A DNA stretch of 61,554 nt, counting the filler, from Thermodesulfobacteriota bacterium (GTDB lineage: Bacteria > DASVDK01): assembly GCA_036381125.1 (NCBI GenBank). It is 6 parts of 6 records of this genome, joined end to end, with 100 filler letters (N's around TTAATTAATTAA, not from the genome) between each part and the next. Parts side by side here need not be neighbours in the genome. Positions count along the whole stretch, not along the records: positions 24,549 to 49,022 come from DASVDK010000362.1; 5 more parts are not named here. One strand, 5' to 3'. Numbering within the stretch: position 1 is the stretch's first letter; the number at the start of each line of letters is the position of its first letter. The notes below the pieces were generated by a model. The model made no database searches and had not been told where the DNA came from. It saw nothing but the letters and a program-made list of their open reading frames with translations. The translations under genes were made by a program, and so were the position numbers. Shown here one piece after another: positions 1 to 61,554 of this stretch.

Positions 1-270
1 CACGTGCGGGCGTCGTACAATCCGGGGCTGGAGATCGCGGGGATCCTCCTCACCATGTTCGATCCCCGCAACCGGCTCGCGCTCCAGGTCGCCGACGAGG
101 TGCGGCGGCACTTCGGCGACCGGGTGTTCCGTACGGTCATCCCACGTAACGTCCGACTGGCCGAGAGCCCGAGCTACGGCAAGCCCGCGCTCCTGTACGA
201 CATCGCGTCGAAAGGGGCGACGAGCTACCTCGAGCTGGCGAAGGAGATCCTCGCGAATGGACGCGACTAG
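1..270 (+). CDS. parA: ParA/Soj chromosome partitioning ATPase, C-terminal part (5' truncated)
   Basis: [14 protein letters not shown]...[17 protein letters not shown]...YD..SKGA..Y..LA.E is the typical Soj C-terminus; overlaps the parB start. Confidence 0.95.
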
Positions 271-1213
271 ACGCCGAGGTCTCGGCAAGGGGCTGGCGGC
301 GCTCCTGCCGACGGCCGCCCCCCGCCCGGCTACGCCGTCGGCATCGGCGGCAACCGAGACTCGGGCCGAGGAGCCCGATTCCGGGGCGAGGGGATATTTC
401 CTCTGCGATATCGCACAGATACGTCCCAACGCAGCCCAGCCGCGGCGGCACTTCTCCGAGGCCGAGCTGGCCTCCCTGGCCGAGTCGATCGCGGCGCAGG
501 GGGTGATCCAGCCGGTCGTCGTCAGGCGGCTGCCGGCCGAGGCGACCTCCCCGTCCGACGGGGCCCGCTACGAGCTGATCGCGGGCGAGCGCCGGTGGCG
601 CGCCGCCCGTCAGGCCGGCCTCGACCGGATCCCGGCCGTCGTGCGCGAGGCCACCGACCGCGACGCCCTCGAGATGGCCCTCGTCGAGAACCTCCAGCGC
701 GAGGACCTGAACCCTCTCGAGGTCGCCGAGGCGTACCGCACCCTGGTCGAGGAGTTCGCCCTCACCCAGGAGGCGATCGCCCGCCGGGTCGGACGCCAGC
801 GCTCCACGGTGGCCAACCACCTGCGCCTGCTCCGACTGCCTGCCGAGGTGAAGGAGGCGCTCGAGAGCGGCGCCATCACGATGGGGCACGCCCGCGCGGT
901 CCTCGGCCTCGAGGACCCGGCGCTCGAGGTGACGGCCTTCAAGAAGGTCCTGGCCGGCCGGCTGTCGGTGCGCGAGACCGAGCGGCTCGTGCAGCACCTG
1001 CGCGAGGCGTCGGCGCGCGGGAGGGGCCGGCGCCCCGACCCCGACGCGCAGGCGGCCGATCGGGCCCTCGCCCGCATCGGCGAGCGGCTGCAGCGCGCGC
1101 TCGGCACGAAGGTGGAGGTCCGCGCCCGCGGCGCCCGCGGCCGGATCATCATCAGCTACTTTTCCAACGAGGAGCTCGACCGGCTCCTCGAGCGGCTGGA
1201 GCGCGAATCGTAG
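257..1213 (+). CDS. parB: ParB/Spo0J partitioning protein
   Basis: [21 protein letters not shown] (CTP-binding GxRR), [18 protein letters not shown] region [11 protein letters not shown]. Confidence 0.97.
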
Positions 1214-1358
1214 GCATTGTCTCGGCTGTCGCGGCGGCGAGCGGTCCGGCTCGGCCGGGCCGCGAGCGAGGGGGTTCGGGGGCCGGTCGCCGACTCCCGG
1301 CAGGCTCGCTGGCGCGCGAGGCCCCCGAGGATGATGGCCGGCTGGAGGGGACGCACGC

Positions 1359-1814
1359 ATGATCGGGACCAGGAAGGGGCAGCGGGACGGCGACGCGATG
1401 GCGGCGGCCGGCGACCTCACGGCGTTCCTCGACAAGGGGAGCCGATTCGAGGGCAAGCTCGCGTTCGACGGCCACGTCCGGCTGAACGGCGAGTTCAAGG
1501 GGGAGATCCGCGCCGAGGGGACGCTGATCGTCGGCGAGGGGGCCCGCATCGAGGCGCAGATCGCCGTCGACACCCTCGTGGTCTCGGGGACGATCGTCGG
1601 CGACATCGTCGCCCGCAGCCGCATCGAGATGCACGCCCCGGCGCGCGTCACCGGCAACATCACCACGCCGGTGCTCGTCGTCGACGAAGGCTCGGTCTTC
1701 GACGGCCAGTGCCACATGGAGCGCGTCAGGGAGGCCGACGCGTCGCGCGGCGCGCCCCGTCCGGTCGACGCCCTTCCGGCCGCGGAGGATGCGCCGTCTC
1801 GCGTCGACGCCTAG
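1359..1814 (+). CDS. Bactofilin (polymer-forming cytoskeletal protein)
   Basis: Beta-helix pattern FLDKGSRFEGKLAFDGHVRLNGEFKGEI...GNITTPVLVVDEGSVFDGQCHM; usual position after parB in Deltaproteobacteria; alternative start at 1398. Confidence 0.92.
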   Translation: MIGTRKGQRDGDAMAAAGDLTAFLDKGSRFEGKLAFDGHVRLNGEFKGEIRAEGTLIVGEGARIEAQIAVDTLVVSGTIVGDIVARSRIEMHAPARVTGNITTPVLVVDEGSVFDGQCHMERVREADASRGAPRPVDALPAAEDAPSRVDA

Positions 1815-2069
1815 GCTGTGTCTGCACGGCCTCGTGGCAAGGCGCTCACGGGGGCCTCCCGCCGCGCCACGTTGTCGGGTCGTTCGACCGCCCCCGGTCG
1901 GCGGGGCCGGTCCGGCCCCTGTCCCGACGGGCCGCCCACGAGCCGGCGTCCCGACGCGCCGGCCTGCGGCCCGGGGCCGCTCGCACGGCCCGCCTCCCCG
2001 TTTCGGTGTCGGCGGGCGGCTGCGGCCCCGCACAGGCACGCGAACGCGGCTGCCGAACGCCCGCGCGCC

Positions 2070-2099
2070 TTGACACCGGCTTTGTGAGCTTGTTACTGT
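2070..2099 (+). promoter_or_regulatory. Sigma70-type promoter of the atp operon
   Basis: TTGACA(2070-2075)-N18-TACTGT(2094-2099) with extended -10 TG; AT-rich patch in a GC-rich background. Confidence 0.7.
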
Positions 2100-2453
2100 C
2101 TGCACAATCTCTCGGGGGGAGAGGCTCGCTCTCGCTGCCGGGCCCGTCACAGGCGCGGCGCACGTGCCTCGCCGGTCGGCGGGTCCCCGCATCCGTGGCG
2201 CAGCGATAGCCGTCGACCTCCGAGACCGGCTTGGGTTTCCGGGGGTCTATGTTCGCGCCGCACCCGCCGGTCCCCGGGACCGCCCTTCCGATTCTCCTGA
2301 TCGTCAGTCTCGCCCCGGCGCCGGCCGTTGCCGGCGAGTCGCCGGCGTGCTCCGTGCCGCGCGTCGTCGCGGCGCCCGAGGGGCGGACGGCGGCTCGGCA
2401 CCGGGCAGGGAGCGCCCGGCGAGCGACGTGACGCCCTAGGGAGGTTCCACCAT

Positions 2454-3479
2454 ATGCAGGGGGTCAACTGGGGCGCCGAGATCGTGAACAGCGGCATCAT
2501 CCTGGTCACGTTCCTGGTCCTCATGGCGTTCCTCAACGCGGTGCTCTTCCGCCCCATGCTGCGCTACCTCGACGAGCGCGAGGCGAAGACGCACGGGGCC
2601 GTCGACGAGGCGAAGGCGCTCGAGGAGGAGGCGGCGCGGGCGCTGGAGGCCTACGAAGCGCGCCTGTCCGCGGCCCGCAGCGAGGCCCAGGTCGAGACCG
2701 CCGCGGCCCGCAAGCGGGCGAGCGACGAGGAGCAGGCCATCCTCGAGCGGGCACGCGAGGACGCCGCGCGCCGCATCGGCGAGATCGAGCGCGACGTCGC
2801 GGCCGCCACCGAGCAGGCGCGGAGCGTGCTCGGCGCGCAGGCGCGGGAGATGGCGCGCGCCATCGCCGAGAAGGTCCTCGGCCGGACGGTCTCCACGGGG
2901 CTCGCCGTGCTCGCCGCCGCGGGCCTCCCGGCCACCGAGGCGATGGCCGCGGCCGCCGGCGGCCAGGGGGGCGGCTTCTTCGCGACGCCCATCGGCGGCT
3001 TCGTCGCCCACCTCGTCAACTTCGTGATCCTCATCGGCGTGCTCGCCTACTTCGCCGGCCCGCGCGTCAGGGCGGCGCTCGAGGAGCGGCGCGCCAGCTA
3101 CGCGCGCGCCATCGAGGACGCCGCGCGGCTCAAGGCCGACGCCGAGGCGCGGGCCCGCGAGTACCGCGAGCGCCTCGCGCGTGCCGACGCGGAGATCGCC
3201 GCCCTCAAGGCGCAGTACCGGGCCGATGCCGAGGCGGAACGGGCGCGCATCCTCGGCGAGGCCGAGCGCGCGGCCGAGCGGATCCGGCGCGCGGCCGAGC
3301 AGACCGCCGCGCAGGAGACGGCCAAGGCGCGCGTCCTGCTACGCGAGGAGGCGGCGCGCCTCGCCACGAGCCTCGCCGAGCAGGCGATCAGGCGGGACCT
3401 CACGCCGGCCGACCAGGCGCGTCTCGTCCAGGACTTCATCACCCGCCTGCCGGCGTCGGCCGGCGACGGACGGGGGTAG
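2454..3479 (+). CDS. atpF: ATP synthase peripheral-stalk subunits b' and b fused in one 341-aa ORF
   Basis: RBS GGGAGGT before ATG 2454; first TM + coiled coil ends ...IAEKVLGRTV (typical b' end, ~2891); no stop; Ala/Gly linker; second TM (HLVNFVILIGVLAYFAG) + coiled coil ending DQARLVQDFI. Confidence 0.85.
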   Translation: MQGVNWGAEIVNSGIILVTFLVLMAFLNAVLFRPMLRYLDEREAKTHGAVDEAKALEEEAARALEAYEARLSAARSEAQVETAAARKRASDEEQAILERAREDAARRIGEIERDVAAATEQARSVLGAQAREMARAIAEKVLGRTVSTGLAVLAAAGLPATEAMAAAAGGQGGGFFATPIGGFVAHLVNFVILIGVLAYFAGPRVRAALEERRASYARAIEDAARLKADAEARAREYRERLARADAEIAALKAQYRADAEAERARILGEAERAAERIRRAAEQTAAQETAKARVLLREEAARLATSLAEQAIRRDLTPADQARLVQDFITRLPASAGDGRG

Positions 3480-3482
3480 GCC

Positions 3483-4025
3483 ATGGCCAACGAGACCGTC
3501 GCCCGGCGCTACGCCCGCGCGCTCCTCGAGATCGCCCAGGAGGAGGGCGCCCTCGAGCGGTTCGAGCAGGACCTCACGCGCTTCGCCGACACGCTCGCGG
3601 CGAGCCGCGACCTCGAGCAGGTCCTCACCAATCCGGTCTTCGAGGCGGAGGCGCGCAAGCGGATCCTGCGCGAGGTGGCCGGCAGGCTCGGCGCCGCCCC
3701 GCTCGTCGTGAACTTCCTCTGCCTGCTCGTGGACAAGCGGAAGCTCGTCGTGCTGCCCGACATCGTCCGCGAATACCGCGCCCTCGTCGACAAGGCCGCC
3801 GGCCGCGTCGAGGCGCTGCTCGTCATGGCCACCCAGGCCGATCCGGCGACCGTGTCCCAGGTCGAGGGGCAGCTCGCGAAGTGGACGGGCAAGCGGGTGC
3901 GGCTCACGACGCGGGTCGACCCGTCGCTCATCGGCGGCGCCGTCGCGCGCGTCGGCGGTCTCGTGCTCGATGCGAGCATCAAGACGCAGATCGACGCGCT
4001 GCGGCAGCGGCTCGCGAACGGTTAG
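3483..4025 (+). CDS. atpH: ATP synthase F1 delta subunit
   Basis: VARRYARAL, NFLCLLVDKRK, VDPSLIGG, DASIKTQI. Confidence 0.96.
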   Translation: MANETVARRYARALLEIAQEEGALERFEQDLTRFADTLAASRDLEQVLTNPVFEAEARKRILREVAGRLGAAPLVVNFLCLLVDKRKLVVLPDIVREYRALVDKAAGRVEALLVMATQADPATVSQVEGQLAKWTGKRVRLTTRVDPSLIGGAVARVGGLVLDASIKTQIDALRQRLANG

Positions 4026-5579
<1,554 letters not shown>

Positions 5580-5591
5580 CAGCCGGCGGGC

Positions 5592-5624
5592 CCCCGGCGC
5601 CGGCCTCGCGGGCCGGCGCCGGGG
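5592..5624 (+). other. Intercistronic 14-bp GC hairpin between atpA and atpG (probably affects mRNA stability or translation)
   Basis: CCCCGGCGCCGGCC-tcgcg-GGCCGGCGCCGGGG perfect inverted repeat, no U-tract. Confidence 0.55.
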
Positions 5625-5651
5625 TGCCGGCGTCACGCTCAGGAGAGAACA

Positions 5652-8063
<2,412 letters not shown>

Positions 8064-8064
<1 letters not shown>

Positions 8065-8480
8065 TGGCGACGCCGGGCAAGCTCGACTTCGAGCTCGTCA
8101 CGCCCTACCGGCGGGTCCACCACCTGGACGCCGACGAGGTGATCTGCCCGGGCGTCCATGGCGAGTTCGGCGTCCTGCCGGGCCACGCGCCGCTGCTCGC
8201 GCGCCTCAAGCCGGGCGTCCTCGGCTTCCGTCAGGGGACGGAGTGGCGCTACGTTGCGCTCACCTGGGGGCTCTGCGAGGTGGCGAACGACCGGGTCTCG
8301 GTCCTCGTCACCACCGCCGACCCGGCCGAGGAGATCGACCCGCAGGCCGCCGCGCGGGCGCGCGACGCCGCCGAGGCGAAGCTGAAGGCGCTCGAGCCGG
8401 GGTCGGCCGAGGCCGCCGAGGCCCAGACCGAGCTCGAGAAGGCGCTGGCGCAGTTGCAGACGGTGCGCTGGCAAGACTAG
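8064..8480 (+). CDS. atpC: ATP synthase F1 epsilon subunit
   Basis: ELVTP, GEFGVLPGHAPLL, C-terminal helical hairpin; ATG overlaps the atpD stop. Confidence 0.95.
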
Positions 8481-8492
8481 GAACCCGAACGA

Positions 8493-9086
8493 TCATCGTG
8501 GGGTGGCCTTGAGCTTCGCCTTTCCCCCCTCGACGACGACGCGGAACTCGACCGCGTGCGCGCCGAACTTGCGGGCGATCTGCGGGAGCTGCTGCTTGAT
8601 CGTGGCGGCCAGCACCTCGGGCTTGAGGCCCGCGGTGGGCTCTCCGGCCTGCTTCTTGGCCGCCAGGAGCTGCCTGTAGAGCGTCTCGATCTCCCTGCCC
8701 CCAGGCTCCACGCCGTCCCGGAAGCGCACCGGCCCCTCCGCCTCGGCCGGCTGCGCGGCCGGCTTCGCCGTCGTGGTCTCGCCCCGCTGGCGCTCCTTGA
8801 GCTTCAGCCTGAACTTGTCGCGGGCGTAGGTCCCCTCCTCGATCTGCTGCGAGACGCGGGTCCAGTAGGCGCTGAGGGCGTTGAAGTTCGCGGTGAGCTG
8901 GCTCAGCCTGAAGGCGTGACCGGTGTTGGTGAGGGTGATCCCGCTGTAGCGCCGGATCACCCTCGCGACCTCCTCGCGGAGCCGGAGCGGCTCCCGCTTC
9001 TCGAGGCCGGAGAAGTACTTCTCGTACTGGGCCTTGAGCTCGCGGATCTGGCGCTCGAGCTGCGCGATGTCTTCCGGGATGCCCAT
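8493..9086 (-). CDS. Conserved hypothetical protein resembling the MXAN_5187 C-terminal domain family
   Basis: LKAQYEKYFSGLEKREP...W.R...QIEEGTY.RDKFR...LYRQLLAAKKQAGE...VEFRVVVEGGKAKLKA recognised by eye. Confidence 0.7.
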   Translation of the reverse strand: MGIPEDIAQLERQIRELKAQYEKYFSGLEKREPLRLREEVARVIRRYSGITLTNTGHAFRLSQLTANFNALSAYWTRVSQQIEEGTYARDKFRLKLKERQRGETTTAKPAAQPAEAEGPVRFRDGVEPGGREIETLYRQLLAAKKQAGEPTAGLKPEVLAATIKQQLPQIARKFGAHAVEFRVVVEGGKAKLKATPR

Positions 9087-9245
9087 CGTGCGTCTGGTCG
9101 CCTCGCTCTGGGCCGATGGAGCCCGCTGGCGCCCGGCGGCGACACCGGCCGGAGCGGCGCGGAACCTACCAGACCCTCGGTGGACCCGCAACAACTTTTC
9201 TCCCGGGCCCCGTGACGCACGTTTCTCCCGGGCTCGGGGCGCACC

Positions 9246-9275
9246 TTGACTCCGCGGCCCGAAGTCCTGTAGATT
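9246..9275 (+). promoter_or_regulatory. Sigma70-type promoter of glmU-glmS
   Basis: TTGACT(9246-9251)-N18-TAGATT(9270-9275). Confidence 0.6.
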
Positions 9276-9360
9276 TCACGCCCCCGCACGACCGGCCCCG
9301 GGGGCAGCCGCCGCGGCATGCTCCCTGCACCGGGTGCTTGCCCCGGAGGCTACCAGAGCC

Positions 9361-10764
9361 ATGTCTTCACCGGTTACCGCCATCGTCCTCGCAGCGGGCC
9401 AGGGGACCCGGATGCGGTCGTCCCGGGCAAAGGTGCTCCACGAGGCCGCCGGCTGGCCGCTGCTGCGCCACGTGCTCGTCGCGGTCCAGGCGCTCGAACC
9501 TGCCCGGGTCACCGTCGTCGTCGGGCACCAGGCCGACCAGGTCCGCGCCGCCGTGGCCGACCTCCCGGTCGAGTTCGTCCTGCAGGCCGAGCAGCGCGGC
9601 ACCGGGCACGCGGTGCTCCAGGCGCGCTCCTCGGTGCTCTCGGCGAACGGTCCGGTCCTCATCCTGTACGGCGACGTGCCGTGTGTCCGCCCCACCACGC
9701 TGTCGCGCCTCGAGGACACCTTCCGGCGGTCGGGCCGGCCGCTCGCCATGGCCACCGCTCGGGTGGCCGACCCGGCGGGCTACGGCCGCATCGTCCGCGA
9801 CGCGAGGGGCGAGGTGCTCCGGGTCGTGGAGCACAGGGACGCGAGCGAGGCCGAACGGGCGCTCGACGAGATCAACACCGGCCTCTACATGGTCGACGCC
9901 CGCTTCCTCGCCGCGTGGCTCACCCGCGTCGAGCAGGGCGGGTCGAGGGCCTCCTCGGCGCTCACCGGGGAGGTCTATCTCACCGACCTCGTGGCGCTCG
10001 CCGCGCAGCAGGGCGGCGTCGCCCCCCTCGAGGTGGCCGACGCGGCGGAGGTCCTCGGCGTGAACACGCGGGAGGAGCTGGCCCGGGCCGCGGCGCGGCT
10101 GCGCGCCGACATCGCGCGGCGCCACCTGGCCGCCGGCGTGACGATCGTCGACCCGGAGCGGACCTACATCGACGCCGGCGTCGAGATCGGCCCGGACACG
10201 ATCGTCCACCCCGGCGCGCACCTGCGCGGCCGCACGCGCATCGGCGCGGGCGCCACGATCGAGGTCGGCGCCGTCCTCACCGACATGGTCGTCGGCGACG
10301 GCACCGAGATCCTGCCCTACTGCGTGCTCGAGCAGAGCGAGGTCGGCGCGGGCGCCCGGCTCGGTCCCCACACCCGGATCCGCCCCGGGTGCCGCCTGGC
10401 CGACGGCGTGCACGTCGGCAACTTCGTCGAGCTGAAGAAGACGACGATCGGCCCGGGGTCGAAGGCCAACCACCTCACCTACCTCGGCGACGCCACCATC
10501 GGCGCCGGCGTCAACATCGGCGCCGGGACCATCACCTGCAACTACGACGGCGCGCGCAAGCACCAGACGGTCATCGAGGACGGCGCGTTCATCGGCAGCG
10601 ACTCGCAGCTCGTGGCGCCGGTCACGGTGGGCAAGGACGCCTACGTGGCCTCCGGCTCCTCGGTCACCGACGACGTGCCGCCCGGCGCGCTCGCCATCGC
10701 GCGCAGCCGTCAGGTGAACAAGGCAGGCTGGGTCGGCGCGCGCGGCCCCAAACGGAGCAAATAG
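9361..10764 (+). CDS. glmU: Bifunctional UDP-GlcNAc pyrophosphorylase / GlcN-1-P acetyltransferase
   Basis: LAAGQGTRM, GTGHAV, GYGRIVRD, hexapeptide repeats, GNFVELKK, HLTYLGD, GAGTITCNYDG. Confidence 0.98.
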   Translation: MSSPVTAIVLAAGQGTRMRSSRAKVLHEAAGWPLLRHVLVAVQALEPARVTVVVGHQADQVRAAVADLPVEFVLQAEQRGTGHAVLQARSSVLSANGPVLILYGDVPCVRPTTLSRLEDTFRRSGRPLAMATARVADPAGYGRIVRDARGEVLRVVEHRDASEAERALDEINTGLYMVDARFLAAWLTRVEQGGSRASSALTGEVYLTDLVALAAQQGGVAPLEVADAAEVLGVNTREELARAAARLRADIARRHLAAGVTIVDPERTYIDAGVEIGPDTIVHPGAHLRGRTRIGAGATIEVGAVLTDMVVGDGTEILPYCVLEQSEVGAGARLGPHTRIRPGCRLADGVHVGNFVELKKTTIGPGSKANHLTYLGDATIGAGVNIGAGTITCNYDGARKHQTVIEDGAFIGSDSQLVAPVTVGKDAYVASGSSVTDDVPPGALAIARSRQVNKAGWVGARGPKRSK

Positions 10765-10770
10765 CGGGAC

Positions 10771-10823
10771 ATGTGCGGGATCGTCGGCTACCTGGGCCCG
10801 CAGGACGCGGCCCAGGTCATCAT
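10771..10823 (+). CDS. glmS: Glucosamine-6-phosphate synthase N-terminus (cut by contig end)
   Basis: MCGIVGYLG Ntn-amidotransferase start directly after glmU. Confidence 0.88.
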
Positions 10824-10923
10824 NNNNNNNNNNNNNNNNNNNNNNNNNNNNNNNNNNNNNNNNNNNNTTAATTAATTAANNNNNNNNNNNNNNNNNNNNN
10901 NNNNNNNNNNNNNNNNNNNNNNN
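10824..10923. other. Artificial contig spacer
   Basis: N44-TTAATTAATTAA-N44 (stops in all six frames). Confidence 0.99.
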
Positions 10924-11749
10924 GCACGGGGTCGCCTTCCGGGACGGCGCGCTCTACGTGGCCGAGCGCGGCCGCATCATCCGGTTCGACGACATCGAGG
11001 CGCGCCTGACCGACCCGCCGGAGCCGTCGGTCGTCACGACCGACCTGCCGGACGACCGGCACCACGGCTTCAAGACCATCGCCTTCGGCCCCGACGGCCG
11101 CCTCTACGTGTCGGTGGGCGTCCCGTGCAACGTCTGCGACCGCAACGCCGACGGCTACGGGCAGATCCGACGGATGCCGGCCGGCGGCGGGCCGTGGGAG
11201 GTCGTCGCGCGCGGCATCCGCAACTCGGTCGGCTTCGACTGGCACCCCGACACCGGGGAACTCTGGTTCACCGACAACGGCCGCGACTTCCTGGGCGACG
11301 ACCAGCCGCCCGACGAGCTGAACCGGGTGAGCGAGCCCGGCCAGCACTTCGGCTTCCCGTACTGCCACGGGGGAGACCTCCCCGACCCCGAGTTCGGCTC
11401 GCGGCCGTGCCGTGACTTCGTGCCGCCCGTCCAGAAGCTCGGCCCTCACGTGGCGAGCCTCGGCATGGCCTTCTACACGGGGGACATGTTCCCGCCCGAG
11501 TACCGGGGCCAGGTCTTCATCGCCGAGCACGGCTCGTGGAACCGGAGCCGTCCGATCGGGTACCGGGTGACGCTGGTGCGACTCGAGGGGAACCGGGCGG
11601 CGAGCTACACCCCCTTCGCCGAGGGGTGGCTCGAGGGGTTCCGGGCGTCGGGCCGGCCGGTCGACGTGCTGGTCGCCCGAGACGGCGCCCTCCTGGTGTC
11701 GGACGACGCCGCCGACGCGGTCTACCGGATCGCCTACCGCCGGCCCTAG
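10924..11749 (+). CDS. Glucose/sorbosone dehydrogenase family beta-propeller oxidoreductase (5' truncated)
   Basis: FGPDGRLYVSVGVPCNVC, GIRNSVGFDWHP, DNGRDFLGDDQPPDELN, HFGFPYCH, EHGSWNRS, GRPVDV. Confidence 0.9.
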
Positions 11750-11753
11750 GTGC

Positions 11754-11781
11754 TTGACCGTAGAGGGGTTTTGGGTATGAT
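11754..11781 (+). promoter_or_regulatory. Sigma70-type promoter of infA
   Basis: TTGACC-N16-TATGAT followed by AGGAGGAGG RBS. Confidence 0.65.
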
Positions 11782-11810
11782 GCCGTCGAACCAGGAGGAG
11801 GATCCCATGT

Positions 11811-12029
11811 ATGGCTCGTGATGATCTCATTCAGCTCGAGGGCGTCGTCACCGAAGTGAAATCGACGAACTACTTCACCGTGAAGACCGACTCCGGACCG
11901 GTCGTCACCGCTCAGCTCTCGGGCCGCATGCGGAAGTTCCGGATCCGCGTCGTCCAGGGCGACCGTGTGGTCGTCAGCGTGTCGCCGTACGATCCCACCC
12001 ACGGCCTGATCACCTACCGACCGAAGTAA
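11811..12029 (+). CDS. infA: Translation initiation factor IF-1 (divergent, stand-alone copy)
   Basis: 72 aa; SGRMRKFRIRVVQGDRVVVSVSPYD...GLITYR. Confidence 0.92.
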   Translation: MARDDLIQLEGVVTEVKSTNYFTVKTDSGPVVTAQLSGRMRKFRIRVVQGDRVVVSVSPYDPTHGLITYRPK

Positions 12030-12040
12030 CCTGCCGCTGC

Positions 12041-12069
12041 TTGCCCCGTACATAGCGGCCGTGTACGCT
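12041..12069 (+). promoter_or_regulatory. Promoter of a probable leaderless M20 peptidase mRNA
   Basis: TTGCCC-N17-TACGCT, 8 nt before ATG 12078; no SD. Confidence 0.55.
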
Positions 12070-12077
12070 CGTCATCC

Positions 12078-13220
12078 ATGAGCGACCCGGTCCTCGCCGA
12101 GCTGGCCCGCCGGGAGGCGGAGATGGTGGAGATGCTCGGCCGCCTGGTGTCGATCGACTCGGGCAGCTACGACAAGGCCGGCGTCGACGCCGTCGGCGCC
12201 GTCCTGCGCGGCTTCCTCGAGGCCGAGGGGGTGGCCTGTCGCGTCCTGCCCCACCCGACCCTGGGAGACTGCCTGATCGCCACGGTCGGGGCCGGCCGGG
12301 GCACGGCGCTCCTGATGGGGCACCGCGACACGGTCTTCCCGCCGGGCACCGCTGCCGAGCGCCCCTTCCGCGTGGCCGACGGCGTCGCCACCGGGCCCGG
12401 GGTGGCCGATATGAAGGCGGGCCTCGTCATGAACGCCTTCGTGCTGGCCGCCTTCGCGCGAGCCGGCACCCCGGTCCCGCTCGTCGGCCTCTTCAGCGCC
12501 GACGAGGAGATCGGCTCGCCCGCCTCGCGGCCGATCATCGAGGCCGAGGCGCGCCGCGCGAGGGCGGTCTTCAACGCCGAGCCGGGCCGGCCGAGCGGCA
12601 ACGTGGTGGTCCGCCGGAAAGGAGCCGCCTTCCTCGAGGTGCAGGTGGAGGGGCGCGCGGTCCACTCCGGCGTCGAGCCGCAGAACGGCGCGTCGGCCAT
12701 CGAGGCGCTCGCGCGGAAGATCACCCGCCTCCACGCCCTCACCGACTACGAGGCCGGCGTCACGGTGAACGTCGGCCTCGTCCGCGGCGGGACCGCGGTC
12801 AACGTGGTGGCGGCCGAGGCGCGCGCCGAGGTGGACGTCCGCTACCCGACCCCCGAGGCGATGGCGCGGGTGCTCGGCGAGGTGCGCACCATCGTCGAGG
12901 CGGTGGACGTGCCGGGGACCCGGGCGCGCCTCGTCGAGCGGGCCACGTTCGTCCCGCTCGTGCCGACCGGCGCCTCGACGCGCCTGTTCGACCTCTACGC
13001 CCGGTGCGCGGCCGACGTCGGGCTCACGCTGGAGGGCGAGGCGTCGGGCGGCTCGGCCGACTCCGGCTTCGCGGCGGCCGTCGGCGCGCCCACCCTCTGC
13101 GGGACCGGCCCGGTCGGCGGCAATCCGCACCGCCCCGACGAGTTCTGCCGGGTCGGCACGCTGGTGCCGCGCGCGCAGGCGCTCGCCCTGACGATCCTGC
13201 GCCTCGGGCGTGCGGCCTGA
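12078..13220 (+). CDS. M20 metallopeptidase (carboxypeptidase G2-like)
   Basis: GHRDTVF, GPGVADMKAG, DEEIGS, GGSAD, C-terminal His (GNPHRPDE). Confidence 0.92.
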   Translation: MSDPVLAELARREAEMVEMLGRLVSIDSGSYDKAGVDAVGAVLRGFLEAEGVACRVLPHPTLGDCLIATVGAGRGTALLMGHRDTVFPPGTAAERPFRVADGVATGPGVADMKAGLVMNAFVLAAFARAGTPVPLVGLFSADEEIGSPASRPIIEAEARRARAVFNAEPGRPSGNVVVRRKGAAFLEVQVEGRAVHSGVEPQNGASAIEALARKITRLHALTDYEAGVTVNVGLVRGGTAVNVVAAEARAEVDVRYPTPEAMARVLGEVRTIVEAVDVPGTRARLVERATFVPLVPTGASTRLFDLYARCAADVGLTLEGEASGGSADSGFAAAVGAPTLCGTGPVGGNPHRPDEFCRVGTLVPRAQALALTILRLGRAA

Positions 13221-13235
13221 GGCGGCGCGCCGCGG

Positions 13236-13768
13236 TCACGCGAAGCGCGCAGGCGAGAGCGGGGCCACGTCGAGCGAGGAGGGCGCGCCCGCCACGATCT
13301 CCGAGACCAGCCGGCCGGTGATCGGCCCGAGGGAGACGCCGAGCATCGCGTGCCCGGTGGCCAGGACGACGTTGTCGAGGCCGGGCGGCCGCCCCACGAT
13401 CGGCAGCCCGTCTGGCGTGCAGGGCCTGAGTCCGACCCACGGCTCGGCCGCGAGCGGCGGCCCGGGGTCGCGCAGGTAGGTGCGCGCGGCCCGCCGGATC
13501 GCCTCCACCCGGCGGGGCGAGACCGACAGGTCGATCCCCGCCAGCTCGAGCGTGCCGGCGTAGCGCAGCCGGTCGCCCATCGGCGTGACGGCGACCCTCG
13601 CCTCGGCCAGCATGAGCGGCCTCGACGGCCCGCCGGTCGGGCTGGGGCCGGTGAGGCTGTAGCCCTTGGCCGCCTCGACCGGGATCCGCACGCCGAGGTC
13701 GCGCGCGAAGGCCGGCGCAAAGGCGCCGGTCGCCACCACGACGGCCTCGCACGGCAGGTCCCCGTCGG
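13236..13768 (-). CDS. FAD-dependent D-amino-acid dehydrogenase/oxidase family protein, C-terminal part
   Basis: KGYSLT, WVGLRPCTPDGLPIVG, ATGHAMLGVSLGPITG. Confidence 0.88.
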
Positions 13769-13868
13769 NNNNNNNNNNNNNNNNNNNNNNNNNNNNNNNN
13801 NNNNNNNNNNNNTTAATTAATTAANNNNNNNNNNNNNNNNNNNNNNNNNNNNNNNNNNNNNNNNNNNN
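13769..13868. other. Artificial contig spacer
   Basis: N44-TTAATTAATTAA-N44. Confidence 0.99.
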
Positions 13869-13919
13869 GCGCGGGCCCGCCTCGTCCGGGCGATCGAGGG
13901 GCTCTAGGAGGGGCCGCGG

Positions 13920-14990
13920 GTGGGCGCGCGTCTCGTCGGGCACCGTCGGGGCTGGGCGCTGGCCGCCGCGGCGGTCGTCGCGCTCGCGCTCCTGGCGCTC
14001 TGGCGCCCCTGGCAGGCGGCGGAGCCGCCCGGGCCATCCGGGGCGCCGGCCGAGGCCGTCCGGTCCGCGGAGGGCCTCGCGACGGCCCTCGTCGAGATGG
14101 CCACGGTCGAGGAGGTGACCGAGGCGGTCGGGACCGTTCGGGCGAGCCTGTCCGCCACGGTGTCGAGCCGGGCGACCGGTCGGGTGGCGGAGCTGCGGGT
14201 CCGCTCGGGCGATCGCGTCGAGCGCGGGCAGGTCCTCGTCGTCCTTGCGGGCGAGGAGGCCGCCGCGCGCGTCGACCAGGCGCGCGCGGCCCTCGAGGCG
14301 GCGGAGGCGGCCCTGGCCGACGCGGAGCGGGAGCTCGCGCGGACGCGCCGGCTCGTCGGCGAGCGGATCATCGCCCGCCGGGAGCTCGAGGCGGCCGAGG
14401 CGCGCGCGGAGGTGGCCCGGGCCCGCGTCCGGGAGGCGCGCTCGGCCGTCGGCGAGGCCCGGGCGCTGGCCGAAGACCTCGTCGTCCGCGCGCCGATGAC
14501 GGGCGTCGTCTCGGAGACGCTGGTCGACGTGGGAGACCTCGCCGCCCCCGGGCGGCCGATCCTCACGGTGTACGATCCGACCCGGCTCAGGCTCGAGGCG
14601 CCGGTCCGCGAGTCGCTCGCGCGCCGGCTCGAGCCCGGCCAGCGCGTGCAGGTCGTCATCGACGCGATCGGCGCCGAGGTGGAGGGCACGGTGGAGGTCA
14701 TCGTGCCGGAGGCCGATCCCGCCGCGCGCAGCTTCCTCGTCAAGACGGCGCTCCCCCGGGTGCCGGGCCTCTATCCGGGGATGTTCGGCCGCCTCCGCTT
14801 CCCGACCGGCACCGTCGAGATCCTGGCGATGCCCGGCCGCGCGGTGCAGCTCGTGGGGCAGCTCGAGACGGTGGGCGTGGTCGAGGACGGCGTCGTCCGC
14901 ACGCGACAGGTGCGGACCGGGCGGACCTACGGCGAGCTCGTCGAGGTGCTCGCCGGCCTCTCGCCCGGTGAGCGGGTGGTCCTGCCGTGA
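13920..14990 (+). CDS. RND efflux periplasmic adaptor (MFP)
   Basis: N-terminal TM, lipoyl halves (GDRVERGQVL; RAPMTGVV), helical hairpin, LYPGMFGR; AGGAGG RBS. Confidence 0.93.
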   Translation: MGARLVGHRRGWALAAAAVVALALLALWRPWQAAEPPGPSGAPAEAVRSAEGLATALVEMATVEEVTEAVGTVRASLSATVSSRATGRVAELRVRSGDRVERGQVLVVLAGEEAAARVDQARAALEAAEAALADAERELARTRRLVGERIIARRELEAAEARAEVARARVREARSAVGEARALAEDLVVRAPMTGVVSETLVDVGDLAAPGRPILTVYDPTRLRLEAPVRESLARRLEPGQRVQVVIDAIGAEVEGTVEVIVPEADPAARSFLVKTALPRVPGLYPGMFGRLRFPTGTVEILAMPGRAVQLVGQLETVGVVEDGVVRTRQVRTGRTYGELVEVLAGLSPGERVVLP

Positions 14991-17900
14991 CCGCGCGCCG
15001 CCGAGGGGTGACCGCGGCGATCGTCCGCCAGTTCATCACGTCGCCGCTCTCGCTCCTCTTCCTCCTGGCCTCGATCGCCGCGGGCGCGGTGGCGCTCCTC
15101 GCGACGCCGCGCGAGGAGGACCCGCAGATCAGCGTCCCGCTCGCCGACATCCTCATCCGCATGCCGGGGGCCAGCGCCGAGGAGGTGGAGAACCTCGTCG
15201 TCATCAACCTCGAGCGGAAGCTCGCGGAGATCGACGGCGTCGAGCACGTCTACTCGACCGCCCGGCCGGACGAGGCGGTCGTCACCGTGCGCTTCCGGGT
15301 GGGCGAGGATCGCGAGGAGAGCCTCGTCAAGCTCTACAACAAGCTCTACTCGAACCTCGACGCGGTCCCGGCCGGGGTGGCGAGCTGGGTCGTGAAGCCG
15401 CTCGAGATCGCCGACGTGCCGATCCTCGCGCTCACGCTCTACGGCGAGGACGTCTCCGACTACGAGCTGCGCCGCGTGGCCGACGAGCTGCTCCACAGGC
15501 TGCAGGGGGTGACCGACGCCTCCCGCTCGTTCGTCGTCGGCGGGCGCCGGCGCGAGGTGCGGGTGGCGCTCGACCCGGAGGCGCTCGCCGCGCGGGGGCT
15601 CGGCGCCCTCGAGATCGCGCGGCGGCTCGACGCGGCGAACGTCAGCCGGCCGGTCGGCGAGCTGACGCGCGAGAACCGGACGATCCAGGTCCGGGCGGGC
15701 CCGTTCTTCGAGAGCGCCGAGGACGTGGCCGGCGTGGTCGTCGGGGTCGCCGACGGCCGCCCCGTCTACCTGCGCGACGTCGCGCGCGTGATCGACGGAC
15801 CCGAGGAGCCGGTGGCGTACAGCTGGGTCGCCGCCGGTCCGGCCGCGGCCACGCGGGGGATCCCCGAGGCGCTGCGCGGCGCCGAGCCGCTCCCGGCGGT
15901 CACGCTGGCCCTGGCCAAGCGGCACGGGACCAACGCCGTTGCGGTGGCCGAGGGGCTCCTCGACCAGCTCGAGACGCTCCGGCGCGAGGTGGTCCCGGAC
16001 GGCATCGAGGTGCTCGTCACCCGCAACTACGGCGAGACCGCCGACGAGAAGGTGAACGAGCTGGTCCGGCACCTCGTGATCGCCGTGGTGACGATCCTCG
16101 TCCTGCTCGCCTTCGCCCTCGGGTGGCGCGAGGCGGTGATCGTCTCGCTCGCGGTCCCCATGACGCTCGCGCTCACCCTCCTCGCGAACCTCCTCGCCGG
16201 CTACTCGATCAACCGGGTGACGCTCTTCGCCCTCATCCTCTCGCTGGGCCTTCTCGTCGACGACCCGATCGTCGACGTCGAGAACATCCACCGCCACCTG
16301 GCCCTGCGGCGCGAGCCGCCGCTCGACGCCACCCTCACGGCCGTCGACGAGGTGCGGCCGCCGACGATCCTCGCCACCTTCACGGTCATCGTCGCCTTCC
16401 TGCCGATGCTCTTCGTGACCGGCCTCATGGGGCCCTACATGCGCCCCATGCCGTTCAACGTGCCGGTCGCGATGCTCGTCTCGCTGATCGTCGCCTTCAC
16501 CGTGACGCCCTGGGCCGCGTACCGGTTCCTCCGGGTGCCCGCGGAGCACGGGGCGGCCGGGGGTCGGCGCGCGGCGGAGCCCCGGCTCGCCCGCGCCTAC
16601 CGGCGTGCGGTCGCGCCGCTCCTCGCCAGCCGCCGGCTCGGGGTCGCCTTCCTCGCCGCGGTGGCGCTCGCGTTCGCCGGCTCGCTCGCCCTCGTGCCGC
16701 TCCGCCTCGTGCCGCTCAAGATGCTCCCCTTCGACAACAAGGACGAACTCCAGGTGGTCTTCGACCTCCCCGAGGGGTCCGCCCTCGAGGCGACCGCCAG
16801 GCTGGCCGGCGATCTGACCGACTACCTCCGGACCAGGCCGGAGGTCGCGGCCGCCGTCGCGTACGTGGGCGCGCCGTCGCCCTTCGACTTCAACGGCCTC
16901 GTCCGCCACTACTACCTGCGCGAGGCGCCGCACCAGGGGGACGTGCGCCTGGCCCTGGCGCCGAAGGCGGAGCGGCGGGAAGGCAGCCACGCCTTCGCGC
17001 TGCGCATCCGGCCGGAGGTCGAGCGGATCGCCCGCGAGCACGGGGCGACCGTGGCCATCGTCGAGACGCCGCCCGGGCCGCCGGTCCTCGCGACGCTCGT
17101 GGCCGAGGTCTACGGCCCTCCGCGAGCGTCCTACGCGGACATCGTCGCCGCGGCGCGGCACGTTCGCCGCCTCTTCGAGGCGACGCCCGGCGTGGTGGAC
17201 GTGGACGACTACATCGTCGCGCCGGACCGGCGCCTGATCGTCGAGGTGGACCGGGCCAAGGCGGCCATAGGCGGCGTCGAGACGCGCGACGTGGTGGACA
17301 CGCTCGCGCTGGCCGTCGGCGGCGCACAGGCCGGGAGGGTGCACGTGCCGGCCGAGCGGACGCCGCTGCCGCTCGTGGTCCGCCTGCCGCGCGAGGAGCG
17401 GAGCGCCCCGCGCGACCTTGCCAGGCTCTCGGTCGCCGGCACGGATGGCCGGCTCGTGCCGCTCGGGGAGATCACGCGGGCGCGCGAGGTCGAGGCGCCG
17501 CAGCCGATCTACCGGAAGGACCTCTCGCGGGTGATGTTCGTCCTCGGCGACACGGCGGGCACGAGCCCCGCCGAGGCGGTCCTCGCCCTCCAGGGGGCGC
17601 TCGCACGGGACCCGCTGCCCGAGGGGTTCCGGGTGACCTTCCGCGGCGAGGGGGAGTGGCAGATCACCCTCGACGTCTTCCGGGACCTCGGTCTCGCCTT
17701 CGCGGCGGCGCTCGTGGCGATCTACGCCCTCCTCGCCGCGCAGACCGGCTCGTTCGTCGTCCCGCTCGTCATCATGGTCGCCATCCCCCTCACGCTCGTC
17801 GGCATCCTCCCCGGCTTCGCCCTGCTGAACGCCTTCGGCACGGAGCCGGTCGCCGGGTACCCGAACCCGATCTTCTTCACCGCGACGGCGATGATCGGCA

Positions 17901-18208
17901 TGATCGCCCTCGCCGGGATCGTGGTCCGCAACTCGATCATCCTGATCGACTTCATCGACGCCCGCCTGGCCGAGGGTGGGCGCTCGGTCGCCGAGGCGGT
18001 CCTCGACGCGGGCGCGGTCCGGATCCGCCCGATCCTCCTCACGGCCGGTGCCGCGATGCTCGGCGCCTGGGTGATCGTCTTCGACCCGATCTTCTCCGGC
18101 CTCGCCTGGTCGTTCCTGTTCGGGATCTTCGCGTCCACGCTCTTCACGGTCGCGGTCGTCCCGGTGATCTACCAGCGCCTCCTCGCGCGCCGGGCCCGCC
18201 GCGCGTGA
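14987..18208 (+). CDS. RND efflux permease (AcrB/AcrD/AcrF family)
   Basis: PREEDPQI, GLLVDDPIVDVENIHR, GIVVRNSIILIDF, RIRPILLTA; 1073 aa. Confidence 0.96.
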   Translation: MTARRRGVTAAIVRQFITSPLSLLFLLASIAAGAVALLATPREEDPQISVPLADILIRMPGASAEEVENLVVINLERKLAEIDGVEHVYSTARPDEAVVTVRFRVGEDREESLVKLYNKLYSNLDAVPAGVASWVVKPLEIADVPILALTLYGEDVSDYELRRVADELLHRLQGVTDASRSFVVGGRRREVRVALDPEALAARGLGALEIARRLDAANVSRPVGELTRENRTIQVRAGPFFESAEDVAGVVVGVADGRPVYLRDVARVIDGPEEPVAYSWVAAGPAAATRGIPEALRGAEPLPAVTLALAKRHGTNAVAVAEGLLDQLETLRREVVPDGIEVLVTRNYGETADEKVNELVRHLVIAVVTILVLLAFALGWREAVIVSLAVPMTLALTLLANLLAGYSINRVTLFALILSLGLLVDDPIVDVENIHRHLALRREPPLDATLTAVDEVRPPTILATFTVIVAFLPMLFVTGLMGPYMRPMPFNVPVAMLVSLIVAFTVTPWAAYRFLRVPAEHGAAGGRRAAEPRLARAYRRAVAPLLASRRLGVAFLAAVALAFAGSLALVPLRLVPLKMLPFDNKDELQVVFDLPEGSALEATARLAGDLTDYLRTRPEVAAAVAYVGAPSPFDFNGLVRHYYLREAPHQGDVRLALAPKAERREGSHAFALRIRPEVERIAREHGATVAIVETPPGPPVLATLVAEVYGPPRASYADIVAAARHVRRLFEATPGVVDVDDYIVAPDRRLIVEVDRAKAAIGGVETRDVVDTLALAVGGAQAGRVHVPAERTPLPLVVRLPREERSAPRDLARLSVAGTDGRLVPLGEITRAREVEAPQPIYRKDLSRVMFVLGDTAGTSPAEAVLALQGALARDPLPEGFRVTFRGEGEWQITLDVFRDLGLAFAAALVAIYALLAAQTGSFVVPLVIMVAIPLTLVGILPGFALLNAFGTEPVAGYPNPIFFTATAMIGMIALAGIVVRNSIILIDFIDARLAEGGRSVAEAVLDAGAVRIRPILLTAGAAMLGAWVIVFDPIFSGLAWSFLFGIFASTLFTVAVVPVIYQRLLARRARRA

Positions 18209-18329
18209 GGGCAGCCGGGGCGCCTGCGGGTGGGACAGTCGCGCCCCGATCGGGGCGCGGCTGTCCCAGGCGACGCGCGGCCGACCGTCCGAACTGCGCG
18301 ATCTGGCGAGGCTGCCGCTCGTTTCGCCG

Positions 18330-18346
18330 TTGGCCTCCGGCTTGCA
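18330..18346 (+). promoter_or_regulatory. Putative sigma54 -24/-12 promoter upstream of the sensor kinase
   Basis: TTGGC-CTCCGGC-TTGCA has exact TGGC-N7-TTGCW spacing. Confidence 0.5.
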
Positions 18347-18507
18347 CCGGACACCGGCGGCGGGACGGCGCCGCCCGACCCCTTCTTCAGGGGGCCCTGC
18401 ACCTGCCAGGGGCCCGGACACGGGGTCGAGGCGTGAGCGCGCGCCGGAGGACGGGGGAGAGCGGGGCGCGCGTGACAGCGCTCGAGAGCCATCAGGCACC
18501 GAGGCAG

Positions 18508-20094
18508 ATGCCCGGGCGGATCCTCGCCCTGATGCTGCTGCGGGTGCTCGTCATCCTGGGCGGATGCGCCTGGTACGCGCTCGCGTGGCCGGGCCTCGCC
18601 GAGCCTCGCCTCGTGGCGGCGATCCTCGTCGCCGTGCTCGCCTACGGCCTGTTCCTCCTCCGGCTGCTCTGGCACGCGCCGGAGCGGGCCCTGCGGTGGA
18701 ACGCGCCGGTGACGGCGCTCGACATCGCCGCGGCGCTGGCGCTCGTGGCCTTCACGGGCGGCGCGCGGAGCGACTTCTTCCTGGCGATCTACCTGATCGT
18801 CGCGATCCAGGCGTACTACTACGGCCTGCGCCGCGGCCTCGTCGTGGCCGTCGGCGCGGCGGCGCTCTACCTCGCCGTCGTCCGGCCGACCGTCGAGCCG
18901 TCCGCCTGGCCCGACTACGCCGTGCGCGCCGGCATGGTCGTCGTGACCGCCGTCTGCCTGGGGGTGCTTGCCGAGGCGGAACGGCGGGAGCAGGAGACGA
19001 TCCGGTCGCTCAACCGGCGGCTCGAGGCGCAGCGCCGGGAGGTGAGGGCGATCCTCGACGGCCTTCGCGACGGGGTCGTGGCGCTCGACCGGCAGTGGCG
19101 AGTCGTCGGCTGGAACCGGGCCATGGCCGAGCGCTTCGGGCTCTCGGAGGCGCAGGCGCACGGCCAGCCGATCACCCGGTTCCTCCCGCAGCTTCGCGAC
19201 GGCGGCCGCGCCGAGCCGCCCGGCCGCCTCGCGGGCGGCGATCCGGCGGAGCGGCTGGTTCACGTCGGGCCGACAGGCGAGCCGATGATCCTGAACATCC
19301 GCGCGAGTCCCGTCGCGAACGACGGCGGCGACCGCGACGCGGCCGCCGTGCTCCTGATCGAGGACGCGACCGAGCGGGTCGCCCTGGAGCAGGCCGCCCG
19401 GCGGGCCGAGACGCTGGCCGCGATCGGCGCGCTGGCCACCGGGATCGCCCACGAGATCAACAACCCGATCGGCATCGCGACCACACGCATCGAGCTGCTG
19501 CTCGAGGACGCCGGCGGCACCGCGCTCTCCCCCTCGGTCCGGGAGGACCTCGCCGTCCTGCGCCAGCAGCTCCTCCGTGCGGGGCGCGTCGCGCGGGGCC
19601 TCCTCTCGCTCACCCGCCGGGGCGCCGGCCGCACGGTCGAGGTCGACCTCAACGCCGTGGTCCAGGAAACGCTCCTGCTCGTCGGCAAGCAGGTCCGGGA
19701 CGAGGGCATCCGGCTGTCGTCGCGCCTGGCGCCGGACCTGCCGCCCGTCCGCGGCGACGGCAGCCAGCTCGCGCAGGCGCTCCTCAGCCTCGTCGACAAC
19801 GCGCGCGAGGCGATTACCCCGCCGGGAGAGATCGCCGTCGAGACCGGGCCCGACCCGGAGCGGCCCGGATGGGTCTGCCTCCGGGTCCGCGATACCGGGA
19901 GGGGGATCCCTCCGGAGCGGCACGAGGCGATCTTCGATCCGCTCTACACCACCAAGCCGGCCGGCACCGGGCTCGGCCTGGCCGTCACGGCGGCCATCGT
20001 CCGCGAGCACGGGGGCCAGATATCGGTCGAGAGTCGAGACGGGGAGGGCACGACCTTCACCGTGCGTCTCCCCTCGGGTCGTCCGGACGCGTAG
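18508..20094 (+). CDS. Membrane PAS sensor histidine kinase (NtrB/AtoS-like)
   Basis: N-terminal TM bundle, PAS (ILDGLRDGVVALD..WN..M), H-box GIAHEINNP, DTGRGI, FDPLYTTK, GTGLGL; start could be GTG 18433 or 18472. Confidence 0.9.
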   Translation: MPGRILALMLLRVLVILGGCAWYALAWPGLAEPRLVAAILVAVLAYGLFLLRLLWHAPERALRWNAPVTALDIAAALALVAFTGGARSDFFLAIYLIVAIQAYYYGLRRGLVVAVGAAALYLAVVRPTVEPSAWPDYAVRAGMVVVTAVCLGVLAEAERREQETIRSLNRRLEAQRREVRAILDGLRDGVVALDRQWRVVGWNRAMAERFGLSEAQAHGQPITRFLPQLRDGGRAEPPGRLAGGDPAERLVHVGPTGEPMILNIRASPVANDGGDRDAAAVLLIEDATERVALEQAARRAETLAAIGALATGIAHEINNPIGIATTRIELLLEDAGGTALSPSVREDLAVLRQQLLRAGRVARGLLSLTRRGAGRTVEVDLNAVVQETLLLVGKQVRDEGIRLSSRLAPDLPPVRGDGSQLAQALLSLVDNAREAITPPGEIAVETGPDPERPGWVCLRVRDTGRGIPPERHEAIFDPLYTTKPAGTGLGLAVTAAIVREHGGQISVESRDGEGTTFTVRLPSGRPDA

Positions 20095-20192
20095 GCGCCG
20101 CGCGGCGGACGCCCGCTCCGGGTCCGCGATCGACGCGCACCTCGCGACGCGATCGTCATCGGGCCGCCGGCGTCGTGACGGGAGGGACTCGC

Positions 20193-20609
20193 ATGCACGG
20201 TGATCGCGCGTTCCAGGCGGCACGGCCGGTTCCCGGGGGGAGGGCCATCTCCGTCGCGCTCCGTACCGCCCACATCGCCGCCTTCGGCTTCCTCCTCGGC
20301 GGTCACGCGTTCGACGCGCCGGAGGCGGCGCTCCGCACCCCTCTCTGGGTCGCCGTCCTCACCGGGGCCGGGCTCATCGCCCTCGAGGTGCGGGCGATCG
20401 GCCTGCGGTGGTGCGTGCTCGGCAAGGGGATCGGCGTCGCGGCGAAGCTCGTCGTCCTGCTCCTGGTGCCGTTCTTCTGGGAGGCGCGGGTGCCGCTCCT
20501 GCTCCTGGCGATGGCGATCGCCTCGGTGAGTTCCCACATGCCGGCCCGCTTCCGCCACTACTCGATCGTCGAGCGGCGGGTGATCGGCGCCGTCTCGCAG
20601 CGGCCGTGA
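20193..20609 (+). CDS. Small conserved membrane protein (about 4 TM)
   Basis: GGAGG RBS; LRTAHIAAFGFLLGG...KGIGVAAKL...SSHMPARFRHYS; coding-like codon usage. Confidence 0.7.
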   Translation: MHGDRAFQAARPVPGGRAISVALRTAHIAAFGFLLGGHAFDAPEAALRTPLWVAVLTGAGLIALEVRAIGLRWCVLGKGIGVAAKLVVLLLVPFFWEARVPLLLLAMAIASVSSHMPARFRHYSIVERRVIGAVSQRP

Positions 20610-20646
20610 TCGGTCCGGGAGCCGTCGGCCGGGCCGCGGGGCCGGC

Positions 20647-20660
20647 TTGACCCAGGTCAA
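20647..20660 (+). promoter_or_regulatory. FNR/CRP-family-type operator, class II geometry
   Basis: Perfect TTGAC-CCAG-GTCAA palindrome; -10-like TAGCGT at 20682-20687 puts the centre near -41. Confidence 0.75.
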
Positions 20661-20728
20661 GGCGCTCCGGGCCGGAACCGGTAGCGTAGAAGGCGGCGCC
20701 GCAAGGTGCGGTGAAAGGCGGGGTCGCG

Positions 20729-22057
20729 ATGACAACGCTGGAGACCATGGCGACCGGTCAGTGTGCGGCCCGGCGGGCCGTCCGCCTGGCGTCCGCGCCC
20801 GAGGCGCCGCCGCTCGTGCTGCCGGCGGCGCACTTCGCGGCCGCCTTCGGCTTCCTGGTGCTCGCCGGCCTGGCGCTCGTGCGGGCGGCGCCGGCCGTGG
20901 CCGCCGGGGCCTTCCTGGCCGGCCCGGTCACGGCCGCCGTCCACCTGGTGACGCTCGGCTGGATCACGCTATCCATCATGGGGGTCCTCTACCAGTTCCT
21001 CCCGGTGGCGCTCGGCATCGGGATCGCGAGCCGCCCGCTCGCGTACGCGACGTTCGCCCTGTTCGTCCCGGGCCTCCTCCTCTTCGTGGCCGGCGCCGCC
21101 GCCGAGGCGCCGCGGCCGCGCGAGGCCGGCCTCGCGCTCGTCGCCGTCGCGGTGGTCGCCTTCCTCGCGAACCTGGGCCGCACCCTGGCGCGCGTCGAGT
21201 CGCGCGGGATCACCTTCTGGGGGCTCGCCGTGGGCGCCGCGAACCTGGCGTTCGTGCTCGTCCTCGGGCTCGCGCTCGGCGCGAGCCTCTCGAACGGCTG
21301 GCTCGCGTCGTCGCGCCTCGACGTCGTGGCGGCCCACGTGCACCTCGCGCTGGCGGGGTGGGTGATGCCGGTCGTCGTCGGCGTCTCGCGACGTCTCATG
21401 CCGATGTTCCTCCTGGCGCACGACGCCGACATCCGTCCCTCGGCGGCCGCCCTGGCCGGCCTCGGCGCCGGCGCCCCGCTCCTCGCGGCCGGCCTCGGCC
21501 TGCGGGCGCCCTGGGCCGCCGCGGTGGGGGCGGGGCTGGTCGTCGCCGCGCTCCTCGCCTTCGCGTTCCAGGTCGGCCTGTACTTCCGGGCGCGACGGCG
21601 GCCGCGGGTCGACCCGGGGATGCGGATGGCCGCGACCGCCGTCGGGGGGCTTCTGGCCGCCGTGCTCCTCGGCCCCGCGGTCCTGGTCCTGGGCAGCCGG
21701 GAGCCCGGCCTTGCCACCGCCTACGGCACGATCGTCCTCTTCGGCGGCTTCGCGCCGCTCGTGGCCGGTCACTACTACCGGATCGTGCCGTTCCTCGTCT
21801 GGTACCACCGCTACTCGCCGCTCGTCGGCCGCGCGCCGGTGCCGAAGGTGTCGGACCTCGTGACGCCGGGGCCGCCGAGTCTCGCCCTCGGCCTGCTGGT
21901 CGTCGGGGTCCTGCTCGTCGCCGCCGCGCCGCTCGGCCTCGGGACGGGCGCGGCGAGGACGGGGGGCGTGCTCTTCGCCGCGTCGACGCTCGTCGTGGCC
22001 GGGCACATGGCGGCCGTCGCCTGGCCTCGCACGGCGGCCCGGGGAGTCGGGCGGTGA
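20729..22057 (+). CDS. Polytopic membrane protein with conserved His motifs (often loosely annotated NnrS- or heme-copper-oxidase-like)
   Basis: APPLVLP..HF, HLVTLGW...GVLYQFLPV, AHVHLALAGW...RLMPMF, YRIVPFLVWYHRY. Confidence 0.75.
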   Translation: MTTLETMATGQCAARRAVRLASAPEAPPLVLPAAHFAAAFGFLVLAGLALVRAAPAVAAGAFLAGPVTAAVHLVTLGWITLSIMGVLYQFLPVALGIGIASRPLAYATFALFVPGLLLFVAGAAAEAPRPREAGLALVAVAVVAFLANLGRTLARVESRGITFWGLAVGAANLAFVLVLGLALGASLSNGWLASSRLDVVAAHVHLALAGWVMPVVVGVSRRLMPMFLLAHDADIRPSAAALAGLGAGAPLLAAGLGLRAPWAAAVGAGLVVAALLAFAFQVGLYFRARRRPRVDPGMRMAATAVGGLLAAVLLGPAVLVLGSREPGLATAYGTIVLFGGFAPLVAGHYYRIVPFLVWYHRYSPLVGRAPVPKVSDLVTPGPPSLALGLLVVGVLLVAAAPLGLGTGAARTGGVLFAASTLVVAGHMAAVAWPRTAARGVGR

Positions 22058-22359
22058 GCGCGCGCGGCGGGCCCGACCCGGCCGAGGTCCTGGCGGCCCT
22101 CCGGGCGGTCATCGACCCGGAGATCGGCCTCGACATCGTCTCGCTCGGCCTCGTCTACGACGTCCGGGTCGACGGGGGGAGCGTGACGGTCACGATGACC
22201 CTCACCGCGGCCGGCTGCCCCCTCGGCGCGGCGATGCGGGACGGCGTGACCACGGTCGTGGGGGCGCTGCCGGGGGTCGAGACCGTCGACGTGCGGATCG
22301 TGTGGGACCCGCCCTGGAGCCCGGACATGATCGACCCGGCGGCGCTCGGGACGCTCTGA
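22054..22359 (+). CDS. DUF59 / SufT-like metal-sulfur cluster assembly factor
   Basis: VIDPEIGLDIVSLGLVY, MTLTAAGCP, VWDPPWSPDMI; GTGA overlap with the upstream gene. Confidence 0.93.
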   Translation: MSARGGPDPAEVLAALRAVIDPEIGLDIVSLGLVYDVRVDGGSVTVTMTLTAAGCPLGAAMRDGVTTVVGALPGVETVDVRIVWDPPWSPDMIDPAALGTL

Positions 22360-22382
22360 GCAGGCAGGAGAGGAGGGGAGCG

Positions 22383-22940
22383 ATGGCAGTGGACGGGACG
22401 CGGCCGGAGGCGATTGCTCGCGCGGAGGCCGAAGGCCGGGTGACGGACCTGGACGTGCGACCCGACCTCCTGGCGGGACGGGAGCCGTTCAGCCGGATCA
22501 TGGCGGCCGTCGCGGGGCTGCCGGCCGGACACGTGCTGCGGCTGCGGGCCATCTTCGAGCCGGTGCCGCTCTACCGGGTGCTCGGGCGCCAGGGCTTCGA
22601 CCACTGGACCGAGCGGCGGGCGGAGGACGACTGGGTCGTCTGGTTCGTCCGGGGGACGGAGACGGTGGCGGCTCCGCAGCCCGCTCGCGCCGCGGAGCCG
22701 GCGGTGGAGGGCGACCCGGCCGTCGTCGTGCTCGACGTGCGCGGCCTCGAGCCGCCCGAGCCGATGACCCGGACGCTCGAGGCGCTCGAGCGGCTCCCCG
22801 AGCACGCCTCGCTCCTGCAGATCAACGAGCGGGTGCCCCGGTTCCTCCTCCCGCGGCTCGCCGAGCGGGGGTTCGCCTGGGAGATCCTCCACGAGTCGGC
22901 GGACGAGGTGCGGGTGATGATCCGGCGCGCGAGCGGGTAA
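22383..22940 (+). CDS. Tandem DUF2249 domain protein
   Basis: LDVRPDLLAGREPFSRIMAA...FEPVPLY..L...GF and LDVRGLEPPEPMTRTLEALE...NERVPRFL.P.L.ERGF; AGGAGG RBS. Confidence 0.88.
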   Translation: MAVDGTRPEAIARAEAEGRVTDLDVRPDLLAGREPFSRIMAAVAGLPAGHVLRLRAIFEPVPLYRVLGRQGFDHWTERRAEDDWVVWFVRGTETVAAPQPARAAEPAVEGDPAVVVLDVRGLEPPEPMTRTLEALERLPEHASLLQINERVPRFLLPRLAERGFAWEILHESADEVRVMIRRASG

Positions 22941-22945
22941 TCGCC

Positions 22946-24448
22946 GTGAGCGCCGGGGGCCTGTTCGCCGTCGACTCGCGGGGTCGCGTCGTCGAGTGGA
23001 GCGACGAGGCGGCCGCGCTGATCGGCGTGCCGGCCTCGAAGGCGCTCGGCCGCCCGTGCCGCGAGGCGGTGGACGGTCGCGACCCTCGCTCGGGGGAGCC
23101 GGTCTGCGGGAGGGCCTGCCCGCCGCTCGCCGCGCTCGGCGCCGGACGGCTCGCCGGGAGCGTTCGGCTGCTCGCCGGGCGGACGCCCACCGGACCGCAG
23201 CCGGTGCGGTGCGAACTCTTCGCCCTGCCCGACCGTCCCGGCGGCGCGGTCGGCCGCCTCTCGCCGGCGGAGGCCCCTGCGGGCGCCGCCGGCGCGACGG
23301 ACGGGCGCCGAAGGGCGGACGTCGTGCGCGACCTGTCGGCCCTCGCCACCCTCGCCGCCTCGCTCGCCGCGGACCCCCTTCCGAGAGGGCTCGACCGGAC
23401 GCTGTCGGTCGTCCGGGAGGCGACCGGCATGGAGTCCGCGGAGGTCTTCCTCGCCGACCCGACGGGGCGCGAGCTGCTCCTGGCCGCGTACTCCGGGCCC
23501 TTCCGGCGCGCCTTCTGCGAGGCGCCGCGGCTGCGCCCGGGCGAGGGACTGCCCGGCCTCGTCCTGTCCGCGCGCGCGCCCGAGGCGACGGCGGCGCTCG
23601 ACCGCGACGTCCGCTACGTCCGGACGTCGGTCACGGCGAAGGGCTTCCGATTCGGCGCGTGGGTGCCGCTCGCCGGAACGGGGGGGCCGGTCGGCGTGCT
23701 CGGCGTTGCCTCGAGGCATCCGCGACTCGACCCGGAGCCGGACCGGCTCCGGCTCCTCACGTGGGCCGGGGGCCTGCTCGGGTCGGCGATCGAGACCTGG
23801 ATGCTCCGGTTCCGGGAGGAGCTGAGGGCCGCCGCGGACGACGCGGAGGCGGGCGACGAGTCGGGGCTCGACCGGCTGCTGCGGGCGCTGCTCGCGCGGG
23901 CGATCGAGATGGGGGAGGCCGACGCCGGCGGCGTCGGCCTCCTGGACCGACGCGGCCTCGGCGTGGTGCGGTACGTGACCGACCGGGGGGCCTCGATCGG
24001 CGCCTGCCCGGGCCTCCTCGACGGCGCCGCGCCGTTCTGCCCGGTCGTGGCCGCCGGCGTCGGCGCGACCTTCGGCGGCCCGCGGACGTCCTGGCCGCTC
24101 CCCTGCCGGCTCGTGCGCCAGGGCGGGGTGGCGCGGTCGTGCCTGCCGATCAGGACCGGTGCGGAGCGTGCGCCGCTCGGCGTGATCCAGCTCGTCCACG
24201 CGCGACACCCCCCGTCGCCCCCGACGCGCGACCTGGCGCTCGTCGCCGGCCTGGCGGGCGGGGCGGCGGCGATCCTCGCGCGCGTCCGCGACCGGGTCGA
24301 TCGTCGCCTGGCCGCCGTCGCGCAGGTCTCGCGCGGCGTCGGGCCGGCGGCCGGCCCGGTCGCGGAGCCGGGGCGCACCGAGCCGTACCTGGTCGCACGC
24401 TGCCTCGGCCCGTTCGAGCTGCGTCGCGGCGGGGTCCTCGTGACGCCG
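22946..24448 (+). CDS. Cys-rich PAS-GAF-GAF regulator entering a SARP/BTAD-type DNA-binding region (3' truncated)
   Basis: PAS (LFAVDSRGRVVEWSDEAAALIG..LGRPC), GAF (LRPGEGLPG...VPL...VGVL), second Cys-rich GAF, ends LVARCLGPFELRRGG (typical start of a SARP wHTH). Confidence 0.72.
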
Positions 24449-24548
24449 NNNNNNNNNNNNNNNNNNNNNNNNNNNNNNNNNNNNNNNNNNNNTTAATTAA
24501 TTAANNNNNNNNNNNNNNNNNNNNNNNNNNNNNNNNNNNNNNNNNNNN
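24449..24548. other. Artificial contig spacer
   Basis: N44-TTAATTAATTAA-N44. Confidence 0.99.
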
Positions 24549-25467
24549 CTCGCTCGAGGTGGCCGCGGGGGAGATCTGCGTGCTGATCGGGCCGTCCGGC
24601 TCCGGCAAGACGACCACGATGCGGATGATCAACCGGCTCGAGCTGCCGACGGCCGGGCGCATCACGGTCGGCGGGCGGGACATCGCGGCGCTCGACGACG
24701 TCGAACTGCGGCGCGGGATCGGCTACGTGATCCAGCAGGTCGGGCTCTTCCCGCACATGACCGTGGCGGACAACGTGGCGATCGTGCCGCGCCTGCTCGA
24801 GTGGCCGGCCGACAGGCGGCGCCGCCGCGCCGAGGAGCTCCTCGAGCTGGTCGGCCTCGAGCCCGCGCGGTTCGCGGATCGCTATCCGCGGCAGCTCTCG
24901 GGGGGGCAACAGCAACGGGTCGGCGTCGCGCGGGCGCTGGCGGCCGACCCGCCGATCGTCCTGATGGACGAGCCGTTCGGCGCGGTCGATCCGATCACGC
25001 GCAAGCAGCTCCAGTGGGAGCTCCGGCGAATCCAGGCCGAGGTGCACAAGACGATCGTCTTCGTCACGCACGACATCGGCGAGGCGTTCCTGCTCGGCGA
25101 CCGGATCGTGCTCATGGCCGACGGCCGGATCGTGCAGCACGGCGCACCCCACGACCTGCTTCGCCGTCCCGAGGACCCGTTCGTGACCAGCTTCATCGGC
25201 GAGAACCGGGCCGCGGGGATGCTCCAGTACACGACCCTCGCGGAGCTGGCCCGGCCGGCGACCGAGGGCCCGCGGCCGGGCGTGGAAGCCCTTCCGGCGA
25301 CGCTCTCGGTGCTCGACGCGCTCAGGCGGCTCGGCCGGCGCCCGGACGAGGCCGGGGACGCCATCTGGGTGGCCGACCCGGCGGGCGGGCCGGCCGGCCG
25401 CCTCACCTACCGGGACCTCGTCGTCGCGATCGGCGAGGCGATGGCGGACGATGCGCTACCTCGTTGA
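24549..25467 (+). CDS. Osmoprotectant-type (OpuC/OsmV-like) ABC ATPase (5' truncated)
   Basis: GPSGSGKTT, LRRGIGYVIQQVGLFPH, LSGGQQQRVGVARALAADP, LMDEPFGAVDP. Confidence 0.92.
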
Positions 25468-26086
25468 GCACCCGCAGCGCGTGCTCGAGCTCGCGCTGCA
25501 GCACCTCGAGATCGTCGCCGCCTCCGTCCTGGTCGCCGTCCTCATCGGCGTGCCGGTGGGCGTCCTCGTGACGCGCCTGCGGTGGCTCGAGGGGCCGGTC
25601 ATGCACGTCGCCGGCGTCCTCTACACCGTCCCGAGTCTCGCCCTCTTCGCGGTGCTCATTCCCTTCACGGGGCTCGGCGCGCGGCCGGCGATCGTCGCGC
25701 TGATCCTCTACTCCCTGCTCGCGATCATCCGCAACACCGTGGCCGGGATCGATGCCGTCGACCCCGCGACGCTCGAGGCGGCACGGGGCATGGGCATGAC
25801 CGGCACCCAGCGCCTCTTGCTCGTCGAGCTGCCGCTCGGGCTTCCGATCATCCTGGCCGGCGTGCGCCTCGCCGCCGTGGCGGCCATCGGGATCGCGACC
25901 GTGGCGGCGTACGTGGGCGCCGGCGGCCTCGGCCTGCTCATCTTCGACGGCCTGCGCACCCTCGACGCGGACCGCGTGCTCGGCGGCGCCCTGGCGACGT
26001 CGGCCATGGCGCTCGCCGTCGACGCCGGCCTGGCCCGGCTCGGCGGCAGGCGCCGCGAGGACACCGCGCAGGCGACCGGCGGCTGA
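25451..26086 (+). CDS. Osmoprotectant-type ABC permease
   Basis: YTVPSLALF, EAARGMGM, VELPLGLP, GAGGLG. Confidence 0.93.
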   Translation: MRYLVEHPQRVLELALQHLEIVAASVLVAVLIGVPVGVLVTRLRWLEGPVMHVAGVLYTVPSLALFAVLIPFTGLGARPAIVALILYSLLAIIRNTVAGIDAVDPATLEAARGMGMTGTQRLLLVELPLGLPIILAGVRLAAVAAIGIATVAAYVGAGGLGLLIFDGLRTLDADRVLGGALATSAMALAVDAGLARLGGRRREDTAQATGG

Positions 26087-26097
26087 GGAGATTCCCG

Positions 26098-26754
26098 ATG
26101 GGCAACCCGTTCGGCTTCGTGGCCTACATCCTGGAACACCCCGAGAGCTTCCTCGAGCTACTCCGGCAGCACGTCGAGCTGACCGCCCTGTCGGTCCTCT
26201 TCGGCGTCCTCGCCGCCCTCCCGCTCGCGGTCCTGGCCAGTCGCATCAACGCGCTGGCCGGCCCGATGACGTGGCTCGCCGGCGTCGGCCAGACGATCCC
26301 GAGCCTCGCCATCCTCGCCCTCGTCCTGCCGTTCCTCGGCATCGGGTTCGCGCCGTCGCTCTTCGCGCTGACGATCCGCGCGCTCCTGCCGATCTTCCTG
26401 AACGCCTACGTCGGCATCCGCGGCGTCGACAAGGCCGCGATCGAGGCGGCGCGCGGGATGGGCATGAACGGCGCCGAGCGGCTCTTCCTCGTGGAGCTCC
26501 CGCTGGCGGTCCCGGTCATCCTGGCCGGCGTCCAGACCGCGACGGTCCAGAACGTCGGGGTCGCCACGCTCGCGGCCTTCATCGGCGGCGGGGGACTCGG
26601 TGACCTGATCCTCCAGGGGCTCGCCATGGTCGACACGCCGGTGCTCCTCGCCGGCGCCGTGCCGGTCGCGCTGCTCGCGATGCTGGCCGACGTCGGGATG
26701 CGGCGCATCGGCCGCCTGCTCACGCCGGGCGGCCTGCGGGCGGCGCGCGCATGA
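26098..26754 (+). CDS. Osmoprotectant-type ABC permease (second)
   Basis: GQTIPSLAIL, EAARGMGM, VELPLAVP, GGGGLG; GAGGAG RBS. Confidence 0.93.
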   Translation: MGNPFGFVAYILEHPESFLELLRQHVELTALSVLFGVLAALPLAVLASRINALAGPMTWLAGVGQTIPSLAILALVLPFLGIGFAPSLFALTIRALLPIFLNAYVGIRGVDKAAIEAARGMGMNGAERLFLVELPLAVPVILAGVQTATVQNVGVATLAAFIGGGGLGDLILQGLAMVDTPVLLAGAVPVALLAMLADVGMRRIGRLLTPGGLRAARA

Positions 26755-28130
26755 GCGCGGGAGCCCGGACGCGTCGGGTCGCGCAGTTCGCGCGCGACGT
26801 CCGCTGGGCCGATCTGCCCGCGGCCGTGCAGGCACAGGCGGTTCGCTGCCTGCTGGACCTCTGCGGCTCGGCGGTCGCCGGCAGCCTCACCCCGGTCGCC
26901 CGGATCGCCGCCGCGTACGCCCGGGCGGCGCACGGCCCGGGCGGGGCGACCATCATCGGCGCCGACAGCGGCAGCACACCGGTCGGCGCGGCGCTCGCCA
27001 ACGGCTTCGCCGCCTCGGCGCTCGACATCGACGACGGCTACCGCCCCGTCAAGGGGCATCCGGGCGCGGTCGTCCTGCCCGCCGTCCTCGCGGCCGCCGA
27101 GCAGGCCCGCGCGAGCGGCTCCGAGTTCCTGACGGCGCTCGTCGTCGCCTACGAGGTCGCCATGCGCGCCGGACGCATCCTGCACCCGCTCTACGGCTTC
27201 TACCACGGCACCGGGGCCTGGGGGCCGGTCGGCGCGGCGGCCGGCGCGGCGCGCCTCCTCCGCCTCACGCCCGACGAGACCTGGCACGCGCTCGGCATCG
27301 CCGAGTTCCACGCGGCGATGACCCCCGAGATGCGGTCGGTCGACCACCCGAGCATGCTCAAGGACGGCATCGGGTGGGGCGCCATGGTCGGGCTCGCCTC
27401 CGTCGGGCTCGCGGCCGCGGGCTTCACCGGGATCCCGAGCCTCTTCGACGCCGGGCCCGAGGGCGCCGCGCTCTGCGAGAGCCTTGGCCGCGACTACCTG
27501 GTCCTGGATCTCTACTTCAAGCCGTACCCCTGTTGCCGGTGGGCGCAGCCGGCGGTCGAAGGGGCGCTCGCGGCCGCGCGTGCCCTGGGCGTGCGGGGCG
27601 ACGAGATTGCCCGGGTCACGGTGTACACGTTCGAGGCGGCGACCCACCTGCGCGCCGTCGCGCCCCGGACCACCGAGGAGGCGCAGTTCAGCCTCCCCTG
27701 GCCGGTCGCCTGCGCGCTCCTCGGCGGCACCGTCGGGCCTGCCGACGTGCTCGGCGCCGCCCTCGAGGATGCCGCCCGCCGCCGGCTCGCGGCCCGCGTG
27801 GCGATCGTCGAGGAGCCGGAACTCTCCCGGCAGTTCCCGGCGCGGGCCCTGGCCCGGGTCGAGGTCGAGACGGCCGACGGCCGCCGCGCCCGCTCCGGCG
27901 TGGTCGCCGCGCGCGGCGACGCCGACGCCCCGCCCGCCGACGCCGAACTGCGGGAGAAGTTCCATCGCCTCGCCGACCCCGTCCTCGGGACCTCCGGCGC
28001 GCGTTCGCTCGCGGCCGCGGTCGAGGACCTGCCCGGGGCCGAGAGCCTGGACCGTCTCCTCGAACGGCTCCGCGTTCCTGCGCCGGCTCCATCGGGCGGC
28101 GCCCCACTCGCTACCAGGAGGTTGCCGTGA
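26751..28130 (+). CDS. MmgE/PrpD family protein (copy 1)
   Basis: ALANG...LDIDDG...GHPGAVVLPA, YHGTG, FKPYPCC, AQFSLPW. Confidence 0.92.
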   Translation: MSAGARTRRVAQFARDVRWADLPAAVQAQAVRCLLDLCGSAVAGSLTPVARIAAAYARAAHGPGGATIIGADSGSTPVGAALANGFAASALDIDDGYRPVKGHPGAVVLPAVLAAAEQARASGSEFLTALVVAYEVAMRAGRILHPLYGFYHGTGAWGPVGAAAGAARLLRLTPDETWHALGIAEFHAAMTPEMRSVDHPSMLKDGIGWGAMVGLASVGLAAAGFTGIPSLFDAGPEGAALCESLGRDYLVLDLYFKPYPCCRWAQPAVEGALAAARALGVRGDEIARVTVYTFEAATHLRAVAPRTTEEAQFSLPWPVACALLGGTVGPADVLGAALEDAARRRLAARVAIVEEPELSRQFPARALARVEVETADGRRARSGVVAARGDADAPPADAELREKFHRLADPVLGTSGARSLAAAVEDLPGAESLDRLLERLRVPAPAPSGGAPLATRRLP

Positions 28131-29032
28131 TGAACCATCGGACGCTCCTCGCCGCGCTCGTGGCTGCCCTCCTCGCGGCCGCCGCGCTCCTTGCGCCGAC
28201 CGCCGACGCCGGTCAGGCCGGGAAGACGGTCACGGTCGGCTCCAAGAACTTCACCGAGCAGCTCATCGTGGGCCAGATGGTTGCCGCGCTGCTCGAGCAC
28301 GCGGGCTACCAGGTCGATCGCAAGCTGAACCTCGGCGGCACCGCGGTGGTGCACCAGGCGCTCGTCAGCGGCGACGTCGACGTGTACGTCGAGTACACGG
28401 GGACCGGCCTCACGGCGCTGCTCAAGCTTCCCGTGCAGACCGACCCGGAGCAGGTGTTCCGCACCGTCAAGAAGGAGTACGAGAGCCGCTTCAAGGCCAC
28501 CTGGCTCGAACCCTGGGGCTTCAACAACACCTACGCGCTCGCGATGCGGGCGGACAGGGCCAGGGCGCTCGGCGTGAGGACGATCGCCGACCTCGAGGAC
28601 AAGGCGCAGGATCTCACGTTCGGCGGGACGCAGGAGTTCATCACCCGGCCGGACGGCCTGCCCGGCATCGAGAAGACGTACGGCCTCAAGTTCAAGCAGG
28701 CGCGCGGGATGGACTTCGGCATCATGTACCAGGCCGTCGCCTCCGGCCAGGTCGACGTCGCCTCCGCCTTCGCCACCGACGGCCGCATCGCCGCGCTCGA
28801 CCTCGTGACGCTCGAGGACGACCGGCGGTTCTTCCCGCCCTACTACGCCGCCCCGGTCGTCCGGCAGGAGGTCATCGGCAGGGACCCGAGGATCGCCGAG
28901 GTCCTCAACACGCTCGCCGGCAAGGTCGACGACGACACGATGCGCAGGCTGAACGCCCAGGTGGATCAGGAGAAGAAGGAGCCGGCGGACGTGGCCCGCG
29001 CCTTCCTCAAGGAGCGGGGCTACATCAACTGA
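28130..29032 (+). CDS. Glycine betaine/OpuAC-family ABC substrate-binding protein
   Basis: Signal peptide; VGSKNFTEQ, YVEYTGT, GFNNTYA, RPDG, LEDDRRFFPPY. Confidence 0.93.
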   Translation: MNHRTLLAALVAALLAAAALLAPTADAGQAGKTVTVGSKNFTEQLIVGQMVAALLEHAGYQVDRKLNLGGTAVVHQALVSGDVDVYVEYTGTGLTALLKLPVQTDPEQVFRTVKKEYESRFKATWLEPWGFNNTYALAMRADRARALGVRTIADLEDKAQDLTFGGTQEFITRPDGLPGIEKTYGLKFKQARGMDFGIMYQAVASGQVDVASAFATDGRIAALDLVTLEDDRRFFPPYYAAPVVRQEVIGRDPRIAEVLNTLAGKVDDDTMRRLNAQVDQEKKEPADVARAFLKERGYIN

Positions 29033-29094
29033 CGGAGGCGCCCGATCTCGCGTCTCCGACGCCGCACGGGCCCGAGGCGCCGCCGCGGCAACGG

Positions 29095-29697
29095 TCAGCG
29101 CACGGCCAGGACGACCGATCCGGCGAGGAGCGCGCCCATCGCGACGTCGAAGGCGCGGCGGGCGCGCTCGGTGCGCAGGAGCCGTTGCGCGGTGGCGCCG
29201 AAGGCGAGCCACACGAAGCAGCAGGGCGAGGACGCCACGACGAACAGGCCGCCCAGGGCCGACGCCTGCGCGAGGGCGCTGCCGGACCCGGCGTCGAGGT
29301 AGGCCCCTGCCGCGGCGGCGCAGACGAGCCACGACTTCGGGTTGACCCACTGGAACGCCGCCGCGCCGACGAAGCCGACCGGCGTCTTCCCGTCCCCCAC
29401 CGCCGCGCCGCCGCGACCCGCGGTCGCGATCCGGAAGGCGAGCCACAGCAGGAAGGCGGCGCCGATCCAGTTGAGCGCCCGCAACACGGCGGGACTGGCG
29501 AGGACGACGCTGCCCAGCCCGAACGCCACGACCGCCATCATCAGGCCCATGCCGATGGTCACCCCGAACAGGCAGGGGAGTCCGCGCCGCACGCCGACCC
29601 GGGCGCCGGTCGCCGTCAAGAGGAGGTTGCTCGGCCCCGGCGTGCCGGCGGCGACGGCCGCGAAGAGCAGGAACGCGGCGGCCCGGTCCGGCGTCAT
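29095..29697 (-). CDS. LysE family exporter
   Basis: TPGPSNL, GAAFLLWLA, FQWVNPKSW. Confidence 0.92.
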   Translation of the reverse strand: MTPDRAAAFLLFAAVAAGTPGPSNLLLTATGARVGVRRGLPCLFGVTIGMGLMMAVVAFGLGSVVLASPAVLRALNWIGAAFLLWLAFRIATAGRGGAAVGDGKTPVGFVGAAAFQWVNPKSWLVCAAAAGAYLDAGSGSALAQASALGGLFVVASSPCCFVWLAFGATAQRLLRTERARRAFDVAMGALLAGSVVLAVR

Positions 29698-29721
29698 ACT
29701 GTCGCACGAGGAGGCGGAGCC

Positions 29722-30594
29722 ATGGCCGACAGGCTACGCGGCGACGGCGGCGCCGGTCTTGAACGATCGTGCGGGACGCGGCGGCCGGACTGGATTCGCA
29801 GCCGGGAGCTGGGGGACGGCGTGCAGGCGCTCCAGGCCTGGTTCGCCGGCCGCGGCTTCGACCGGCACCGCCACGACACCTACGCCATCGGCCTGACCGA
29901 CGCCGGCGTGCAGGCCTTCGACTATCGCGGCGTCGCCCGGGCCAGCACCCCCGGCAAGGTCGTCGTGCTGCACCCGGACGAGGCGCACGACGGCCGCGCC
30001 GGCACGCCGGACGGCTTCGGCTATCGGATCGTCTACGTGGCGCCCAGGCGGATCCGGGAGGCCGCTCGCGCGATCTGCGGGCGTCCCTGCGCGCTCCCCT
30101 TCGTGCGCGAGCCGGTGACGACCAACGCGGCGCTGGCGGGCGCGATCGAGGCCGCGTTCCGGTGCGTCCCGGAACCGCTCGCGATCGACGTCCTGGTCCT
30201 CCGGCTGGCCGACGCGCTGGTCGGCGCCGACCCGTCGGCCGGCGGGCGCGCCGCACCGGTCCGCCTCGACGGCCGCGCGGTCGCCCGGGCGCGACAGTTC
30301 CTCGACGCGGAGACGACCCGCGTGGTGAGGTCGTCCGAGCTGGAGGCGGTCGCCGGCCTGACGCGGTACGAGCTCGCTCGGCAGTTCCGGGCGGCCTTCG
30401 GGACCAGCCCCTATCGCTATTCCCTGTTGCGGCGTCTCGACGAGGGGCGGGCGCAGCTCCGCCGCGGCCGGCCGCTCGCCGACGTGGCGCTGGCCGTGGG
30501 CTTCGCCGACCAGGCGCACTTCTCGCGGATGTTCAAGGCCGCCTTCGGCGTCACCCCCGCAGGCTACCGGGCGCTGGAAGCGAATCGGGCGTGA
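29722..30594 (+). CDS. AraC family transcriptional regulator
   Basis: FDRHRHDTYAIG cupin, HPDEAHDG, FRAAFGTSPYRY, GFADQAHFSRMFK..FG.TP. Confidence 0.93.
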   Translation: MADRLRGDGGAGLERSCGTRRPDWIRSRELGDGVQALQAWFAGRGFDRHRHDTYAIGLTDAGVQAFDYRGVARASTPGKVVVLHPDEAHDGRAGTPDGFGYRIVYVAPRRIREAARAICGRPCALPFVREPVTTNAALAGAIEAAFRCVPEPLAIDVLVLRLADALVGADPSAGGRAAPVRLDGRAVARARQFLDAETTRVVRSSELEAVAGLTRYELARQFRAAFGTSPYRYSLLRRLDEGRAQLRRGRPLADVALAVGFADQAHFSRMFKAAFGVTPAGYRALEANRA

Positions 30595-30771
30595 GCGTCG
30601 GTTGCCCGATCGGAGCGAGCCGCCCCTCGCACCACTGCGCGAGGCTCGCGGCGCAGCCCCGATCGGCTGGCTCCGGGCCCTCGTCTGGCCGGCGAGCACC
30701 GGCGCCGAACCGTCTCACCCGTCGGCGACGGGGACGGCCGGGCGCCGGGTGAACCGGACCGCGAGGCGACT

Positions 30772-31530
30772 TCAGAACGCGAAGCGCCGCAACCCGCCGT
30801 CCACGTGGATCACCTCGCCCGTGATGTAGCCCGCCCTGGGCGAGGCCAGGAAGGCGACGAGGTGCGCCACGTCCCGGGGCTCGCCGAAGTGGCCGAGCGG
30901 GATGTTGGCCTTCGCGAACGCCTCCCGATCCTCGGGCGTCGGGTGGAGGCGCTCGACGATCTGCTCGCTCATGATCCGGCCGGGCGGGATGGAGTTGACG
31001 GTGATGCCGTAGGGGCCGACCTCCCGCGAGAGGCCCTTGGCCCAGGCGTGCACCGCCGCCTTCGCGGCGTTGGCGGCGTTCATCCCCCGGGGCTCGGACG
31101 AGCCGGTGATGTTGACGATCCGGCCCCATCGGTGCTGGCGCATGGAGGGGAGAAGCGCGTGCGTGAGCCGCCGCAACGCCACGAAGTTGACGGCGAAGGC
31201 CTCCGTCCACTGCTCCTCGGTGGCGTCGACCGGCAGCGGGCGCGAGCCGCCCGCGCTGTTCACGAGGATGTCGGCGCGCCCGAACGCGCCGAGGACGCGG
31301 TCGCGGACGAGCGTGTGGGCGTCCGGCGTGCCGAGGTCCACCGCAACGACGAGCGGGCGGGGCGCTCCGGAGGCGGCGAGGTCGTCCGCGAGTCGCTCGA
31401 GGCGCTCGGCGCGTCGCGCCACGACGGCGAGCTGCACCCCTTCGGCCGCCAGCACCTCGGCGACCGCGTGCCCGATGCCCGCGCTCGCCCCGGTCACGAC
31501 CGCTACCCGACCACGTAGCTCCAGGTCCAC
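30772..31530 (-). CDS. Short-chain dehydrogenase/reductase (atypical: catalytic Tyr absent, A-N-A-A-K in place of YxxxK)
   Basis: VTGASAGIG, LVNSAGG, ITVNSIPPGRI, YITGEVIHVDGG; AGGAGG RBS before GTG. Confidence 0.88.
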   Translation of the reverse strand: MDLELRGRVAVVTGASAGIGHAVAEVLAAEGVQLAVVARRAERLERLADDLAASGAPRPLVVAVDLGTPDAHTLVRDRVLGAFGRADILVNSAGGSRPLPVDATEEQWTEAFAVNFVALRRLTHALLPSMRQHRWGRIVNITGSSEPRGMNAANAAKAAVHAWAKGLSREVGPYGITVNSIPPGRIMSEQIVERLHPTPEDREAFAKANIPLGHFGEPRDVAHLVAFLASPRAGYITGEVIHVDGGLRRFAF

Positions 31531-31531
31531 G

Positions 31532-32977
31532 TCACCGCCCTCCTGCCGCGGTCCCGCCCGCGGCCTCGTGCCATGGTCGATCGACCCCTTCCCGGCGCAG
31601 GCCTCCGAGCAGCTCGGCGACGGCGCCGGCCGACAGCGTCTCGATGCGCGCGAGCGCCTCGAGCGTGCGCGACACCCCGGCCGGCCCGAGGAGGAGGCCG
31701 AGGCACCCGCGAGCCTTGTCCGCGAGGAGACGCCCCTCGATCGGCCTGCCCCAGATGCCGGGCGGCCCATCGCACCGGCGCTCGAGCGACCGGCCGTCGG
31801 CGAGGGTGACCTCGACCCGCACGTGCATCCGGTCGAAGCGGCCCTCGATGGCCGGGTCCTGGACCAGCTCGGTGCGGGCGAGCAGGCGCTCCATGTCGTC
31901 CGCGAAGCGGCGGGCGTCGGTGAAGCTCTCGATCCCCACCCGCCCGTCGAGCAGCGCGACGGCGGCCGCGTACTGGAAGCTGAACTTCCCCGCCAGGCCG
32001 CCGGCCGGCCTCGGCCGATCGACGTACGGCATGACGGGGGTGGTGATGCGCACCCGCTCGATGCCGGCGCCCGGCGGCAGCGCGGCGTGCAGGTCGAGCG
32101 CGGCGGCGATGGCGAAGTGCGTGCCGTACTGGCTCGGGAACACCTTGAAGGCGGGCCCCGGGTCGACGACGTGCAGCGTCTCGACCGGCGCGACGAGGCG
32201 CGACGGGTCGAAGGCCTCGCCGAAGAACGCGTAGCCGAAGCCGCGGCGGCCGGCCAGGGCGTCGGGGTCGGCGGTGAACCCGCGGCCGGCGAGGAGGGCG
32301 GCGTCGAGCCCCGCGGCCGCGGCGTCGCCGCAGTGGAGCCCCTTGGTCATGCTGCCGACGTTGACCAGCACCGCCCCGGCCCGCGACGCGGCGATCCCGA
32401 GGGCGTGCGCGAGCCGCTCGGCGTCGAGCCCGAGGAGCACGGCGCTCGCCGCGGCGGCGCCGAGGGGGCCGACCACGCCCGGCGGATGGAACGTGAGCTG
32501 TGCGGGCTCGTACTGGCCCGACGCGAGCCGCAGCCGCGCCTGCGCCTCGATGCCGACGGCCAGCGCGAGGAGGAGCCGCTCGCCGTCGGGGACCGCCCGC
32601 GCCGCCGGCCCCGGCAGCTCGACGCCGCGCGACAGGGTCTCGCCGAGGGCGAGGATCGCCGGCAGCGTGGTGGAGACGGCGTGGTTGGGCGGGTTCCACA
32701 TCGGCTCCCAGTCGAGGACGTGCATCGCCGCCCCGTTCGTCCGGGCGGCGGCGACCGGGTCGGTGCGGAAGCCCTGGCCGATGACGGTGGCGACCGGCGC
32801 GCCGCCGGCGGCGGCGGCCTGCGCCGCCAGGAGGCGCGGCCCCTCCTCGAGGCTGCCGGCCGCGGCGATGGCGACGCCGTCGACCACGAGATCGCGGCAC
32901 GTCGCGCGCTCGGCGTCGGTCAGCCCGCGGGCGGCGACGGTGAGGAGCAGCCGGGCGAAGTCCGCCGTCAGGCTCAT
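31532..32977 (-). CDS. MmgE/PrpD family protein with ACOD1/IRG1 (cis-aconitate decarboxylase)-like motifs (copy 2)
   Basis: HVLDWEPMWNPPNH, FHPPGVVG, TKGLH, AFKVFPSQYGTH, PYVDRPRP, FSFQY, GIWGRP. Confidence 0.88.
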   Translation of the reverse strand: MSLTADFARLLLTVAARGLTDAERATCRDLVVDGVAIAAAGSLEEGPRLLAAQAAAAGGAPVATVIGQGFRTDPVAAARTNGAAMHVLDWEPMWNPPNHAVSTTLPAILALGETLSRGVELPGPAARAVPDGERLLLALAVGIEAQARLRLASGQYEPAQLTFHPPGVVGPLGAAAASAVLLGLDAERLAHALGIAASRAGAVLVNVGSMTKGLHCGDAAAAGLDAALLAGRGFTADPDALAGRRGFGYAFFGEAFDPSRLVAPVETLHVVDPGPAFKVFPSQYGTHFAIAAALDLHAALPPGAGIERVRITTPVMPYVDRPRPAGGLAGKFSFQYAAAVALLDGRVGIESFTDARRFADDMERLLARTELVQDPAIEGRFDRMHVRVEVTLADGRSLERRCDGPPGIWGRPIEGRLLADKARGCLGLLLGPAGVSRTLEALARIETLSAGAVAELLGGLRREGVDRPWHEAAGGTAAGGR

Positions 32978-34347
32978 GCCGCCGGCCGCTCGAGAAGCCC
33001 GAGGAGGTCGCCGGCGGACCACCGGTCGAGGTCGCCGACGGCGGCCTCGACGCGCCCCGCCCCCGCCTCGCCGAGGATCGGCGCGGCCAGCGCCCGGAAC
33101 TTCGCGCGCAGGGCGGCGTCGCGGCCGGGGTTGGCCGGCGACCCGGACGGGTCGAGCACGTCGACGCGACGGAACCGGCCGGGCGCCTCCTCGATCTCGA
33201 CCCAGCCGGCGAAGCGGCCGGGATAGATCGCGTCGAGCGCCGGGTCGTGGACCACCTCGATCGACTCGGCCAGGGCGGTGACGGTCCGGTCGGCGATGCG
33301 GTCGGGCGCGAACTGCCGCGGCAGGACCGCGCCGTCGGCGAGCGCCACGGCCACGCAGTAGCGGAGGCTCATCTGGGCGTTGAGGGCGGTGCCGGGGCGG
33401 TAGGGGTAGCCGCACTGGACGTCCACCACGCGGGCGACGCCGGCGCGCACGCGCGCCCCGGGCCGGTAGCTCCCCCGGAGGGCGAGCGCGGCGTCGATGT
33501 GGGGGTGCACGCTGCCGCAGCACGAGTACGGCTTGAAGGTCGTCTCGGCGGCGTGCCAGGCGGCGCCGAGACCGCCGACGAGGCGCCCCGGATCCGAGTG
33601 GTCGGAGAAGGCCTCGAGGAGCCCGCCGTCGGCCGCCTCGTACACGCTGGTCGGCCCGGTGAAGCCGAGCGCGGCGAGCTCCGCCGCGAGGACGCCCGAC
33701 TGCGCGGACCGCCCGGGATGGAACCGCTTGCTCATCGACCCGTCGGCGTTGAAGGCGAAGAGGCCGGCGGACTGGGTGCCGGCGAGGCCGAGCGCCCACG
33801 CGGTCCGCTCCGCGTCGAAGCCGAGGAGGATGGCCGCCGCCGCCGCCGCGCCGAACGTGCCGCAGACGCCGGTCAGGTGCCAGCCGCGCAGGCGGGCGTG
33901 CGACGGCTCGAGGGCGAGCGCCGTGCGGATCATCACCTCGTAGCCGGCGACGATGGCCGTCTCGAGCCGCTCCCCCCCGGCGCCGTACGCCTCCGCCGTG
34001 GCGAGCGCCGCCGGGACGACGACCGCGCCGGGGTGGAGCTTCGCGTTGTGGAAGTCGTCCAGCTCGAAGGCGTGGGCGGCGACGCCGTTGACCAGCGCGG
34101 CGTCGCTCGGGCGCAGGTTGCCGCGGCCGCTCCCCCACCGGCGGGCCAGCGGCGCCTCGCCGCCGGGCGCCCACCGCGACGCCCAGTCGGCGACGATCCC
34201 GGTCCACGGCTGGTCCATGCCGGCGAGGCCGACGCCGAGCGTGTCGAGGACGAAGAGGCGGACGGCGCGGCGGACCGGCTCCGGGACGTCCTCGTGCCGC
34301 AGCCCGGCCAGCCAGCCGGCGACGGTCCTCGTGACCCCCTCGCTCAC
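32974..34347 (-). CDS. MmgE/PrpD family protein (copy 3)
   Basis: AHAFELDDFH...LHPGAVV, GWHLTG, SKRFHPG, FKPYSCC, AQMSLRY; GTG start overlaps the prpF stop. Confidence 0.92.
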   Translation of the reverse strand: MSEGVTRTVAGWLAGLRHEDVPEPVRRAVRLFVLDTLGVGLAGMDQPWTGIVADWASRWAPGGEAPLARRWGSGRGNLRPSDAALVNGVAAHAFELDDFHNAKLHPGAVVVPAALATAEAYGAGGERLETAIVAGYEVMIRTALALEPSHARLRGWHLTGVCGTFGAAAAAAILLGFDAERTAWALGLAGTQSAGLFAFNADGSMSKRFHPGRSAQSGVLAAELAALGFTGPTSVYEAADGGLLEAFSDHSDPGRLVGGLGAAWHAAETTFKPYSCCGSVHPHIDAALALRGSYRPGARVRAGVARVVDVQCGYPYRPGTALNAQMSLRYCVAVALADGAVLPRQFAPDRIADRTVTALAESIEVVHDPALDAIYPGRFAGWVEIEEAPGRFRRVDVLDPSGSPANPGRDAALRAKFRALAAPILGEAGAGRVEAAVGDLDRWSAGDLLGLLERPAA

Positions 34348-35519
34348 GCGGCGACTCCCGACCGGCGGTAGAACACGTAGCCCTCGAAGAGCCGGCGCGC
34401 GGTGCGGTAGACCGTGGCGTACTCGGCCCTGAAGCCGGCGCCGGGCCCCCCCGCCCCGTTGCGCGTGACCGCCGCGTTCACGACGGTGACCCCCGACGCG
34501 TGCGCGATCCGGATGTCCGCATCCGGCCTGGCCGGCGGGGCGGCCAGCTCGTGGGGGAGGCTCCCCTCGATGCGCGTCGCGACGGCGAGGCACATGGCGC
34601 CGGTCAGCGGCACGGCCCGGTGGGGCTGGCCGATGGAGATCATCCGCACGGCGATGTCCATGTCCTCGGGCGCGAGCGTCCGCCCCGACAGCGTCGTGGC
34701 CGGCCGCGGCGCCGCCACCATCGCCACCTTGGGCACGCTCGGGATCGCCCGCGCGCGCTCCGGGTCGGGCGCGAGCCCCATGGCCACCGATGCGGCGCAG
34801 CGGATGGCCTCGAGGCGCGCCATCCGCTCGCGGTCCCGCTCCAGCGCCTCGGGGGCCTCGCTGCCGTCGCACCCCAGGTCCGACGCCGCGACGAAGACGC
34901 AGGGGTTGGCGGCGTCGACGAGGCTCGCCCGGACGCGGCCGACGCCGGCGACCTCGAGGACGTCCACCGGCCGGCCGGTCGGCAGGAGCCGGCCCGTCTT
35001 CGCGCCGCCGGGGTCGGTGAAGTCGAGCCGGATCGGCGCCCCCGCCCCGGCGACGCCGTCCAGCACGAAGTCGCCGTCGACGGCCGCCCGGTCCCCCTCC
35101 AGGTCGAAGCGGGCGACGATGATCTTCCGCGTGTTGGTGTTGTGGATCCGGACCGTCGCCCGTCGGCCGGTCGCCCGGACGATCCCCTCGTCGACGCTGA
35201 ACGGGCCGATCGCCGACGACATGTTCCCGCAGTTGCCGCTGTAGTCGACCGATGCCTCCCGGACCGACACCTGGCCGAACGTGTAGTCGACGTCGGCGTC
35301 CGGCCGGCTCGGCGGGCCGACGATGCAGACCTTCGAGAGCGACGAGATGCCGCCCCCCATGCCGTCGAGCTGCCGCCCGTTCGGATCGGGCGAGCCCATG
35401 GCGGCGAGGAAGAGCCGGTCCCGGGCCGCCGCGTCGGCCGGGAGGTCCTCGGCGCGGAAGACGATGCCCTTCGATGTCCCGCCGCGCATGAAGACGGCGC
35501 GGACCTTCCCCTGCGCCAC
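34344..35519 (-). CDS. prpF: PrpF/FldA family isomerase (aconitate isomerase / 4-oxalomesaconate tautomerase-like)
   Basis: MRGGTSKG, QLDGMGGGISSLSK, GNCGNMSSA, HRAVPLTG, RTARRLFEG. Confidence 0.9.
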   Translation of the reverse strand: MAQGKVRAVFMRGGTSKGIVFRAEDLPADAAARDRLFLAAMGSPDPNGRQLDGMGGGISSLSKVCIVGPPSRPDADVDYTFGQVSVREASVDYSGNCGNMSSAIGPFSVDEGIVRATGRRATVRIHNTNTRKIIVARFDLEGDRAAVDGDFVLDGVAGAGAPIRLDFTDPGGAKTGRLLPTGRPVDVLEVAGVGRVRASLVDAANPCVFVAASDLGCDGSEAPEALERDRERMARLEAIRCAASVAMGLAPDPERARAIPSVPKVAMVAAPRPATTLSGRTLAPEDMDIAVRMISIGQPHRAVPLTGAMCLAVATRIEGSLPHELAAPPARPDADIRIAHASGVTVVNAAVTRNGAGGPGAGFRAEYATVYRTARRLFEGYVFYRRSGVAA

Positions 35520-35529
35520 GTCGGTCCCC

Positions 35530-37026
35530 CTAGCCGCGCGCGAGGCGGGCGGCCGAGGCGCCCGCGAGGCGCCCGAAGACGGCGCCCGAGGTGAGGCCGG
35601 TCCCGCCCGGGTAGTTGTAGTGGAAGATGTTGCCGACCATCTCGCCGCAGGCGAAGAGCCCCGTGATGGGACGCCAGCCGGTGTCGAGCACCCGCGCCTG
35701 GTCGTCGATCTTGAGGCCGCCGAACGAGAAGGTGATGCCGCCGGTGCAGGGATAGCAGACGAACGGCGGGGTGTCGAGCCGCTGGGCCCAGTTGGACTTG
35801 GGCGGCGTGAGCCCCTTCGTGCACATGCCGTCGAGGATGCCCGGATTGAACGTCCCGTGGCCGGCCGCCGCGTTGTACTCGTCGAGCGTCCGGCGGGCCG
35901 TCGCGCGGTCGATCGGCAGCTTCTCGAGCAACCCGTCGAGGGTGTCGGCCACGATCGGCTCGCTCGTGGCGTAGCGCCCCTCGAGCAGGTGCACGACCTT
36001 CTGGTCGAAGATCTGGTAGGCGACCGAGTCCGGCTGGTTCAGGATGATGCCGCCGAACTTCGCGTAGGTGAAGAACTGGAAGTCCTCCGCCTCGTCGACG
36101 AACCGGAGGCCCGCCTTGTTGAGCATCACGCCGTAGGGGTACGAGAGCCGGTTCGTCTTGTCGGTCAGCTCCGACACGCCGTACGGAGGGCTGTCGGCGT
36201 TGATGGGGGTGGCGTGGCAGCCGCTCCACTGGCCGATCGGCATCGCGCCGATCTCGAGCGCCATGCGCAGGCCGTCGCCCTGGTTGTGCCGCGTGCCGCG
36301 CACCTTGGCGTGATCCCAGGGCCGGCCGAGGTACTGGGCGCGCCAGGCCTGGTTCGCCTCGAAGCCGCCGCAGCCGAGCACGACGGCCCGCGCCGGGATC
36401 GTCTCGATCCCCGCCGGGCCCTGGACCTCGATGCCGCGGACGTGGCCGGCGGCGTCCTGCACGAGGCGGCTCGCCCGGCTGTCGTAGCGGATCTCGACCC
36501 CCTTCGACTCGGCGATCGCGAACCACGAGCGCGACAGGCCGACCCCCTCGTGCACCGCGCGGATCACGGCCCCCTTCGGCCACTTGATCTTGCCGTCCAC
36601 CTTGACGCCGCCGAGCGAGACGGCCGGCTCCATCTCGATGCCGAGGCCGGCCATCCAGCGGACCGTGGCGTAGGAGTTGCCGATCAGGATGCCGGACAGC
36701 TCCGGGTCGGAGCGGCCGTTGGTGACCCGCAGGAGGTCCTCCCGGAACGCCGACGCCGGGTAGGTCTCGATCCCCTCGAGGAAGCCCTCGAGCTTCGCGG
36801 CGCTCGGGCACACCTCGAGGATCTGGTCGACGGAGTCGTAGGCGAAGCGCAGGAGGCCGCCGCTGAAGTGCGTGTTGCCGCCGCGCGCCTCGCGCGGCGC
36901 CTTCTCGAGCACCAGCACGCGGGCCGCCCCGCTCTCCTTCGCCGATACCGCTGCCGCCAGCGCCGCGTTGCCGGCGCCCACGACGACCACGTCGTACGCC
37001 TTCCCCTTCGATGCCCGTCCGCTCAC
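35530..37026 (-). CDS. tcuA: TcuA-like FAD-dependent tricarballylate dehydrogenase family flavoprotein
   Basis: YDVVVVGAGNAAL.AA, RGGNTHF, GGFEAN, YLGRPWDHAKVRGT..N.GDG, GGITFSFGGL, YPGGTGLTSGAVFG; family-level call. Confidence 0.85.
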   Translation of the reverse strand: MSGRASKGKAYDVVVVGAGNAALAAAVSAKESGAARVLVLEKAPREARGGNTHFSGGLLRFAYDSVDQILEVCPSAAKLEGFLEGIETYPASAFREDLLRVTNGRSDPELSGILIGNSYATVRWMAGLGIEMEPAVSLGGVKVDGKIKWPKGAVIRAVHEGVGLSRSWFAIAESKGVEIRYDSRASRLVQDAAGHVRGIEVQGPAGIETIPARAVVLGCGGFEANQAWRAQYLGRPWDHAKVRGTRHNQGDGLRMALEIGAMPIGQWSGCHATPINADSPPYGVSELTDKTNRLSYPYGVMLNKAGLRFVDEAEDFQFFTYAKFGGIILNQPDSVAYQIFDQKVVHLLEGRYATSEPIVADTLDGLLEKLPIDRATARRTLDEYNAAAGHGTFNPGILDGMCTKGLTPPKSNWAQRLDTPPFVCYPCTGGITFSFGGLKIDDQARVLDTGWRPITGLFACGEMVGNIFHYNYPGGTGLTSGAVFGRLAGASAARLARG

Positions 37027-37303
37027 CGCAACCCTCTCCTCAGTCGTGTCCTGGATCCGACCACTTCTCGAGCATTCGCGCCCACGCGGCAGCGCGCCGT
37101 GCGGCCGCTCGACGCGGTTCGCACGTCCCGCCCCGCCGGCCGGCCTCGGCAACGGCCGCCGCCCGGTCCGTCCTCGAGCTCGCGGTCCCGCGGACGGCTC
37201 CGCAGAACCGCATGGCGGACGCGGCCCGGCCTCACCTGCGAGGCGCGCGACTGCGCCCCGACTCGCCCGGAATTCCGCTTGACCTTACCATGCGAATGAC
37301 GTT

Positions 37304-37342
37304 TCATACAAGAACGTATACTCGCGTATCCGCCTGTATACA
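37304..37342. promoter_or_regulatory. Cluster of GntR(FadR/FCD)-type operator-like sites in the divergent intergenic region
   Basis: TCATACAAGA(37304), CGTATACT(37315), palindromic TGTATACA(37335-37342) in an AT-rich patch downstream of TTGACC(37279). Confidence 0.55.
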
Positions 37343-37687
37343 CTTGAGCATGGAGGCGTGTGGCCGGAACGACACGCAAGCGGCGAGCCCGTCGCGTCCG
37401 GAGTTCTCGTACCGCGCTCGACGCGACGCGGCCATCCCGGCACGGGCTCGGGGCTCCCGGTCCGACGCGAAGGCGGAGAGGGTGAGCCGAGACGGGGCGA
37501 ACCGCCGGCACCCGATCTCGTGTCGCCGCGTGCGGCGGCGAGTCGGCGACGCGACGATGGACGCCCCCGACACCGACCCCGGCCGAGCCCCCCGTGGCCT
37601 CCTCGTGCGACGGCTCGACCCGCCGGCGCCGGAGCGCCCGGCCGGCGGGGGCCGCATCGGGGACTTCTGCTTCTCGGGCACGAAGCG

Positions 37688-37882
37688 ATGAGCGAAGCCG
37701 AAACGAAGCGACTGGCGAGCGCGGCAGGGCTCGCGAGACTGGATGCTCGCCACCTGGACCAGCTCGCCAGGAGCATCGACAAGAGCCGCTCGCATACGAG
37801 CCGGCTGCCGAAGGACCTGGCCTGGAACGAGGAGGTCGCCTTCACGTTCCGACCTCGCCCCAACCTCAGGACGAACCGGTGA
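37688..37882 (+). CDS. Small (64 aa) putative amidase partner protein (AtzG/GatC-like)
   Basis: LASAAGL..L...HL.QL...LP.DL.WNEE.AFTF pattern; stop overlaps the amidase GTG (GTGA). Confidence 0.55.
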   Translation: MSEAETKRLASAAGLARLDARHLDQLARSIDKSRSHTSRLPKDLAWNEEVAFTFRPRPNLRTNR

Positions 37883-39279
37883 CCGAACTGGCCTTCGTCG
37901 GCGTCGCTCGCGCGGCCGAGATGATCCGGGCGAAGGAGCTGTCGCCGGTCGAGTATACGCAGCAGCTCCTCGCCCGGATCGACCGGATCGATGCGCGGCT
38001 GCACGCGTTCCTGAGCGTCTGTGCGGATCGCGCGCTCGCCGCGGCCCGAGAGGCGGAGCGCGAGATCATGGCCGGCGCCTACCGCGGGCCTCTGCACGGC
38101 GTCCCGTTCGCGCTGAAGGACGTCATCGATGCGGCCGGACTGAGGACCACCGCGCATTCGAGGCTCCTGAGGGAGAACGTCGCTGCGGAGGACGCCTTCG
38201 TCACGTCCCGGCTGCGCGCGGCCGGGGCCGTGCTCCTCGGAAAGCTGTCGACCCACGAGTTCGCCATCGGCGGTCCATCCTTCGACCTGCCCTGGCCGCC
38301 CGCCGTCAATCCGTGGGGTACGCGGCGCTTTCCGGGAGGATCGTCGAGCGGCTCCGGCGTCGCGGTGGCCGCGGGACTGGTGCCCGCATCGCTCGGCACG
38401 GACACGGCCGGATCGATCCGGAATCCCGCGTCGATGTGCGGCGTGACCGGCATGAAGCCGACGTACGGACTCGTCAGTCGACGCGGCGTCTTCCCGCTGG
38501 CCTATTCGCTCGATCACGTCGGCCCGATCACCCGCTCCGTCGAGGACAACGCGCTGGTGCTCCAGGCCATCGCGGGCCACGACCCGGGGGACCCCGGCAG
38601 CGCGTCGGTCGCGGTGCCCGATTACTCGGCCGACCTGCACCGCGGCGTGGCGGGCGTTCGGATCGGGCTGGTGCGCCACTTCTACACGGAAGACGCCGAG
38701 CCGGCGGACCGGGAACAGATCGCCGCCATCGATGCCGCGGTGGCCGTCTTCCGGGATCTCGGGGCCGAGGTCAGGGAGGTCCGGCTCCCTCCCCTTTCCG
38801 ATTTCGCGACCTGTGCCCGGATCATCCTGAGCTCCGAGGCATTCGCGATCCATCGAGGCTGGCTGGCGGCTCGCGCGGACGAGTACGGCGAGCTCGCGCG
38901 GGCCCGCATCCTCGAAGGGGCCGGCGTCACGGCCGCGGACTACATCGACGCGCAGCGCTTGCGCACGCGCCTGTGCCGTCTGACGCAGGACGCCATGGCG
39001 GACGTCGACGTGTGCGTAACCGCCTCCAGCTTCGACCCGGCGTGCGAGATCGACGACCCGGCGGCCATCGCCCGCGCGTATCCGCGCCAGGCCCGTCAGC
39101 CGTTCAACGTGACGGGGCAGCCGGCGATCGCGATACCGTGCGGCTTCACGAAGGACGGACTGCCGCTCTCGTTGCAGATCGTCGGGCATCCGTTCGAGGA
39201 AGCGACCGTGTACCGCGTCGCTCACGCGTACGAGCGTGCAACCCGTTGGATCGACCGGCATCCGCCGTGTGAGGCGTGA
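37879..39279 (+). CDS. Amidase signature family protein (GatA/AtzE-like)
   Basis: GPLHGVPFALKD, GGSSSGS, GTDTAGSIRNPA, SLDHVGP. Confidence 0.94.
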   Translation: MTELAFVGVARAAEMIRAKELSPVEYTQQLLARIDRIDARLHAFLSVCADRALAAAREAEREIMAGAYRGPLHGVPFALKDVIDAAGLRTTAHSRLLRENVAAEDAFVTSRLRAAGAVLLGKLSTHEFAIGGPSFDLPWPPAVNPWGTRRFPGGSSSGSGVAVAAGLVPASLGTDTAGSIRNPASMCGVTGMKPTYGLVSRRGVFPLAYSLDHVGPITRSVEDNALVLQAIAGHDPGDPGSASVAVPDYSADLHRGVAGVRIGLVRHFYTEDAEPADREQIAAIDAAVAVFRDLGAEVREVRLPPLSDFATCARIILSSEAFAIHRGWLAARADEYGELARARILEGAGVTAADYIDAQRLRTRLCRLTQDAMADVDVCVTASSFDPACEIDDPAAIARAYPRQARQPFNVTGQPAIAIPCGFTKDGLPLSLQIVGHPFEEATVYRVAHAYERATRWIDRHPPCEA

Positions 39280-39352
39280 CCCGATTCGAACAAACGGTCT
39301 CACGGGTACGTCGGATCGGGACCACCTGCCGCATCCCGAAGAGAGAGGACCG

Positions 39353-40351
39353 ATGAGAAAGCCCAGGATCGCCGTGATCGGCACGGGAGGAACGATCTCG
39401 TCCATCTCGGACCATTCCCTCGAGGTGCTCGACTATCCCGAGACGGGCCGGAAGATGGAGCCTGCGGAGGCGATCGAGCGGGTGCCCGAGGCCGCCCGCT
39501 TCGCCGACCTGGTTCCGCTCTCGTTTCGCGCCGTCGGCAGCACCAGGATATCGCCGCCCGACTGGATCGAGCTTGCGCAGCTCATCATGAGGACGGCGCG
39601 CGAGGAGGCCGACGTGCGCGGCTTCGTGGTCCTACACGGCACGGCGACCCTCGAGGAGACCGCGTACTTCCTGAACCTGGTGCTCAAGACCGACAGGCCC
39701 GTGGTTCTCGTCGGCGCCCAACGGCCGGCGAGCGCCGTCAGCTCGGACGTCGGCATGAACCTGGTCTCCGCCGTGCGGACGGCCGGCGATCCTCAGGCGG
39801 TCGGAAAGGGCGTGCTGGTGGTTCTGAACGACGAGATCCACAGCGCCCGGGATGCGAGCAAGACCTCCACGTATCGGCTGCAGACCTTTCGGAGCCGGGA
39901 CGTCGGGGTGCTGGGCCACGTGGACGGGGACGGCGTGTATTTCTACCGCTCTCCCCTGCGGCGGCACACGCTGACCTCGGTCTTCGACATTGCCGACGTG
40001 ACGGCGCTGCCGCGCGTCGACATCGTCTACTCGTACGCGGGCGCCGACGGCTGCGCCGTCGACGCCTTCGTTGCCGCGGGAGCGCGGGGGCTCGTGTCCG
40101 CGGGCCTGCCCCCGGGGCTCACGGCACCGCTCGAGCGGGCCGCCCTGGAGCGGGCGGCGCAGGCCGGCGTCCTGATCGTGCAGTCGAGCCGGGCCGGAAG
40201 CGGCCGCGTGGCCCGACGCACCTATCTCAAAGAGCACGCCATGGTGGCCGCGGACAATCTCAACCCGCAGAAGGCGAGGATCCTTCTGTCGCTTGCCCTG
40301 ACGAGGTCGAGTGATGCCGACCAGGTGCAGGAGCTCTTCGATACCCACTGA
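39353..40351 (+). CDS. L-asparaginase/glutaminase family protein
   Basis: IGTGGTIS, HGTATLEETAYFL, VGAQRP, NLNPQKARILL. Confidence 0.93.
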   Translation: MRKPRIAVIGTGGTISSISDHSLEVLDYPETGRKMEPAEAIERVPEAARFADLVPLSFRAVGSTRISPPDWIELAQLIMRTAREEADVRGFVVLHGTATLEETAYFLNLVLKTDRPVVLVGAQRPASAVSSDVGMNLVSAVRTAGDPQAVGKGVLVVLNDEIHSARDASKTSTYRLQTFRSRDVGVLGHVDGDGVYFYRSPLRRHTLTSVFDIADVTALPRVDIVYSYAGADGCAVDAFVAAGARGLVSAGLPPGLTAPLERAALERAAQAGVLIVQSSRAGSGRVARRTYLKEHAMVAADNLNPQKARILLSLALTRSSDADQVQELFDTH

Positions 40352-40562
40352 TCGGACGGCCCCTGGTCTCGCCGAACGCGCGGCGCCGCGCCGCCGGCAT
40401 CGCGCCGGCGCGGGCAGGCACTGGCCCTCGACCGTCGCCATGGATGCCCGTCGGGGCAGCTCGGAACACGTGGACGTCCAGGTCACGGGTGGAGATCCAC
40501 GCGTCACGAAGAACCGGCCGTCGATGAACCGGCCTCTTGGAAACCGTCATCGGGAGAGAACG

Positions 40563-41555
40563 ATGAGACACTTCGCCGCACGCGCAACAGGGATTGTCGC
40601 CGCCGCTCTGATGCTCGCCTGGGCCGGACCCTCGTTGGCGCAGGACTACCCCAGCCGGGACATCACCTTCATCGTCCCGTTCAACCCCGGCGGCTCCACC
40701 GACCCACTGTCGCGAGCCTTCGCGGCTCAACTGGAGAAGACCCTTCCCGGCAACATCAACGTCGAGAACAGGCCGGGCGGGTCGGCCACCATCGGCACCA
40801 ACCTGGTCGTGCGCGCGAACCCGGACGGCTACACGATCGGGCTCGGCGACAGCGCCGCGCTGACCTATCAGCCGCTCGTCAACACCGGGCTCGCCTACAA
40901 GACCCCCGATGATTACCAGATCATCACGAAGCTGGCCGACGTCCCGGGCATGCTGCTCGTCCGCACGGAGGCTCCCTGGAAGACCTTCGACGATTTCATG
41001 GCCGACGTGAGGCGGAGGCCGGGCAAGATCCGGGTCGGCGTGTCGGGAGTGCGGTCGATCGCCGACCTCGTCGTCCAGCAGCTCAACCGGTCCGCCGGCG
41101 TCAAGATCGCCACGGTCCCGTTCACCGGCGGCGGAGGCGAAGCGTTGCTGGCGCTCCTGGGCGGCCGGATCGAGGCGGCGGTCGGGTACGGCGGAAACTC
41201 GATGGCCCAGGTCAATGCGGGCAAGCTCAGGGTCCTGGGGGTTTTCGCGAAGGGGAAGTACCCCCTCGCTCCGGACGCGACGTCCATCCCCGACGCGGGC
41301 TTCGACGCCACCCTGCCGGCCAGCTACACCGTGATCGCGCCCAAGGGCCTGCCGAAGGACATCCTGGACAGGCTCACGGAGGCCTCCAGGAAGGCCATGG
41401 AGAGCCGGGAGTTTCTGGCCTTTGCCGAGAAGAACGGCTTCGTGGTCGATCCCAAGGGCCCGGAGGAGGCGGTGGCCGAGCTTCGCGAGTTCGGCAAGGA
41501 GTTCGCCAGCCTCATCGAGTGGCTGGATCGGATCGAGGCGGGTGCTGCCAGGTGA
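40563..41555 (+). CDS. tctC: Tripartite tricarboxylate transporter substrate-binding protein (TctC/Bug)
   Basis: Signal peptide, YPSRDITFIVPFNPGGSTD, VENRPGG, PDGYTI. Confidence 0.93.
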   Translation: MRHFAARATGIVAAALMLAWAGPSLAQDYPSRDITFIVPFNPGGSTDPLSRAFAAQLEKTLPGNINVENRPGGSATIGTNLVVRANPDGYTIGLGDSAALTYQPLVNTGLAYKTPDDYQIITKLADVPGMLLVRTEAPWKTFDDFMADVRRRPGKIRVGVSGVRSIADLVVQQLNRSAGVKIATVPFTGGGGEALLALLGGRIEAAVGYGGNSMAQVNAGKLRVLGVFAKGKYPLAPDATSIPDAGFDATLPASYTVIAPKGLPKDILDRLTEASRKAMESREFLAFAEKNGFVVDPKGPEEAVAELREFGKEFASLIEWLDRIEAGAAR

Positions 41556-42025
41556 GCGGCGCTCCCGTTCGGAAGCGCACGGGGTACCTCGCCATAGGCG
41601 GAATCGGCGTGCTGCTCGCCGCCGCCTACCTCGGCATGGCGTTGCAGATGCCGTTCGGACGGTTGAGCCAGCCCGGGGCGGCGGTGTTCCCGCTCATCGT
41701 CGGTGGTTTGCTCGTGGTGGGCAGTCTGGCGACGATCTGGGAAGGCTGGAAGACAGGACCCGCCGAGCGGGTCGAGTTTCCGGCCGGAGCGGATCGCGCC
41801 CGCCTGCTCGGGGTCGTCGGGTTGCTGCTGGGCTACTTCGTGGCCCTACCGTGGCTCGGTCAGCTGCTCAGCAGCACCCTCTTCTGCATCCTGCTCATGC
41901 GTCTGCTGTCGAGCCTCGCGTGGCCGCGCGTGGCCCTGTACTCGATCCTCATCACGGGGACCCTGTACGCGGTGTTCATCCACCTGCTCGGGGTCCCGAT
42001 GCCGCGCGGTGTGCTGGCCGGATAA
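41552..42025 (+). CDS. tctB: TTT small membrane subunit TctB
   Basis: PGAAVFP, 4 TM, VFIHLLGVPMPRG. Confidence 0.88.
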   Translation: MSGAPVRKRTGYLAIGGIGVLLAAAYLGMALQMPFGRLSQPGAAVFPLIVGGLLVVGSLATIWEGWKTGPAERVEFPAGADRARLLGVVGLLLGYFVALPWLGQLLSSTLFCILLMRLLSSLAWPRVALYSILITGTLYAVFIHLLGVPMPRGVLAG

Positions 42026-42040
42026 CGAGGGGTCGGCCCG

Positions 42041-43567
42041 ATGAGTACGCTCGACGGCTTCCTGTACGGCCTCGGGGTGGTCCTGACGTACCAGAACCTG
42101 CTGGCCGCCCTCGCCGGCGCGCTTGCCGGCACCGCGATCGGCGTGCTGCCGGGGCTCGGCCCCGTCGCGGGCATCGCCATCCTCCTGCCGGTGACCTACT
42201 CGCTCAGCCCGAGCGCCGGCCTCATCATGATGGCCGGCATCTATTACGGCGCCCAGTACGGCGGATCGACGACGGCCATCCTGATCAACATGCCGGGTGA
42301 GTCCTCGTCCGTCATGACGAGCATCGACGGGTACCAGCTGACGAAGAGGGGCCGGGCAGGAGGCGTGCTCTCCATCGTCGCGATCGGCTCGTTCATCGGC
42401 GGCACGCTCTCCGGCGTGGGGGTCATGCTCTTCTCGCCGGTGCTGGCCGACTTCGCCATCCTCTTCGGCCCGGCGGAGTTCTTCGCGCTCACGGCCGGCG
42501 GCCTGCTGATCCTGTCACGGATCTCGGGCGGCTCGTTCGCGGCAGGCGTCTTCCCGATGGCCATCGGCCTCGCCCTGAGCACCGTCGGCGAGGAGCCCGT
42601 GACGGCCCAGAATCGCTTCACCTTCGGCGTGAACGATCTGAGGCAAGGCGTCGAGATCGCGGCTCTCGTGGTCGGGCTGTACGGCCTGGCCGAGATCATG
42701 AGCGTCGTCGAGGAGCTCAGACGTCGGCCGAAGCCGATCGGGGTCAGCTTGCGCGAGATGCTGCCCAGGCGCGACGAGATCCGGCGCGCCTGGGCCCCGT
42801 ACGGGCGCGGGACGGTCCTGGGGTTCATTTTCGGGCTGCTGCCCGGCCCCTCCGCGACCCTGTCGAGCTTCGCGAGCTATCGGCTGGAAAAGGCGGTGTC
42901 CCGATATCGGCACGAGATCGGCCACGGCGCCATCGAGGGGGTGGCCGGCCCCGAGACGTCCAACAACGCGGCGGCCACCTCCTCGATGGCGCCTTTGCTC
43001 GCGCTCGGCATTCCGTTCGGTGCGAGTACCGCGTTGATGCTCGCCGCCCTGATGGTGCATGGCGTCCAGCCCGGCCCGCTCCTGCTGTCGAACCACCCGG
43101 AAGTGTTCTGGGGCGTGATCGCGTCGCTGCTGATCGGGAACATCGTGCTCCTGATCCTCAACATCCCGCTGATCGGCGTCTGGGTCAGCCTGTTGCGAAT
43201 CCCGAATCACGTCTTCCTGCCGTTGATCCTGATCCTGGCGGCGATCGGGTCGTACAGCGTGCGCAACAGCATGCTCGACGTCTACGTGTTCCTGCTCCTG
43301 GGCTGCATCGGCTACGTGCTGCGGAAGTTCGACTTCGAGCTGGCTCCGATGGTCGTGGGTTTCGTGCTCGGACCGCTCATCGAGAAGCACATGCGGGAGG
43401 CGCTGTTCATGAGCCTGGGGGACGTCTCGGTCTTCTACAGCAGCCCGATCGCCATCGGGATCTGGACGTCCGTGCTCCTGATCATGGCGTTCGGCTTGCA
43501 GCGGGCGATGTTTCGGAGGCTCCTCGGGATCTATCGGAACAGGACAGCTCCGGGCAACTCCGGATGA
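42041..43567 (+). CDS. tctA: TTT large membrane subunit TctA
   Basis: GVLPGLGP, IYYGAQYGGS..AILIN.PG, GVAGPETSNNA, GVQPGP. Confidence 0.95.
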   Translation: MSTLDGFLYGLGVVLTYQNLLAALAGALAGTAIGVLPGLGPVAGIAILLPVTYSLSPSAGLIMMAGIYYGAQYGGSTTAILINMPGESSSVMTSIDGYQLTKRGRAGGVLSIVAIGSFIGGTLSGVGVMLFSPVLADFAILFGPAEFFALTAGGLLILSRISGGSFAAGVFPMAIGLALSTVGEEPVTAQNRFTFGVNDLRQGVEIAALVVGLYGLAEIMSVVEELRRRPKPIGVSLREMLPRRDEIRRAWAPYGRGTVLGFIFGLLPGPSATLSSFASYRLEKAVSRYRHEIGHGAIEGVAGPETSNNAAATSSMAPLLALGIPFGASTALMLAALMVHGVQPGPLLLSNHPEVFWGVIASLLIGNIVLLILNIPLIGVWVSLLRIPNHVFLPLILILAAIGSYSVRNSMLDVYVFLLLGCIGYVLRKFDFELAPMVVGFVLGPLIEKHMREALFMSLGDVSVFYSSPIAIGIWTSVLLIMAFGLQRAMFRRLLGIYRNRTAPGNSG

Positions 43568-43941
43568 CGTACGTCCTCGGGCCCGGACGCATCGGGCCGA
43601 GTGCCGCGCCGGCCACGGGCCGGCAGGATCGCAGCTCGCTTCGCTGGTTCAGCAGGGCGTAGGTTATACTGCGACCGGGCCGACCGACGTGACGAGCTCC
43701 GCGCGCGGGAGCCGGCGGTGAAGAAGAACATCGGGTCTGTCGGACCGGGCGCGCGCGCCGAGACGACGGCAAGCGGGGGACGCGGAGGCGTCCGTCTCCC
43801 GTCGACCAGACCGCCGTCTCGGGCCGCCGCCAGGCCCGCACCGGGAGATCGGCGACCGGCCGCGACACGCGGCCCGGTGCGACCGCCTCGAGGCGGCTCG
43901 GCTCACGCGCGATGTGCCGGGCCCACTCTGGCAATGGAGCC

Positions 43942-44718
43942 ATGAAGCAGACATTGCCGAACGTGCCGAAGCGCTCGCAGCCGGCGGCCGAGCATGCCTA
44001 CTCGGTCCTTCGCAACGCGATCTGCGAAGGCCGCCTGCCGCCGGGCCGGCGCATCCGGGAGACCGAGCTGGCCGACTGGCTCGGGGTCAGCCGCACCCCG
44101 GTCCGCGAGGCGCTGGGCCGCCTCGAGTCGGAAGGCCTCGTGCGGCTCGAGCCGCGCGTCGGCCTCGTGGTCGCGTCGCTCGACGCCGCGGCCATCGCCG
44201 AGCTGTACGACGTGCGGGCCGCCCTCGAGGGGACCGCGGCGGCCCTGGCCGCCCGCAACGCCTCGGGCACCGAGATCGCCATGCTCGCCTCCATGCTGGA
44301 GGCCGAGCGCCGGCTGCCGGACGATCCGCGCGTGCTCGCCCGCCACAACGCCCAGTTCCACGAGGCGATCCGCAACGCCGCGCACAACCGCTTCCTGTTC
44401 AAGAGCCTCGGCGCCATCCACGACGCCATGGCGCTGCTCGGCCGGACCACCCTGGCCTGGCCCGGCCGCCGCGCCGCCGCGCTCGAGGAGCACACCCGGA
44501 TCATCGAGGCCATCTCGGCGCGCGACCCGGCCCGCGCCGAGCCGGCCGCCCGCGAGCACGTCCTCGCCGCCTATCACATCCGCCTGGCGATGCGGGAAGA
44601 GGAGGCGACCGGTGCGGCCGGGATTTCCGGCATGCCGGAGGGCGGCAGGGGGGTCGGGCTCCCGCGGGCGCGGGCGCGACGACGTCGAAGGACTCCGCGC
44701 AAGTCGGGCGGAGCGTGA
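43942..44718 (+). CDS. GntR family (FCD) transcriptional regulator
   Basis: PGRRIRETELA..LGVSRTPVREAL, VRAALEG, NAQFH, EHTRIIEAI. Confidence 0.93.
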   Translation: MKQTLPNVPKRSQPAAEHAYSVLRNAICEGRLPPGRRIRETELADWLGVSRTPVREALGRLESEGLVRLEPRVGLVVASLDAAAIAELYDVRAALEGTAAALAARNASGTEIAMLASMLEAERRLPDDPRVLARHNAQFHEAIRNAAHNRFLFKSLGAIHDAMALLGRTTLAWPGRRAAALEEHTRIIEAISARDPARAEPAAREHVLAAYHIRLAMREEEATGAAGISGMPEGGRGVGLPRARARRRRRTPRKSGGA

Positions 44719-44755
44719 GCCAACACGAGCTGGTGAAGCAGAGGAGGGCTCTTCC

Positions 44756-45817
44756 ATGATGGGCATCTTGGCGACCGTGCGGAAGTGGCGGCACACCGTC
44801 TTCGCGACCGTCGCGTTTGCGGCGGTTTTCTTCGGCGCGGCGACGCCCGCGCCGGCCCAGGGCTCCTGGTCCGACGTCGAGGCGGCGGCGAAGCGGGAGG
44901 GGGCGCTCACCTTCTATCACAACATGCGGCCGGCCGGCGCCGAGCCGTTCCTGCAGAAGTTCCGGGAGGCCCATCCCGAGATCCGGGCCGAGCAGGTGCG
45001 CCTCGGCAGCGCCCCGCTCATCGAGCGCTTCGCGACCGAGTTCGCCGCGGGACGGCACATCGCGGACGTCGTCCTCACCTTCCCCGACGAGCGGATCTAC
45101 GAGGGGATGAAGCAGGGGTGGATGGAGAAGTGGACGCCGCCGGAGCTCGGGGCGTTCCCCGCCTCGGTCAACATCGACAACCAGATGTTCGCCGTCCAGA
45201 CGGCGCGCGAGGCGATCGTCTACAACAAGAACCGGGTCAAGCGGAACGAGATCCCCACCGAGTGGACCGACCTCTTCGATCCGAAGTACAAGGGCCGGAT
45301 CGGCATGAACCCGCCCTGGCGCTCCGTGGCGGTGCAGCAGGTGATCGCCTTCTGGCAGGACAACGGGATCAAGGACGCCGCCGAGCGCCTCAAGGCCAAC
45401 AACGTCCGCTTCTTCGAGGGCTCGGGCGGCATCATGCAGGCGGTCATCCGGGGCGACATCGACGTCGCCCACATCACGGACCTCCCGGTCAACCCGGCCC
45501 TGGCCGACGGCGCGCCGATCGGCGTCGTGTACCCGAAGTCCGGGACGACCCTCTCCAACGCCTACGTGTTCGTCGCCAGGCGGGCGCCGCACCCGAACGC
45601 GGCGAAGGTCTTCGTCAACTGGCTCATGACGCGAGAGGGTCAGGAGGCGCTCCAGACCTACGGGGGCCTGTCGGTCACGCGCAAGGACGCGCCGCCGCTC
45701 TCCCACCTCCCGGCGACCTCGCAGCTCAGCAACGCCGTGGACGGCGAGAAGCTCCTCACCCCCGCACGCCAGAAGCAGATCGTCGACCACTGGCGCCAGA
45801 CCTTCGGCATTCGCTGA
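44756..45817 (+). CDS. ABC substrate-binding protein (Fe3+/thiamine/polyamine superfamily)
   Basis: Signal peptide, AAKREGAL.FY, YNKN.V, PTEWTDL.DPKYKG, APHPNAAKVFVNWL. Confidence 0.9.
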   Translation: MMGILATVRKWRHTVFATVAFAAVFFGAATPAPAQGSWSDVEAAAKREGALTFYHNMRPAGAEPFLQKFREAHPEIRAEQVRLGSAPLIERFATEFAAGRHIADVVLTFPDERIYEGMKQGWMEKWTPPELGAFPASVNIDNQMFAVQTAREAIVYNKNRVKRNEIPTEWTDLFDPKYKGRIGMNPPWRSVAVQQVIAFWQDNGIKDAAERLKANNVRFFEGSGGIMQAVIRGDIDVAHITDLPVNPALADGAPIGVVYPKSGTTLSNAYVFVARRAPHPNAAKVFVNWLMTREGQEALQTYGGLSVTRKDAPPLSHLPATSQLSNAVDGEKLLTPARQKQIVDHWRQTFGIR

Positions 45818-45896
45818 TCCCGGAGGGCCGCGGCCTTGCGGCCGCGGCCCCACCACCGGCCGCGAGCCGGCCGGCCATGCCGACGGAGGGGAGAGC

Positions 45897-47642
45897 ATGT
45901 CCGAGAAGACGTTCGGGGCGACGCCCGTGAAGACCGGCGCGAGCCGGGCGCGTGTGTCGAGGCTCGGCCGCGCCCTCCCGGACGGCTCCCTCACGGCGCT
46001 CTACGGCGCCACCTTCGCGATCGTCCTCTTCCTCGTCACGGTCCCCATCGGGGCGCTGGTCTACGGCAGCCTGCGGACCAGCGCCCCCGGCATGCCCGGC
46101 GAGTGGACGATCGCCAACTGGGTCAACCTCGCCACGACCGGGGTGGTCGGCTCGATCTTCACGACGCTCTACATCGCCCTCCTCACCTCGGTCTTCGCCA
46201 TCGCGATCGGCACGGCGATCGCCATCGTCGTCCACCGCACCGACTTCAGGTACCCCAACCTCGTCACCGCCCTCGTCGGCCTGGCCTTCTACCTGCCGTC
46301 CTTCATCCTGGCGATGGCCTGGATCATCATCGGCTCGCGCGGGGGCGTGCTCAACCAGTTCCTGCAGGGCGTCCTCGGCCTCGAGAACGTCGAGGTGGAC
46401 ATCTACACCGTGGCGGGGATCGTCTTCGTCATGGTGCTGCACCAGGTGCCCTTCGTCTACCTCACCATGCGCGGGCCGATCATGGGCATGGACCCGGTCT
46501 ACGAGGAGGCGGCGCGCACGGCGGGCGCGACGCCGGTCCAGGTGCTCTTCCGGGTGACGCTCCCGCTGCTCGGCTACCCGATCATCTCGAGCTTCATCCT
46601 CACGTTCATCGTCTCGCTGGAGCAGTTCGCCATTCCGGCGCTCATCGGCATCCCGGGGCACGTCACGGTGCTGGCGACCCAGCTCTACCTCCTCTGCCGG
46701 TTCCCGCCGGTGGACTACGGCCTCGCGGCGGCCATCGGCCTCGCCCTCAGCGCCCTGACCGGCGTCGCCATCTGGGCGCAGCGCCGCGTGGCGCGGGGCG
46801 CTCGTCTGGTCACGGTCACGGGCAAGGCCGGCCGCCTCGCGCCGATCCGGTTGGGCCGGTGGCGGTGGCCCGCCTACCTCCTCTGCTTCGGGTTCGTCGT
46901 CCTGTCGCTCGCGCTCCCGGCGGTGATCCTCGTCTACACGTCGCTGCTCAAGTGGTTCACGGCGAACCCCATGGAGGGCATGTACACGCTGCGCAACTAC
47001 GTCTTCATCTGGAACAGCCCGGCCACCATGCGCAGCATCTGGAACACGCTCGTCGTCTCGGGCGTCGGGGCGGCCATCGGCGTCGTCCTCGCGCTCTCCT
47101 GCTCCTACTTCACCCTGCGGCTCACGCCGCCCGGCCACCGCGCGCTCGACCTCTCGGCGACGCTCCCGTTCGGCGTGCCCGGCATCGTCGTGGGGCTCGG
47201 CCTCCTGTGGGCGTACGCCTACCTGCCGCTGCCGCTCTACGGGACGCTGTCGATCATCGTCCTCGCCTTCGTCACGCGCTTCCTCCCCTACGCCACGGAG
47301 GCGATCGGCGGCCAGATGGTCCAGATCGACCGCAGCCTCGAGGAGGCCGCCTGGACCTCCGGCGCCACGCGCCTCCAGGGGGCGGCCCGCATCATCCTCC
47401 CGATCGCCTTCCCGGCGGTCCAGAGCGCGTACTTCCTCCTCTTCATGGCGTTCTTCCGGGAGATCTCCTCGGCGATCCTCCTCTTCACCGCGTCGACGTC
47501 GGTGATCTCGATCGCGATCTGGACCTTCTTCGAGCAGGCCAACTGGGGGCAGGCGAGCGCCCTGTCGGTCGTCACCATGGGCATCATCTTCGTCGTCATC
47601 GCGGTCATCCTGCAGGTGCGGCCGAGGCTGCGCCGGGCGTGA
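45897..47642 (+). CDS. ABC permease with two TM domains (FbpB-like)
   Basis: Two EAA loops (YEEAARTAGA; LEEAAWTSGA). Confidence 0.92.
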   Translation: MSEKTFGATPVKTGASRARVSRLGRALPDGSLTALYGATFAIVLFLVTVPIGALVYGSLRTSAPGMPGEWTIANWVNLATTGVVGSIFTTLYIALLTSVFAIAIGTAIAIVVHRTDFRYPNLVTALVGLAFYLPSFILAMAWIIIGSRGGVLNQFLQGVLGLENVEVDIYTVAGIVFVMVLHQVPFVYLTMRGPIMGMDPVYEEAARTAGATPVQVLFRVTLPLLGYPIISSFILTFIVSLEQFAIPALIGIPGHVTVLATQLYLLCRFPPVDYGLAAAIGLALSALTGVAIWAQRRVARGARLVTVTGKAGRLAPIRLGRWRWPAYLLCFGFVVLSLALPAVILVYTSLLKWFTANPMEGMYTLRNYVFIWNSPATMRSIWNTLVVSGVGAAIGVVLALSCSYFTLRLTPPGHRALDLSATLPFGVPGIVVGLGLLWAYAYLPLPLYGTLSIIVLAFVTRFLPYATEAIGGQMVQIDRSLEEAAWTSGATRLQGAARIILPIAFPAVQSAYFLLFMAFFREISSAILLFTASTSVISIAIWTFFEQANWGQASALSVVTMGIIFVVIAVILQVRPRLRRA

Positions 47643-47673
47643 CGGCGGGAACGGACCACGCGTCGAGGTCGGC

Positions 47674-48759
47674 ATGAGCATCAAGATCGAGCACGTGACC
47701 AAGGTCTACGGGTCGACGGCGGTCGTCGACGACATCTCGTTCGAGGTGGCGCGCGGCGAGTTCGTGAGCCTGCTCGGCCCCTCCGGCTGCGGCAAGACCA
47801 CGACGCTCCGCTGCGTGGCCGGCCTCGAGGAGCCGACCAGCGGCACGATCGCCATCGCCGGCGAGGTCGTCTCGGCGCCGGCGGCCGGCACCATGGTGCC
47901 GCCCCACGAGCGCGCCCTCGGCATGGTCTTCCAGTCCTACGCGATCTGGCCGCACATGACCGTCGAGGACAACGTGGCGTTCCCGCTCCGGATCCGCAAG
48001 GCGCCGGCGCGCGAGATCGCCGAGCGGGTCGAGTGGGCGCTCGGCATCGTCGGCCTCTCCCACCTCAAGGCGCGGCAGCCCTCGCAACTCTCCGGCGGGC
48101 AGCAGCAGCGCGTCGCGCTCGCCCGGGCCATCGTCGGCCGGCCGTCGGTCCTCCTCTTCGACGAGCCGCTCAGCAACCTCGACGCGAAGCTGCGCGAGAG
48201 CACCCGGGCCGAGCTGCGCCGGCTGCAGCGCGAGCTGGACATCGCCGCCCTCTACGTCACGCACGATCAGGCCGAGGCGCTCTCCATGTCCGATCGCGTC
48301 ATCGTGATGGAGGCCGGCCGGATCGTGCAGGTGGGAACGCCGAAGGACCTCTACCGGCGGCCCGCGAACCGCTTCGTGGCCGACTTCGTGGGGTCCGCCA
48401 ACTTCGTGGAGGTGCGCCTCGCGGACGACCGGTCGGCCTGGCTCCTGCCCGACGGCAGCCGCGTCCAGGTCGAGGGCGGCACGGACGGCTCGGCACCCGG
48501 CACGGTCCGGCAGATGCTCCTCCGCCCGCAGGCGATCCACCTGCGCGTGGCCGGGTCGCCGCGTCACCTCGATGCGAGCCGGGCCAACGTGCTGCGCGGT
48601 CGAGTGCAGGACGCCCTGTACATGGGCCCCTACACCGAGTACACGGTCGCCGCCGGCGGGGCGGTCCTCAAGGTCTCGTCGGCGGACGACTTCGAGGCCG
48701 GAACGGAAGTGGAGCTCGAGTTCTCGCCGGCGAGCTGCCCCCTGCTCCCCACCACCTGA
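47674..48759 (+). CDS. ABC ATPase (FbpC/PotA-like) with TOBE domain
   Basis: GPSGCGKTT, LSGGQQQRVALARA, DEPLSNLDAKLR. Confidence 0.95.
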   Translation: MSIKIEHVTKVYGSTAVVDDISFEVARGEFVSLLGPSGCGKTTTLRCVAGLEEPTSGTIAIAGEVVSAPAAGTMVPPHERALGMVFQSYAIWPHMTVEDNVAFPLRIRKAPAREIAERVEWALGIVGLSHLKARQPSQLSGGQQQRVALARAIVGRPSVLLFDEPLSNLDAKLRESTRAELRRLQRELDIAALYVTHDQAEALSMSDRVIVMEAGRIVQVGTPKDLYRRPANRFVADFVGSANFVEVRLADDRSAWLLPDGSRVQVEGGTDGSAPGTVRQMLLRPQAIHLRVAGSPRHLDASRANVLRGRVQDALYMGPYTEYTVAAGGAVLKVSSADDFEAGTEVELEFSPASCPLLPTT

Positions 48760-49022
48760 CCCGGCGGCGCGGGGCCTCCCCGCGATGCGCGTCCTCGCAC
48801 GCCCTCACCTCGGAGCCGACCCCGGGGGCCCTCGACTTCCTGACCCCCCGCCTCGACCCCGAGCGGACCGTCGTCTTCGCCCCCACCCCCGCCGGCCTCC
48901 TCGAGCGTGCGGTCGCCTGCCCGGTCCTCCAGGCGGCGGACATTGTCCTCTACCGGGCCGACGCGTCGACCGGCGACTCGGGAGGCCGGTACCGTCGCGG
49001 CCATGCCCCGCCCCCGGGGTCC

Positions 49023-49122
49023 NNNNNNNNNNNNNNNNNNNNNNNNNNNNNNNNNNNNNNNNNNNNTTAATTAATTAANNNNNNNNNNNNNNNNNNNNNN
49101 NNNNNNNNNNNNNNNNNNNNNN
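49023..49122. other. Artificial contig spacer
   Basis: N44-TTAATTAATTAA-N44. Confidence 0.99.
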
Positions 49123-49334
49123 GCGCGGACCCTCCGTCCGAGCGTGACCTCGCGCCCGGCCGCCACGAGGTCCCCGGCCACCTCCGCGTCGACCGTCACC
49201 GACCGCCCGGCCACGTACAGGTCGTCGGCAAAGCGGCCGGTGCGGACCGCCTCGGTCTGGAACGGCGGGGGCGCCGCGGCGGCCCGGTCCGCGAGGAGCG
49301 CGACGGCAATGACGGCGAGGGCAGCGCGGAGCAT
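49123..49334 (-). CDS. Exported protein with beta-helix/bactofilin-like repeats, N-terminal part (3' truncated)
   Basis: Signal peptide MLRAALAVIAVALLADRAAA, then DDLYVAGRSVTVDAEVAGDLVAAGREVTL repeats. Confidence 0.65.
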
Positions 49335-49558
49335 GGCGGCGCGGCGATCCCTCCCGGCGTCCTTTCGGGTCACGACCTGCGTCCCGGCGCGCCCATCGAG
49401 CGCGGCGGCCGGCAGGCGCTCGAGCCAGCGCACGGCCGGCCACCCCGAACTGTAGCGCGACCCGACCGACGTCGGTGAGGTCGAGGCGGCCCGAGGCGCC
49501 GAGACGATCGGCCGCGAGGGCGCCCGCGCCGGGAGCGGCCGGGGACGCCCGCCGCCGC

Positions 49559-50791
49559 TCAGGCCGCGTCCCGCTCGAGCGGGCACGACAGGCAGCGCGG
49601 CCCGCCCCGCCCCCGGCCGAGCTCCGACCCGGCGATCGTGACGACCTCGACCCCTTCGCGCCGCAGCCGGGTGTTCGTGTCGACGTTCCGCTCGTAGGCG
49701 ATGACCAGGCCCGGCGCGACGGCCAGGACGTTGTTGCCGTCGTCCCACTGCTCCCGCTCCGCGGCGAAGCGGTCGCCGCCGGTCTCGATCACCCGGACGC
49801 GCGGCAGGTCGAGCGCCCGCGCAACGGCCGCGAAGAGGTCGTCCTCGGCGGTGACGGCGAGCCCGCGCGGGCCGGGCGTGATCCGCCAGGTCCCGAGCCG
49901 CCCGCGCAGCTCCGGGTACACGGTGAACATGTCGCGATCGACCATGGTCAGCACGGTGTCGAGGTGCATCGTGCTGCGCTCGCGCGGCAGCTCCACGGCG
50001 AGCAGCGCCCGGGCGGCGCCGGCCGAGAAGAGCCGGGCCGCGAGGAGCTCCACTGCCGCCGGCCGCGTCCGCTCCCCCATGCCGACCAGGACGGTCCCGT
50101 TGCCGATCACCAGCACGTCGCCCCCCTCGAGCTGCATCGGCGCGGCGAGGCCGTCGCTCCAGACCTCGTGGGCGCCGCCCGCGAAGAGCGGGTGGTGCCG
50201 GTAGACCGCCTCGACGTGGAGCGACTCCCGCTTGCGCGCCGGCTTCGCCATGGCGTTGATCGTCACGCCGCCGAAGATCCAGCAGGACGTGTCGCGCGTG
50301 AACATCTGGTTCGGCAGCGGCGGCAGGACGAAGCCGGACGGCACGACGCGGGCGGCGAGGGCGTCGCTGCGGAAGGGCAGCTCCTCGGGCGCGACGCCGC
50401 CGACGAGCCGCTCCGCGAGGTCGGGCGCCGGCATGGCGAGGAACCACTCGCGCACGGCCGGCGCGAGCGTCGGCCCCAGGAAGTGCGACGCGAGCGTCCG
50501 CTCCACGACCTCGAGCCGCACCTCGGGTCGCTCGAGGACCTCCGCGAGGAGGTCGCCCAGGTAGAGCACCTCGACGCCTCGCTCCCGAAGGGCGTCCGCG
50601 AACGCGTCGTGCTCCTGCCTGGCCCGCTTCACCCACAGGACGTCGTCGAAGAGGAGCGCCTCCTTGTTGCTCGGCGTGAGCCGCTTGAGCTCGAGGTCCG
50701 GGCGGTGGAGGAGGACGCGCGCGAGGCGGCCCACCTCGGATCCGACGTGGAGTCGCCCCGCGCGCGGCGAGACCCGCGGCCCGACCGTCAC
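49559..50791 (-). CDS. arcA: Arginine deiminase
   Basis: [48 protein letters not shown]. Confidence 0.96.
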
Positions 50792-50795
50792 GGCG

Positions 50796-52184
50796 TCACC
50801 GGCCGGCCGGCGCGGGCGCGTAGGCGCCGCCCGGGGACGCCTCGGCCGACCTCGACGGCGACGCCTCGCGCTGCTTCCGCCAGGTGAGCCACACGTAGAC
50901 CGGGACCCCCGCCATGAGGAGCAGGAAGCCCTTGGCGATCACGTCGGTTCCCGACCCGTAGATGGCCCAGAGCGAGTAGGCGAAGGCGAGCGCGGCGACG
51001 ACGGCGCTCCCCGCCGCCCGCCGGCCGTCGAAGCGCGCGCGGTCGGTGGCGAGGAGGTACAGCTCCGCCGAGGCCGCGTAGGCGTACGGCACGAGCGTCG
51101 TGAGGGTGGCGAGCAGGATCACGAAGTTGAACTGCTCGACGAGGGCGGTGTTGTAGTTCATCAGCATGAGGACCGTGATGAGCAGGGAGGAGACGACGAG
51201 CCCGAAGACCGGCGTCCTGCGGCGACCGCTCACCCGGGCGAACCGGGCGGGGAAGAGCCCGTCCTGGGCCGCCGCGAGCGGGATGCGGCCCTGCAGCAGG
51301 ATCCACCCGTTGAGGCAGCCGAAGGTCGAGATCATGGCCACGAGGGCGATCGCCTTCCCCGCCCACGGCGTCCCGAAGATGGCGGCCGCCGCGTCGGCGA
51401 ACGGGCTCGTCGACTCGGCGAGCGCGGCCTGGGGGACGGCACCCATGATGGCGACGGTGGCGACGACGTAGACGAGCGTCGCGGCCGCGGTGCCGAGGAT
51501 CGTGGCCCGCGGGATCGTCCGCTCCGGGTCCAGCAGCTCTTCGGCCGGCACGGTGGCCGACTCGAGCCCGATGAAGGCCCAGAGGGTCAGCGCCGCGCCC
51601 GCCGCGAGCCCGGGAGCGACCCCCTTCGGCGCGAACGGGGTGAAGTTGGCCGGGTCGAGGACGAAGAGGCCGGCGACGCCGATCACCGCGAGCGGCAGGA
51701 ACTTGAGCAGGGCCGTCACGACCTGGATGCGGCCCCCCTCCCGCACCCCCGCGATGTTGGCGAGCGTGAGGAGCCAGACCGTGCCGATGCCGACCGCGGC
51801 GGCGAGGACGTTGCTCGCCCCGAGGGCCGGCCAGAAGACCGTCAGGTAGCCGACGAACGCCACCGCGATGGCGGCGTTGCCGACCCAGGCCGCGATCCAG
51901 TAGCCCCACGCGGTCTGGAACCCGATGAAGTCGCCGAAGGCGCGGCGCGCGTAGACGTAGGGGCCTCCGGTGGAGGGGTACGCGCGACCGAGGCGCGCGA
52001 AGACGAGCGCGAGGAGCATCGCCCCCGCGCCGGTGAGGAGCCAGGCGACGATGGCGATCGGCCCCGACGCGCTCGCCAGCGAGGCCGGCAGCAGGAACAC
52101 GCCGGAGCCGATCATGTTGCCGACGACGAGCGCCGTCGCCATCCAGAGGCCGAGCGAGCGCTTGAGCGTTGCTCCCTGCGACAT
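50796..52184 (-). CDS. APC family basic amino acid antiporter (ArcD/AdiC/PotE-like)
   Basis: [38 protein letters not shown]. Confidence 0.93.
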
Positions 52185-52200
52185 GAGATCCCTCCCTCCG

Positions 52201-52230
52201 GCCGCGCCGGGCCGAAAGGCCCGGCGCGGC
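52201..52230. terminator. Perfect 13-bp hairpin between hsp20 and the antiporter gene (no U-tract; terminator or processing/stability element)
   Basis: GCCGCGCCGGGCC-GAAA-GGCCCGGCGCGGC. Confidence 0.45.
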
Positions 52231-52261
52231 GCGCGACCGACGGCGCGCGCCTCGACGCGCC

Positions 52262-52708
52262 TCAGGCGGCCTTCACCTGGATGGTCTTGCCCTTTGCGGC
52301 CGGCGTCTTCGGCAGCGTGACGGTGAGGACGCCGTTCTTGAAGGTGGCGTCGACCTTCGCGGCGTCGACGGCGGCCGGCAGGCGGATCGCACGGGCGAAC
52401 GCGCCGTACACCCGCTCCTTCCGGTAGACCTGCTCCTCCTTCGCCTCCTTCTCCTCGGTCTTCTCGCCCTTGATCGTGAGGAGCCCCTCCTCGAGCGTCA
52501 CCTCGATCTGCGACGGGTCGATGCCGGGGACCTCGGCCTTGACGACGATCGCGTCCCTGGTCTCCGACACGTCGAGCGCCGGCGCCCACTCGCCGCTCCA
52601 GCGCAGGTCGGGCAGCTCGAACTCGCTGAACCGGTCGAACAGCCGATCCATCTCCCGCCGAAGCGTGGTCAGACCGGAGAAGGGCGTAAAGGGTGTAATG
52701 GCTTTCAT
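52262..52708 (-). CDS. Hsp20/alpha-crystallin small heat shock protein
   Basis: LRREMDRLFD, PALDVSET, AEVPGI, ERVYGAF.RAI.LP, FKNGVL; AGGAGG RBS. Confidence 0.95.
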   Translation of the reverse strand: MKAITPFTPFSGLTTLRREMDRLFDRFSEFELPDLRWSGEWAPALDVSETRDAIVVKAEVPGIDPSQIEVTLEEGLLTIKGEKTEEKEAKEEQVYRKERVYGAFARAIRLPAAVDAAKVDATFKNGVLTVTLPKTPAAKGKTIQVKAA

Positions 52709-53073
52709 ACGGCACCTCCTGTCGGGCCCTCGGCCCGTTCTCTCGCCTCGGCACACCCGAGGCACAATCGCGTCGTCGGCAGCGCCTCGAGCCGGGCGGG
52801 CGCGATCGCCTCGCCGCACAGCTCGCAGCGGCCGTACTCGCCGGCGGCGAGCCGCCGCAGGGCCGCCTCGATCTCCTCCAGCTCGTGCCTGGCGCGGAGG
52901 TCGAGGCGGGAGAGCAGGCGAGCCATCGTCTCCTCCTGCCCCTGCTCGACGAACTCCACCTCGATCTCGTTCTCGAGGCCCTTCAACTCCGTCTCGACGC
53001 CGGCCACGGTGGCGAGCAGCGCCCGCCGCCGCTCGAGCAGCCTGGCCCTCGCCCCGTCGACTCCGTTCGCCAT
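52705..53073 (-). CDS. TraR/DksA C4 zinc-finger protein
   Basis: IEAALRRL..GEYGRCELCGEAI...RLEALP...LCLGCA. Confidence 0.9.
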   Translation of the reverse strand: MANGVDGARARLLERRRALLATVAGVETELKGLENEIEVEFVEQGQEETMARLLSRLDLRARHELEEIEAALRRLAAGEYGRCELCGEAIAPARLEALPTTRLCLGCAEARERAEGPTGGAV

Positions 53074-53087
53074 GGCCTTCCCCCCTC

Positions 53088-53603
53088 TCACCGATCGCGC
53101 TCCCAGGTGGCCGTGAGCGACCCGTCGCGGTCGGACCAGGCGTAGCGTGCGCGACCGCGGAAGGCCTTCTTGAGCTCGTGCACGATGCGGTGCGCGAGCT
53201 TCTGCGAGGTCGTCAGCACCTCGAGCACCGCCGCCCCCTGCCGATCGGCCGACACGACGCGCCGCTCCGGCTGCGTGAACTGCGCCCGCTCGGCGACGTT
53301 GCGGATCCGGCGGCGGATCTCCCGCTCGTGCTCGGCGGCGTACGCGCCGCGGATGACGACCCGGCCGTACGCGATCCCCTCGCCCACCTGCCGGCAGGCG
53401 GGGCAGGTGGTCCAGGTGGCGCGAGCGAGCGCCGCGTGCGACAGCGTCCGGGACGCCCGCCAGGTCTGCCGCGCGAACACCGCGCCGCACCGCCGGCAGA
53501 CGGTCGGCTCGCCCAGGCGGGCCGTGTGCCTCGCGACCGGCGGCTTGGCGCCGGTCCGCGTGACCTTCCGCTCGGGTCTGCGATCGAGCCTGCGCGAGGC
53601 CAT
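53088..53603 (-). CDS. BCAM0308-family protein (NMD3-like zinc-binding)
   Basis: EPTVCRRCGAVF...W, CPACRQ, G.V...G, EI...IRN...A....P.RR, TTSQKLAHRI..ELKKAF.G; start may be GTG 53627. Confidence 0.75.
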   Translation of the reverse strand: MASRRLDRRPERKVTRTGAKPPVARHTARLGEPTVCRRCGAVFARQTWRASRTLSHAALARATWTTCPACRQVGEGIAYGRVVIRGAYAAEHEREIRRRIRNVAERAQFTQPERRVVSADRQGAAVLEVLTTSQKLAHRIVHELKKAFRGRARYAWSDRDGSLTATWERDR

Positions 53604-53614
53604 CGACGTCCGCC

Positions 53615-53970
53615 TCACGACACCCACGCGCGCAGCAGGTCGGTCTCCGTGACGATCCCGACGAGGGCGCCGTTCTCGACGACCGGCAGGGCGCCGATGC
53701 GGTGCTCGAGCATGAGCTTCGCCGCGTCGGTCGCCTCCCGGTCGGGCTCGATGGTGATCGGCCGCTTCGTCATCACCTCGCCGACGGTCAGTCGCGCCAG
53801 GAGGTAATTGATCTCCCAGACCGAGAGCGACGTGGCCGGCGACGGCAGGTTCAGCCGGATGTCCCGGTCGGTCACGATGCCGACCAGCCGGTCCCCCTCG
53901 ACCACCGGCAGGTGCCGGATCCTGCGGCGCTCCATGACCTGCTTGGCCTCCGAGACCGGCGTCCCGGGGG
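53615..53970 (-). CDS. CBS domain protein (AcuB-like), 5' truncated
   Basis: IRHLPVV..LVGIVTDRD, PSPATSLSVWEINYLL, IGALPVV..LVGIVTETDLL. Confidence 0.92.
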
Positions 53971-54070
53971 NNNNNNNNNNNNNNNNNNNNNNNNNNNNNN
54001 NNNNNNNNNNNNNNTTAATTAATTAANNNNNNNNNNNNNNNNNNNNNNNNNNNNNNNNNNNNNNNNNNNN
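53971..54070. other. Artificial contig spacer
   Basis: N44-TTAATTAATTAA-N44. Confidence 0.99.
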
Positions 54071-54611
54071 GGAGGGGACCGGCCAGCGGCCCTTCACCCC
54101 GCTCGAGCGCCGGGTGCGCGAGATCGACCGGGCGCTGCCCGAGGGCGGCGCGATGCGGTTCCTCGAGTTCCCGGACGGCGACCTCGCCTGCATGATCACG
54201 AGCGGCGGGGCCGGTCTCGCCGTGCTCGGCAGCCTCGTCGCGATGGGCGGTCGGCCGGCGACCGCCTTCGACATCACCCCCGGGCCCGCGGGGCCGATGG
54301 AGGAGAAGCTCTACCGCGTGACGCGCACGATCCTCGAGCGCCCCGGGCTCCGCGGCCTGCTCGCCGGCGGCAACGTCAAGAACTTCACCCGGGTCGACGT
54401 CCACGTGCGCGCCATCGTGCGCGCGCTCGCCGACGGCGGCGTCGACGCCCGGCGCTTTCCGGTCGTCCTGCGGTTCGCCGGGCCGGGCATGGAGGCGGCG
54501 CGCGAGGCGGCGCGCGACGTGCCCGGGCTCGAGCTGTACGAGGACGACACGTCGCTCGAGCAGGCGGTTCGCCGCATCCTCGAGCGGATCCGGGGGGCGG
54601 CGGCGCGGTGA
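54071..54611 (+). CDS. Succinyl-CoA synthetase/ATP-citrate lyase beta-like subunit, C-terminal ligand-binding domain (5' truncated)
   Basis: DGDLACMITSGGAG, GGNVKNFTRVD, PVVLRFAGPG; coupled to the alpha-like gene. Confidence 0.75.
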
Positions 54612-55507
54612 GCATCCTGCTCGACGGGAGCACCCGGGTGCTGGTGCAGGGCATCACCGGCCGGGAGGCGAGCCTCCACGTTCCGTACATGCAGCGGTAC
54701 GGGACGCGAATCGTCGCCGGCGTCTCGCCCGGCAAGGGGGGCGGCGAGGTCCACGGCGTGCCGGTCTACGACACGGTGCGCGACGCCGTGCGGGCGCACG
54801 AGGTCGACCTCGCCGTGCTCTTCGTCTCGGCCCGCTTCACCCGCGACGCCGCCCTCGAGACGATCGAGTCGCGCGTGCCGGTCGCCGTCCTCCTCGCCGA
54901 GGGGGTCCCGCACCACGACGCGGCGGAGATCGTCGAGCGGGCGCGCGAGGTGGGGGTGCGGGTGATCGGGCCGAACTCCCAGGGGATGATCAGCCCGGGC
55001 AAGGCGAAGGTGGGCGGCACCGGCGGCGACCGGCCCGACCTGATCTTCCGGCCCGGCCCGGTCGGCGTCATCTCGCGCAGCGGCGGGATGGGCGCCGAGG
55101 TGGCGATGGCGCTGACGAAGGCCGGGATCGGCCAGAGCACGTACGTCGCCATCGGCGGGGATCTCGTCATCGGCAGCGAGTACACCGACCTCCTGCCGCT
55201 CTTCGACGCCGACCCCGACACGCGCGCCGTCGTCCTGTTCGCGGAGCCGGGGACGGGTCGGGAGGAGGCCGCCGCGGAGTTCATCGCGCGGACCGGCTTC
55301 GCCAAGCCGGTGGTCGCGTTCGTCTCGGGGGAGATCCTCGAGCGCCTGCCGCGCGGGATGCACTTCGGGCACACCGGTGCCCTGATCGAGGCCGGCCTCG
55401 GGCGGCCGTCGCAGAAGAAGGCGGCGCTCCGGGCGGCCGGCGTGCGGATCGCCGAACGCTTCGACGACATCGTTCCGCTCGTCCGCGAGGCGCTGGCGGA
55501 GCGTTGA
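54608..55507 (+). CDS. Succinyl-CoA synthetase alpha-like CoA ligase subunit
   Basis: VLVQGITG, YGT.IVAGVSPGKGG, IGPNSQG, SRSGG, IGGD, phospho-His motif FGHTGA. Confidence 0.9.
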   Translation: MSILLDGSTRVLVQGITGREASLHVPYMQRYGTRIVAGVSPGKGGGEVHGVPVYDTVRDAVRAHEVDLAVLFVSARFTRDAALETIESRVPVAVLLAEGVPHHDAAEIVERAREVGVRVIGPNSQGMISPGKAKVGGTGGDRPDLIFRPGPVGVISRSGGMGAEVAMALTKAGIGQSTYVAIGGDLVIGSEYTDLLPLFDADPDTRAVVLFAEPGTGREEAAAEFIARTGFAKPVVAFVSGEILERLPRGMHFGHTGALIEAGLGRPSQKKAALRAAGVRIAERFDDIVPLVREALAER

Positions 55508-55533
55508 GCACTCAACCCAAGGAGGCATGCCGC

Positions 55534-56499
55534 ATGAGCCGTATCAAGCTGGTCGCCGTCGGACTGGCCGTCGCGTTCGCCGCGATGCACGGGGTCGCGC
55601 ACGCGCAGACGGCGTTCCCCACGAAGCCGGTGAGGATCCTCGTCCACACGGCGGCCGGGTCGGGCAGCGATCTCATGGCCCGCGAGCTCGGCAAGGTGCT
55701 CGAGGGGCACCTTGGACAGCCGGTGGTGATCGAGAACAGGACCGGCGGCGGCGGCGCCGTCGCGCTGACCCACCTGCTCGGCCAGCCGGCGGACGGCTAC
55801 ACCGTGTCGGTGATCACGATGAGCCAGATCATGACGATGGCGGCCGGCCGGCTCGGGCAGATCCGCCAGCCCGATCAGCTCACCTGGCTCGCGCGCGTCC
55901 AGGGCGATCCGATCCTGATCGTCGTGCGGACCGACTCGCCGCTCAAGTCGGTGCGGGACCTCAACGCGAGGGTGAAGGAGGCGGCCGCGAGCGGCAACCT
56001 GCTCAAGATCGGCTCGTACGGCCGCAAGACGCACTACGAGGCCGCCGTGCTGGACTACGCGCAGGCGGTCGGGGCCCGCGTCAACTACATCGCCTACGAG
56101 GGGACGCCCGAGATCCTGCGGGCCGTGCTGGGCGGCGAGATCGACGTCGCCTTCGCTCCGGCGAGCGGGAGCATGGCGAACCTCGAGGGGGGCACCATCA
56201 GGCCGCTGGCGTCCCTCAGCGCGGGGCCGGTGCCCGGGCTGGCGGCCGTGCCGACGCTCAAGGAGTCGGGCATCGACGTGGTCGTCATGCAGTACCGCGG
56301 CCTGGTCGCGAAGCCGGGGATGCCGGCCGAGGTGCTCGCGAAGTGGGAGACGGCGCTCAAGGCCGCGGTGGTCGACCCGAGGCTCGCGAAGGCGACGGAG
56401 CAGGAGGGGATGGTCCTGCTCGCCGACGTCGGGCACGAGGCGCTCCTGCCGATCGTCACGCGGGAGTTCGAGAAGGCGAAGGCCGCGCTCGGGCAGTAA
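55534..56499 (+). CDS. tctC: TTT substrate-binding protein (TctC/Bug)
   Basis: FPTKPVRILVHTAAGSGSD, IENRTGGGG, PADGYT, VPTLKESG; AAGGAGG RBS. Confidence 0.9.
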   Translation: MSRIKLVAVGLAVAFAAMHGVAHAQTAFPTKPVRILVHTAAGSGSDLMARELGKVLEGHLGQPVVIENRTGGGGAVALTHLLGQPADGYTVSVITMSQIMTMAAGRLGQIRQPDQLTWLARVQGDPILIVVRTDSPLKSVRDLNARVKEAAASGNLLKIGSYGRKTHYEAAVLDYAQAVGARVNYIAYEGTPEILRAVLGGEIDVAFAPASGSMANLEGGTIRPLASLSAGPVPGLAAVPTLKESGIDVVVMQYRGLVAKPGMPAEVLAKWETALKAAVVDPRLAKATEQEGMVLLADVGHEALLPIVTREFEKAKAALGQ

Positions 56500-56963
56500 T
56501 GGGCGCGAGCGTGCTCGACAGGCCGGTCGCGGTCGCCCTGACCGCGGCCGGCCTCGTCTACTTCTGGCTGGCCTCGCGGCTGCTCGTCTCGGACGGGCCG
56601 GGCTCGGCGCTCTTCCCGATGGCCGTGGGGGCGGTCTGGGTCGGCGGGTCGGTCCGGTACCTCCTCGGCGCATGGCTGCGGCCGGCCGGCGACCGGGGGG
56701 CGTGGGCCGAACTCGGCCGGGAGGTGCGCCAGGCGACGGTGTACCTGCTGCTCCCGCTCGCCTGCTACCTCGCCCTGCTCCCCTGGCTCGGGTACCCGGC
56801 GGCCACCTGGGGGTGCGCGGCCTGGATGATCCGCACGCTGTCGGAGCGGCCGCGGCACCCGCTCGTGCCGATGGCCCAGGGCGCGCTCGTCGCGGGCGTC
56901 CTCTACCTGGTCTTCGGCGGGCTCCTCGGCGTCGCGCTGCCCCGCGCGGCGCTCGCCGGGTAG
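56499..56963 (+). CDS. tctB: TTT small membrane subunit TctB
   Basis: GPGSALFP, 4 TM, VFGGLLGVALPR; TAATG overlap. Confidence 0.85.
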   Translation: MGASVLDRPVAVALTAAGLVYFWLASRLLVSDGPGSALFPMAVGAVWVGGSVRYLLGAWLRPAGDRGAWAELGREVRQATVYLLLPLACYLALLPWLGYPAATWGCAAWMIRTLSERPRHPLVPMAQGALVAGVLYLVFGGLLGVALPRAALAG

Positions 56964-56987
56964 CCGGGCGCGCGGGAGGGGCCGCGG

Positions 56988-58493
56988 GTGGCCTCCGGGG
57001 TCGACACGCTCGCCGCGCTCTACGGCGGCCTCCTCACGGCGCTCTCGCCGGGGAACCTGCTCGCCTGCCTGGCCGGGGCGTTCCTCGGGCAGCTCGTCGG
57101 CATCGTCCCGGGCATCGGGCCGGTCGGCGGCATCGCGCTCCTGCTCCCCATGATCTACGGTCAGGAGCCGGTCGCCGCGCTCATCATGCTGGCCGGCATC
57201 TACTACGGCGCGATGTACGGCGGGACGGTCACCTCCGTCCTCATGAAGATCCCGGGCGAGAACTCCTCGGTCCTCACGGCGCTCGAGGGGTACGAGATGG
57301 CGAGGGCGGGGCGCGCCGGCGCCGCGCTCGGCATCGCCGCCTTCGGCTCCTTCATCGCCGGCAACGTCGGGATGCTCCTGCTCGCGCTGTTCATCGTCCC
57401 GTTGTCGGCCGTGGCGGTCGGCTTCGGGAGCGTCGAGTACGCGGCGCTGATGTGCTTCGCCCTCTCGGCCGTGTCGGTGCTCGCCGCCGAGGCCGCCGTC
57501 AAGGGGCTCATCAGCGCCGTGATGGGGCTCGCCCTCGCGACCGTCGGGCTCGACAGCGGCACCGGCGCGCTCCGCTTCACGTTCGGCATCCCCGAGCTGG
57601 TCGAAGGGATCGACTTCGTGGTGGTGGCGATCGGGCTCTTCGCCCTCCCCGAGCTCTGCGCCATCGTGGAGCGGCGGGGGGCCGGCGCGCTGCTCGAGCG
57701 CCACGGCTACGGTCGCCTGCGCGACCTCTGGCCGAGCGTCGCCGACTGGCGGCGGTCGGCATGGCCGATCGCGCGCGGATCGCTGATCGGCTTCGCCACC
57801 GGCGTGCTGCCCGGCGCCGGCGCCACCATCGCCGCCTTCCTGTCGTACGGCGCCGAGAAGCGGCTCTCGCGGCGACCGGAGGCGTTCGGCCGGGGCGCCA
57901 TCGAGGGGGTGGCCGGACCGGAGTCGGCCAACAACGGCGCCGTCGCCGGCTCGCTCGTGCCGATGCTCGCCTTCGGGATCCCCGGCTCGGCCACCACGGC
58001 GATCCTCCTGACCGGGTTCACGATCGTCGGCATCCAGCCGGGCCCCCGGCTGTTCGTCGACCACGGGCCGGTCGCCTGGGCGCTCATCGCCTCGATGCTC
58101 GTCGGCAACCTGATCCTCCTCCTGCTGAACGTGCCGCTGATCGGGCTGTCGGTCCAGCTCCTCAGGCTGCCGGCCAACGTCATGGTGGCCACCGTGGTGA
58201 TGGTGGCGGCGGTCGGCGTCTTCAGCCTGCGGACGAGCCTCTTCGACCTCTGGGTCCTCCTCCTCTCGGGCGTGGTCGGCTACGTCATGCACAAGGTCAG
58301 GATGCCGGCGGCGCCGCTGCTGCTGAGCCTCGTGCTCGCCCCCCTCTTCGAGCGCAACCTGCGGCGGAGCCTCGAGCTGGGCGGCGCGCCGATCTTCCTC
58401 GAGCGGCCGGTCGCGCTGGCCCTCCTGGCGCTCTCCCTGGCGATCTGGCTCTGGCCCGTTGTCGCCCGGCTCCTCGCGCGCCGCGCCCGCTGA
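56988..58493 (+). CDS. tctA: TTT large membrane subunit TctA
   Basis: GIVPGIGP, IYYGAMYGG, GVAGPESANN, GIPGS, GIQPGP. Confidence 0.95.
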   Translation: MASGVDTLAALYGGLLTALSPGNLLACLAGAFLGQLVGIVPGIGPVGGIALLLPMIYGQEPVAALIMLAGIYYGAMYGGTVTSVLMKIPGENSSVLTALEGYEMARAGRAGAALGIAAFGSFIAGNVGMLLLALFIVPLSAVAVGFGSVEYAALMCFALSAVSVLAAEAAVKGLISAVMGLALATVGLDSGTGALRFTFGIPELVEGIDFVVVAIGLFALPELCAIVERRGAGALLERHGYGRLRDLWPSVADWRRSAWPIARGSLIGFATGVLPGAGATIAAFLSYGAEKRLSRRPEAFGRGAIEGVAGPESANNGAVAGSLVPMLAFGIPGSATTAILLTGFTIVGIQPGPRLFVDHGPVAWALIASMLVGNLILLLLNVPLIGLSVQLLRLPANVMVATVVMVAAVGVFSLRTSLFDLWVLLLSGVVGYVMHKVRMPAAPLLLSLVLAPLFERNLRRSLELGGAPIFLERPVALALLALSLAIWLWPVVARLLARRAR

Positions 58494-58508
58494 CACCCCG
58501 GACGGCCC

Positions 58509-58531
58509 GGGGTCAGGCCTTTCCGTTTTCC
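58509..58531 (+). repeat. Single copy of the GGGGTCAG repeat, overlapping the PKS stop codon
   Basis: GGGGTCAGGCCTTTCCGTTTTCC, 22/23 identical to the third unit at 60487. Confidence 0.8.
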
Positions 58532-59613
58532 GGGGAGGTCGAGCCGGAGGCCCGCTCCGGAAAGCCGAGCCAGGCCCCCTCGGCCGAGAAGCCGGGGCCG
58601 ACCGCCACGAGAATGCCGTGCGCGCCGGGCGGCGGAGGCCGCCTGGCGAGCGTCTCCTCGAGGACGAAGAGGATGGTCGCGGACGAGAGGTTGCCGTTCT
58701 TCCGGAGGACCTCCCGCGACATCCGCACCTGGTCGTCGGAGAGGCCGAGCCCCTTCTGCGCCACGTCGATGACCCGCCGGCCGCCGGCGTGGATCATCCA
58801 GGCGGCGACCTCGTCGGGCGCGAGGCCGGCACGGGCGAGGAGGCGGCCGACCACTCCCCGCACCATGTCGCCCGCCACGAACGGCACCTCCCGGACGAGG
58901 TAGAGCTTGAGCAGGCCCTCGGGGTTCTCGTTGTCGTAGCCCATGATGTCGCGGTACTCCGGCCTCACGTCGGAGGCGAAGGCGCGAAGCGCGATCCCGG
59001 GGCCGCGATCGGCCAGCAGCGCCGCGGCCGCCCCGTCCGCGAAGATGGCGTTGCCGACGACGGTGCCGAGGTCGCGCTCGTCGAGGTGGTAGGTCGCGGA
59101 GCAGACCTCGGTGGCGACGACCAGCGCGCGACTCCCCGGGTGGGCCCTGACGAAATCCGCCCCCCGCTGCAGCGCCGACACCGCGCTGGCGCAGCCCATG
59201 CCGAGCAGGTTCGCCCGCTCGATCTGCCCGCCGCGGAACCCGAGCGCCTCGATGATGCGGGTATCGAGGCCGGGGCAGGTGTAGCCGGTGCACGAGGTGG
59301 CCACGATGCAGTCGACGGCGTCGATGGCGACGCCTGCCCGGTCGAGGCACTGGCGGGCCGCCTCGGCGCCGAGCCGGACCGCCCACTCCCGGTAGCGCCG
59401 GTTCCGCTCGCCGGGCGTCTCGTCGGCGGTGAAGGCGGCGAGGTCGGCAATGGCGAGCGCCCGTTCGTCGATCGACTCGTCGAAGAACCGGGCGAGCCTG
59501 CGCTGAACCGCCGGAGACCTGTAGACCGTCCGGGCGTAGGCGAGGAGCTCGGACTGCCGGTAGCGATGGGGCGGGGTGGCGGTGCCGAGCGCGACGATGC
59601 GAGGCGCGTCCAT
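58513..59613 (-). CDS. Type III polyketide synthase (chalcone/stilbene synthase-like)
   Basis: SCTGY.CPGLD; catalytic triad in GMGCAS, IHAGG and GNLSS; FADGAAA, GPGF. Confidence 0.93.
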   Translation of the reverse strand: MDAPRIVALGTATPPHRYRQSELLAYARTVYRSPAVQRRLARFFDESIDERALAIADLAAFTADETPGERNRRYREWAVRLGAEAARQCLDRAGVAIDAVDCIVATSCTGYTCPGLDTRIIEALGFRGGQIERANLLGMGCASAVSALQRGADFVRAHPGSRALVVATEVCSATYHLDERDLGTVVGNAIFADGAAAALLADRGPGIALRAFASDVRPEYRDIMGYDNENPEGLLKLYLVREVPFVAGDMVRGVVGRLLARAGLAPDEVAAWMIHAGGRRVIDVAQKGLGLSDDQVRMSREVLRKNGNLSSATILFVLEETLARRPPPPGAHGILVAVGPGFSAEGAWLGFPERASGSTSPENGKA

Positions 59614-59619
59614 GTCGGC

Positions 59620-59684
59620 ACTCTACCGCGCGCCGGGAGGACCGGTGTGGTCCCCGCCCCGAAACGCGACGCCCACGCTACAAT
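59620..59684. promoter_or_regulatory. Divergent -10 elements: leaderless PKS promoter (minus strand) and DUF1054 promoter (plus strand)
   Basis: Minus-strand TAGAGT 6 nt before the PKS ATG; plus-strand TACAAT at 59679-59684. Confidence 0.5.
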
Positions 59685-59707
59685 GCGCACCCACGAGGGA
59701 GGGACGC

Positions 59708-60427
59708 ATGCGCGCCACGACGTCACGCGCCGGGACGATTGCGTTCGCCGGCTTCGAGCCGGCCGATTACCAGGTCTTCGCCATCAAGGACTTCGCGAAG
59801 GGGATGGCGTCGCTCCGCGCGCGCGTCTCGCCGAAGCTGGCCGCGCTGGGCGAGGCGCTCGGGCCCCGGCTCTCGGCAGCCGTGGGCGAGCCGTTCTTCG
59901 CGCACGTGGCGAAGCACATGCGCCGTTCGGTCAACACGCCGACCGAGACCTGGGTCGCGCTCGGCCGCGATCCGAAGAAGTACAAGATGTACGCCTTCCT
60001 CGGCGTCGTCGCGAGCGGCCGCGGCATCGACGTGCGGCTCGTCCTCAAGGACGAGGCCGCGGGCGACAAGCGGACGCTGGCCGACGCAATCCTCCGCGAG
60101 CGCCGGCGGCTCGCCGACCTGTTCGCCGCGCTCCCGGACCTCGGCTGGTTCCTCGGGCTCCCCGGCAAGCCGCGCAAGGCGGCCGAGCCGCCGCTGCCCG
60201 TGACCCGGCTCCCCGAGGGCTTCTGGGAGGAGGTGGCCGAGGGTCTCCGAACGCGTGCGGCGAGTCTCTTCGACGTCGGCTTCGCCTGGCCGCGCACCGA
60301 CCGCCGCCTGGCCGGCCCCGAGTTCGAGCGCATGGCGCTGCGCGCCATGGTCTCCCTGTACCCCCTCTACCGCCTCGCCACGACCCCCGGGGCGCGGCTC
60401 GACGGCCGGCCGACCCGCTCCGCGTAG
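59708..60427 (+). CDS. DUF1054 (YktB-like) family protein
   Basis: F.GF...DYQVF.I..F...M..LR..V.PKL..LG, FAHVAKHMRRSVN.P.ETWVA....KKYK. Confidence 0.8.
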   Translation: MRATTSRAGTIAFAGFEPADYQVFAIKDFAKGMASLRARVSPKLAALGEALGPRLSAAVGEPFFAHVAKHMRRSVNTPTETWVALGRDPKKYKMYAFLGVVASGRGIDVRLVLKDEAAGDKRTLADAILRERRRLADLFAALPDLGWFLGLPGKPRKAAEPPLPVTRLPEGFWEEVAEGLRTRAASLFDVGFAWPRTDRRLAGPEFERMALRAMVSLYPLYRLATTPGARLDGRPTRSA

Positions 60428-60514
60428 CATTTCCACGGGGTCAGGTCTTTCCATTTTCCTGGGGGTCAGGTCTTTCCATTTTCCACGGGGTCAGGTCTTT
60501 CCGTTTTCCACGGG
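60428..60514 (+). repeat. Tandem repeat, 25-bp period, about 3.4 copies
   Basis: Units GGGGTCAGGTCTTTCC(A/G)TTTTCC(TG/AC) start at 60437, 60462 and 60487. Confidence 0.95.
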
Positions 60515-60557
60515 CGGCAGCCGGCTCGTCCCGCGCTTCACCGCGGTGGGATCCCCC

Positions 60558-61409
60558 CTAGGTGCCCTGCACGCGGCGCTGCAGGACGAGGGTGAGGGCG
60601 AAGCCGGCCACCCCGCCGAGCGCGAGCGCGCCGCCGCCGTGCAGGGCGATCAGGAGCCCGTCGAGGAGCGAGATGCCGGCGATGAGGCTCGCGACGGCGT
60701 GCGGGATGAACGGGGGCCTGCGGACCAGGAGCGACACGGCCCGGACGGTCCAGAGCGCGAGCGCCGCCGCGAGCGCCAGGGCAAGGAGGCCTCCGGCCGG
60801 CGCTCGCGCGGCGTAGTAGACGAGCGGGCCGGCCAGGCAGGCGAGCGGCCAGAGCCCCTTCACCTCGGTGAGGGTCTCCTGCTTCGCCGCGTAGGTGAGG
60901 CCGACCAGGTAGGCGAAGAGCGCCGCGGCACCGACGGCCGCCGCCCCGCCAACCCTCCCCGACGCGGCGAGGGCGGCCGTCACGTAAACGAGCACCCGGC
61001 AGAGCCCCATGAGGAGCGGGGAGAACGGGTTGCCCTTGTGCCACGCGTCGTAGACGACGACGGCGGCCCCGAGCGCCGCGCCCGCGCCGGCGGCCCGCGG
61101 CCCGCCTGCGGCGGCGACCAGGGCGAGGCCCGCGCCGAGGAGGGCGAACCCCACGGCGAACGCCTCGCGGGCGGCGACGCGACCCGACGGGATCGGCCGC
61201 TCGGGGCGCATCGCGGCGTCCCATCTCCGGTCGAAGGCGTCGTTGAGGAACATTCCGCCGAGATAGAACGCCGAGAGCGCGGCGACGAGCGCGCCGAGCC
61301 GGCCGGGTGACACCTGGCCGCCCGAGAGCACGACCCCGGCCAGGACGTTCGTCCAGACGGTCGGCAGGTTCGAGACCCGCCCGAGCTCGAGGTAGGCGCG
61401 GCGCCTCAC
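60558..61409 (-). CDS. UbiA family prenyltransferase (EboC-like)
   Basis: R.SNLPTVWTNVLAG, GGMFLNDAFDRRWD...RPERPIPSG, YDAWHK, MGLCR, LIAGISLLD. Confidence 0.9.
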   Translation of the reverse strand: MRRRAYLELGRVSNLPTVWTNVLAGVVLSGGQVSPGRLGALVAALSAFYLGGMFLNDAFDRRWDAAMRPERPIPSGRVAAREAFAVGFALLGAGLALVAAAGGPRAAGAGAALGAAVVVYDAWHKGNPFSPLLMGLCRVLVYVTAALAASGRVGGAAAVGAAALFAYLVGLTYAAKQETLTEVKGLWPLACLAGPLVYYAARAPAGGLLALALAAALALWTVRAVSLLVRRPPFIPHAVASLIAGISLLDGLLIALHGGGALALGGVAGFALTLVLQRRVQGT

Positions 61410-61542
61410 GGCGCCGCTTCCTTCAACGGCTCGCGGCCGGCGTCCGCTCCGGCCGGGGTGAACCCGGCCTCCGCTCGTCGGCGCGCCTGCGGCGCGCCAA
61501 CCGCCTGAGGCCGCTCGCCTCGGCGGCGCCTCACGGCGCCGC
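61398..61542. repeat. 20-bp direct repeat (itself palindromic) flanking a 105-bp hairpin-rich insert
   Basis: GCGGCGCCTCACGGCGCCGC at 61398-61417 and 61523-61542. Confidence 0.8.
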
Positions 61543-61554
61543 CTCCAGCCGGGC
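61531..61554 (-). CDS. 3' end of an unidentified upstream gene (...ARLEAAP*)
   Basis: Open frame from the window edge to TGA, with GGAGG before a GTGA junction. Confidence 0.35.
   Translation of the reverse strand, partial: ARLEAAP

Follow-up and report, generated by a model that had tools for sequence, protein, structure and literature searches.

Tricarballylate utilisation in Salmonella enterica is encoded by tcuRABC, in which the flavoprotein TcuA has TcuB as its Fe-S/haem partner, and the lower pathway of nicotinate fermentation in Eubacterium barkeri uses 3-methylitaconate isomerase (Mii), dimethylmaleate hydratase and dimethylmalate lyase. Itaconate formation in Ustilago maydis, as outlined in PMC4720413, relies on Adi1, a PrpF-family aconitate isomerase, and the trans-aconitate decarboxylase Tad1. 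Bacillus tarAB/tbrA serve trans-aconitate assimilation or production, according to the outline in PMC11495376.

The locus described here lies in a window of 61,554 nucleotides, the whole stretch of DNA that was analysed. Coupling of a PrpF-family isomerase to aconitate decarboxylation would be common to this locus and U. maydis (PMC4720413), although the fungal route is portrayed as biosynthetic and equipped with exporters, and a preprint summary gives Tad1 a different fold, of the adenylosuccinate-lyase type. A PrpF-superfamily aconitate isomerase with a dedicated transporter is the likeness to Bacillus, whose system is outlined in PMC11495376 as two genes without an MmgE/PrpD protein or flavoprotein. 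The Pseudomonas/Cupriavidus itaconate-methylsuccinate cluster, as summarised in PMC12290011, PMC9875883 and PMC13491972, likewise combines an MmgE/PrpD enzyme acting on a free substituted succinate with a dehydrogenase; the pathway it encodes depends on CoA (Ict, Ich, Ccl, acyl-CoA dehydrogenase), whereas no CoA enzymes are linked here and the dehydrogenase is TcuA-like. Our favoured reading, held tentatively, is that five genes of this locus supply the core enzymes of a catabolic regulon under GntR/FCD control, directed at an acid with a substituted-succinate backbone, in which the MmgE/PrpD paralogue D most likely acts as a decarboxylase.

Operon layout and divergent neighbours

Five genes run in the same direction on the minus strand across positions 30772-37026. 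In the order listed below, a 10-nt gap separates the first two, the second and third overlap by GTGA and the third and fourth by ATGA, and 1 nt lies between the last two.

35530..37026, minus strand: TcuA-like FAD flavoprotein, 498 aa, putative TcuB-independent tricarballylate dehydrogenase paralogue
34344..35519, minus strand: PrpF-superfamily isomerase, 391 aa, closest to 3-methylitaconate isomerase
32974..34347, minus strand: MmgE/PrpD paralogue C, 457 aa, nearest to iminodisuccinate (IDS) epimerase, without the catalytic Tyr
31532..32977, minus strand: MmgE/PrpD paralogue D, 481 aa, ACOD1/IRG1-like
30772..31530, minus strand: SDR-family protein, 252 aa, final operon gene, catalytic Tyr absent

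The ORFs and all four junctions given in the earlier note were reproduced exactly. The TcuA-like gene has a GTG start preceded by a GAGGAGAGGG stretch. Because a GC3 frame plot backs the reading frames of all five ORFs, the gene combination recurs in other genomes and a sister genome retains them at 93-95% amino-acid identity, the arrangement is beyond chance, and the five genes are supported as a functional unit. Transcribed away from this operon is a second set of genes.

37335..37342, no strand: TGTATACA palindrome, candidate GntR/FCD operator, in the divergent promoter region
37688..37882, plus strand: candidate 64-aa ORF, weak, its stop overlapping the amidase start (GTGA)
37879..39279, plus strand: amidase-signature amidase (GatA/AtzE-like), PF01425, 362 bits
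39236..40351, plus strand: type II-like asparaginase, Asparaginase N and C domains, start not fixed
40311..41555, plus strand: TTT-transporter substrate-binding protein TctC, homology from near 40590, start not fixed
41573..42016, plus strand: TctB small membrane subunit, PF07331, 67.9 bits
42041..43567, plus strand: TctA large membrane subunit, PF01970, 480 bits
43912..44718, plus strand: GntR/FCD transcription regulator, GntR and FCD domains, start between 43693 and 43912
44723..45817, plus strand: ABC substrate-binding protein (SBP), Fe(III)/SBP_bac_6 type, frame checked, start not determined
45897..47642, plus strand: fused two-domain ABC permease, BPD_transp_1 twice, cluster 2 (39 sources)
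47506..48759, plus strand: ABC ATPase with TOBE domain, ABC_tran and TOBE_2, start not fixed

In the sister locus L086 the 64-aa ORF is 72% identical, against ~80% for the flanking DNA; it belongs to no Pfam family, and the other 80 loci hold nothing that matches it significantly. The amidase, the first enzyme of the divergent operon, scores below all equivalog cut-offs and has homologues (49% identity) beside D in loci L046 and L079, and the asparaginase scores 308.1 bits on TIGR00520 against a cut-off of 314.3. TctC (best solved match 2dvz) is 65% identical to its counterpart in L046, and TctB and TctA are 52% and 75% identical to those in L035; a TTT/amidase module like that of the window lies beside D in L035, L046 and L079. 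The regulator and the ABC uptake system, which occupy 43.9-48.8 kb, recur with the cluster elsewhere. The uptake and amidase genes around the operon point to catabolism, and a regulon spanning 30.8-48.8 kb is proposed, comprising the five genes, amidase, asparaginase, TctCBA, regulator and ABC importer.

Conservation and the promoter palindrome

Among 80 surveyed loci bearing a D orthologue, a TcuA-like gene was found near D in 33, a PrpF-like gene in 23 and both in 14, and in 15 PrpF is the gene immediately upstream of D. The combination of tcuA, prpF and ACOD1-like genes, whose conservation the earlier note had proposed checking, thus recurs. Both partners were present in 9 of the 36 loci having at least 8 kb on each side, so linkage of D to the TcuA-like and PrpF-like genes is not obligatory. 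GntR orthologues (at least 45% identity) stand beside D in 32/80 loci. Unbiased clustering of ORFs from the 80 loci plus the window, counted as sources holding each cluster, returned the ABC SBP (38; the window SBP is 67.5% identical to this cluster), permease (39) and ATPase (39), GntR (34), TcuA-like (33) and PrpF (24) proteins, and further MmgE/PrpD paralogues (32 and 23). The gene adjacency recurs across Alpha- and Betaproteobacteria. Cultured carriers include Bosea, Microvirga, Humitalea, Zwartia and Paraburkholderia polaris. An orthologue of the SDR is present in a single locus of the 80, the near-identical contig L006, which weakens its inclusion in the five-gene pathway of the earlier note.

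The palindrome TGTATACA has a single match (at most one mismatch) in the whole 61.5-kb window, between the operon and the amidase operon, and this site is conserved in L086. In other genomes it is exact in 10 of the 12 regions between GntR and PrpF-D, the remaining two having one mismatch, and it occurs there in promoters of PrpF-D, TcuA-like, GntR and SBP genes. In total, 25 sites were located in 23/80 loci, each of them next to a cluster gene or at its 5' end. Since this count is only modestly enriched (0-17 sites for 11 composition-matched palindromes), the argument rests on where the sites lie. Gene order, family membership, gene-set conservation and the palindrome common to the promoters are direct observations. 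It is extremely improbable that the five genes are neighbours without relation to one another, each with a function of its own: the unconserved SDR and the co-occurrence of TcuA-like, PrpF-like and D genes in only 14 loci would fit such a reading, but start/stop codon overlaps, adjacency recurring in two proteobacterial classes and the shared palindrome would not.

The flavoprotein and the isomerase

The TcuA-like protein carries an FAD_binding_2 domain. NCBIfam models NF006130, TIGR02485 and TIGR02484 served as stand-ins for the comparison with S. enterica. The protein shares flavoprotein family and overall architecture with TcuA, passing NF006130 (TcuA; 547 bits, cut-off 369), but fails TIGR02485 (273.7 bits, cut-off 372.55), carries extra insertions and has no tcuB adjacent to it at the window operon; tcuB accompanies the cluster in 1/80 loci. 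A canonical tcuAB pair lies at a separate site of the sister genome; its TcuA scores 618 bits on TIGR02485, adjoins tcuB and is 41% identical to the TcuA-like protein. Among solved structures the flavin domains of flavocytochrome c fumarate reductases come closest to the latter, and L-aspartate oxidase models match it weakly. On these scores the operon protein is a distinct paralogue, not canonical TcuA. In 21 loci its gene is paired with an IDS-epimerase-like MmgE/PrpD paralogue that retains the epimerase Tyr, a pairing that argues for a chiral substrate, tricarballylate being achiral. The family assignment made earlier stands, and the canonical tricarballylate role is weakened by the failed TIGR02485, the missing TcuB and the epimerase-type partner elsewhere.

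The PrpF-like protein (PF04303, 392 bits) scores below both equivalog cut-offs (OMA tautomerase, 335 against 440; PrpF, 311 against 440). Its best structural match is Mii (3g7k, 299.8 bits), ahead of PrpF (2pvz, 268.3 bits), which places it slightly nearer to 3-methylitaconate isomerase than to PrpF. The catalytic Lys and Cys (Mii Lys62, Cys96) are kept. The sequence RMISIGQPH, where Shewanella oneidensis PrpF has SMGKLHH, was read correctly in the earlier note; as a sign of a non-canonical substrate it loses its force, because Mii also differs there (FMQVLHK), which makes SIGQPH ordinary subfamily variation. The resemblance to E. barkeri extends from this closeness to Mii to a PEP-mutase/ICL-family lyase directly upstream of PrpF-D in other genomes. 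The E. barkeri hydratase, however, belongs to the aconitase family, whereas MmgE/PrpD proteins hold the middle steps here, and methyleneglutarate mutase is absent here.

The MmgE/PrpD paralogues and the proposed pathway

Both C and D contain MmgE_PrpD_N and MmgE_PrpD_C domains. The best structural match of C is IDS epimerase (2hp0, 128 bits), as it is for paralogues p6, p8 and a third, yet the epimerase Tyr motif, Y-x-x-G-W-H, occurs in 0/6 C-cluster members. In L026, L043, L049 and L058 the gene immediately upstream of D is an orthologue of C (63-65% identity). Paralogue p6, which adjoins the TcuA-like gene, keeps the Tyr in 32/32 members.

These matches bear on two further readings. Aminopolycarboxylates or N-substituted aspartates/asparagines (iminodisuccinate-, EDDS- or opine-like) might be degraded, with deamidation by the amidase and asparaginase, epimerisation by the MmgE/PrpD paralogues and oxidation of a substituted aspartate by the TcuA-like protein in the manner of aspartate oxidase. 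The IDS epimerase matches, the presence of TTT genes and hydrolases of amidase/asparagine type linked to D both in the window and in L035, L046 and L079, and the weak aspartate oxidase matches would agree, but a PrpF-type alkene isomerase would have no obvious role and D is CAD-like rather than epimerase-like, leaving this reading quite improbable. Somewhat less so, though still distinctly unlikely, is a CoA-independent route that breaks down branched C5-dicarboxylates (methylsuccinate, itaconate, citraconate, mesaconate), in which MmgE/PrpD paralogues would racemise or hydrate, the TcuA-like protein dehydrogenate methylsuccinate and the Mii-like protein interconvert itaconate and citraconate. 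PMC12290011 describes an MmgE/PrpD protein with proven activity as an (S)-(R)-methylsuccinate isomerase, and both the Tyr of p6 and the closeness of the PrpF-like protein to Mii are in line with this. Paralogue p6 is, however, missing from the window, the transporters belong to tricarboxylate (TTT) and polyanion types, the amidase and asparaginase go unexplained, and D lacks the epimerase Tyr (0/81 members).

D itself best matches mouse and human cis-aconitate decarboxylase (CAD) among solved structures (189-197 bits; 7br9, 196.6), against 112 bits for IDS epimerase and 48 for E. coli PrpD, and its second-nearest Atlas cluster is chordate CAD. The ACOD1-like identity proposed earlier is borne out: judged by sequence, D is nearest to animal CAD and the operon includes the closest bacterial relatives of animal IRG1. 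The MmgE/PrpD fold is common to D, animal ACOD1/IRG1 and Aspergillus terreus CadA, while D, known here from sequence, sits in a bacterial, catabolic gene context. Six of eight human CAD (hCAD) active-site residues are kept (Asp93, His103, His159, Lys207, Lys272, Tyr318). Thr97 is replaced by Met in 78/81 D-cluster members (Leu in one) and His277 by Gln (63/81 by strict motif, 17/17 aligned sequences), and the CAD loop DFDDTWHP reads D(W/Y/F)EPMWNP. Residues D89, M93, H99, H164, K212, K278, Q283, Y318 and K331 are invariant across the 17 aligned sequences. In the account of PMC6789909, the natural hCAD variants Thr97Met and His277Tyr have abolished or markedly reduced activity, and five of six rare variants are also less stable. 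The two replacements count against a decarboxylase; A. terreus CAD itself differs at 4/8 of these positions. Decarboxylation by D to an itaconate-type product is plausible.

Biosynthesis of itaconate as an antimicrobial or signal, with D a true CAD fed by TcuA and PrpF, is the earlier note's reading in its strongest form and is very improbable. It would accord with the kinship of D to IRG1 and with the label 'aconitate decarboxylase' that one annotation source gives many orthologues, but the importers and GntR/FCD regulator form a typical catabolic layout with no linked exporter, Met and Gln replace Thr97 and His277, and a literature search produced no description of a native bacterial CAD.

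A PrpB-like lyase accompanies D in 10 sources, directly upstream of PrpF-D in L005 (302 bits on TIGR02317, cut-off 354), so a dehydratase role for D fits as well as a decarboxylase one. Possible, if unlikely, is a methylcitrate-cycle-like route without decarboxylation or itaconate: D would be a PrpD-type (de)hydratase of an imported alkyl- or hydroxy-citrate-type acid, the PrpF-like protein would isomerise the alkene, and the PrpB-like lyase of other genomes would cleave the rehydrated product. The trio mirrors prpB/prpF/prpD, and the two altered hCAD residues agree. Conversely, D scores 196 bits to CAD against 48 to E. coli PrpD, no PrpB-like gene was found in the window, and no AcnD/aconitase-family gene was found among the recurrent annotated clusters, low-count clusters being partly annotated.

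Under the favoured catabolic regulon, every substrate and reaction of which we infer, a substituted-succinate polycarboxylic acid (tricarballylate- or aconitate-like, perhaps as an amide) would be imported and deamidated. The TcuB-less TcuA-like flavoprotein would desaturate the succinyl C2-C3 bond to an aconitate-type alkene, whose double bond the PrpF/Mii-like isomerase would shift or flip. C and D would then work via the enolate chemistry of their family, the IRG1-like D most likely decarboxylating the aconitate-type intermediate to an itaconate-type (methylene-succinate) product and C serving as an auxiliary hydratase or isomerase. All characterised MmgE/PrpD substrates have a C4-1,4-dicarboxylate substructure in common, according to the overview in PMC12290011. 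For plain tricarballylate or aconitate such decarboxylation would be a wasteful catabolic step, since cis-aconitate is a TCA-cycle intermediate. The SDR (adh_short_C2) indeed lacks the YxxxK Tyr, with Ala at the FabG position and the Lys retained. From the operon first envisaged, leading from tricarboxylate via aconitate to itaconate, the functional unit, the conserved combination and the ACOD1-like D survive, and the canonical TcuA and the part of the SDR are weakened. The gene set is a widely conserved, uncharacterised and regulator-controlled one, which would serve the breakdown of imported succinate-type polycarboxylic acids.

The operon and its genomic neighbourhood

As the G+C content of the window is high (0.68-0.78), gene frames were settled by combining ORF lists with start-codon context and a frame plot of GC3. 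The five-gene minus-strand operon described in the earlier note (30772-37026) was matched exactly, including its junctions (10-nt gap, GTGA overlap, ATGA overlap and 1-nt gap), and the family proposed for each gene was upheld by Pfam and NCBIfam. A second series of genes diverges from the operon.

Genes of the operon (Pfam/NCBIfam families) and of the divergent series
35530-37026, minus strand: TcuA-like flavoprotein
34344-35519, minus strand: PrpF-like protein
32974-34347, minus strand: MmgE/PrpD protein C
31532-32977, minus strand: MmgE/PrpD protein D
30772-31530, minus strand: SDR
37688-37882, plus strand: candidate 64-aa ORF, its stop overlapping (GTGA) the start of the amidase gene
37879-39279, plus strand: GatA/AtzE-like amidase
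After the amidase: asparaginase
After the asparaginase: TctC, TctB and TctA
43912-44718, after TctA: GntR/FCD regulator
After the regulator, ending at 48759: ABC importer (SBP, fused permease and ATPase)

Between the window and the sister genome, the 64-aa ORF is 72% identical and the DNA around it ~80% identical; no Pfam family was identified, nor any match beyond that genome. It is a weak candidate that could encode a small amidase partner or be non-coding. Matches to solved structures gave no clue to the ligands of the importers, with the ABC SBP reaching at most 96 bits against iron-binding proteins and TctC 148 bits against 2dvz.

3' of the SDR gene, an AraC-type gene in convergent orientation is accompanied by a LysE gene and by an OpuA-type ABC operon (24559-29032, plus strand) comprising an ATPase, a permease, an MmgE/PrpD protein and an OpuAC binding protein. 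This third MmgE/PrpD gene (26751-28130), whose best solved match is iminodisuccinate (IDS) epimerase (114 bits), occupies an unusual site for an enzyme of the family. Elsewhere in the window, the interval 49.6-52.2 kb encodes an arginine deiminase together with an amino-acid permease, and the plus-strand region 54027-58493 carries an ORF with an ATP-citrate-lyase-type citrate-binding domain (54027-54611), an ORF with CoA-binding/CoA-ligase domains (54599-55507) that overlaps it by 13 nt, and a second TTT transporter (TctC at ~55.5-56.4 kb, TctA at 56964-58493). The two ORFs at 54027-55507 may represent a split or frameshifted subunit of a citrate-type CoA ligase. The minus strand at 58513-59622 encodes a type III polyketide synthase, which together with a neighbouring UbiA-family prenyltransferase and a DUF1054 gene (58513-61553 overall) may make up a small secondary-metabolite set.

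Conservation of the gene set and a candidate operator

The nearest genome, termed G001, served for sister-genome comparison; its counterparts of D, C and the SDR are 93-95% identical, and that of the TcuA-like gene 94%. An alignment of D and 16 homologues was used to retrieve 80 loci carrying D orthologues from species genomes, mostly of Alpha- and Betaproteobacteria (47-61% identity), plus one near-identical contig.

Genes beside D orthologues in the 80 loci (tblastn with window proteins; thresholds of ≥45% identity for TcuA-like and ≥55% for PrpF-like)
TcuA-like: 33/80
PrpF-like: 23/80
TcuA-like and PrpF-like together: 14/80
PrpF directly upstream of D, co-oriented: 15/80
GntR: 32/80
C orthologue: 5/80
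TctA: 3/80
Amidase: 2/80
SDR: 1/80 (near-identical contig only)

Of the 36 loci whose flanks both extend for at least 8 kb, 18 contained TcuA-like, 16 PrpF-like, nine both and 25 at least one of them. That the five genes are no more than unrelated neighbours is a main rival explanation. The synteny check proposed in the earlier note revealed that TcuA-like, PrpF-like and ACOD1-like genes do recur as a combination, all three in 14 of the 80 loci, and because this combination is conserved the finding survives. The SDR was ruled out as part of a conserved pathway, being confined to the near-identical contig. All ORFs were also clustered label-free, and the recurrent neighbours are listed below.

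Recurrent ORF clusters by number of sources (81 in all, the window and the 80 loci; L001-L004 omitted)
D: 77/81
ABC ATPase: 39/81
ABC permease: 39/81
ABC SBP: 38/81
GntR: 34/81
TcuA-like: 33/81
MmgE/PrpD paralogue p6: 32/81
PrpF-like: 24/81
MmgE/PrpD paralogue p8: 23/81
D-2-hydroxyacid dehydrogenase: 14/81
AtuA-like: 11/81
PrpB-like PEP-mutase/ICL lyase: 10/81
TctC: 10/81
Ldh_2: 7/81
C: 6/81

The SBP of the window is 67.5% identical to the recurrent SBP cluster, and its amidase/TctCBA module also lies beside D in three other loci (L035, L046 and L079). The unit is a variable regulon, not a fixed five-gene operon. The near-identical contig (L006; D at 93% amino-acid identity, DNA of ~73% G+C) is publicly labelled a Thermodesulfobacteriota MAG, while the remaining close homologues all derive from Alpha- and Betaproteobacteria; its label may reflect a binning or classification error.

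A main rival explanation assigns D a methylcitrate-cycle-like dehydratase role, which is favoured by PrpB-like/PrpF/D operons in other genomes. A PrpB-like lyase lies in the D-orthologue locus of L005, L007, L009, L018, L024, L036, L041 and L060, directly upstream of PrpF-D in L005 and of D in L041. This arrangement resembles a diverged prpB/prpF/prpD set, with a lyase that scores below the TIGR02317 cut-off (302 vs 354 bits). No PrpB-like lyase is present in the window.

The regulator comprises a GntR helix-turn-helix and an FCD domain. The palindrome TGTATACA was identified in ten of 12 GntR-PrpF or GntR-D intergenic regions of other genomes, with a one-mismatch version in the remaining two, and in these 12 regions it is followed within a few bases by a (G/A)TAT(G/A)C-like repeat. 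The 61.5-kb window contains a single match with at most one mismatch, at 37335-37342, in the region from which the TcuA-like gene and the amidase operon diverge; its flanks share the architecture of the sites in other genomes, and it is kept in the sister genome. The intergenic region that harbours it (37027-37687) is unusually long (~660 nt) and of lower G+C. Over the 80 loci (1.25 Mb), 25 exact sites occur in 23 loci, 18 of them between cluster genes and seven in the 5' ends of over-long ORF calls. The 18 include sites that precede the TcuA-like gene in L024, L031, L036, L054 and L084 and, further away (~700 nt), in L076. Eleven composition-matched control palindromes occur 0-17 times each in the same DNA; since this makes the enrichment in count modest, the argument is carried by the position of the sites. 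An Rfam scan of the window returned no family, and neither sigma-70 promoters nor terminators were matched in scans covering 30.4-38.0 kb. Judged on these sequence patterns, the genes qualify as a predicted GntR/FCD-regulated catabolic regulon with a conserved candidate operator.

Enzymes of the predicted regulon

The flavoprotein had been taken for TcuA proper. It passes NF006130 (547.3 bits vs a cut-off of 369) but fails TIGR02485 (273.7 vs 372.55 bits) and has no adjoining tcuB, and cluster orthologues from L019 and L020 also score low on TIGR02485 (234 and 260 bits, respectively). G001 possesses a second TcuA, 41% identical to the TcuA-like protein, which scores 708 bits on NF006130 and 618.5 bits on TIGR02485 and is located directly upstream of TcuB (428 bits vs a cut-off of 246.6). 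No TcuB match was found in the window, and TcuB occurs in only one of the 80 loci, there beside canonical TcuA. The TIGR02485 score, the absent TcuB and the separate canonical pair in G001 rule out a canonical tricarballylate dehydrogenase; together with the rarity of TcuB in the loci, they identify the cluster flavoprotein, by sequence, as a distinct TcuB-independent subfamily. The protein also carries extra insertions.

In 21 of the 23 loci containing both, the TcuA-like gene adjoins that of the MmgE/PrpD paralogue p6 in the same orientation (e.g. L027, 15474-18494; L084, 15171-18421). p6 scores 222 bits against IDS epimerase, whose Tyr-x-x-G-W-His motif (Tyr145/His150) is retained in 32 of 32 p6 members; the motif was found in none of the 81 D, six C and 23 p8 cluster members, and p6 is absent from the window. 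p6 and the TcuA-like protein may be an epimerase-dehydrogenase pair for a chiral acid, as an epimerase partner would imply a chiral substrate. Tricarballylate is achiral. Catabolism of aminopolycarboxylates or opine-like compounds is a main rival explanation for the gene set. C, in turn, has IDS epimerase as its best match (128 bits), with Ala or Arg in place of the catalytic Tyr145, five residues before His150.

The PrpF-like protein matches PF04303 over residues 5-383 (391.7 bits). It most resembles 3-methylitaconate isomerase (Mii; 300 bits), followed by PrpF (268 bits), and retains Lys and Cys residues aligned with the catalytic Lys62 and Cys96 of Mii. It falls under the equivalog cut-offs for both PrpF (TIGR02334, 311.5 vs 440.55 bits) and OMA tautomerase (335 vs 440 bits). 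The string SIGQPH is indeed present, as the earlier note had seen; comparison with relatives led to its rejection as a mark of an unusual PrpF. CoA-independent catabolism of C5-dicarboxylates is a further main rival explanation. In the SDR, the cofactor motif TGASAGIG and the Lys are present and the reported loss of the YxxxK Tyr was borne out by alignment to V. cholerae FabG, Ala occupying its position, such that the protein fails the classical Ser-Tyr-Lys catalytic set.

D has the two-domain MmgE/PrpD fold, and its nearest characterised relative is cis-aconitate decarboxylase (CAD): its best solved-structure matches are the mouse and human enzymes (196 bits), ahead of IDS epimerase (112 bits) and PrpD (48 bits), and its second-nearest large Atlas cluster is chordate CAD. 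Of the active-site set of human CAD (hCAD; Asp93, Thr97, His103, His159, Lys207, Lys272, His277 and Tyr318; PMC6789909), six residues are identical in D (Asp93, His103, His159, Lys207, Lys272 and Tyr318). Thr97 and His277 are replaced by Met93 and Gln283, both invariant in 17 aligned sequences, and the Met is found in 78 of 81 D cluster members. According to passages of PMC6789909, hCAD activity is lost or strongly diminished by Thr97Met and by His277Tyr, in part through reduced stability, and four of the eight positions also differ in A. terreus CAD. CAD activity is therefore less likely in view of these substitutions but remains compatible with them, and it is doubtful that D is a true aconitate-type decarboxylase. 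Biosynthetic production of itaconate is another main rival explanation.

A candidate pathway and its significance

Characterised MmgE/PrpD enzymes (PrpD, CAD, IDS epimerase and methylsuccinate isomerase) are described, in passages of PMC12290011, as acting on free acids that share a C4-1,4-dicarboxylate substructure by protonation/deprotonation at C2. Combining this chemistry with the importers, the amidases and the succinate-dehydrogenase-type flavoprotein leads to a five-step scheme. A substituted succinate or tricarboxylate would be imported, possibly as an amide, and deamidated; FAD-dependent desaturation and isomerisation of the double bond would follow, and D (most likely by decarboxylation) and C would carry out enolate-type conversions. 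The scheme builds on observed gene content, linkage and the palindrome, all its substrates and reactions being predicted, and is held tentatively as a possible reading. A broader and rather unlikely proposal is that the D clade contains the first bacterial aconitate-type decarboxylases and the prokaryotic stock of animal IRG1. Its native role would then be catabolic, in a CoA-independent, GntR-controlled pathway in which a TcuB-independent TcuA-like protein, a Mii-like isomerase and several MmgE/PrpD paralogues would degrade imported substituted tricarboxylates or amides via itaconate-type intermediates.

The enzyme families themselves are already known, and most MmgE/PrpD proteins are uncharacterised according to passages of PMC12290011. 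Literature searches found no work joining MmgE with TcuA or the PrpD family with tricarballylate dehydrogenase; the titles and abstracts on tricarballylate and aconitate decarboxylase treat no such cluster, the phrase matches listed for bacterial CAD concern only cadmium or cadaverine, and the listings, abstracts and passages retrieved include none linking these families. Within the literature searched, there appears to be no description of the gene combination, of the TcuA subfamily lacking TcuB, of the candidate operator or of the catabolic setting in which the IRG1-like clade is found.

Passages of a preprint describe the immune enzyme IRG1 as being of unknown origin and place alphaproteobacterial sequences as its nearest clade. 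The bacterial clade near IRG1 is now set in a defined, regulator-controlled gene set with concrete partners, namely the TcuA-like flavoprotein and the Mii-like isomerase as well as binding proteins and a regulator for which a candidate operator is proposed. Since these partners are named and cultured carriers exist (such as Bosea, Microvirga, Humitalea, Zwartia and Paraburkholderia), experiments can now directly address what IRG1 did ancestrally. New enzymes for the production of itaconate-type chemicals may also come from the gene set, which may in addition reveal a new CoA-independent route of polycarboxylate breakdown in soil and freshwater bacteria.

Follow-up and report, generated by a model that had tools for sequence, protein, structure and literature searches.

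An ACOD1-like MmgE/PrpD protein with two active-site replacements, encoded in a bacterial operon beside TcuA-like and PrpF-like genes

The window, i.e. the whole 61,554-nucleotide stretch of DNA analysed (filler included) from the Thermodesulfobacteriota bacterium assembly GCA_036381125.1, encodes an MmgE/PrpD protein (hereafter the target) whose nearest solved relatives are the cis-aconitate decarboxylases ACOD1/IRG1 of human and mouse. It is the fourth gene of a five-gene operon, and its clade is an orthologous group found widely among alpha- and beta-proteobacteria. We propose, tentatively, that the target is a cofactor-free enzyme of polycarboxylate catabolism that decarboxylates cis-aconitate or a close analogue, where both the substrate class and the decarboxylation step are what we infer; a role as an epimerase or hydratase is nearly as likely.

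The target frame opens with ATG and has no internal stops, and its translation contains all eight motifs as the earlier note had quoted them: HVLDWEPMWNPPNH at residues 86-99, FHPPGVVGPLGAAAA from 163, TKGLHCG at 211-217, AFKVFPSQYGTH at 276-287, ITTPVMPYVDRPRP and, from 332, FSFQYAAAVALLDGRVGIESF, then EVTLADG, and GIWGRP at 407-412. Both Pfam domains, MmgE_PrpD_N (PF03972, 169 bits) and MmgE_PrpD_C (PF19305, 101 bits; cut-offs 32.1), and a two-domain fold in the AF2 model and Foldseek place the protein in the MmgE/PrpD superfamily. A pseudogene or chance reading frame is ruled out by the intact frame, a coding GC3 pattern, a 93% identical ortholog and strong conservation across the clade.

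Among PDB sequences, phmmer ranks mouse and human ACOD1 first (196 and 193 bits respectively), followed by IDS epimerase (112 bits), B. subtilis 'IRG1' (104 bits) and PrpD (48 bits). Identity to ACOD1 is about 31-33%, and with an E value of 8e-57 to the mouse protein the similarity is well above chance. The NCBIfam equivalog models for PrpD miss the target (TIGR02330, 41 bits against a cut-off of 458; NF006943, 45 bits against 575). Two 'ordinary' MmgE/PrpD paralogs reported nearby in the earlier note are indeed present with FKPY.CC-type motifs, and serve as a control for the preference for ACOD1: both put IDS epimerase first (PrpD2, 128 bits against 98 for ACOD1; PrpD3, 114 against 71). That note had also proposed a structural comparison with ACOD1, and a model of the target (mean pLDDT 87.1) matches ACOD1 chains best in Foldseek, where they occupy ranks 1-6 (TMq 0.83-0.85, about 30-31% identity), with B. 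subtilis IRG1 and IDS epimerase next (0.79-0.82) and then PrpD (0.66-0.72); all matches listed at E <= 5.7e-7 are MmgE/PrpD structures. The ACOD1 motifs quoted there can be recognised when phmmer aligns the target with the mouse chains 7br9 and 6r6t and the human chain 12vw, and 'afksfp' is printed for 12vw in place of the wild-type AFKRFP because this entry is the human R273S mutant (PMC13495696, Table 1). The earlier note's description of the target as ACOD1-like, rather than generic MmgE/PrpD or IDS-epimerase-like, is thus backed by the scores and the fold ranking, and by the tree described below.

Human CAD has eight active-site residues, D93, T97, H103, H159, K207, K272, H277 and Y318 (Chen et al. 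2019; PMC6789909), and alanine mutants at these positions lose most or all activity (PMC6789909). Alignment with the PDB sequences shows six of the eight, short of the full set, to be kept in the target: D93, H103, H159, K207, K272 and Y318 of the human enzyme (numbering of PMC6789909) correspond to D89, H99, H164, K212, K278 and Y318, and T97 and H277 are replaced by Met93 and Gln283. This is the mapping the earlier note had made by eye (an Asp, two His, two Lys and a Tyr kept, the Thr turned to Met and the third His to Gln), and it was correct. The six kept residues are the ones with which ACOD1 binds the C4-dicarboxylate core of its ligand and transfers the proton. The core residues D89, H99, H164, K212 and K278 are invariant in 121 clade sequences, and Met93 and Gln283 are present in all 121 of the close clade sequences examined; in a set of 119 full-length representatives, the complete eight-residue ACOD1 pattern is confined to the two animal sequences. 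Cys216 and Phe332 are also invariant in the clade and Asn95 nearly so, and at these three positions, as at Met93 and Gln283, the amphioxus and octopus proteins compared carry other residues; human and mouse ACOD1 likewise differ from the clade at human positions 97 and 277. The 80 loci used for synteny were retrieved with the motifs PSQYGTHF and MTK[AC]LHCG, so that in them Gln283 and Cys216 are present by construction.

Altogether 22 positions, Met93 and Gln283 among them, are fixed differently in the target clade and in six amphioxus and octopus sequences, and 14 of these fall within three stretches (88-98, 282-288 and 328-332) that contain active-site residues or adjoin them. This clustering argues for a changed pocket, and the active site sets the target apart from ACOD1 orthologs. 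In humans, the naturally occurring Thr97Met variant 'abolished or markedly reduced' CAD activity (PMC6789909), and the Ala and Tyr mutants of H277 are inactive. The two replacements are compatible with decarboxylation, given that the CAD of Aspergillus terreus differs from the human enzyme at four of the eight active-site positions and is still a CAD (PMC6789909).

The operon runs in the order TcuA-like dehydrogenase, PrpF-family isomerase, PrpD2, target and SDR oxidoreductase (Table 1), with genes that abut or overlap. The TcuA-like gene has a probable GTG start at 37026, preceded by GAGGAGAGGG; the GTG start of PrpD2 overlaps the stop of the isomerase gene, the ATG of the target overlaps the PrpD2 stop (ATGA), and the SDR starts with GTG one base past the target TGA, with AGGAGG ahead of it. 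The TcuA-like protein passes the NCBIfam model NF006130 'tricarballylate dehydrogenase TcuA' (547 bits, cut-off 369) and falls below TIGR02485 (273 bits, cut-off 372.55). The product of TcuA is cis-aconitate. The isomerase has 3-methylitaconate isomerase 3g7k as its best PDB match (300 bits), ahead of PrpF 2pvz (268 bits), and stays under the NCBIfam cut-offs of ~440 for OMA tautomerase (335 bits) and PrpF (311 bits). Within this group of isomerases, Mii slowly interconverts itaconate and citraconate, and Adi1 of Ustilago is PrpF-like. A stretch of amidase, asparaginase-like, TctC and TctA genes diverges from the operon promoter and lies between the operon and the genes for a GntR/FCD regulator and an ABC importer; whether these four genes belong to the pathway is uncertain. 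The importer has no NCBIfam match near a cut-off, all being far below, and the binding protein of a locus representative finds only distant Fe3+-binding proteins in the PDB (75 bits). With distant matches of Fe3+-binding or 2-aminoethylphosphonate type only, well under the cut-offs, a guess at the importer's ligand was set aside.

Table 1. Genes of the operon and its surroundings, in positions of the window.
Feature	Position	Strand	Basis
Target, ACOD1-like MmgE/PrpD protein, 481 aa	31532..32977	minus	translation, Pfam, phmmer vs PDB, AF2/Foldseek
TcuA-like FAD-dependent dehydrogenase	35530..37026	minus	Pfam FAD_binding_2, NCBIfam NF006130
PrpF-family isomerase, closest to 3-methylitaconate isomerase	34344..35519	minus	Pfam PrpF E 4e-117, PDB
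PrpD2, IDS-epimerase-like MmgE/PrpD paralog	32974..34347	minus	Pfam, PDB; motifs ELDDFHNAKLHPG, FKPYSCCG
SDR oxidoreductase, last gene of the operon	30772..31530	minus	Pfam adh_short_C2
PrpD3, MmgE/PrpD paralog	26751-28130	plus	motifs LDIDDGYRPVKGHPG, FKPYPCC; best PDB match IDS epimerase
Amidase, type II asparaginase-like protein, TctC, TctA	37594..43567	plus	Pfam, NCBIfam
GntR/FCD regulator of conserved cluster	43879..44718, start approximate	plus	Pfam GntR + FCD
ABC binding protein, FbpA/PhnS-like	44732-45817, start approximate	plus	Pfam
ABC fused double permease	45864-47642, start approximate	plus	Pfam
ABC ATPase with TOBE domain	47590-48759, start approximate	plus	Pfam

The dehydrogenase, the isomerase, the GntR regulator and the importer recur beside target orthologs in other Proteobacteria. 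Cultivable carriers of such orthologs include Bosea lathyri DSM 26656, Microvirga brassicacearum, Agaricicola taiwanensis, Zwartia hollandica and Humitalea sp. In a set of 80 related genome loci, with raw counts made by defined query proteins and inflated by related genomes, a TcuA-like ortholog (at least 45% identity) is nearby in 30 and a PrpF-like ortholog (at least 45% identity) in 25, directly upstream on the same strand in 16; one or the other is present in 41 loci, and 11 have none of the partners. Where both flanks extend at least 8 kb and the target ortholog is at least 53% identical (26 loci), the TcuA-like gene is found in 15, the PrpF-like gene in 14 and either in 21. Loci below 53% identity mostly lack the FAD and PrpF genes (either in 6 of 27), and the order and strand of the partners differ from locus to locus. 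PrpD2 orthologs lie directly upstream of the target at 62-65% identity in four loci (L019, L034, L040, L048); a fifth such neighbour, in L002, is 94% identical. The SDR is rarely conserved, with matches of at least 25% identity in 6 of 80 loci. The GntR/FCD regulator of the window is 60% identical to a GntR protein beside target orthologs; relatives at 45% or more occur in 27 loci with the window protein as query, whereas a locus representative as query, with a threshold of 40%, finds them in 29 of 80. Similarly, the window's ABC importer is 56-59% identical to a module beside target orthologs, whose binding protein, permease and ATPase are found near the target in 37, 37 and 35 of the 80 loci respectively. 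Of the 80 loci, 19 have a TctC-family gene (at least 25% identity) in the neighbourhood of the target, and 4 have an amidase there.

No TcuB-like partner or itaconate-CoA-pathway gene is present among the conserved neighbours annotated, no TcuC was seen near the target, and acyl-CoA dehydrogenase, CoA transferase and MaoC hydratase are absent from all 20 Pfam-annotated neighbour-cluster representatives (from 30 clusters present in most loci). An HpcH/HpaI lyase is near the target in only four loci. For one beta-proteobacterial subgroup (L076), a connection with the itaconate CoA pathway was considered and dropped: its only candidates were an HpcH/HpaI lyase, a TauD-like dioxygenase and a TctC protein, with no CoA transferase or hydratase.

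The conserved TcuA-like and PrpF/Mii-like partners, as classified by homology, fit the idea of an aconitate-like substrate. The operon is part of a larger conserved cluster with the GntR/FCD regulator and the ABC importer. In the pathway we envisage, the importer would bring in a saturated branched polycarboxylate of the tricarballylate type. The TcuA-like dehydrogenase would convert this to a cis-aconitate-type enoate, from which the target, by way of an enolate, would then remove CO2 and leave a product of the itaconate type. The PrpF/Mii-like isomerase would move the double bond in the substrate or the product, and the paralog or paralogs, together with the SDR, would hydrate and oxidise the remainder. 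There is no obvious need for a decarboxylase if the dehydrogenase made cis-aconitate itself, since this could enter the TCA cycle directly. The decarboxylase reading is further weakened in that reaction type is often not conserved in the family at about 31-33% identity; the MmgE/PrpD family also includes dehydratases and epimerases (PMC12290011). The cluster may offer a new route for branched polycarboxylates (relatives of tricarballylate, aconitate and itaconate) in soil and freshwater Proteobacteria. It is an unlikely but wider possibility that the conserved cluster represents an undescribed bacterial catabolic pathway, from tricarballylate-type acids through aconitate-type enoates to itaconate-type products, and that its kind of enzyme was later ancestral to ACOD1 by way of Met-to-Thr and Gln-to-His changes in the pocket; this would be a case of genuine bacterial itaconate formation serving catabolism.

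The same enolate chemistry could operate without decarboxylation, and it is quite conceivable that the target acts on a substituted succinate or tricarboxylate which it epimerises, isomerises, hydrates or dehydrates, in the manner of IDS epimerase, methylsuccinate isomerase and PrpD. It would then be one of several specialised MmgE/PrpD paralogs that share out the stereoisomers or the consecutive reactions of a single catabolic pathway. Dehydration, decarboxylation and epimerisation are all known within the family, and a common enolate mechanism is proposed for all of its members (PMC12290011). Further MmgE/PrpD genes lie near the target in 44 of 80 loci, with a second target-type copy in four, and the nearest comparison genome (G001) has 16 MmgE/PrpD matches, 15 of them above the cut-off, which points to functional radiation. 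Two pocket residues are changed clade-wide, one of them into the very residue that disables human ACOD1, and the kept Tyr318 superposes in ACOD1 on Tyr145, the second catalytic base of IDS epimerase (PMC6789909). H150 of IDS epimerase is equivalent to H159 of human ACOD1 (PMC6789909) and so to H164 of the target, and counting back manually from this aligned His puts the target's Ala159 at the position of Tyr145. Set against this reading, the target scores markedly higher with ACOD1 (196 bits) than with IDS epimerase (112 bits), the IDS-epimerase-like slot in the operon is already taken by PrpD2, and the conserved neighbours annotated include no cluster of methylsuccinyl-CoA dehydrogenase, Ict, Ich and Ccl of the kind described in PMC12290011.

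Comparison with characterised systems places the proposed decarboxylase among several partial likenesses. ACOD1/IRG1 of human and mouse (EC 4.1.1.6; PDB 6r6u, 6r6t and 7br9) is like the target in fold, best score, six of eight residues and clade, but has Thr97 and His277 where the target clade has Met and Gln; it is an interferon-induced immune gene, whereas the target belongs to a catabolic operon of a bacterium. CadA of A. terreus shares the superfamily and tolerates its four changes as a CAD (PMC6789909), although it is only 23-25% identical to the mammalian enzymes (PMC6789909) and sits on a distant branch (PMC6789909, and the preprint 10.1101/2022.06.17.496652). IDS epimerase (2hp0/2hp3) and the (S)-(R)-methylsuccinate isomerase Msi resemble the target in fold and conserved carboxylate-binding residues, yet IDS epimerase is a weaker match to the target (112 bits), whereas it is the best match of PrpD2 and PrpD3. 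Msi is defined by adjacency to methylsuccinyl-CoA dehydrogenase in an itaconate cluster, usually with Ict, Ich and Ccl (PMC12290011), and no adjacent (RS)-methylsuccinyl-CoA dehydrogenase is found among the target's annotated conserved neighbours. The 2-methylcitrate dehydratase PrpD/MmgE has the Pfam domains in common with the target, which scores far below the PrpD cut-offs. The operon partners fall within the families of the Salmonella tcu system (TcuA) and the PrpF/Mii isomerases, although the target cluster shows neither TcuB nor TcuC. Lastly, an isomerase side by side with an aconitate-type decarboxylase is reminiscent of Ustilago, which forms itaconate via trans-aconitate with an aconitate isomerase and a decarboxylase, Tad1, whose fumarate-lyase-like fold is unlike that of the target (PMC6789909).

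A 45-row tree has a 21-row clade (UFBoot 97, SH-aLRT 91) that unites the target clade with ACOD1-like proteins of amphioxus and octopus, within which the target's own clade comprises 12 rows (support 96/99) and the branching order is without resolution. The tree was built without vertebrate ACOD1, CadA, IDS epimerase, Msi or PrpD, for which the PDB scores and the two invertebrate proteins stand in. The earlier note had called for a phylogeny and described a 'bacterial sister clade of IRG1'; the grouping near animal ACOD1-like proteins is borne out, and direct sisterhood is neither supported nor rejected (AU test, delta lnL 7.9, p-AU 0.112). It is distinctly unlikely that the resemblance reflects shared ancestry only, with other lineages as the animals' nearest bacterial relatives and the clade uninformative about ACOD1. 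The amphioxus ACOD1-like protein P0185 does score higher against P0168, P0152 and P0140 (251, 236 and 235 bits respectively) than against the target clade (~195 bits), and a grouping of the animals with the P0168 group survives the AU test as well (delta lnL 30.9, p-AU 0.111); moreover, the rows were drawn from the target's best 150 representatives, so that the sampling lacks lineages close to the animals yet remote from the target. The free tree nevertheless holds the animals and the target clade together, and quick trees concur with support of 95.

That the target is a true cis-aconitate decarboxylase with itaconate as an end product (antimicrobial or signal), functionally the same as animal ACOD1, is highly improbable, for all that ACOD1 supplies its nearest solved relatives, that it shares a clade with animal ACOD1 and that JGI and UniRef name such proteins 'aconitate decarboxylase': the context of importer, GntR/FCD regulator, dehydrogenase, isomerase and further paralogs is catabolic, no exporter or resistance gene is conserved among the neighbours annotated, two active-site residues are replaced, and the database names are automatic transfers. 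These names are attached to many bacterial proteins, clade members among them (45 of the 120 matches listed), and call for caution, as neither an assay behind the label nor any biochemical study of bacterial clade members was found in full-text searches, and of the two invariant replacements one inactivates the human enzyme and the other affects a position where Ala and Tyr substitutions are likewise inactivating. ACOD1 is a much-studied immunometabolic enzyme, and the clade, with its fixed, different pocket and conserved catabolic context, would indicate what such an enzyme did before its use by animals. Both the homology and the label used by the databases are in the public record already, and the sister-clade idea is less new than the earlier note assumed; according to the preprint 10.1101/2022.06.17.496652, the clade nearest to metazoan IRG1 contains alphaproteobacterial sequences.

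The ACOD1-like gene is an intact open reading frame with an ATG start and no internal stop, encoding 481 aa, and sits within a coding-type GC3 pattern in a window of 72.9% G+C. Its product contains both MmgE/PrpD domains (169 and 101 bits; Pfam cut-offs 32.1) and scores far below the NCBIfam PrpD equivalogs (45 and 41 bits vs cut-offs of 575 and 458). All of the motifs that the earlier note quoted for this protein are present, and the ACOD1 motifs given there are seen in phmmer alignments to mouse ACOD1 (7br9, 6r6t) and to 12vw; the latter is listed as the human R273S mutant in Table 1 of PMC13495696, and thus reads AFKSFP in place of the wild-type AFKRFP. PrpD2 and PrpD3, the window's remaining MmgE/PrpD genes, served as controls for ACOD1 specificity, with all three proteins searched against all PDB sequences. 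The ACOD1-like protein matches mouse ACOD1 at 196.6 bits and human ACOD1 at 193, with IDS epimerase (112), B. subtilis 'IRG1' (104) and PrpD (48) following. The paralogs are unlike it, as had been claimed, and both place IDS epimerase first (PrpD2 128 bits, PrpD3 114), then B. subtilis 'IRG1' (109 and 79) and ACOD1 (98 and 71), with no PDB PrpD match at E 1e-5 or better. B. subtilis 'IRG1' is reported not to be a relative of cis-aconitate decarboxylase (CAD; PMC12290011). Judged from its sequence, the protein is specifically ACOD1-like. A structural comparison, also proposed earlier, agrees: in a Foldseek search with an AlphaFold2 model (30-sequence alignment; mean pLDDT 87.1, pTM 0.89) the predicted structure is closest to six ACOD1 chains (TMq 0.83-0.85), ahead of B. 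subtilis IRG1 and IDS epimerase (0.79-0.82) and PrpD (0.66-0.72), a ranking that is supporting evidence only, since all of the compared proteins share the fold.

A HMMER scan covering 1.84 billion representatives yielded 12,202 matches at E <= 0.001, and among the 119 full-length representatives in the best 150 the complete eight-residue ACOD1 pattern occurs in only two. By exact look-up these are P0185 from Branchiostoma floridae and P0215 from Octopus bimaculoides, both named as cis-aconitate decarboxylase-like. In a careful IQ-TREE phylogeny of 45 rows (40 representatives, two animal proteins, the ACOD1-like protein and its two window paralogs), the protein falls in a 12-row clade (UFBoot 96, SH-aLRT 99), which groups with the animals and with four more lineages of bacteria (P0157/P0152/P0186, P0147/P0170, P0140 and P0138) in a 21-row clade (97/91), without resolution of the branching order inside it. 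The larger clade is also recovered at 95 in two quick trees, one of which had one mis-framed outgroup row. AU tests reject neither the grouping of the animals with the 12-row clade (cost 7.9 lnL, p-AU 0.112) nor with the 'DYDDTW' group around P0168 (30.9 lnL, p-AU 0.111), and the amphioxus protein scores higher with P0168 (251 bits), P0152 (236) and P0140 (235) than with the 12-row clade (~195). Because the rows were drawn from the protein's own best matches, with no vertebrate, fungal, IDS-epimerase, Msi or PrpD reference rows, lineages near the animals but far from it are missing from the tree. The earlier note had proposed a bacterial sister clade of IRG1; the common clade with the animals stands, and direct sisterhood is neither supported nor rejected. 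A fair statement is that the protein belongs to one of several bacterial lineages sharing a supported clade with metazoan ACOD1.

The active site maps exactly as had been read by eye. In the numbering of Chen et al. 2019 (PMC6789909), ACOD1 D93, H103, H159, K207, K272 and Y318 are kept as D89, H99, H164, K212, K278 and Y318, and T97 and H277 are replaced by Met93 and Gln283. Word-index searches find one relative at 93% identity, then a long series at 51-64% (those named include Microvirga, Humitalea, Bosea, Falsiroseomonas, Variibacter, Vineibacter, Agaricicola and Paracoccus), and a genome scan added many Betaproteobacteria. Across 121 clade sequences, comprising the protein and the 120 matches listed, the six retained residues are invariant, as are Met93, Gln283, Cys216, Glu91-Pro92, Asn98, Lys331 and Phe332, with Asn95 in 118. 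When clade positions at least 97% fixed are set against those fixed among six sequences from amphioxus and octopus, 74 columns are fixed in both, 52 with the same residue and 22 with different ones; 14 of these 22 lie within segments 88-98, 282-288 and 328-332, segments that contain or border D93-H103, K272-H277 and the residues following Y318. In the 21-row clade, the other eight bacterial sequences all have Glu91 and Phe332, seven have Met93, and four (P0140, P0142, P0147, P0170) have His at 283; with Met as the bacterial state, Thr97 looks like an animal novelty.

Each of eight active-site alanine mutants of human CAD loses most or all activity, and the rare human variants Thr97Met and His277Tyr are described as having 'abolished or markedly reduced' activity, in part via lower stability; A. 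terreus CAD differs from the human enzyme at four of the eight positions, as against two here, yet is still a CAD (PMC6789909). Set beside these data, the pocket changes would lower, rather than remove, the odds of plain cis-aconitate decarboxylase activity. By its active site the protein is not an ACOD1 ortholog, and is best described as an ACOD1-like variant inside a known superfamily. Tandem duplicates occur in the clade, with a second copy of this type (46-47% identical) directly downstream in loci L045, L046, L057 and L063, and P0173, at 951 aa about twice the usual length and with two matched stretches, may be a fused tandem MmgE/PrpD protein.

Coordinates of features in the window
Feature	Position	Strand	Remarks
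FAD dehydrogenase	37026-35530	-	Operon gene 1; 10 bases before PrpF
PrpF-family isomerase	35519-34344	-	Operon gene 2; stop overlaps GTG of PrpD2
PrpD2	34347-32974	-	Operon gene 3; TGA overlaps ATG of next gene (ATGA)
ACOD1-like gene	32977-31532	-	Operon gene 4; 1 base before GTG of SDR
SDR	31530-30772	-	Last operon gene; GTG start preceded by AGGAGG
GntR/FCD regulator and ABC importer	43879-48759	+	Beyond amidase/TTT genes; Pfam
Glycine-betaine-type ABC operon	24559-29032	+	ATPase, two permeases, OpuAC binding protein, PrpD3
PrpD3 (third MmgE/PrpD gene)	26751-28130	+	Between permease and binding protein of that operon; unusual place
Succinyl-CoA-ligase alpha-like gene, then second TctC and TctA	54569-58493	+	Ligase-like gene 292 bits, cut-off 353
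Type III polyketide synthase-like gene	58513-59622	-	
Arginine deiminase with amino-acid permease	49559-52241	-	
F-type ATP synthase genes	2364-8064	+	
AcrB-type efflux pump	14972-18208	+	
N places	10824-10923, 13769-13868, 24449-24548, 49023-49122, 53971-54070		Each two 44-N runs 12 bases apart

The ACOD1-like gene lies in a tightly packed operon. The FAD protein passes NF006130, 'FAD-dependent tricarballylate dehydrogenase TcuA' (547 bits, cut-off 369), and fails the older TIGR02485 (273 bits, cut-off 372.55; both NCBIfam), and among solved structures it is closest to soluble flavocytochrome fumarate reductases. The isomerase does not reach the NCBIfam cut-off of either PrpF or 4-oxalomesaconate tautomerase, and is closest in the PDB to 3-methylitaconate isomerase 3g7k (300 bits), with PrpF 2pvz next (268 bits). 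Genes for an amidase, a type II asparaginase-like protein, TctC and TctA diverge from the operon promoter (Pfam, NCBIfam), and the importer beyond them consists of a binding protein resembling FbpA/PhnS, a double permease fused into one protein and a TOBE-domain ATPase (Pfam).

When one genome per species was scanned with motif seeds, 168 stretches matched and 149 relatives were confirmed; the best 80 of these relatives (46-93% identity) form the loci for synteny. Neighbors were counted by tblastn with defined queries, each stretch going to its best query at coverage of at least 60%, and a restricted set comprises the 26 loci that reach 53% identity and have 8 kb or more on each flank.

Genes near relatives of the ACOD1-like gene (raw counts, inflated by related genomes; many loci are cut by contig ends)
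Gene	All loci (80)	Restricted set (26)
Binding protein	37	18
Permease	37	18
ATPase	35	18
MmgE/PrpD paralog type A	31	12
TcuA-like	30	15
GntR	29	15
PrpF-like	25 (16 directly upstream, same strand)	14
MmgE/PrpD paralog type B	19	11
TctC-family	19	6
SDR	6	1
PrpD2-type	5	3
TcuA-like or PrpF-like	41	21
Any further MmgE/PrpD gene	44	17
None of the partners	11	2

Below 53% identity a TcuA-like or PrpF-like gene is present in only 6 of 27 loci. The regulator and importer of the window are 56-60% identical to representatives of the locus modules, and the window thus contains the conserved cluster in full, interrupted by the amidase/TTT genes. The order and strand of the partner genes vary among loci, which argues for a functional link with the ACOD1-like gene rather than mere inheritance.

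TcuA turns tricarballylate into cis-aconitate, and PrpF and Mii shift double bonds in methylaconitate and methylitaconate. The characterised MmgE/PrpD enzymes are described as all acting on a succinate core with C2/C3 substituents, by a proposed mechanism in which two lysines hold an enolate and a histidine is the base (PMC12290011). This lysine/histidine machinery is kept, and the TcuA-like and PrpF/Mii-like partners come from families with substrates in the same chemical neighborhood, which together suggest a catabolic role on an aconitate- or itaconate-type acid. We tentatively predict that the protein acts in catabolism of such a branched polycarboxylate, where the TcuA-like dehydrogenase would supply an enoate and the ACOD1-like protein, by homology, might decarboxylate it. 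Almost as likely is a non-decarboxylating activity (epimerase, isomerase or hydratase), consistent with the pocket altered relative to ACOD1 and with the many MmgE/PrpD paralogs that the cluster holds. It also fits the nearest genome searched, the 3.3-Mb draft G001, where the MmgE/PrpD N-domain has 16 matches (15 over cut-off; L081-L096), a strong expansion of the family in this lineage. Least supported is an animal-like role in which itaconate is the end product, because the context has an importer and regulator, not export or immunity functions. The earlier observation is confirmed as a whole, and its interpretation is supported in part.

Many clade members are already labelled 'aconitate decarboxylase' by JGI and UniRef, and a review lists KEGG K17724 for purple bacteria as a hypothetical step (PMC8307300). 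A preprint (10.1101/2022.06.17.496652) reports that metazoans and fungi probably each gained IRG1 from prokaryotes on their own, with alphaproteobacterial sequences in the clade nearest metazoan IRG1, and bacterial MmgE/PrpD proteins are described as mostly uncharacterised (PMC12290011). In the full-text literature outside subscription journals, we found neither biochemical work on any bacterial protein of this clade nor a description of a TcuA-like/PrpF-like/MmgE-PrpD cluster. New here are the clade-invariant pocket changes and the conserved, putatively catabolic cluster.

In a beta-proteobacterial subgroup (loci L056, L064, L076, L078) the gene is followed by those for a TauD-like dioxygenase, an HpcH/HpaI (citrate-lyase-beta-like) lyase and TctC, with no TcuA/PrpF set beside it, and a different pathway may have taken up this type of enzyme here. 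The succinyl-CoA-ligase alpha-like gene of the window could give a CoA-activating step for an imported carboxylate. The five N places (440 N in total) look like masked stretches, mostly at gene boundaries. The only near-identical locus, L002, is a 9930-base contig matching the ACOD1-like protein (93%), PrpD2 (94%), SDR (94%), PrpD3 (91%), LysE (89%) and OpuAC (93%), and the genes covered keep the order of the window. It is labelled as a Thermodesulfobacteriota MAG; the other named relatives from cultured strains are without exception Alpha- or Betaproteobacteria, as are nearly all of those from MAGs, and this label may therefore be a binning artefact.
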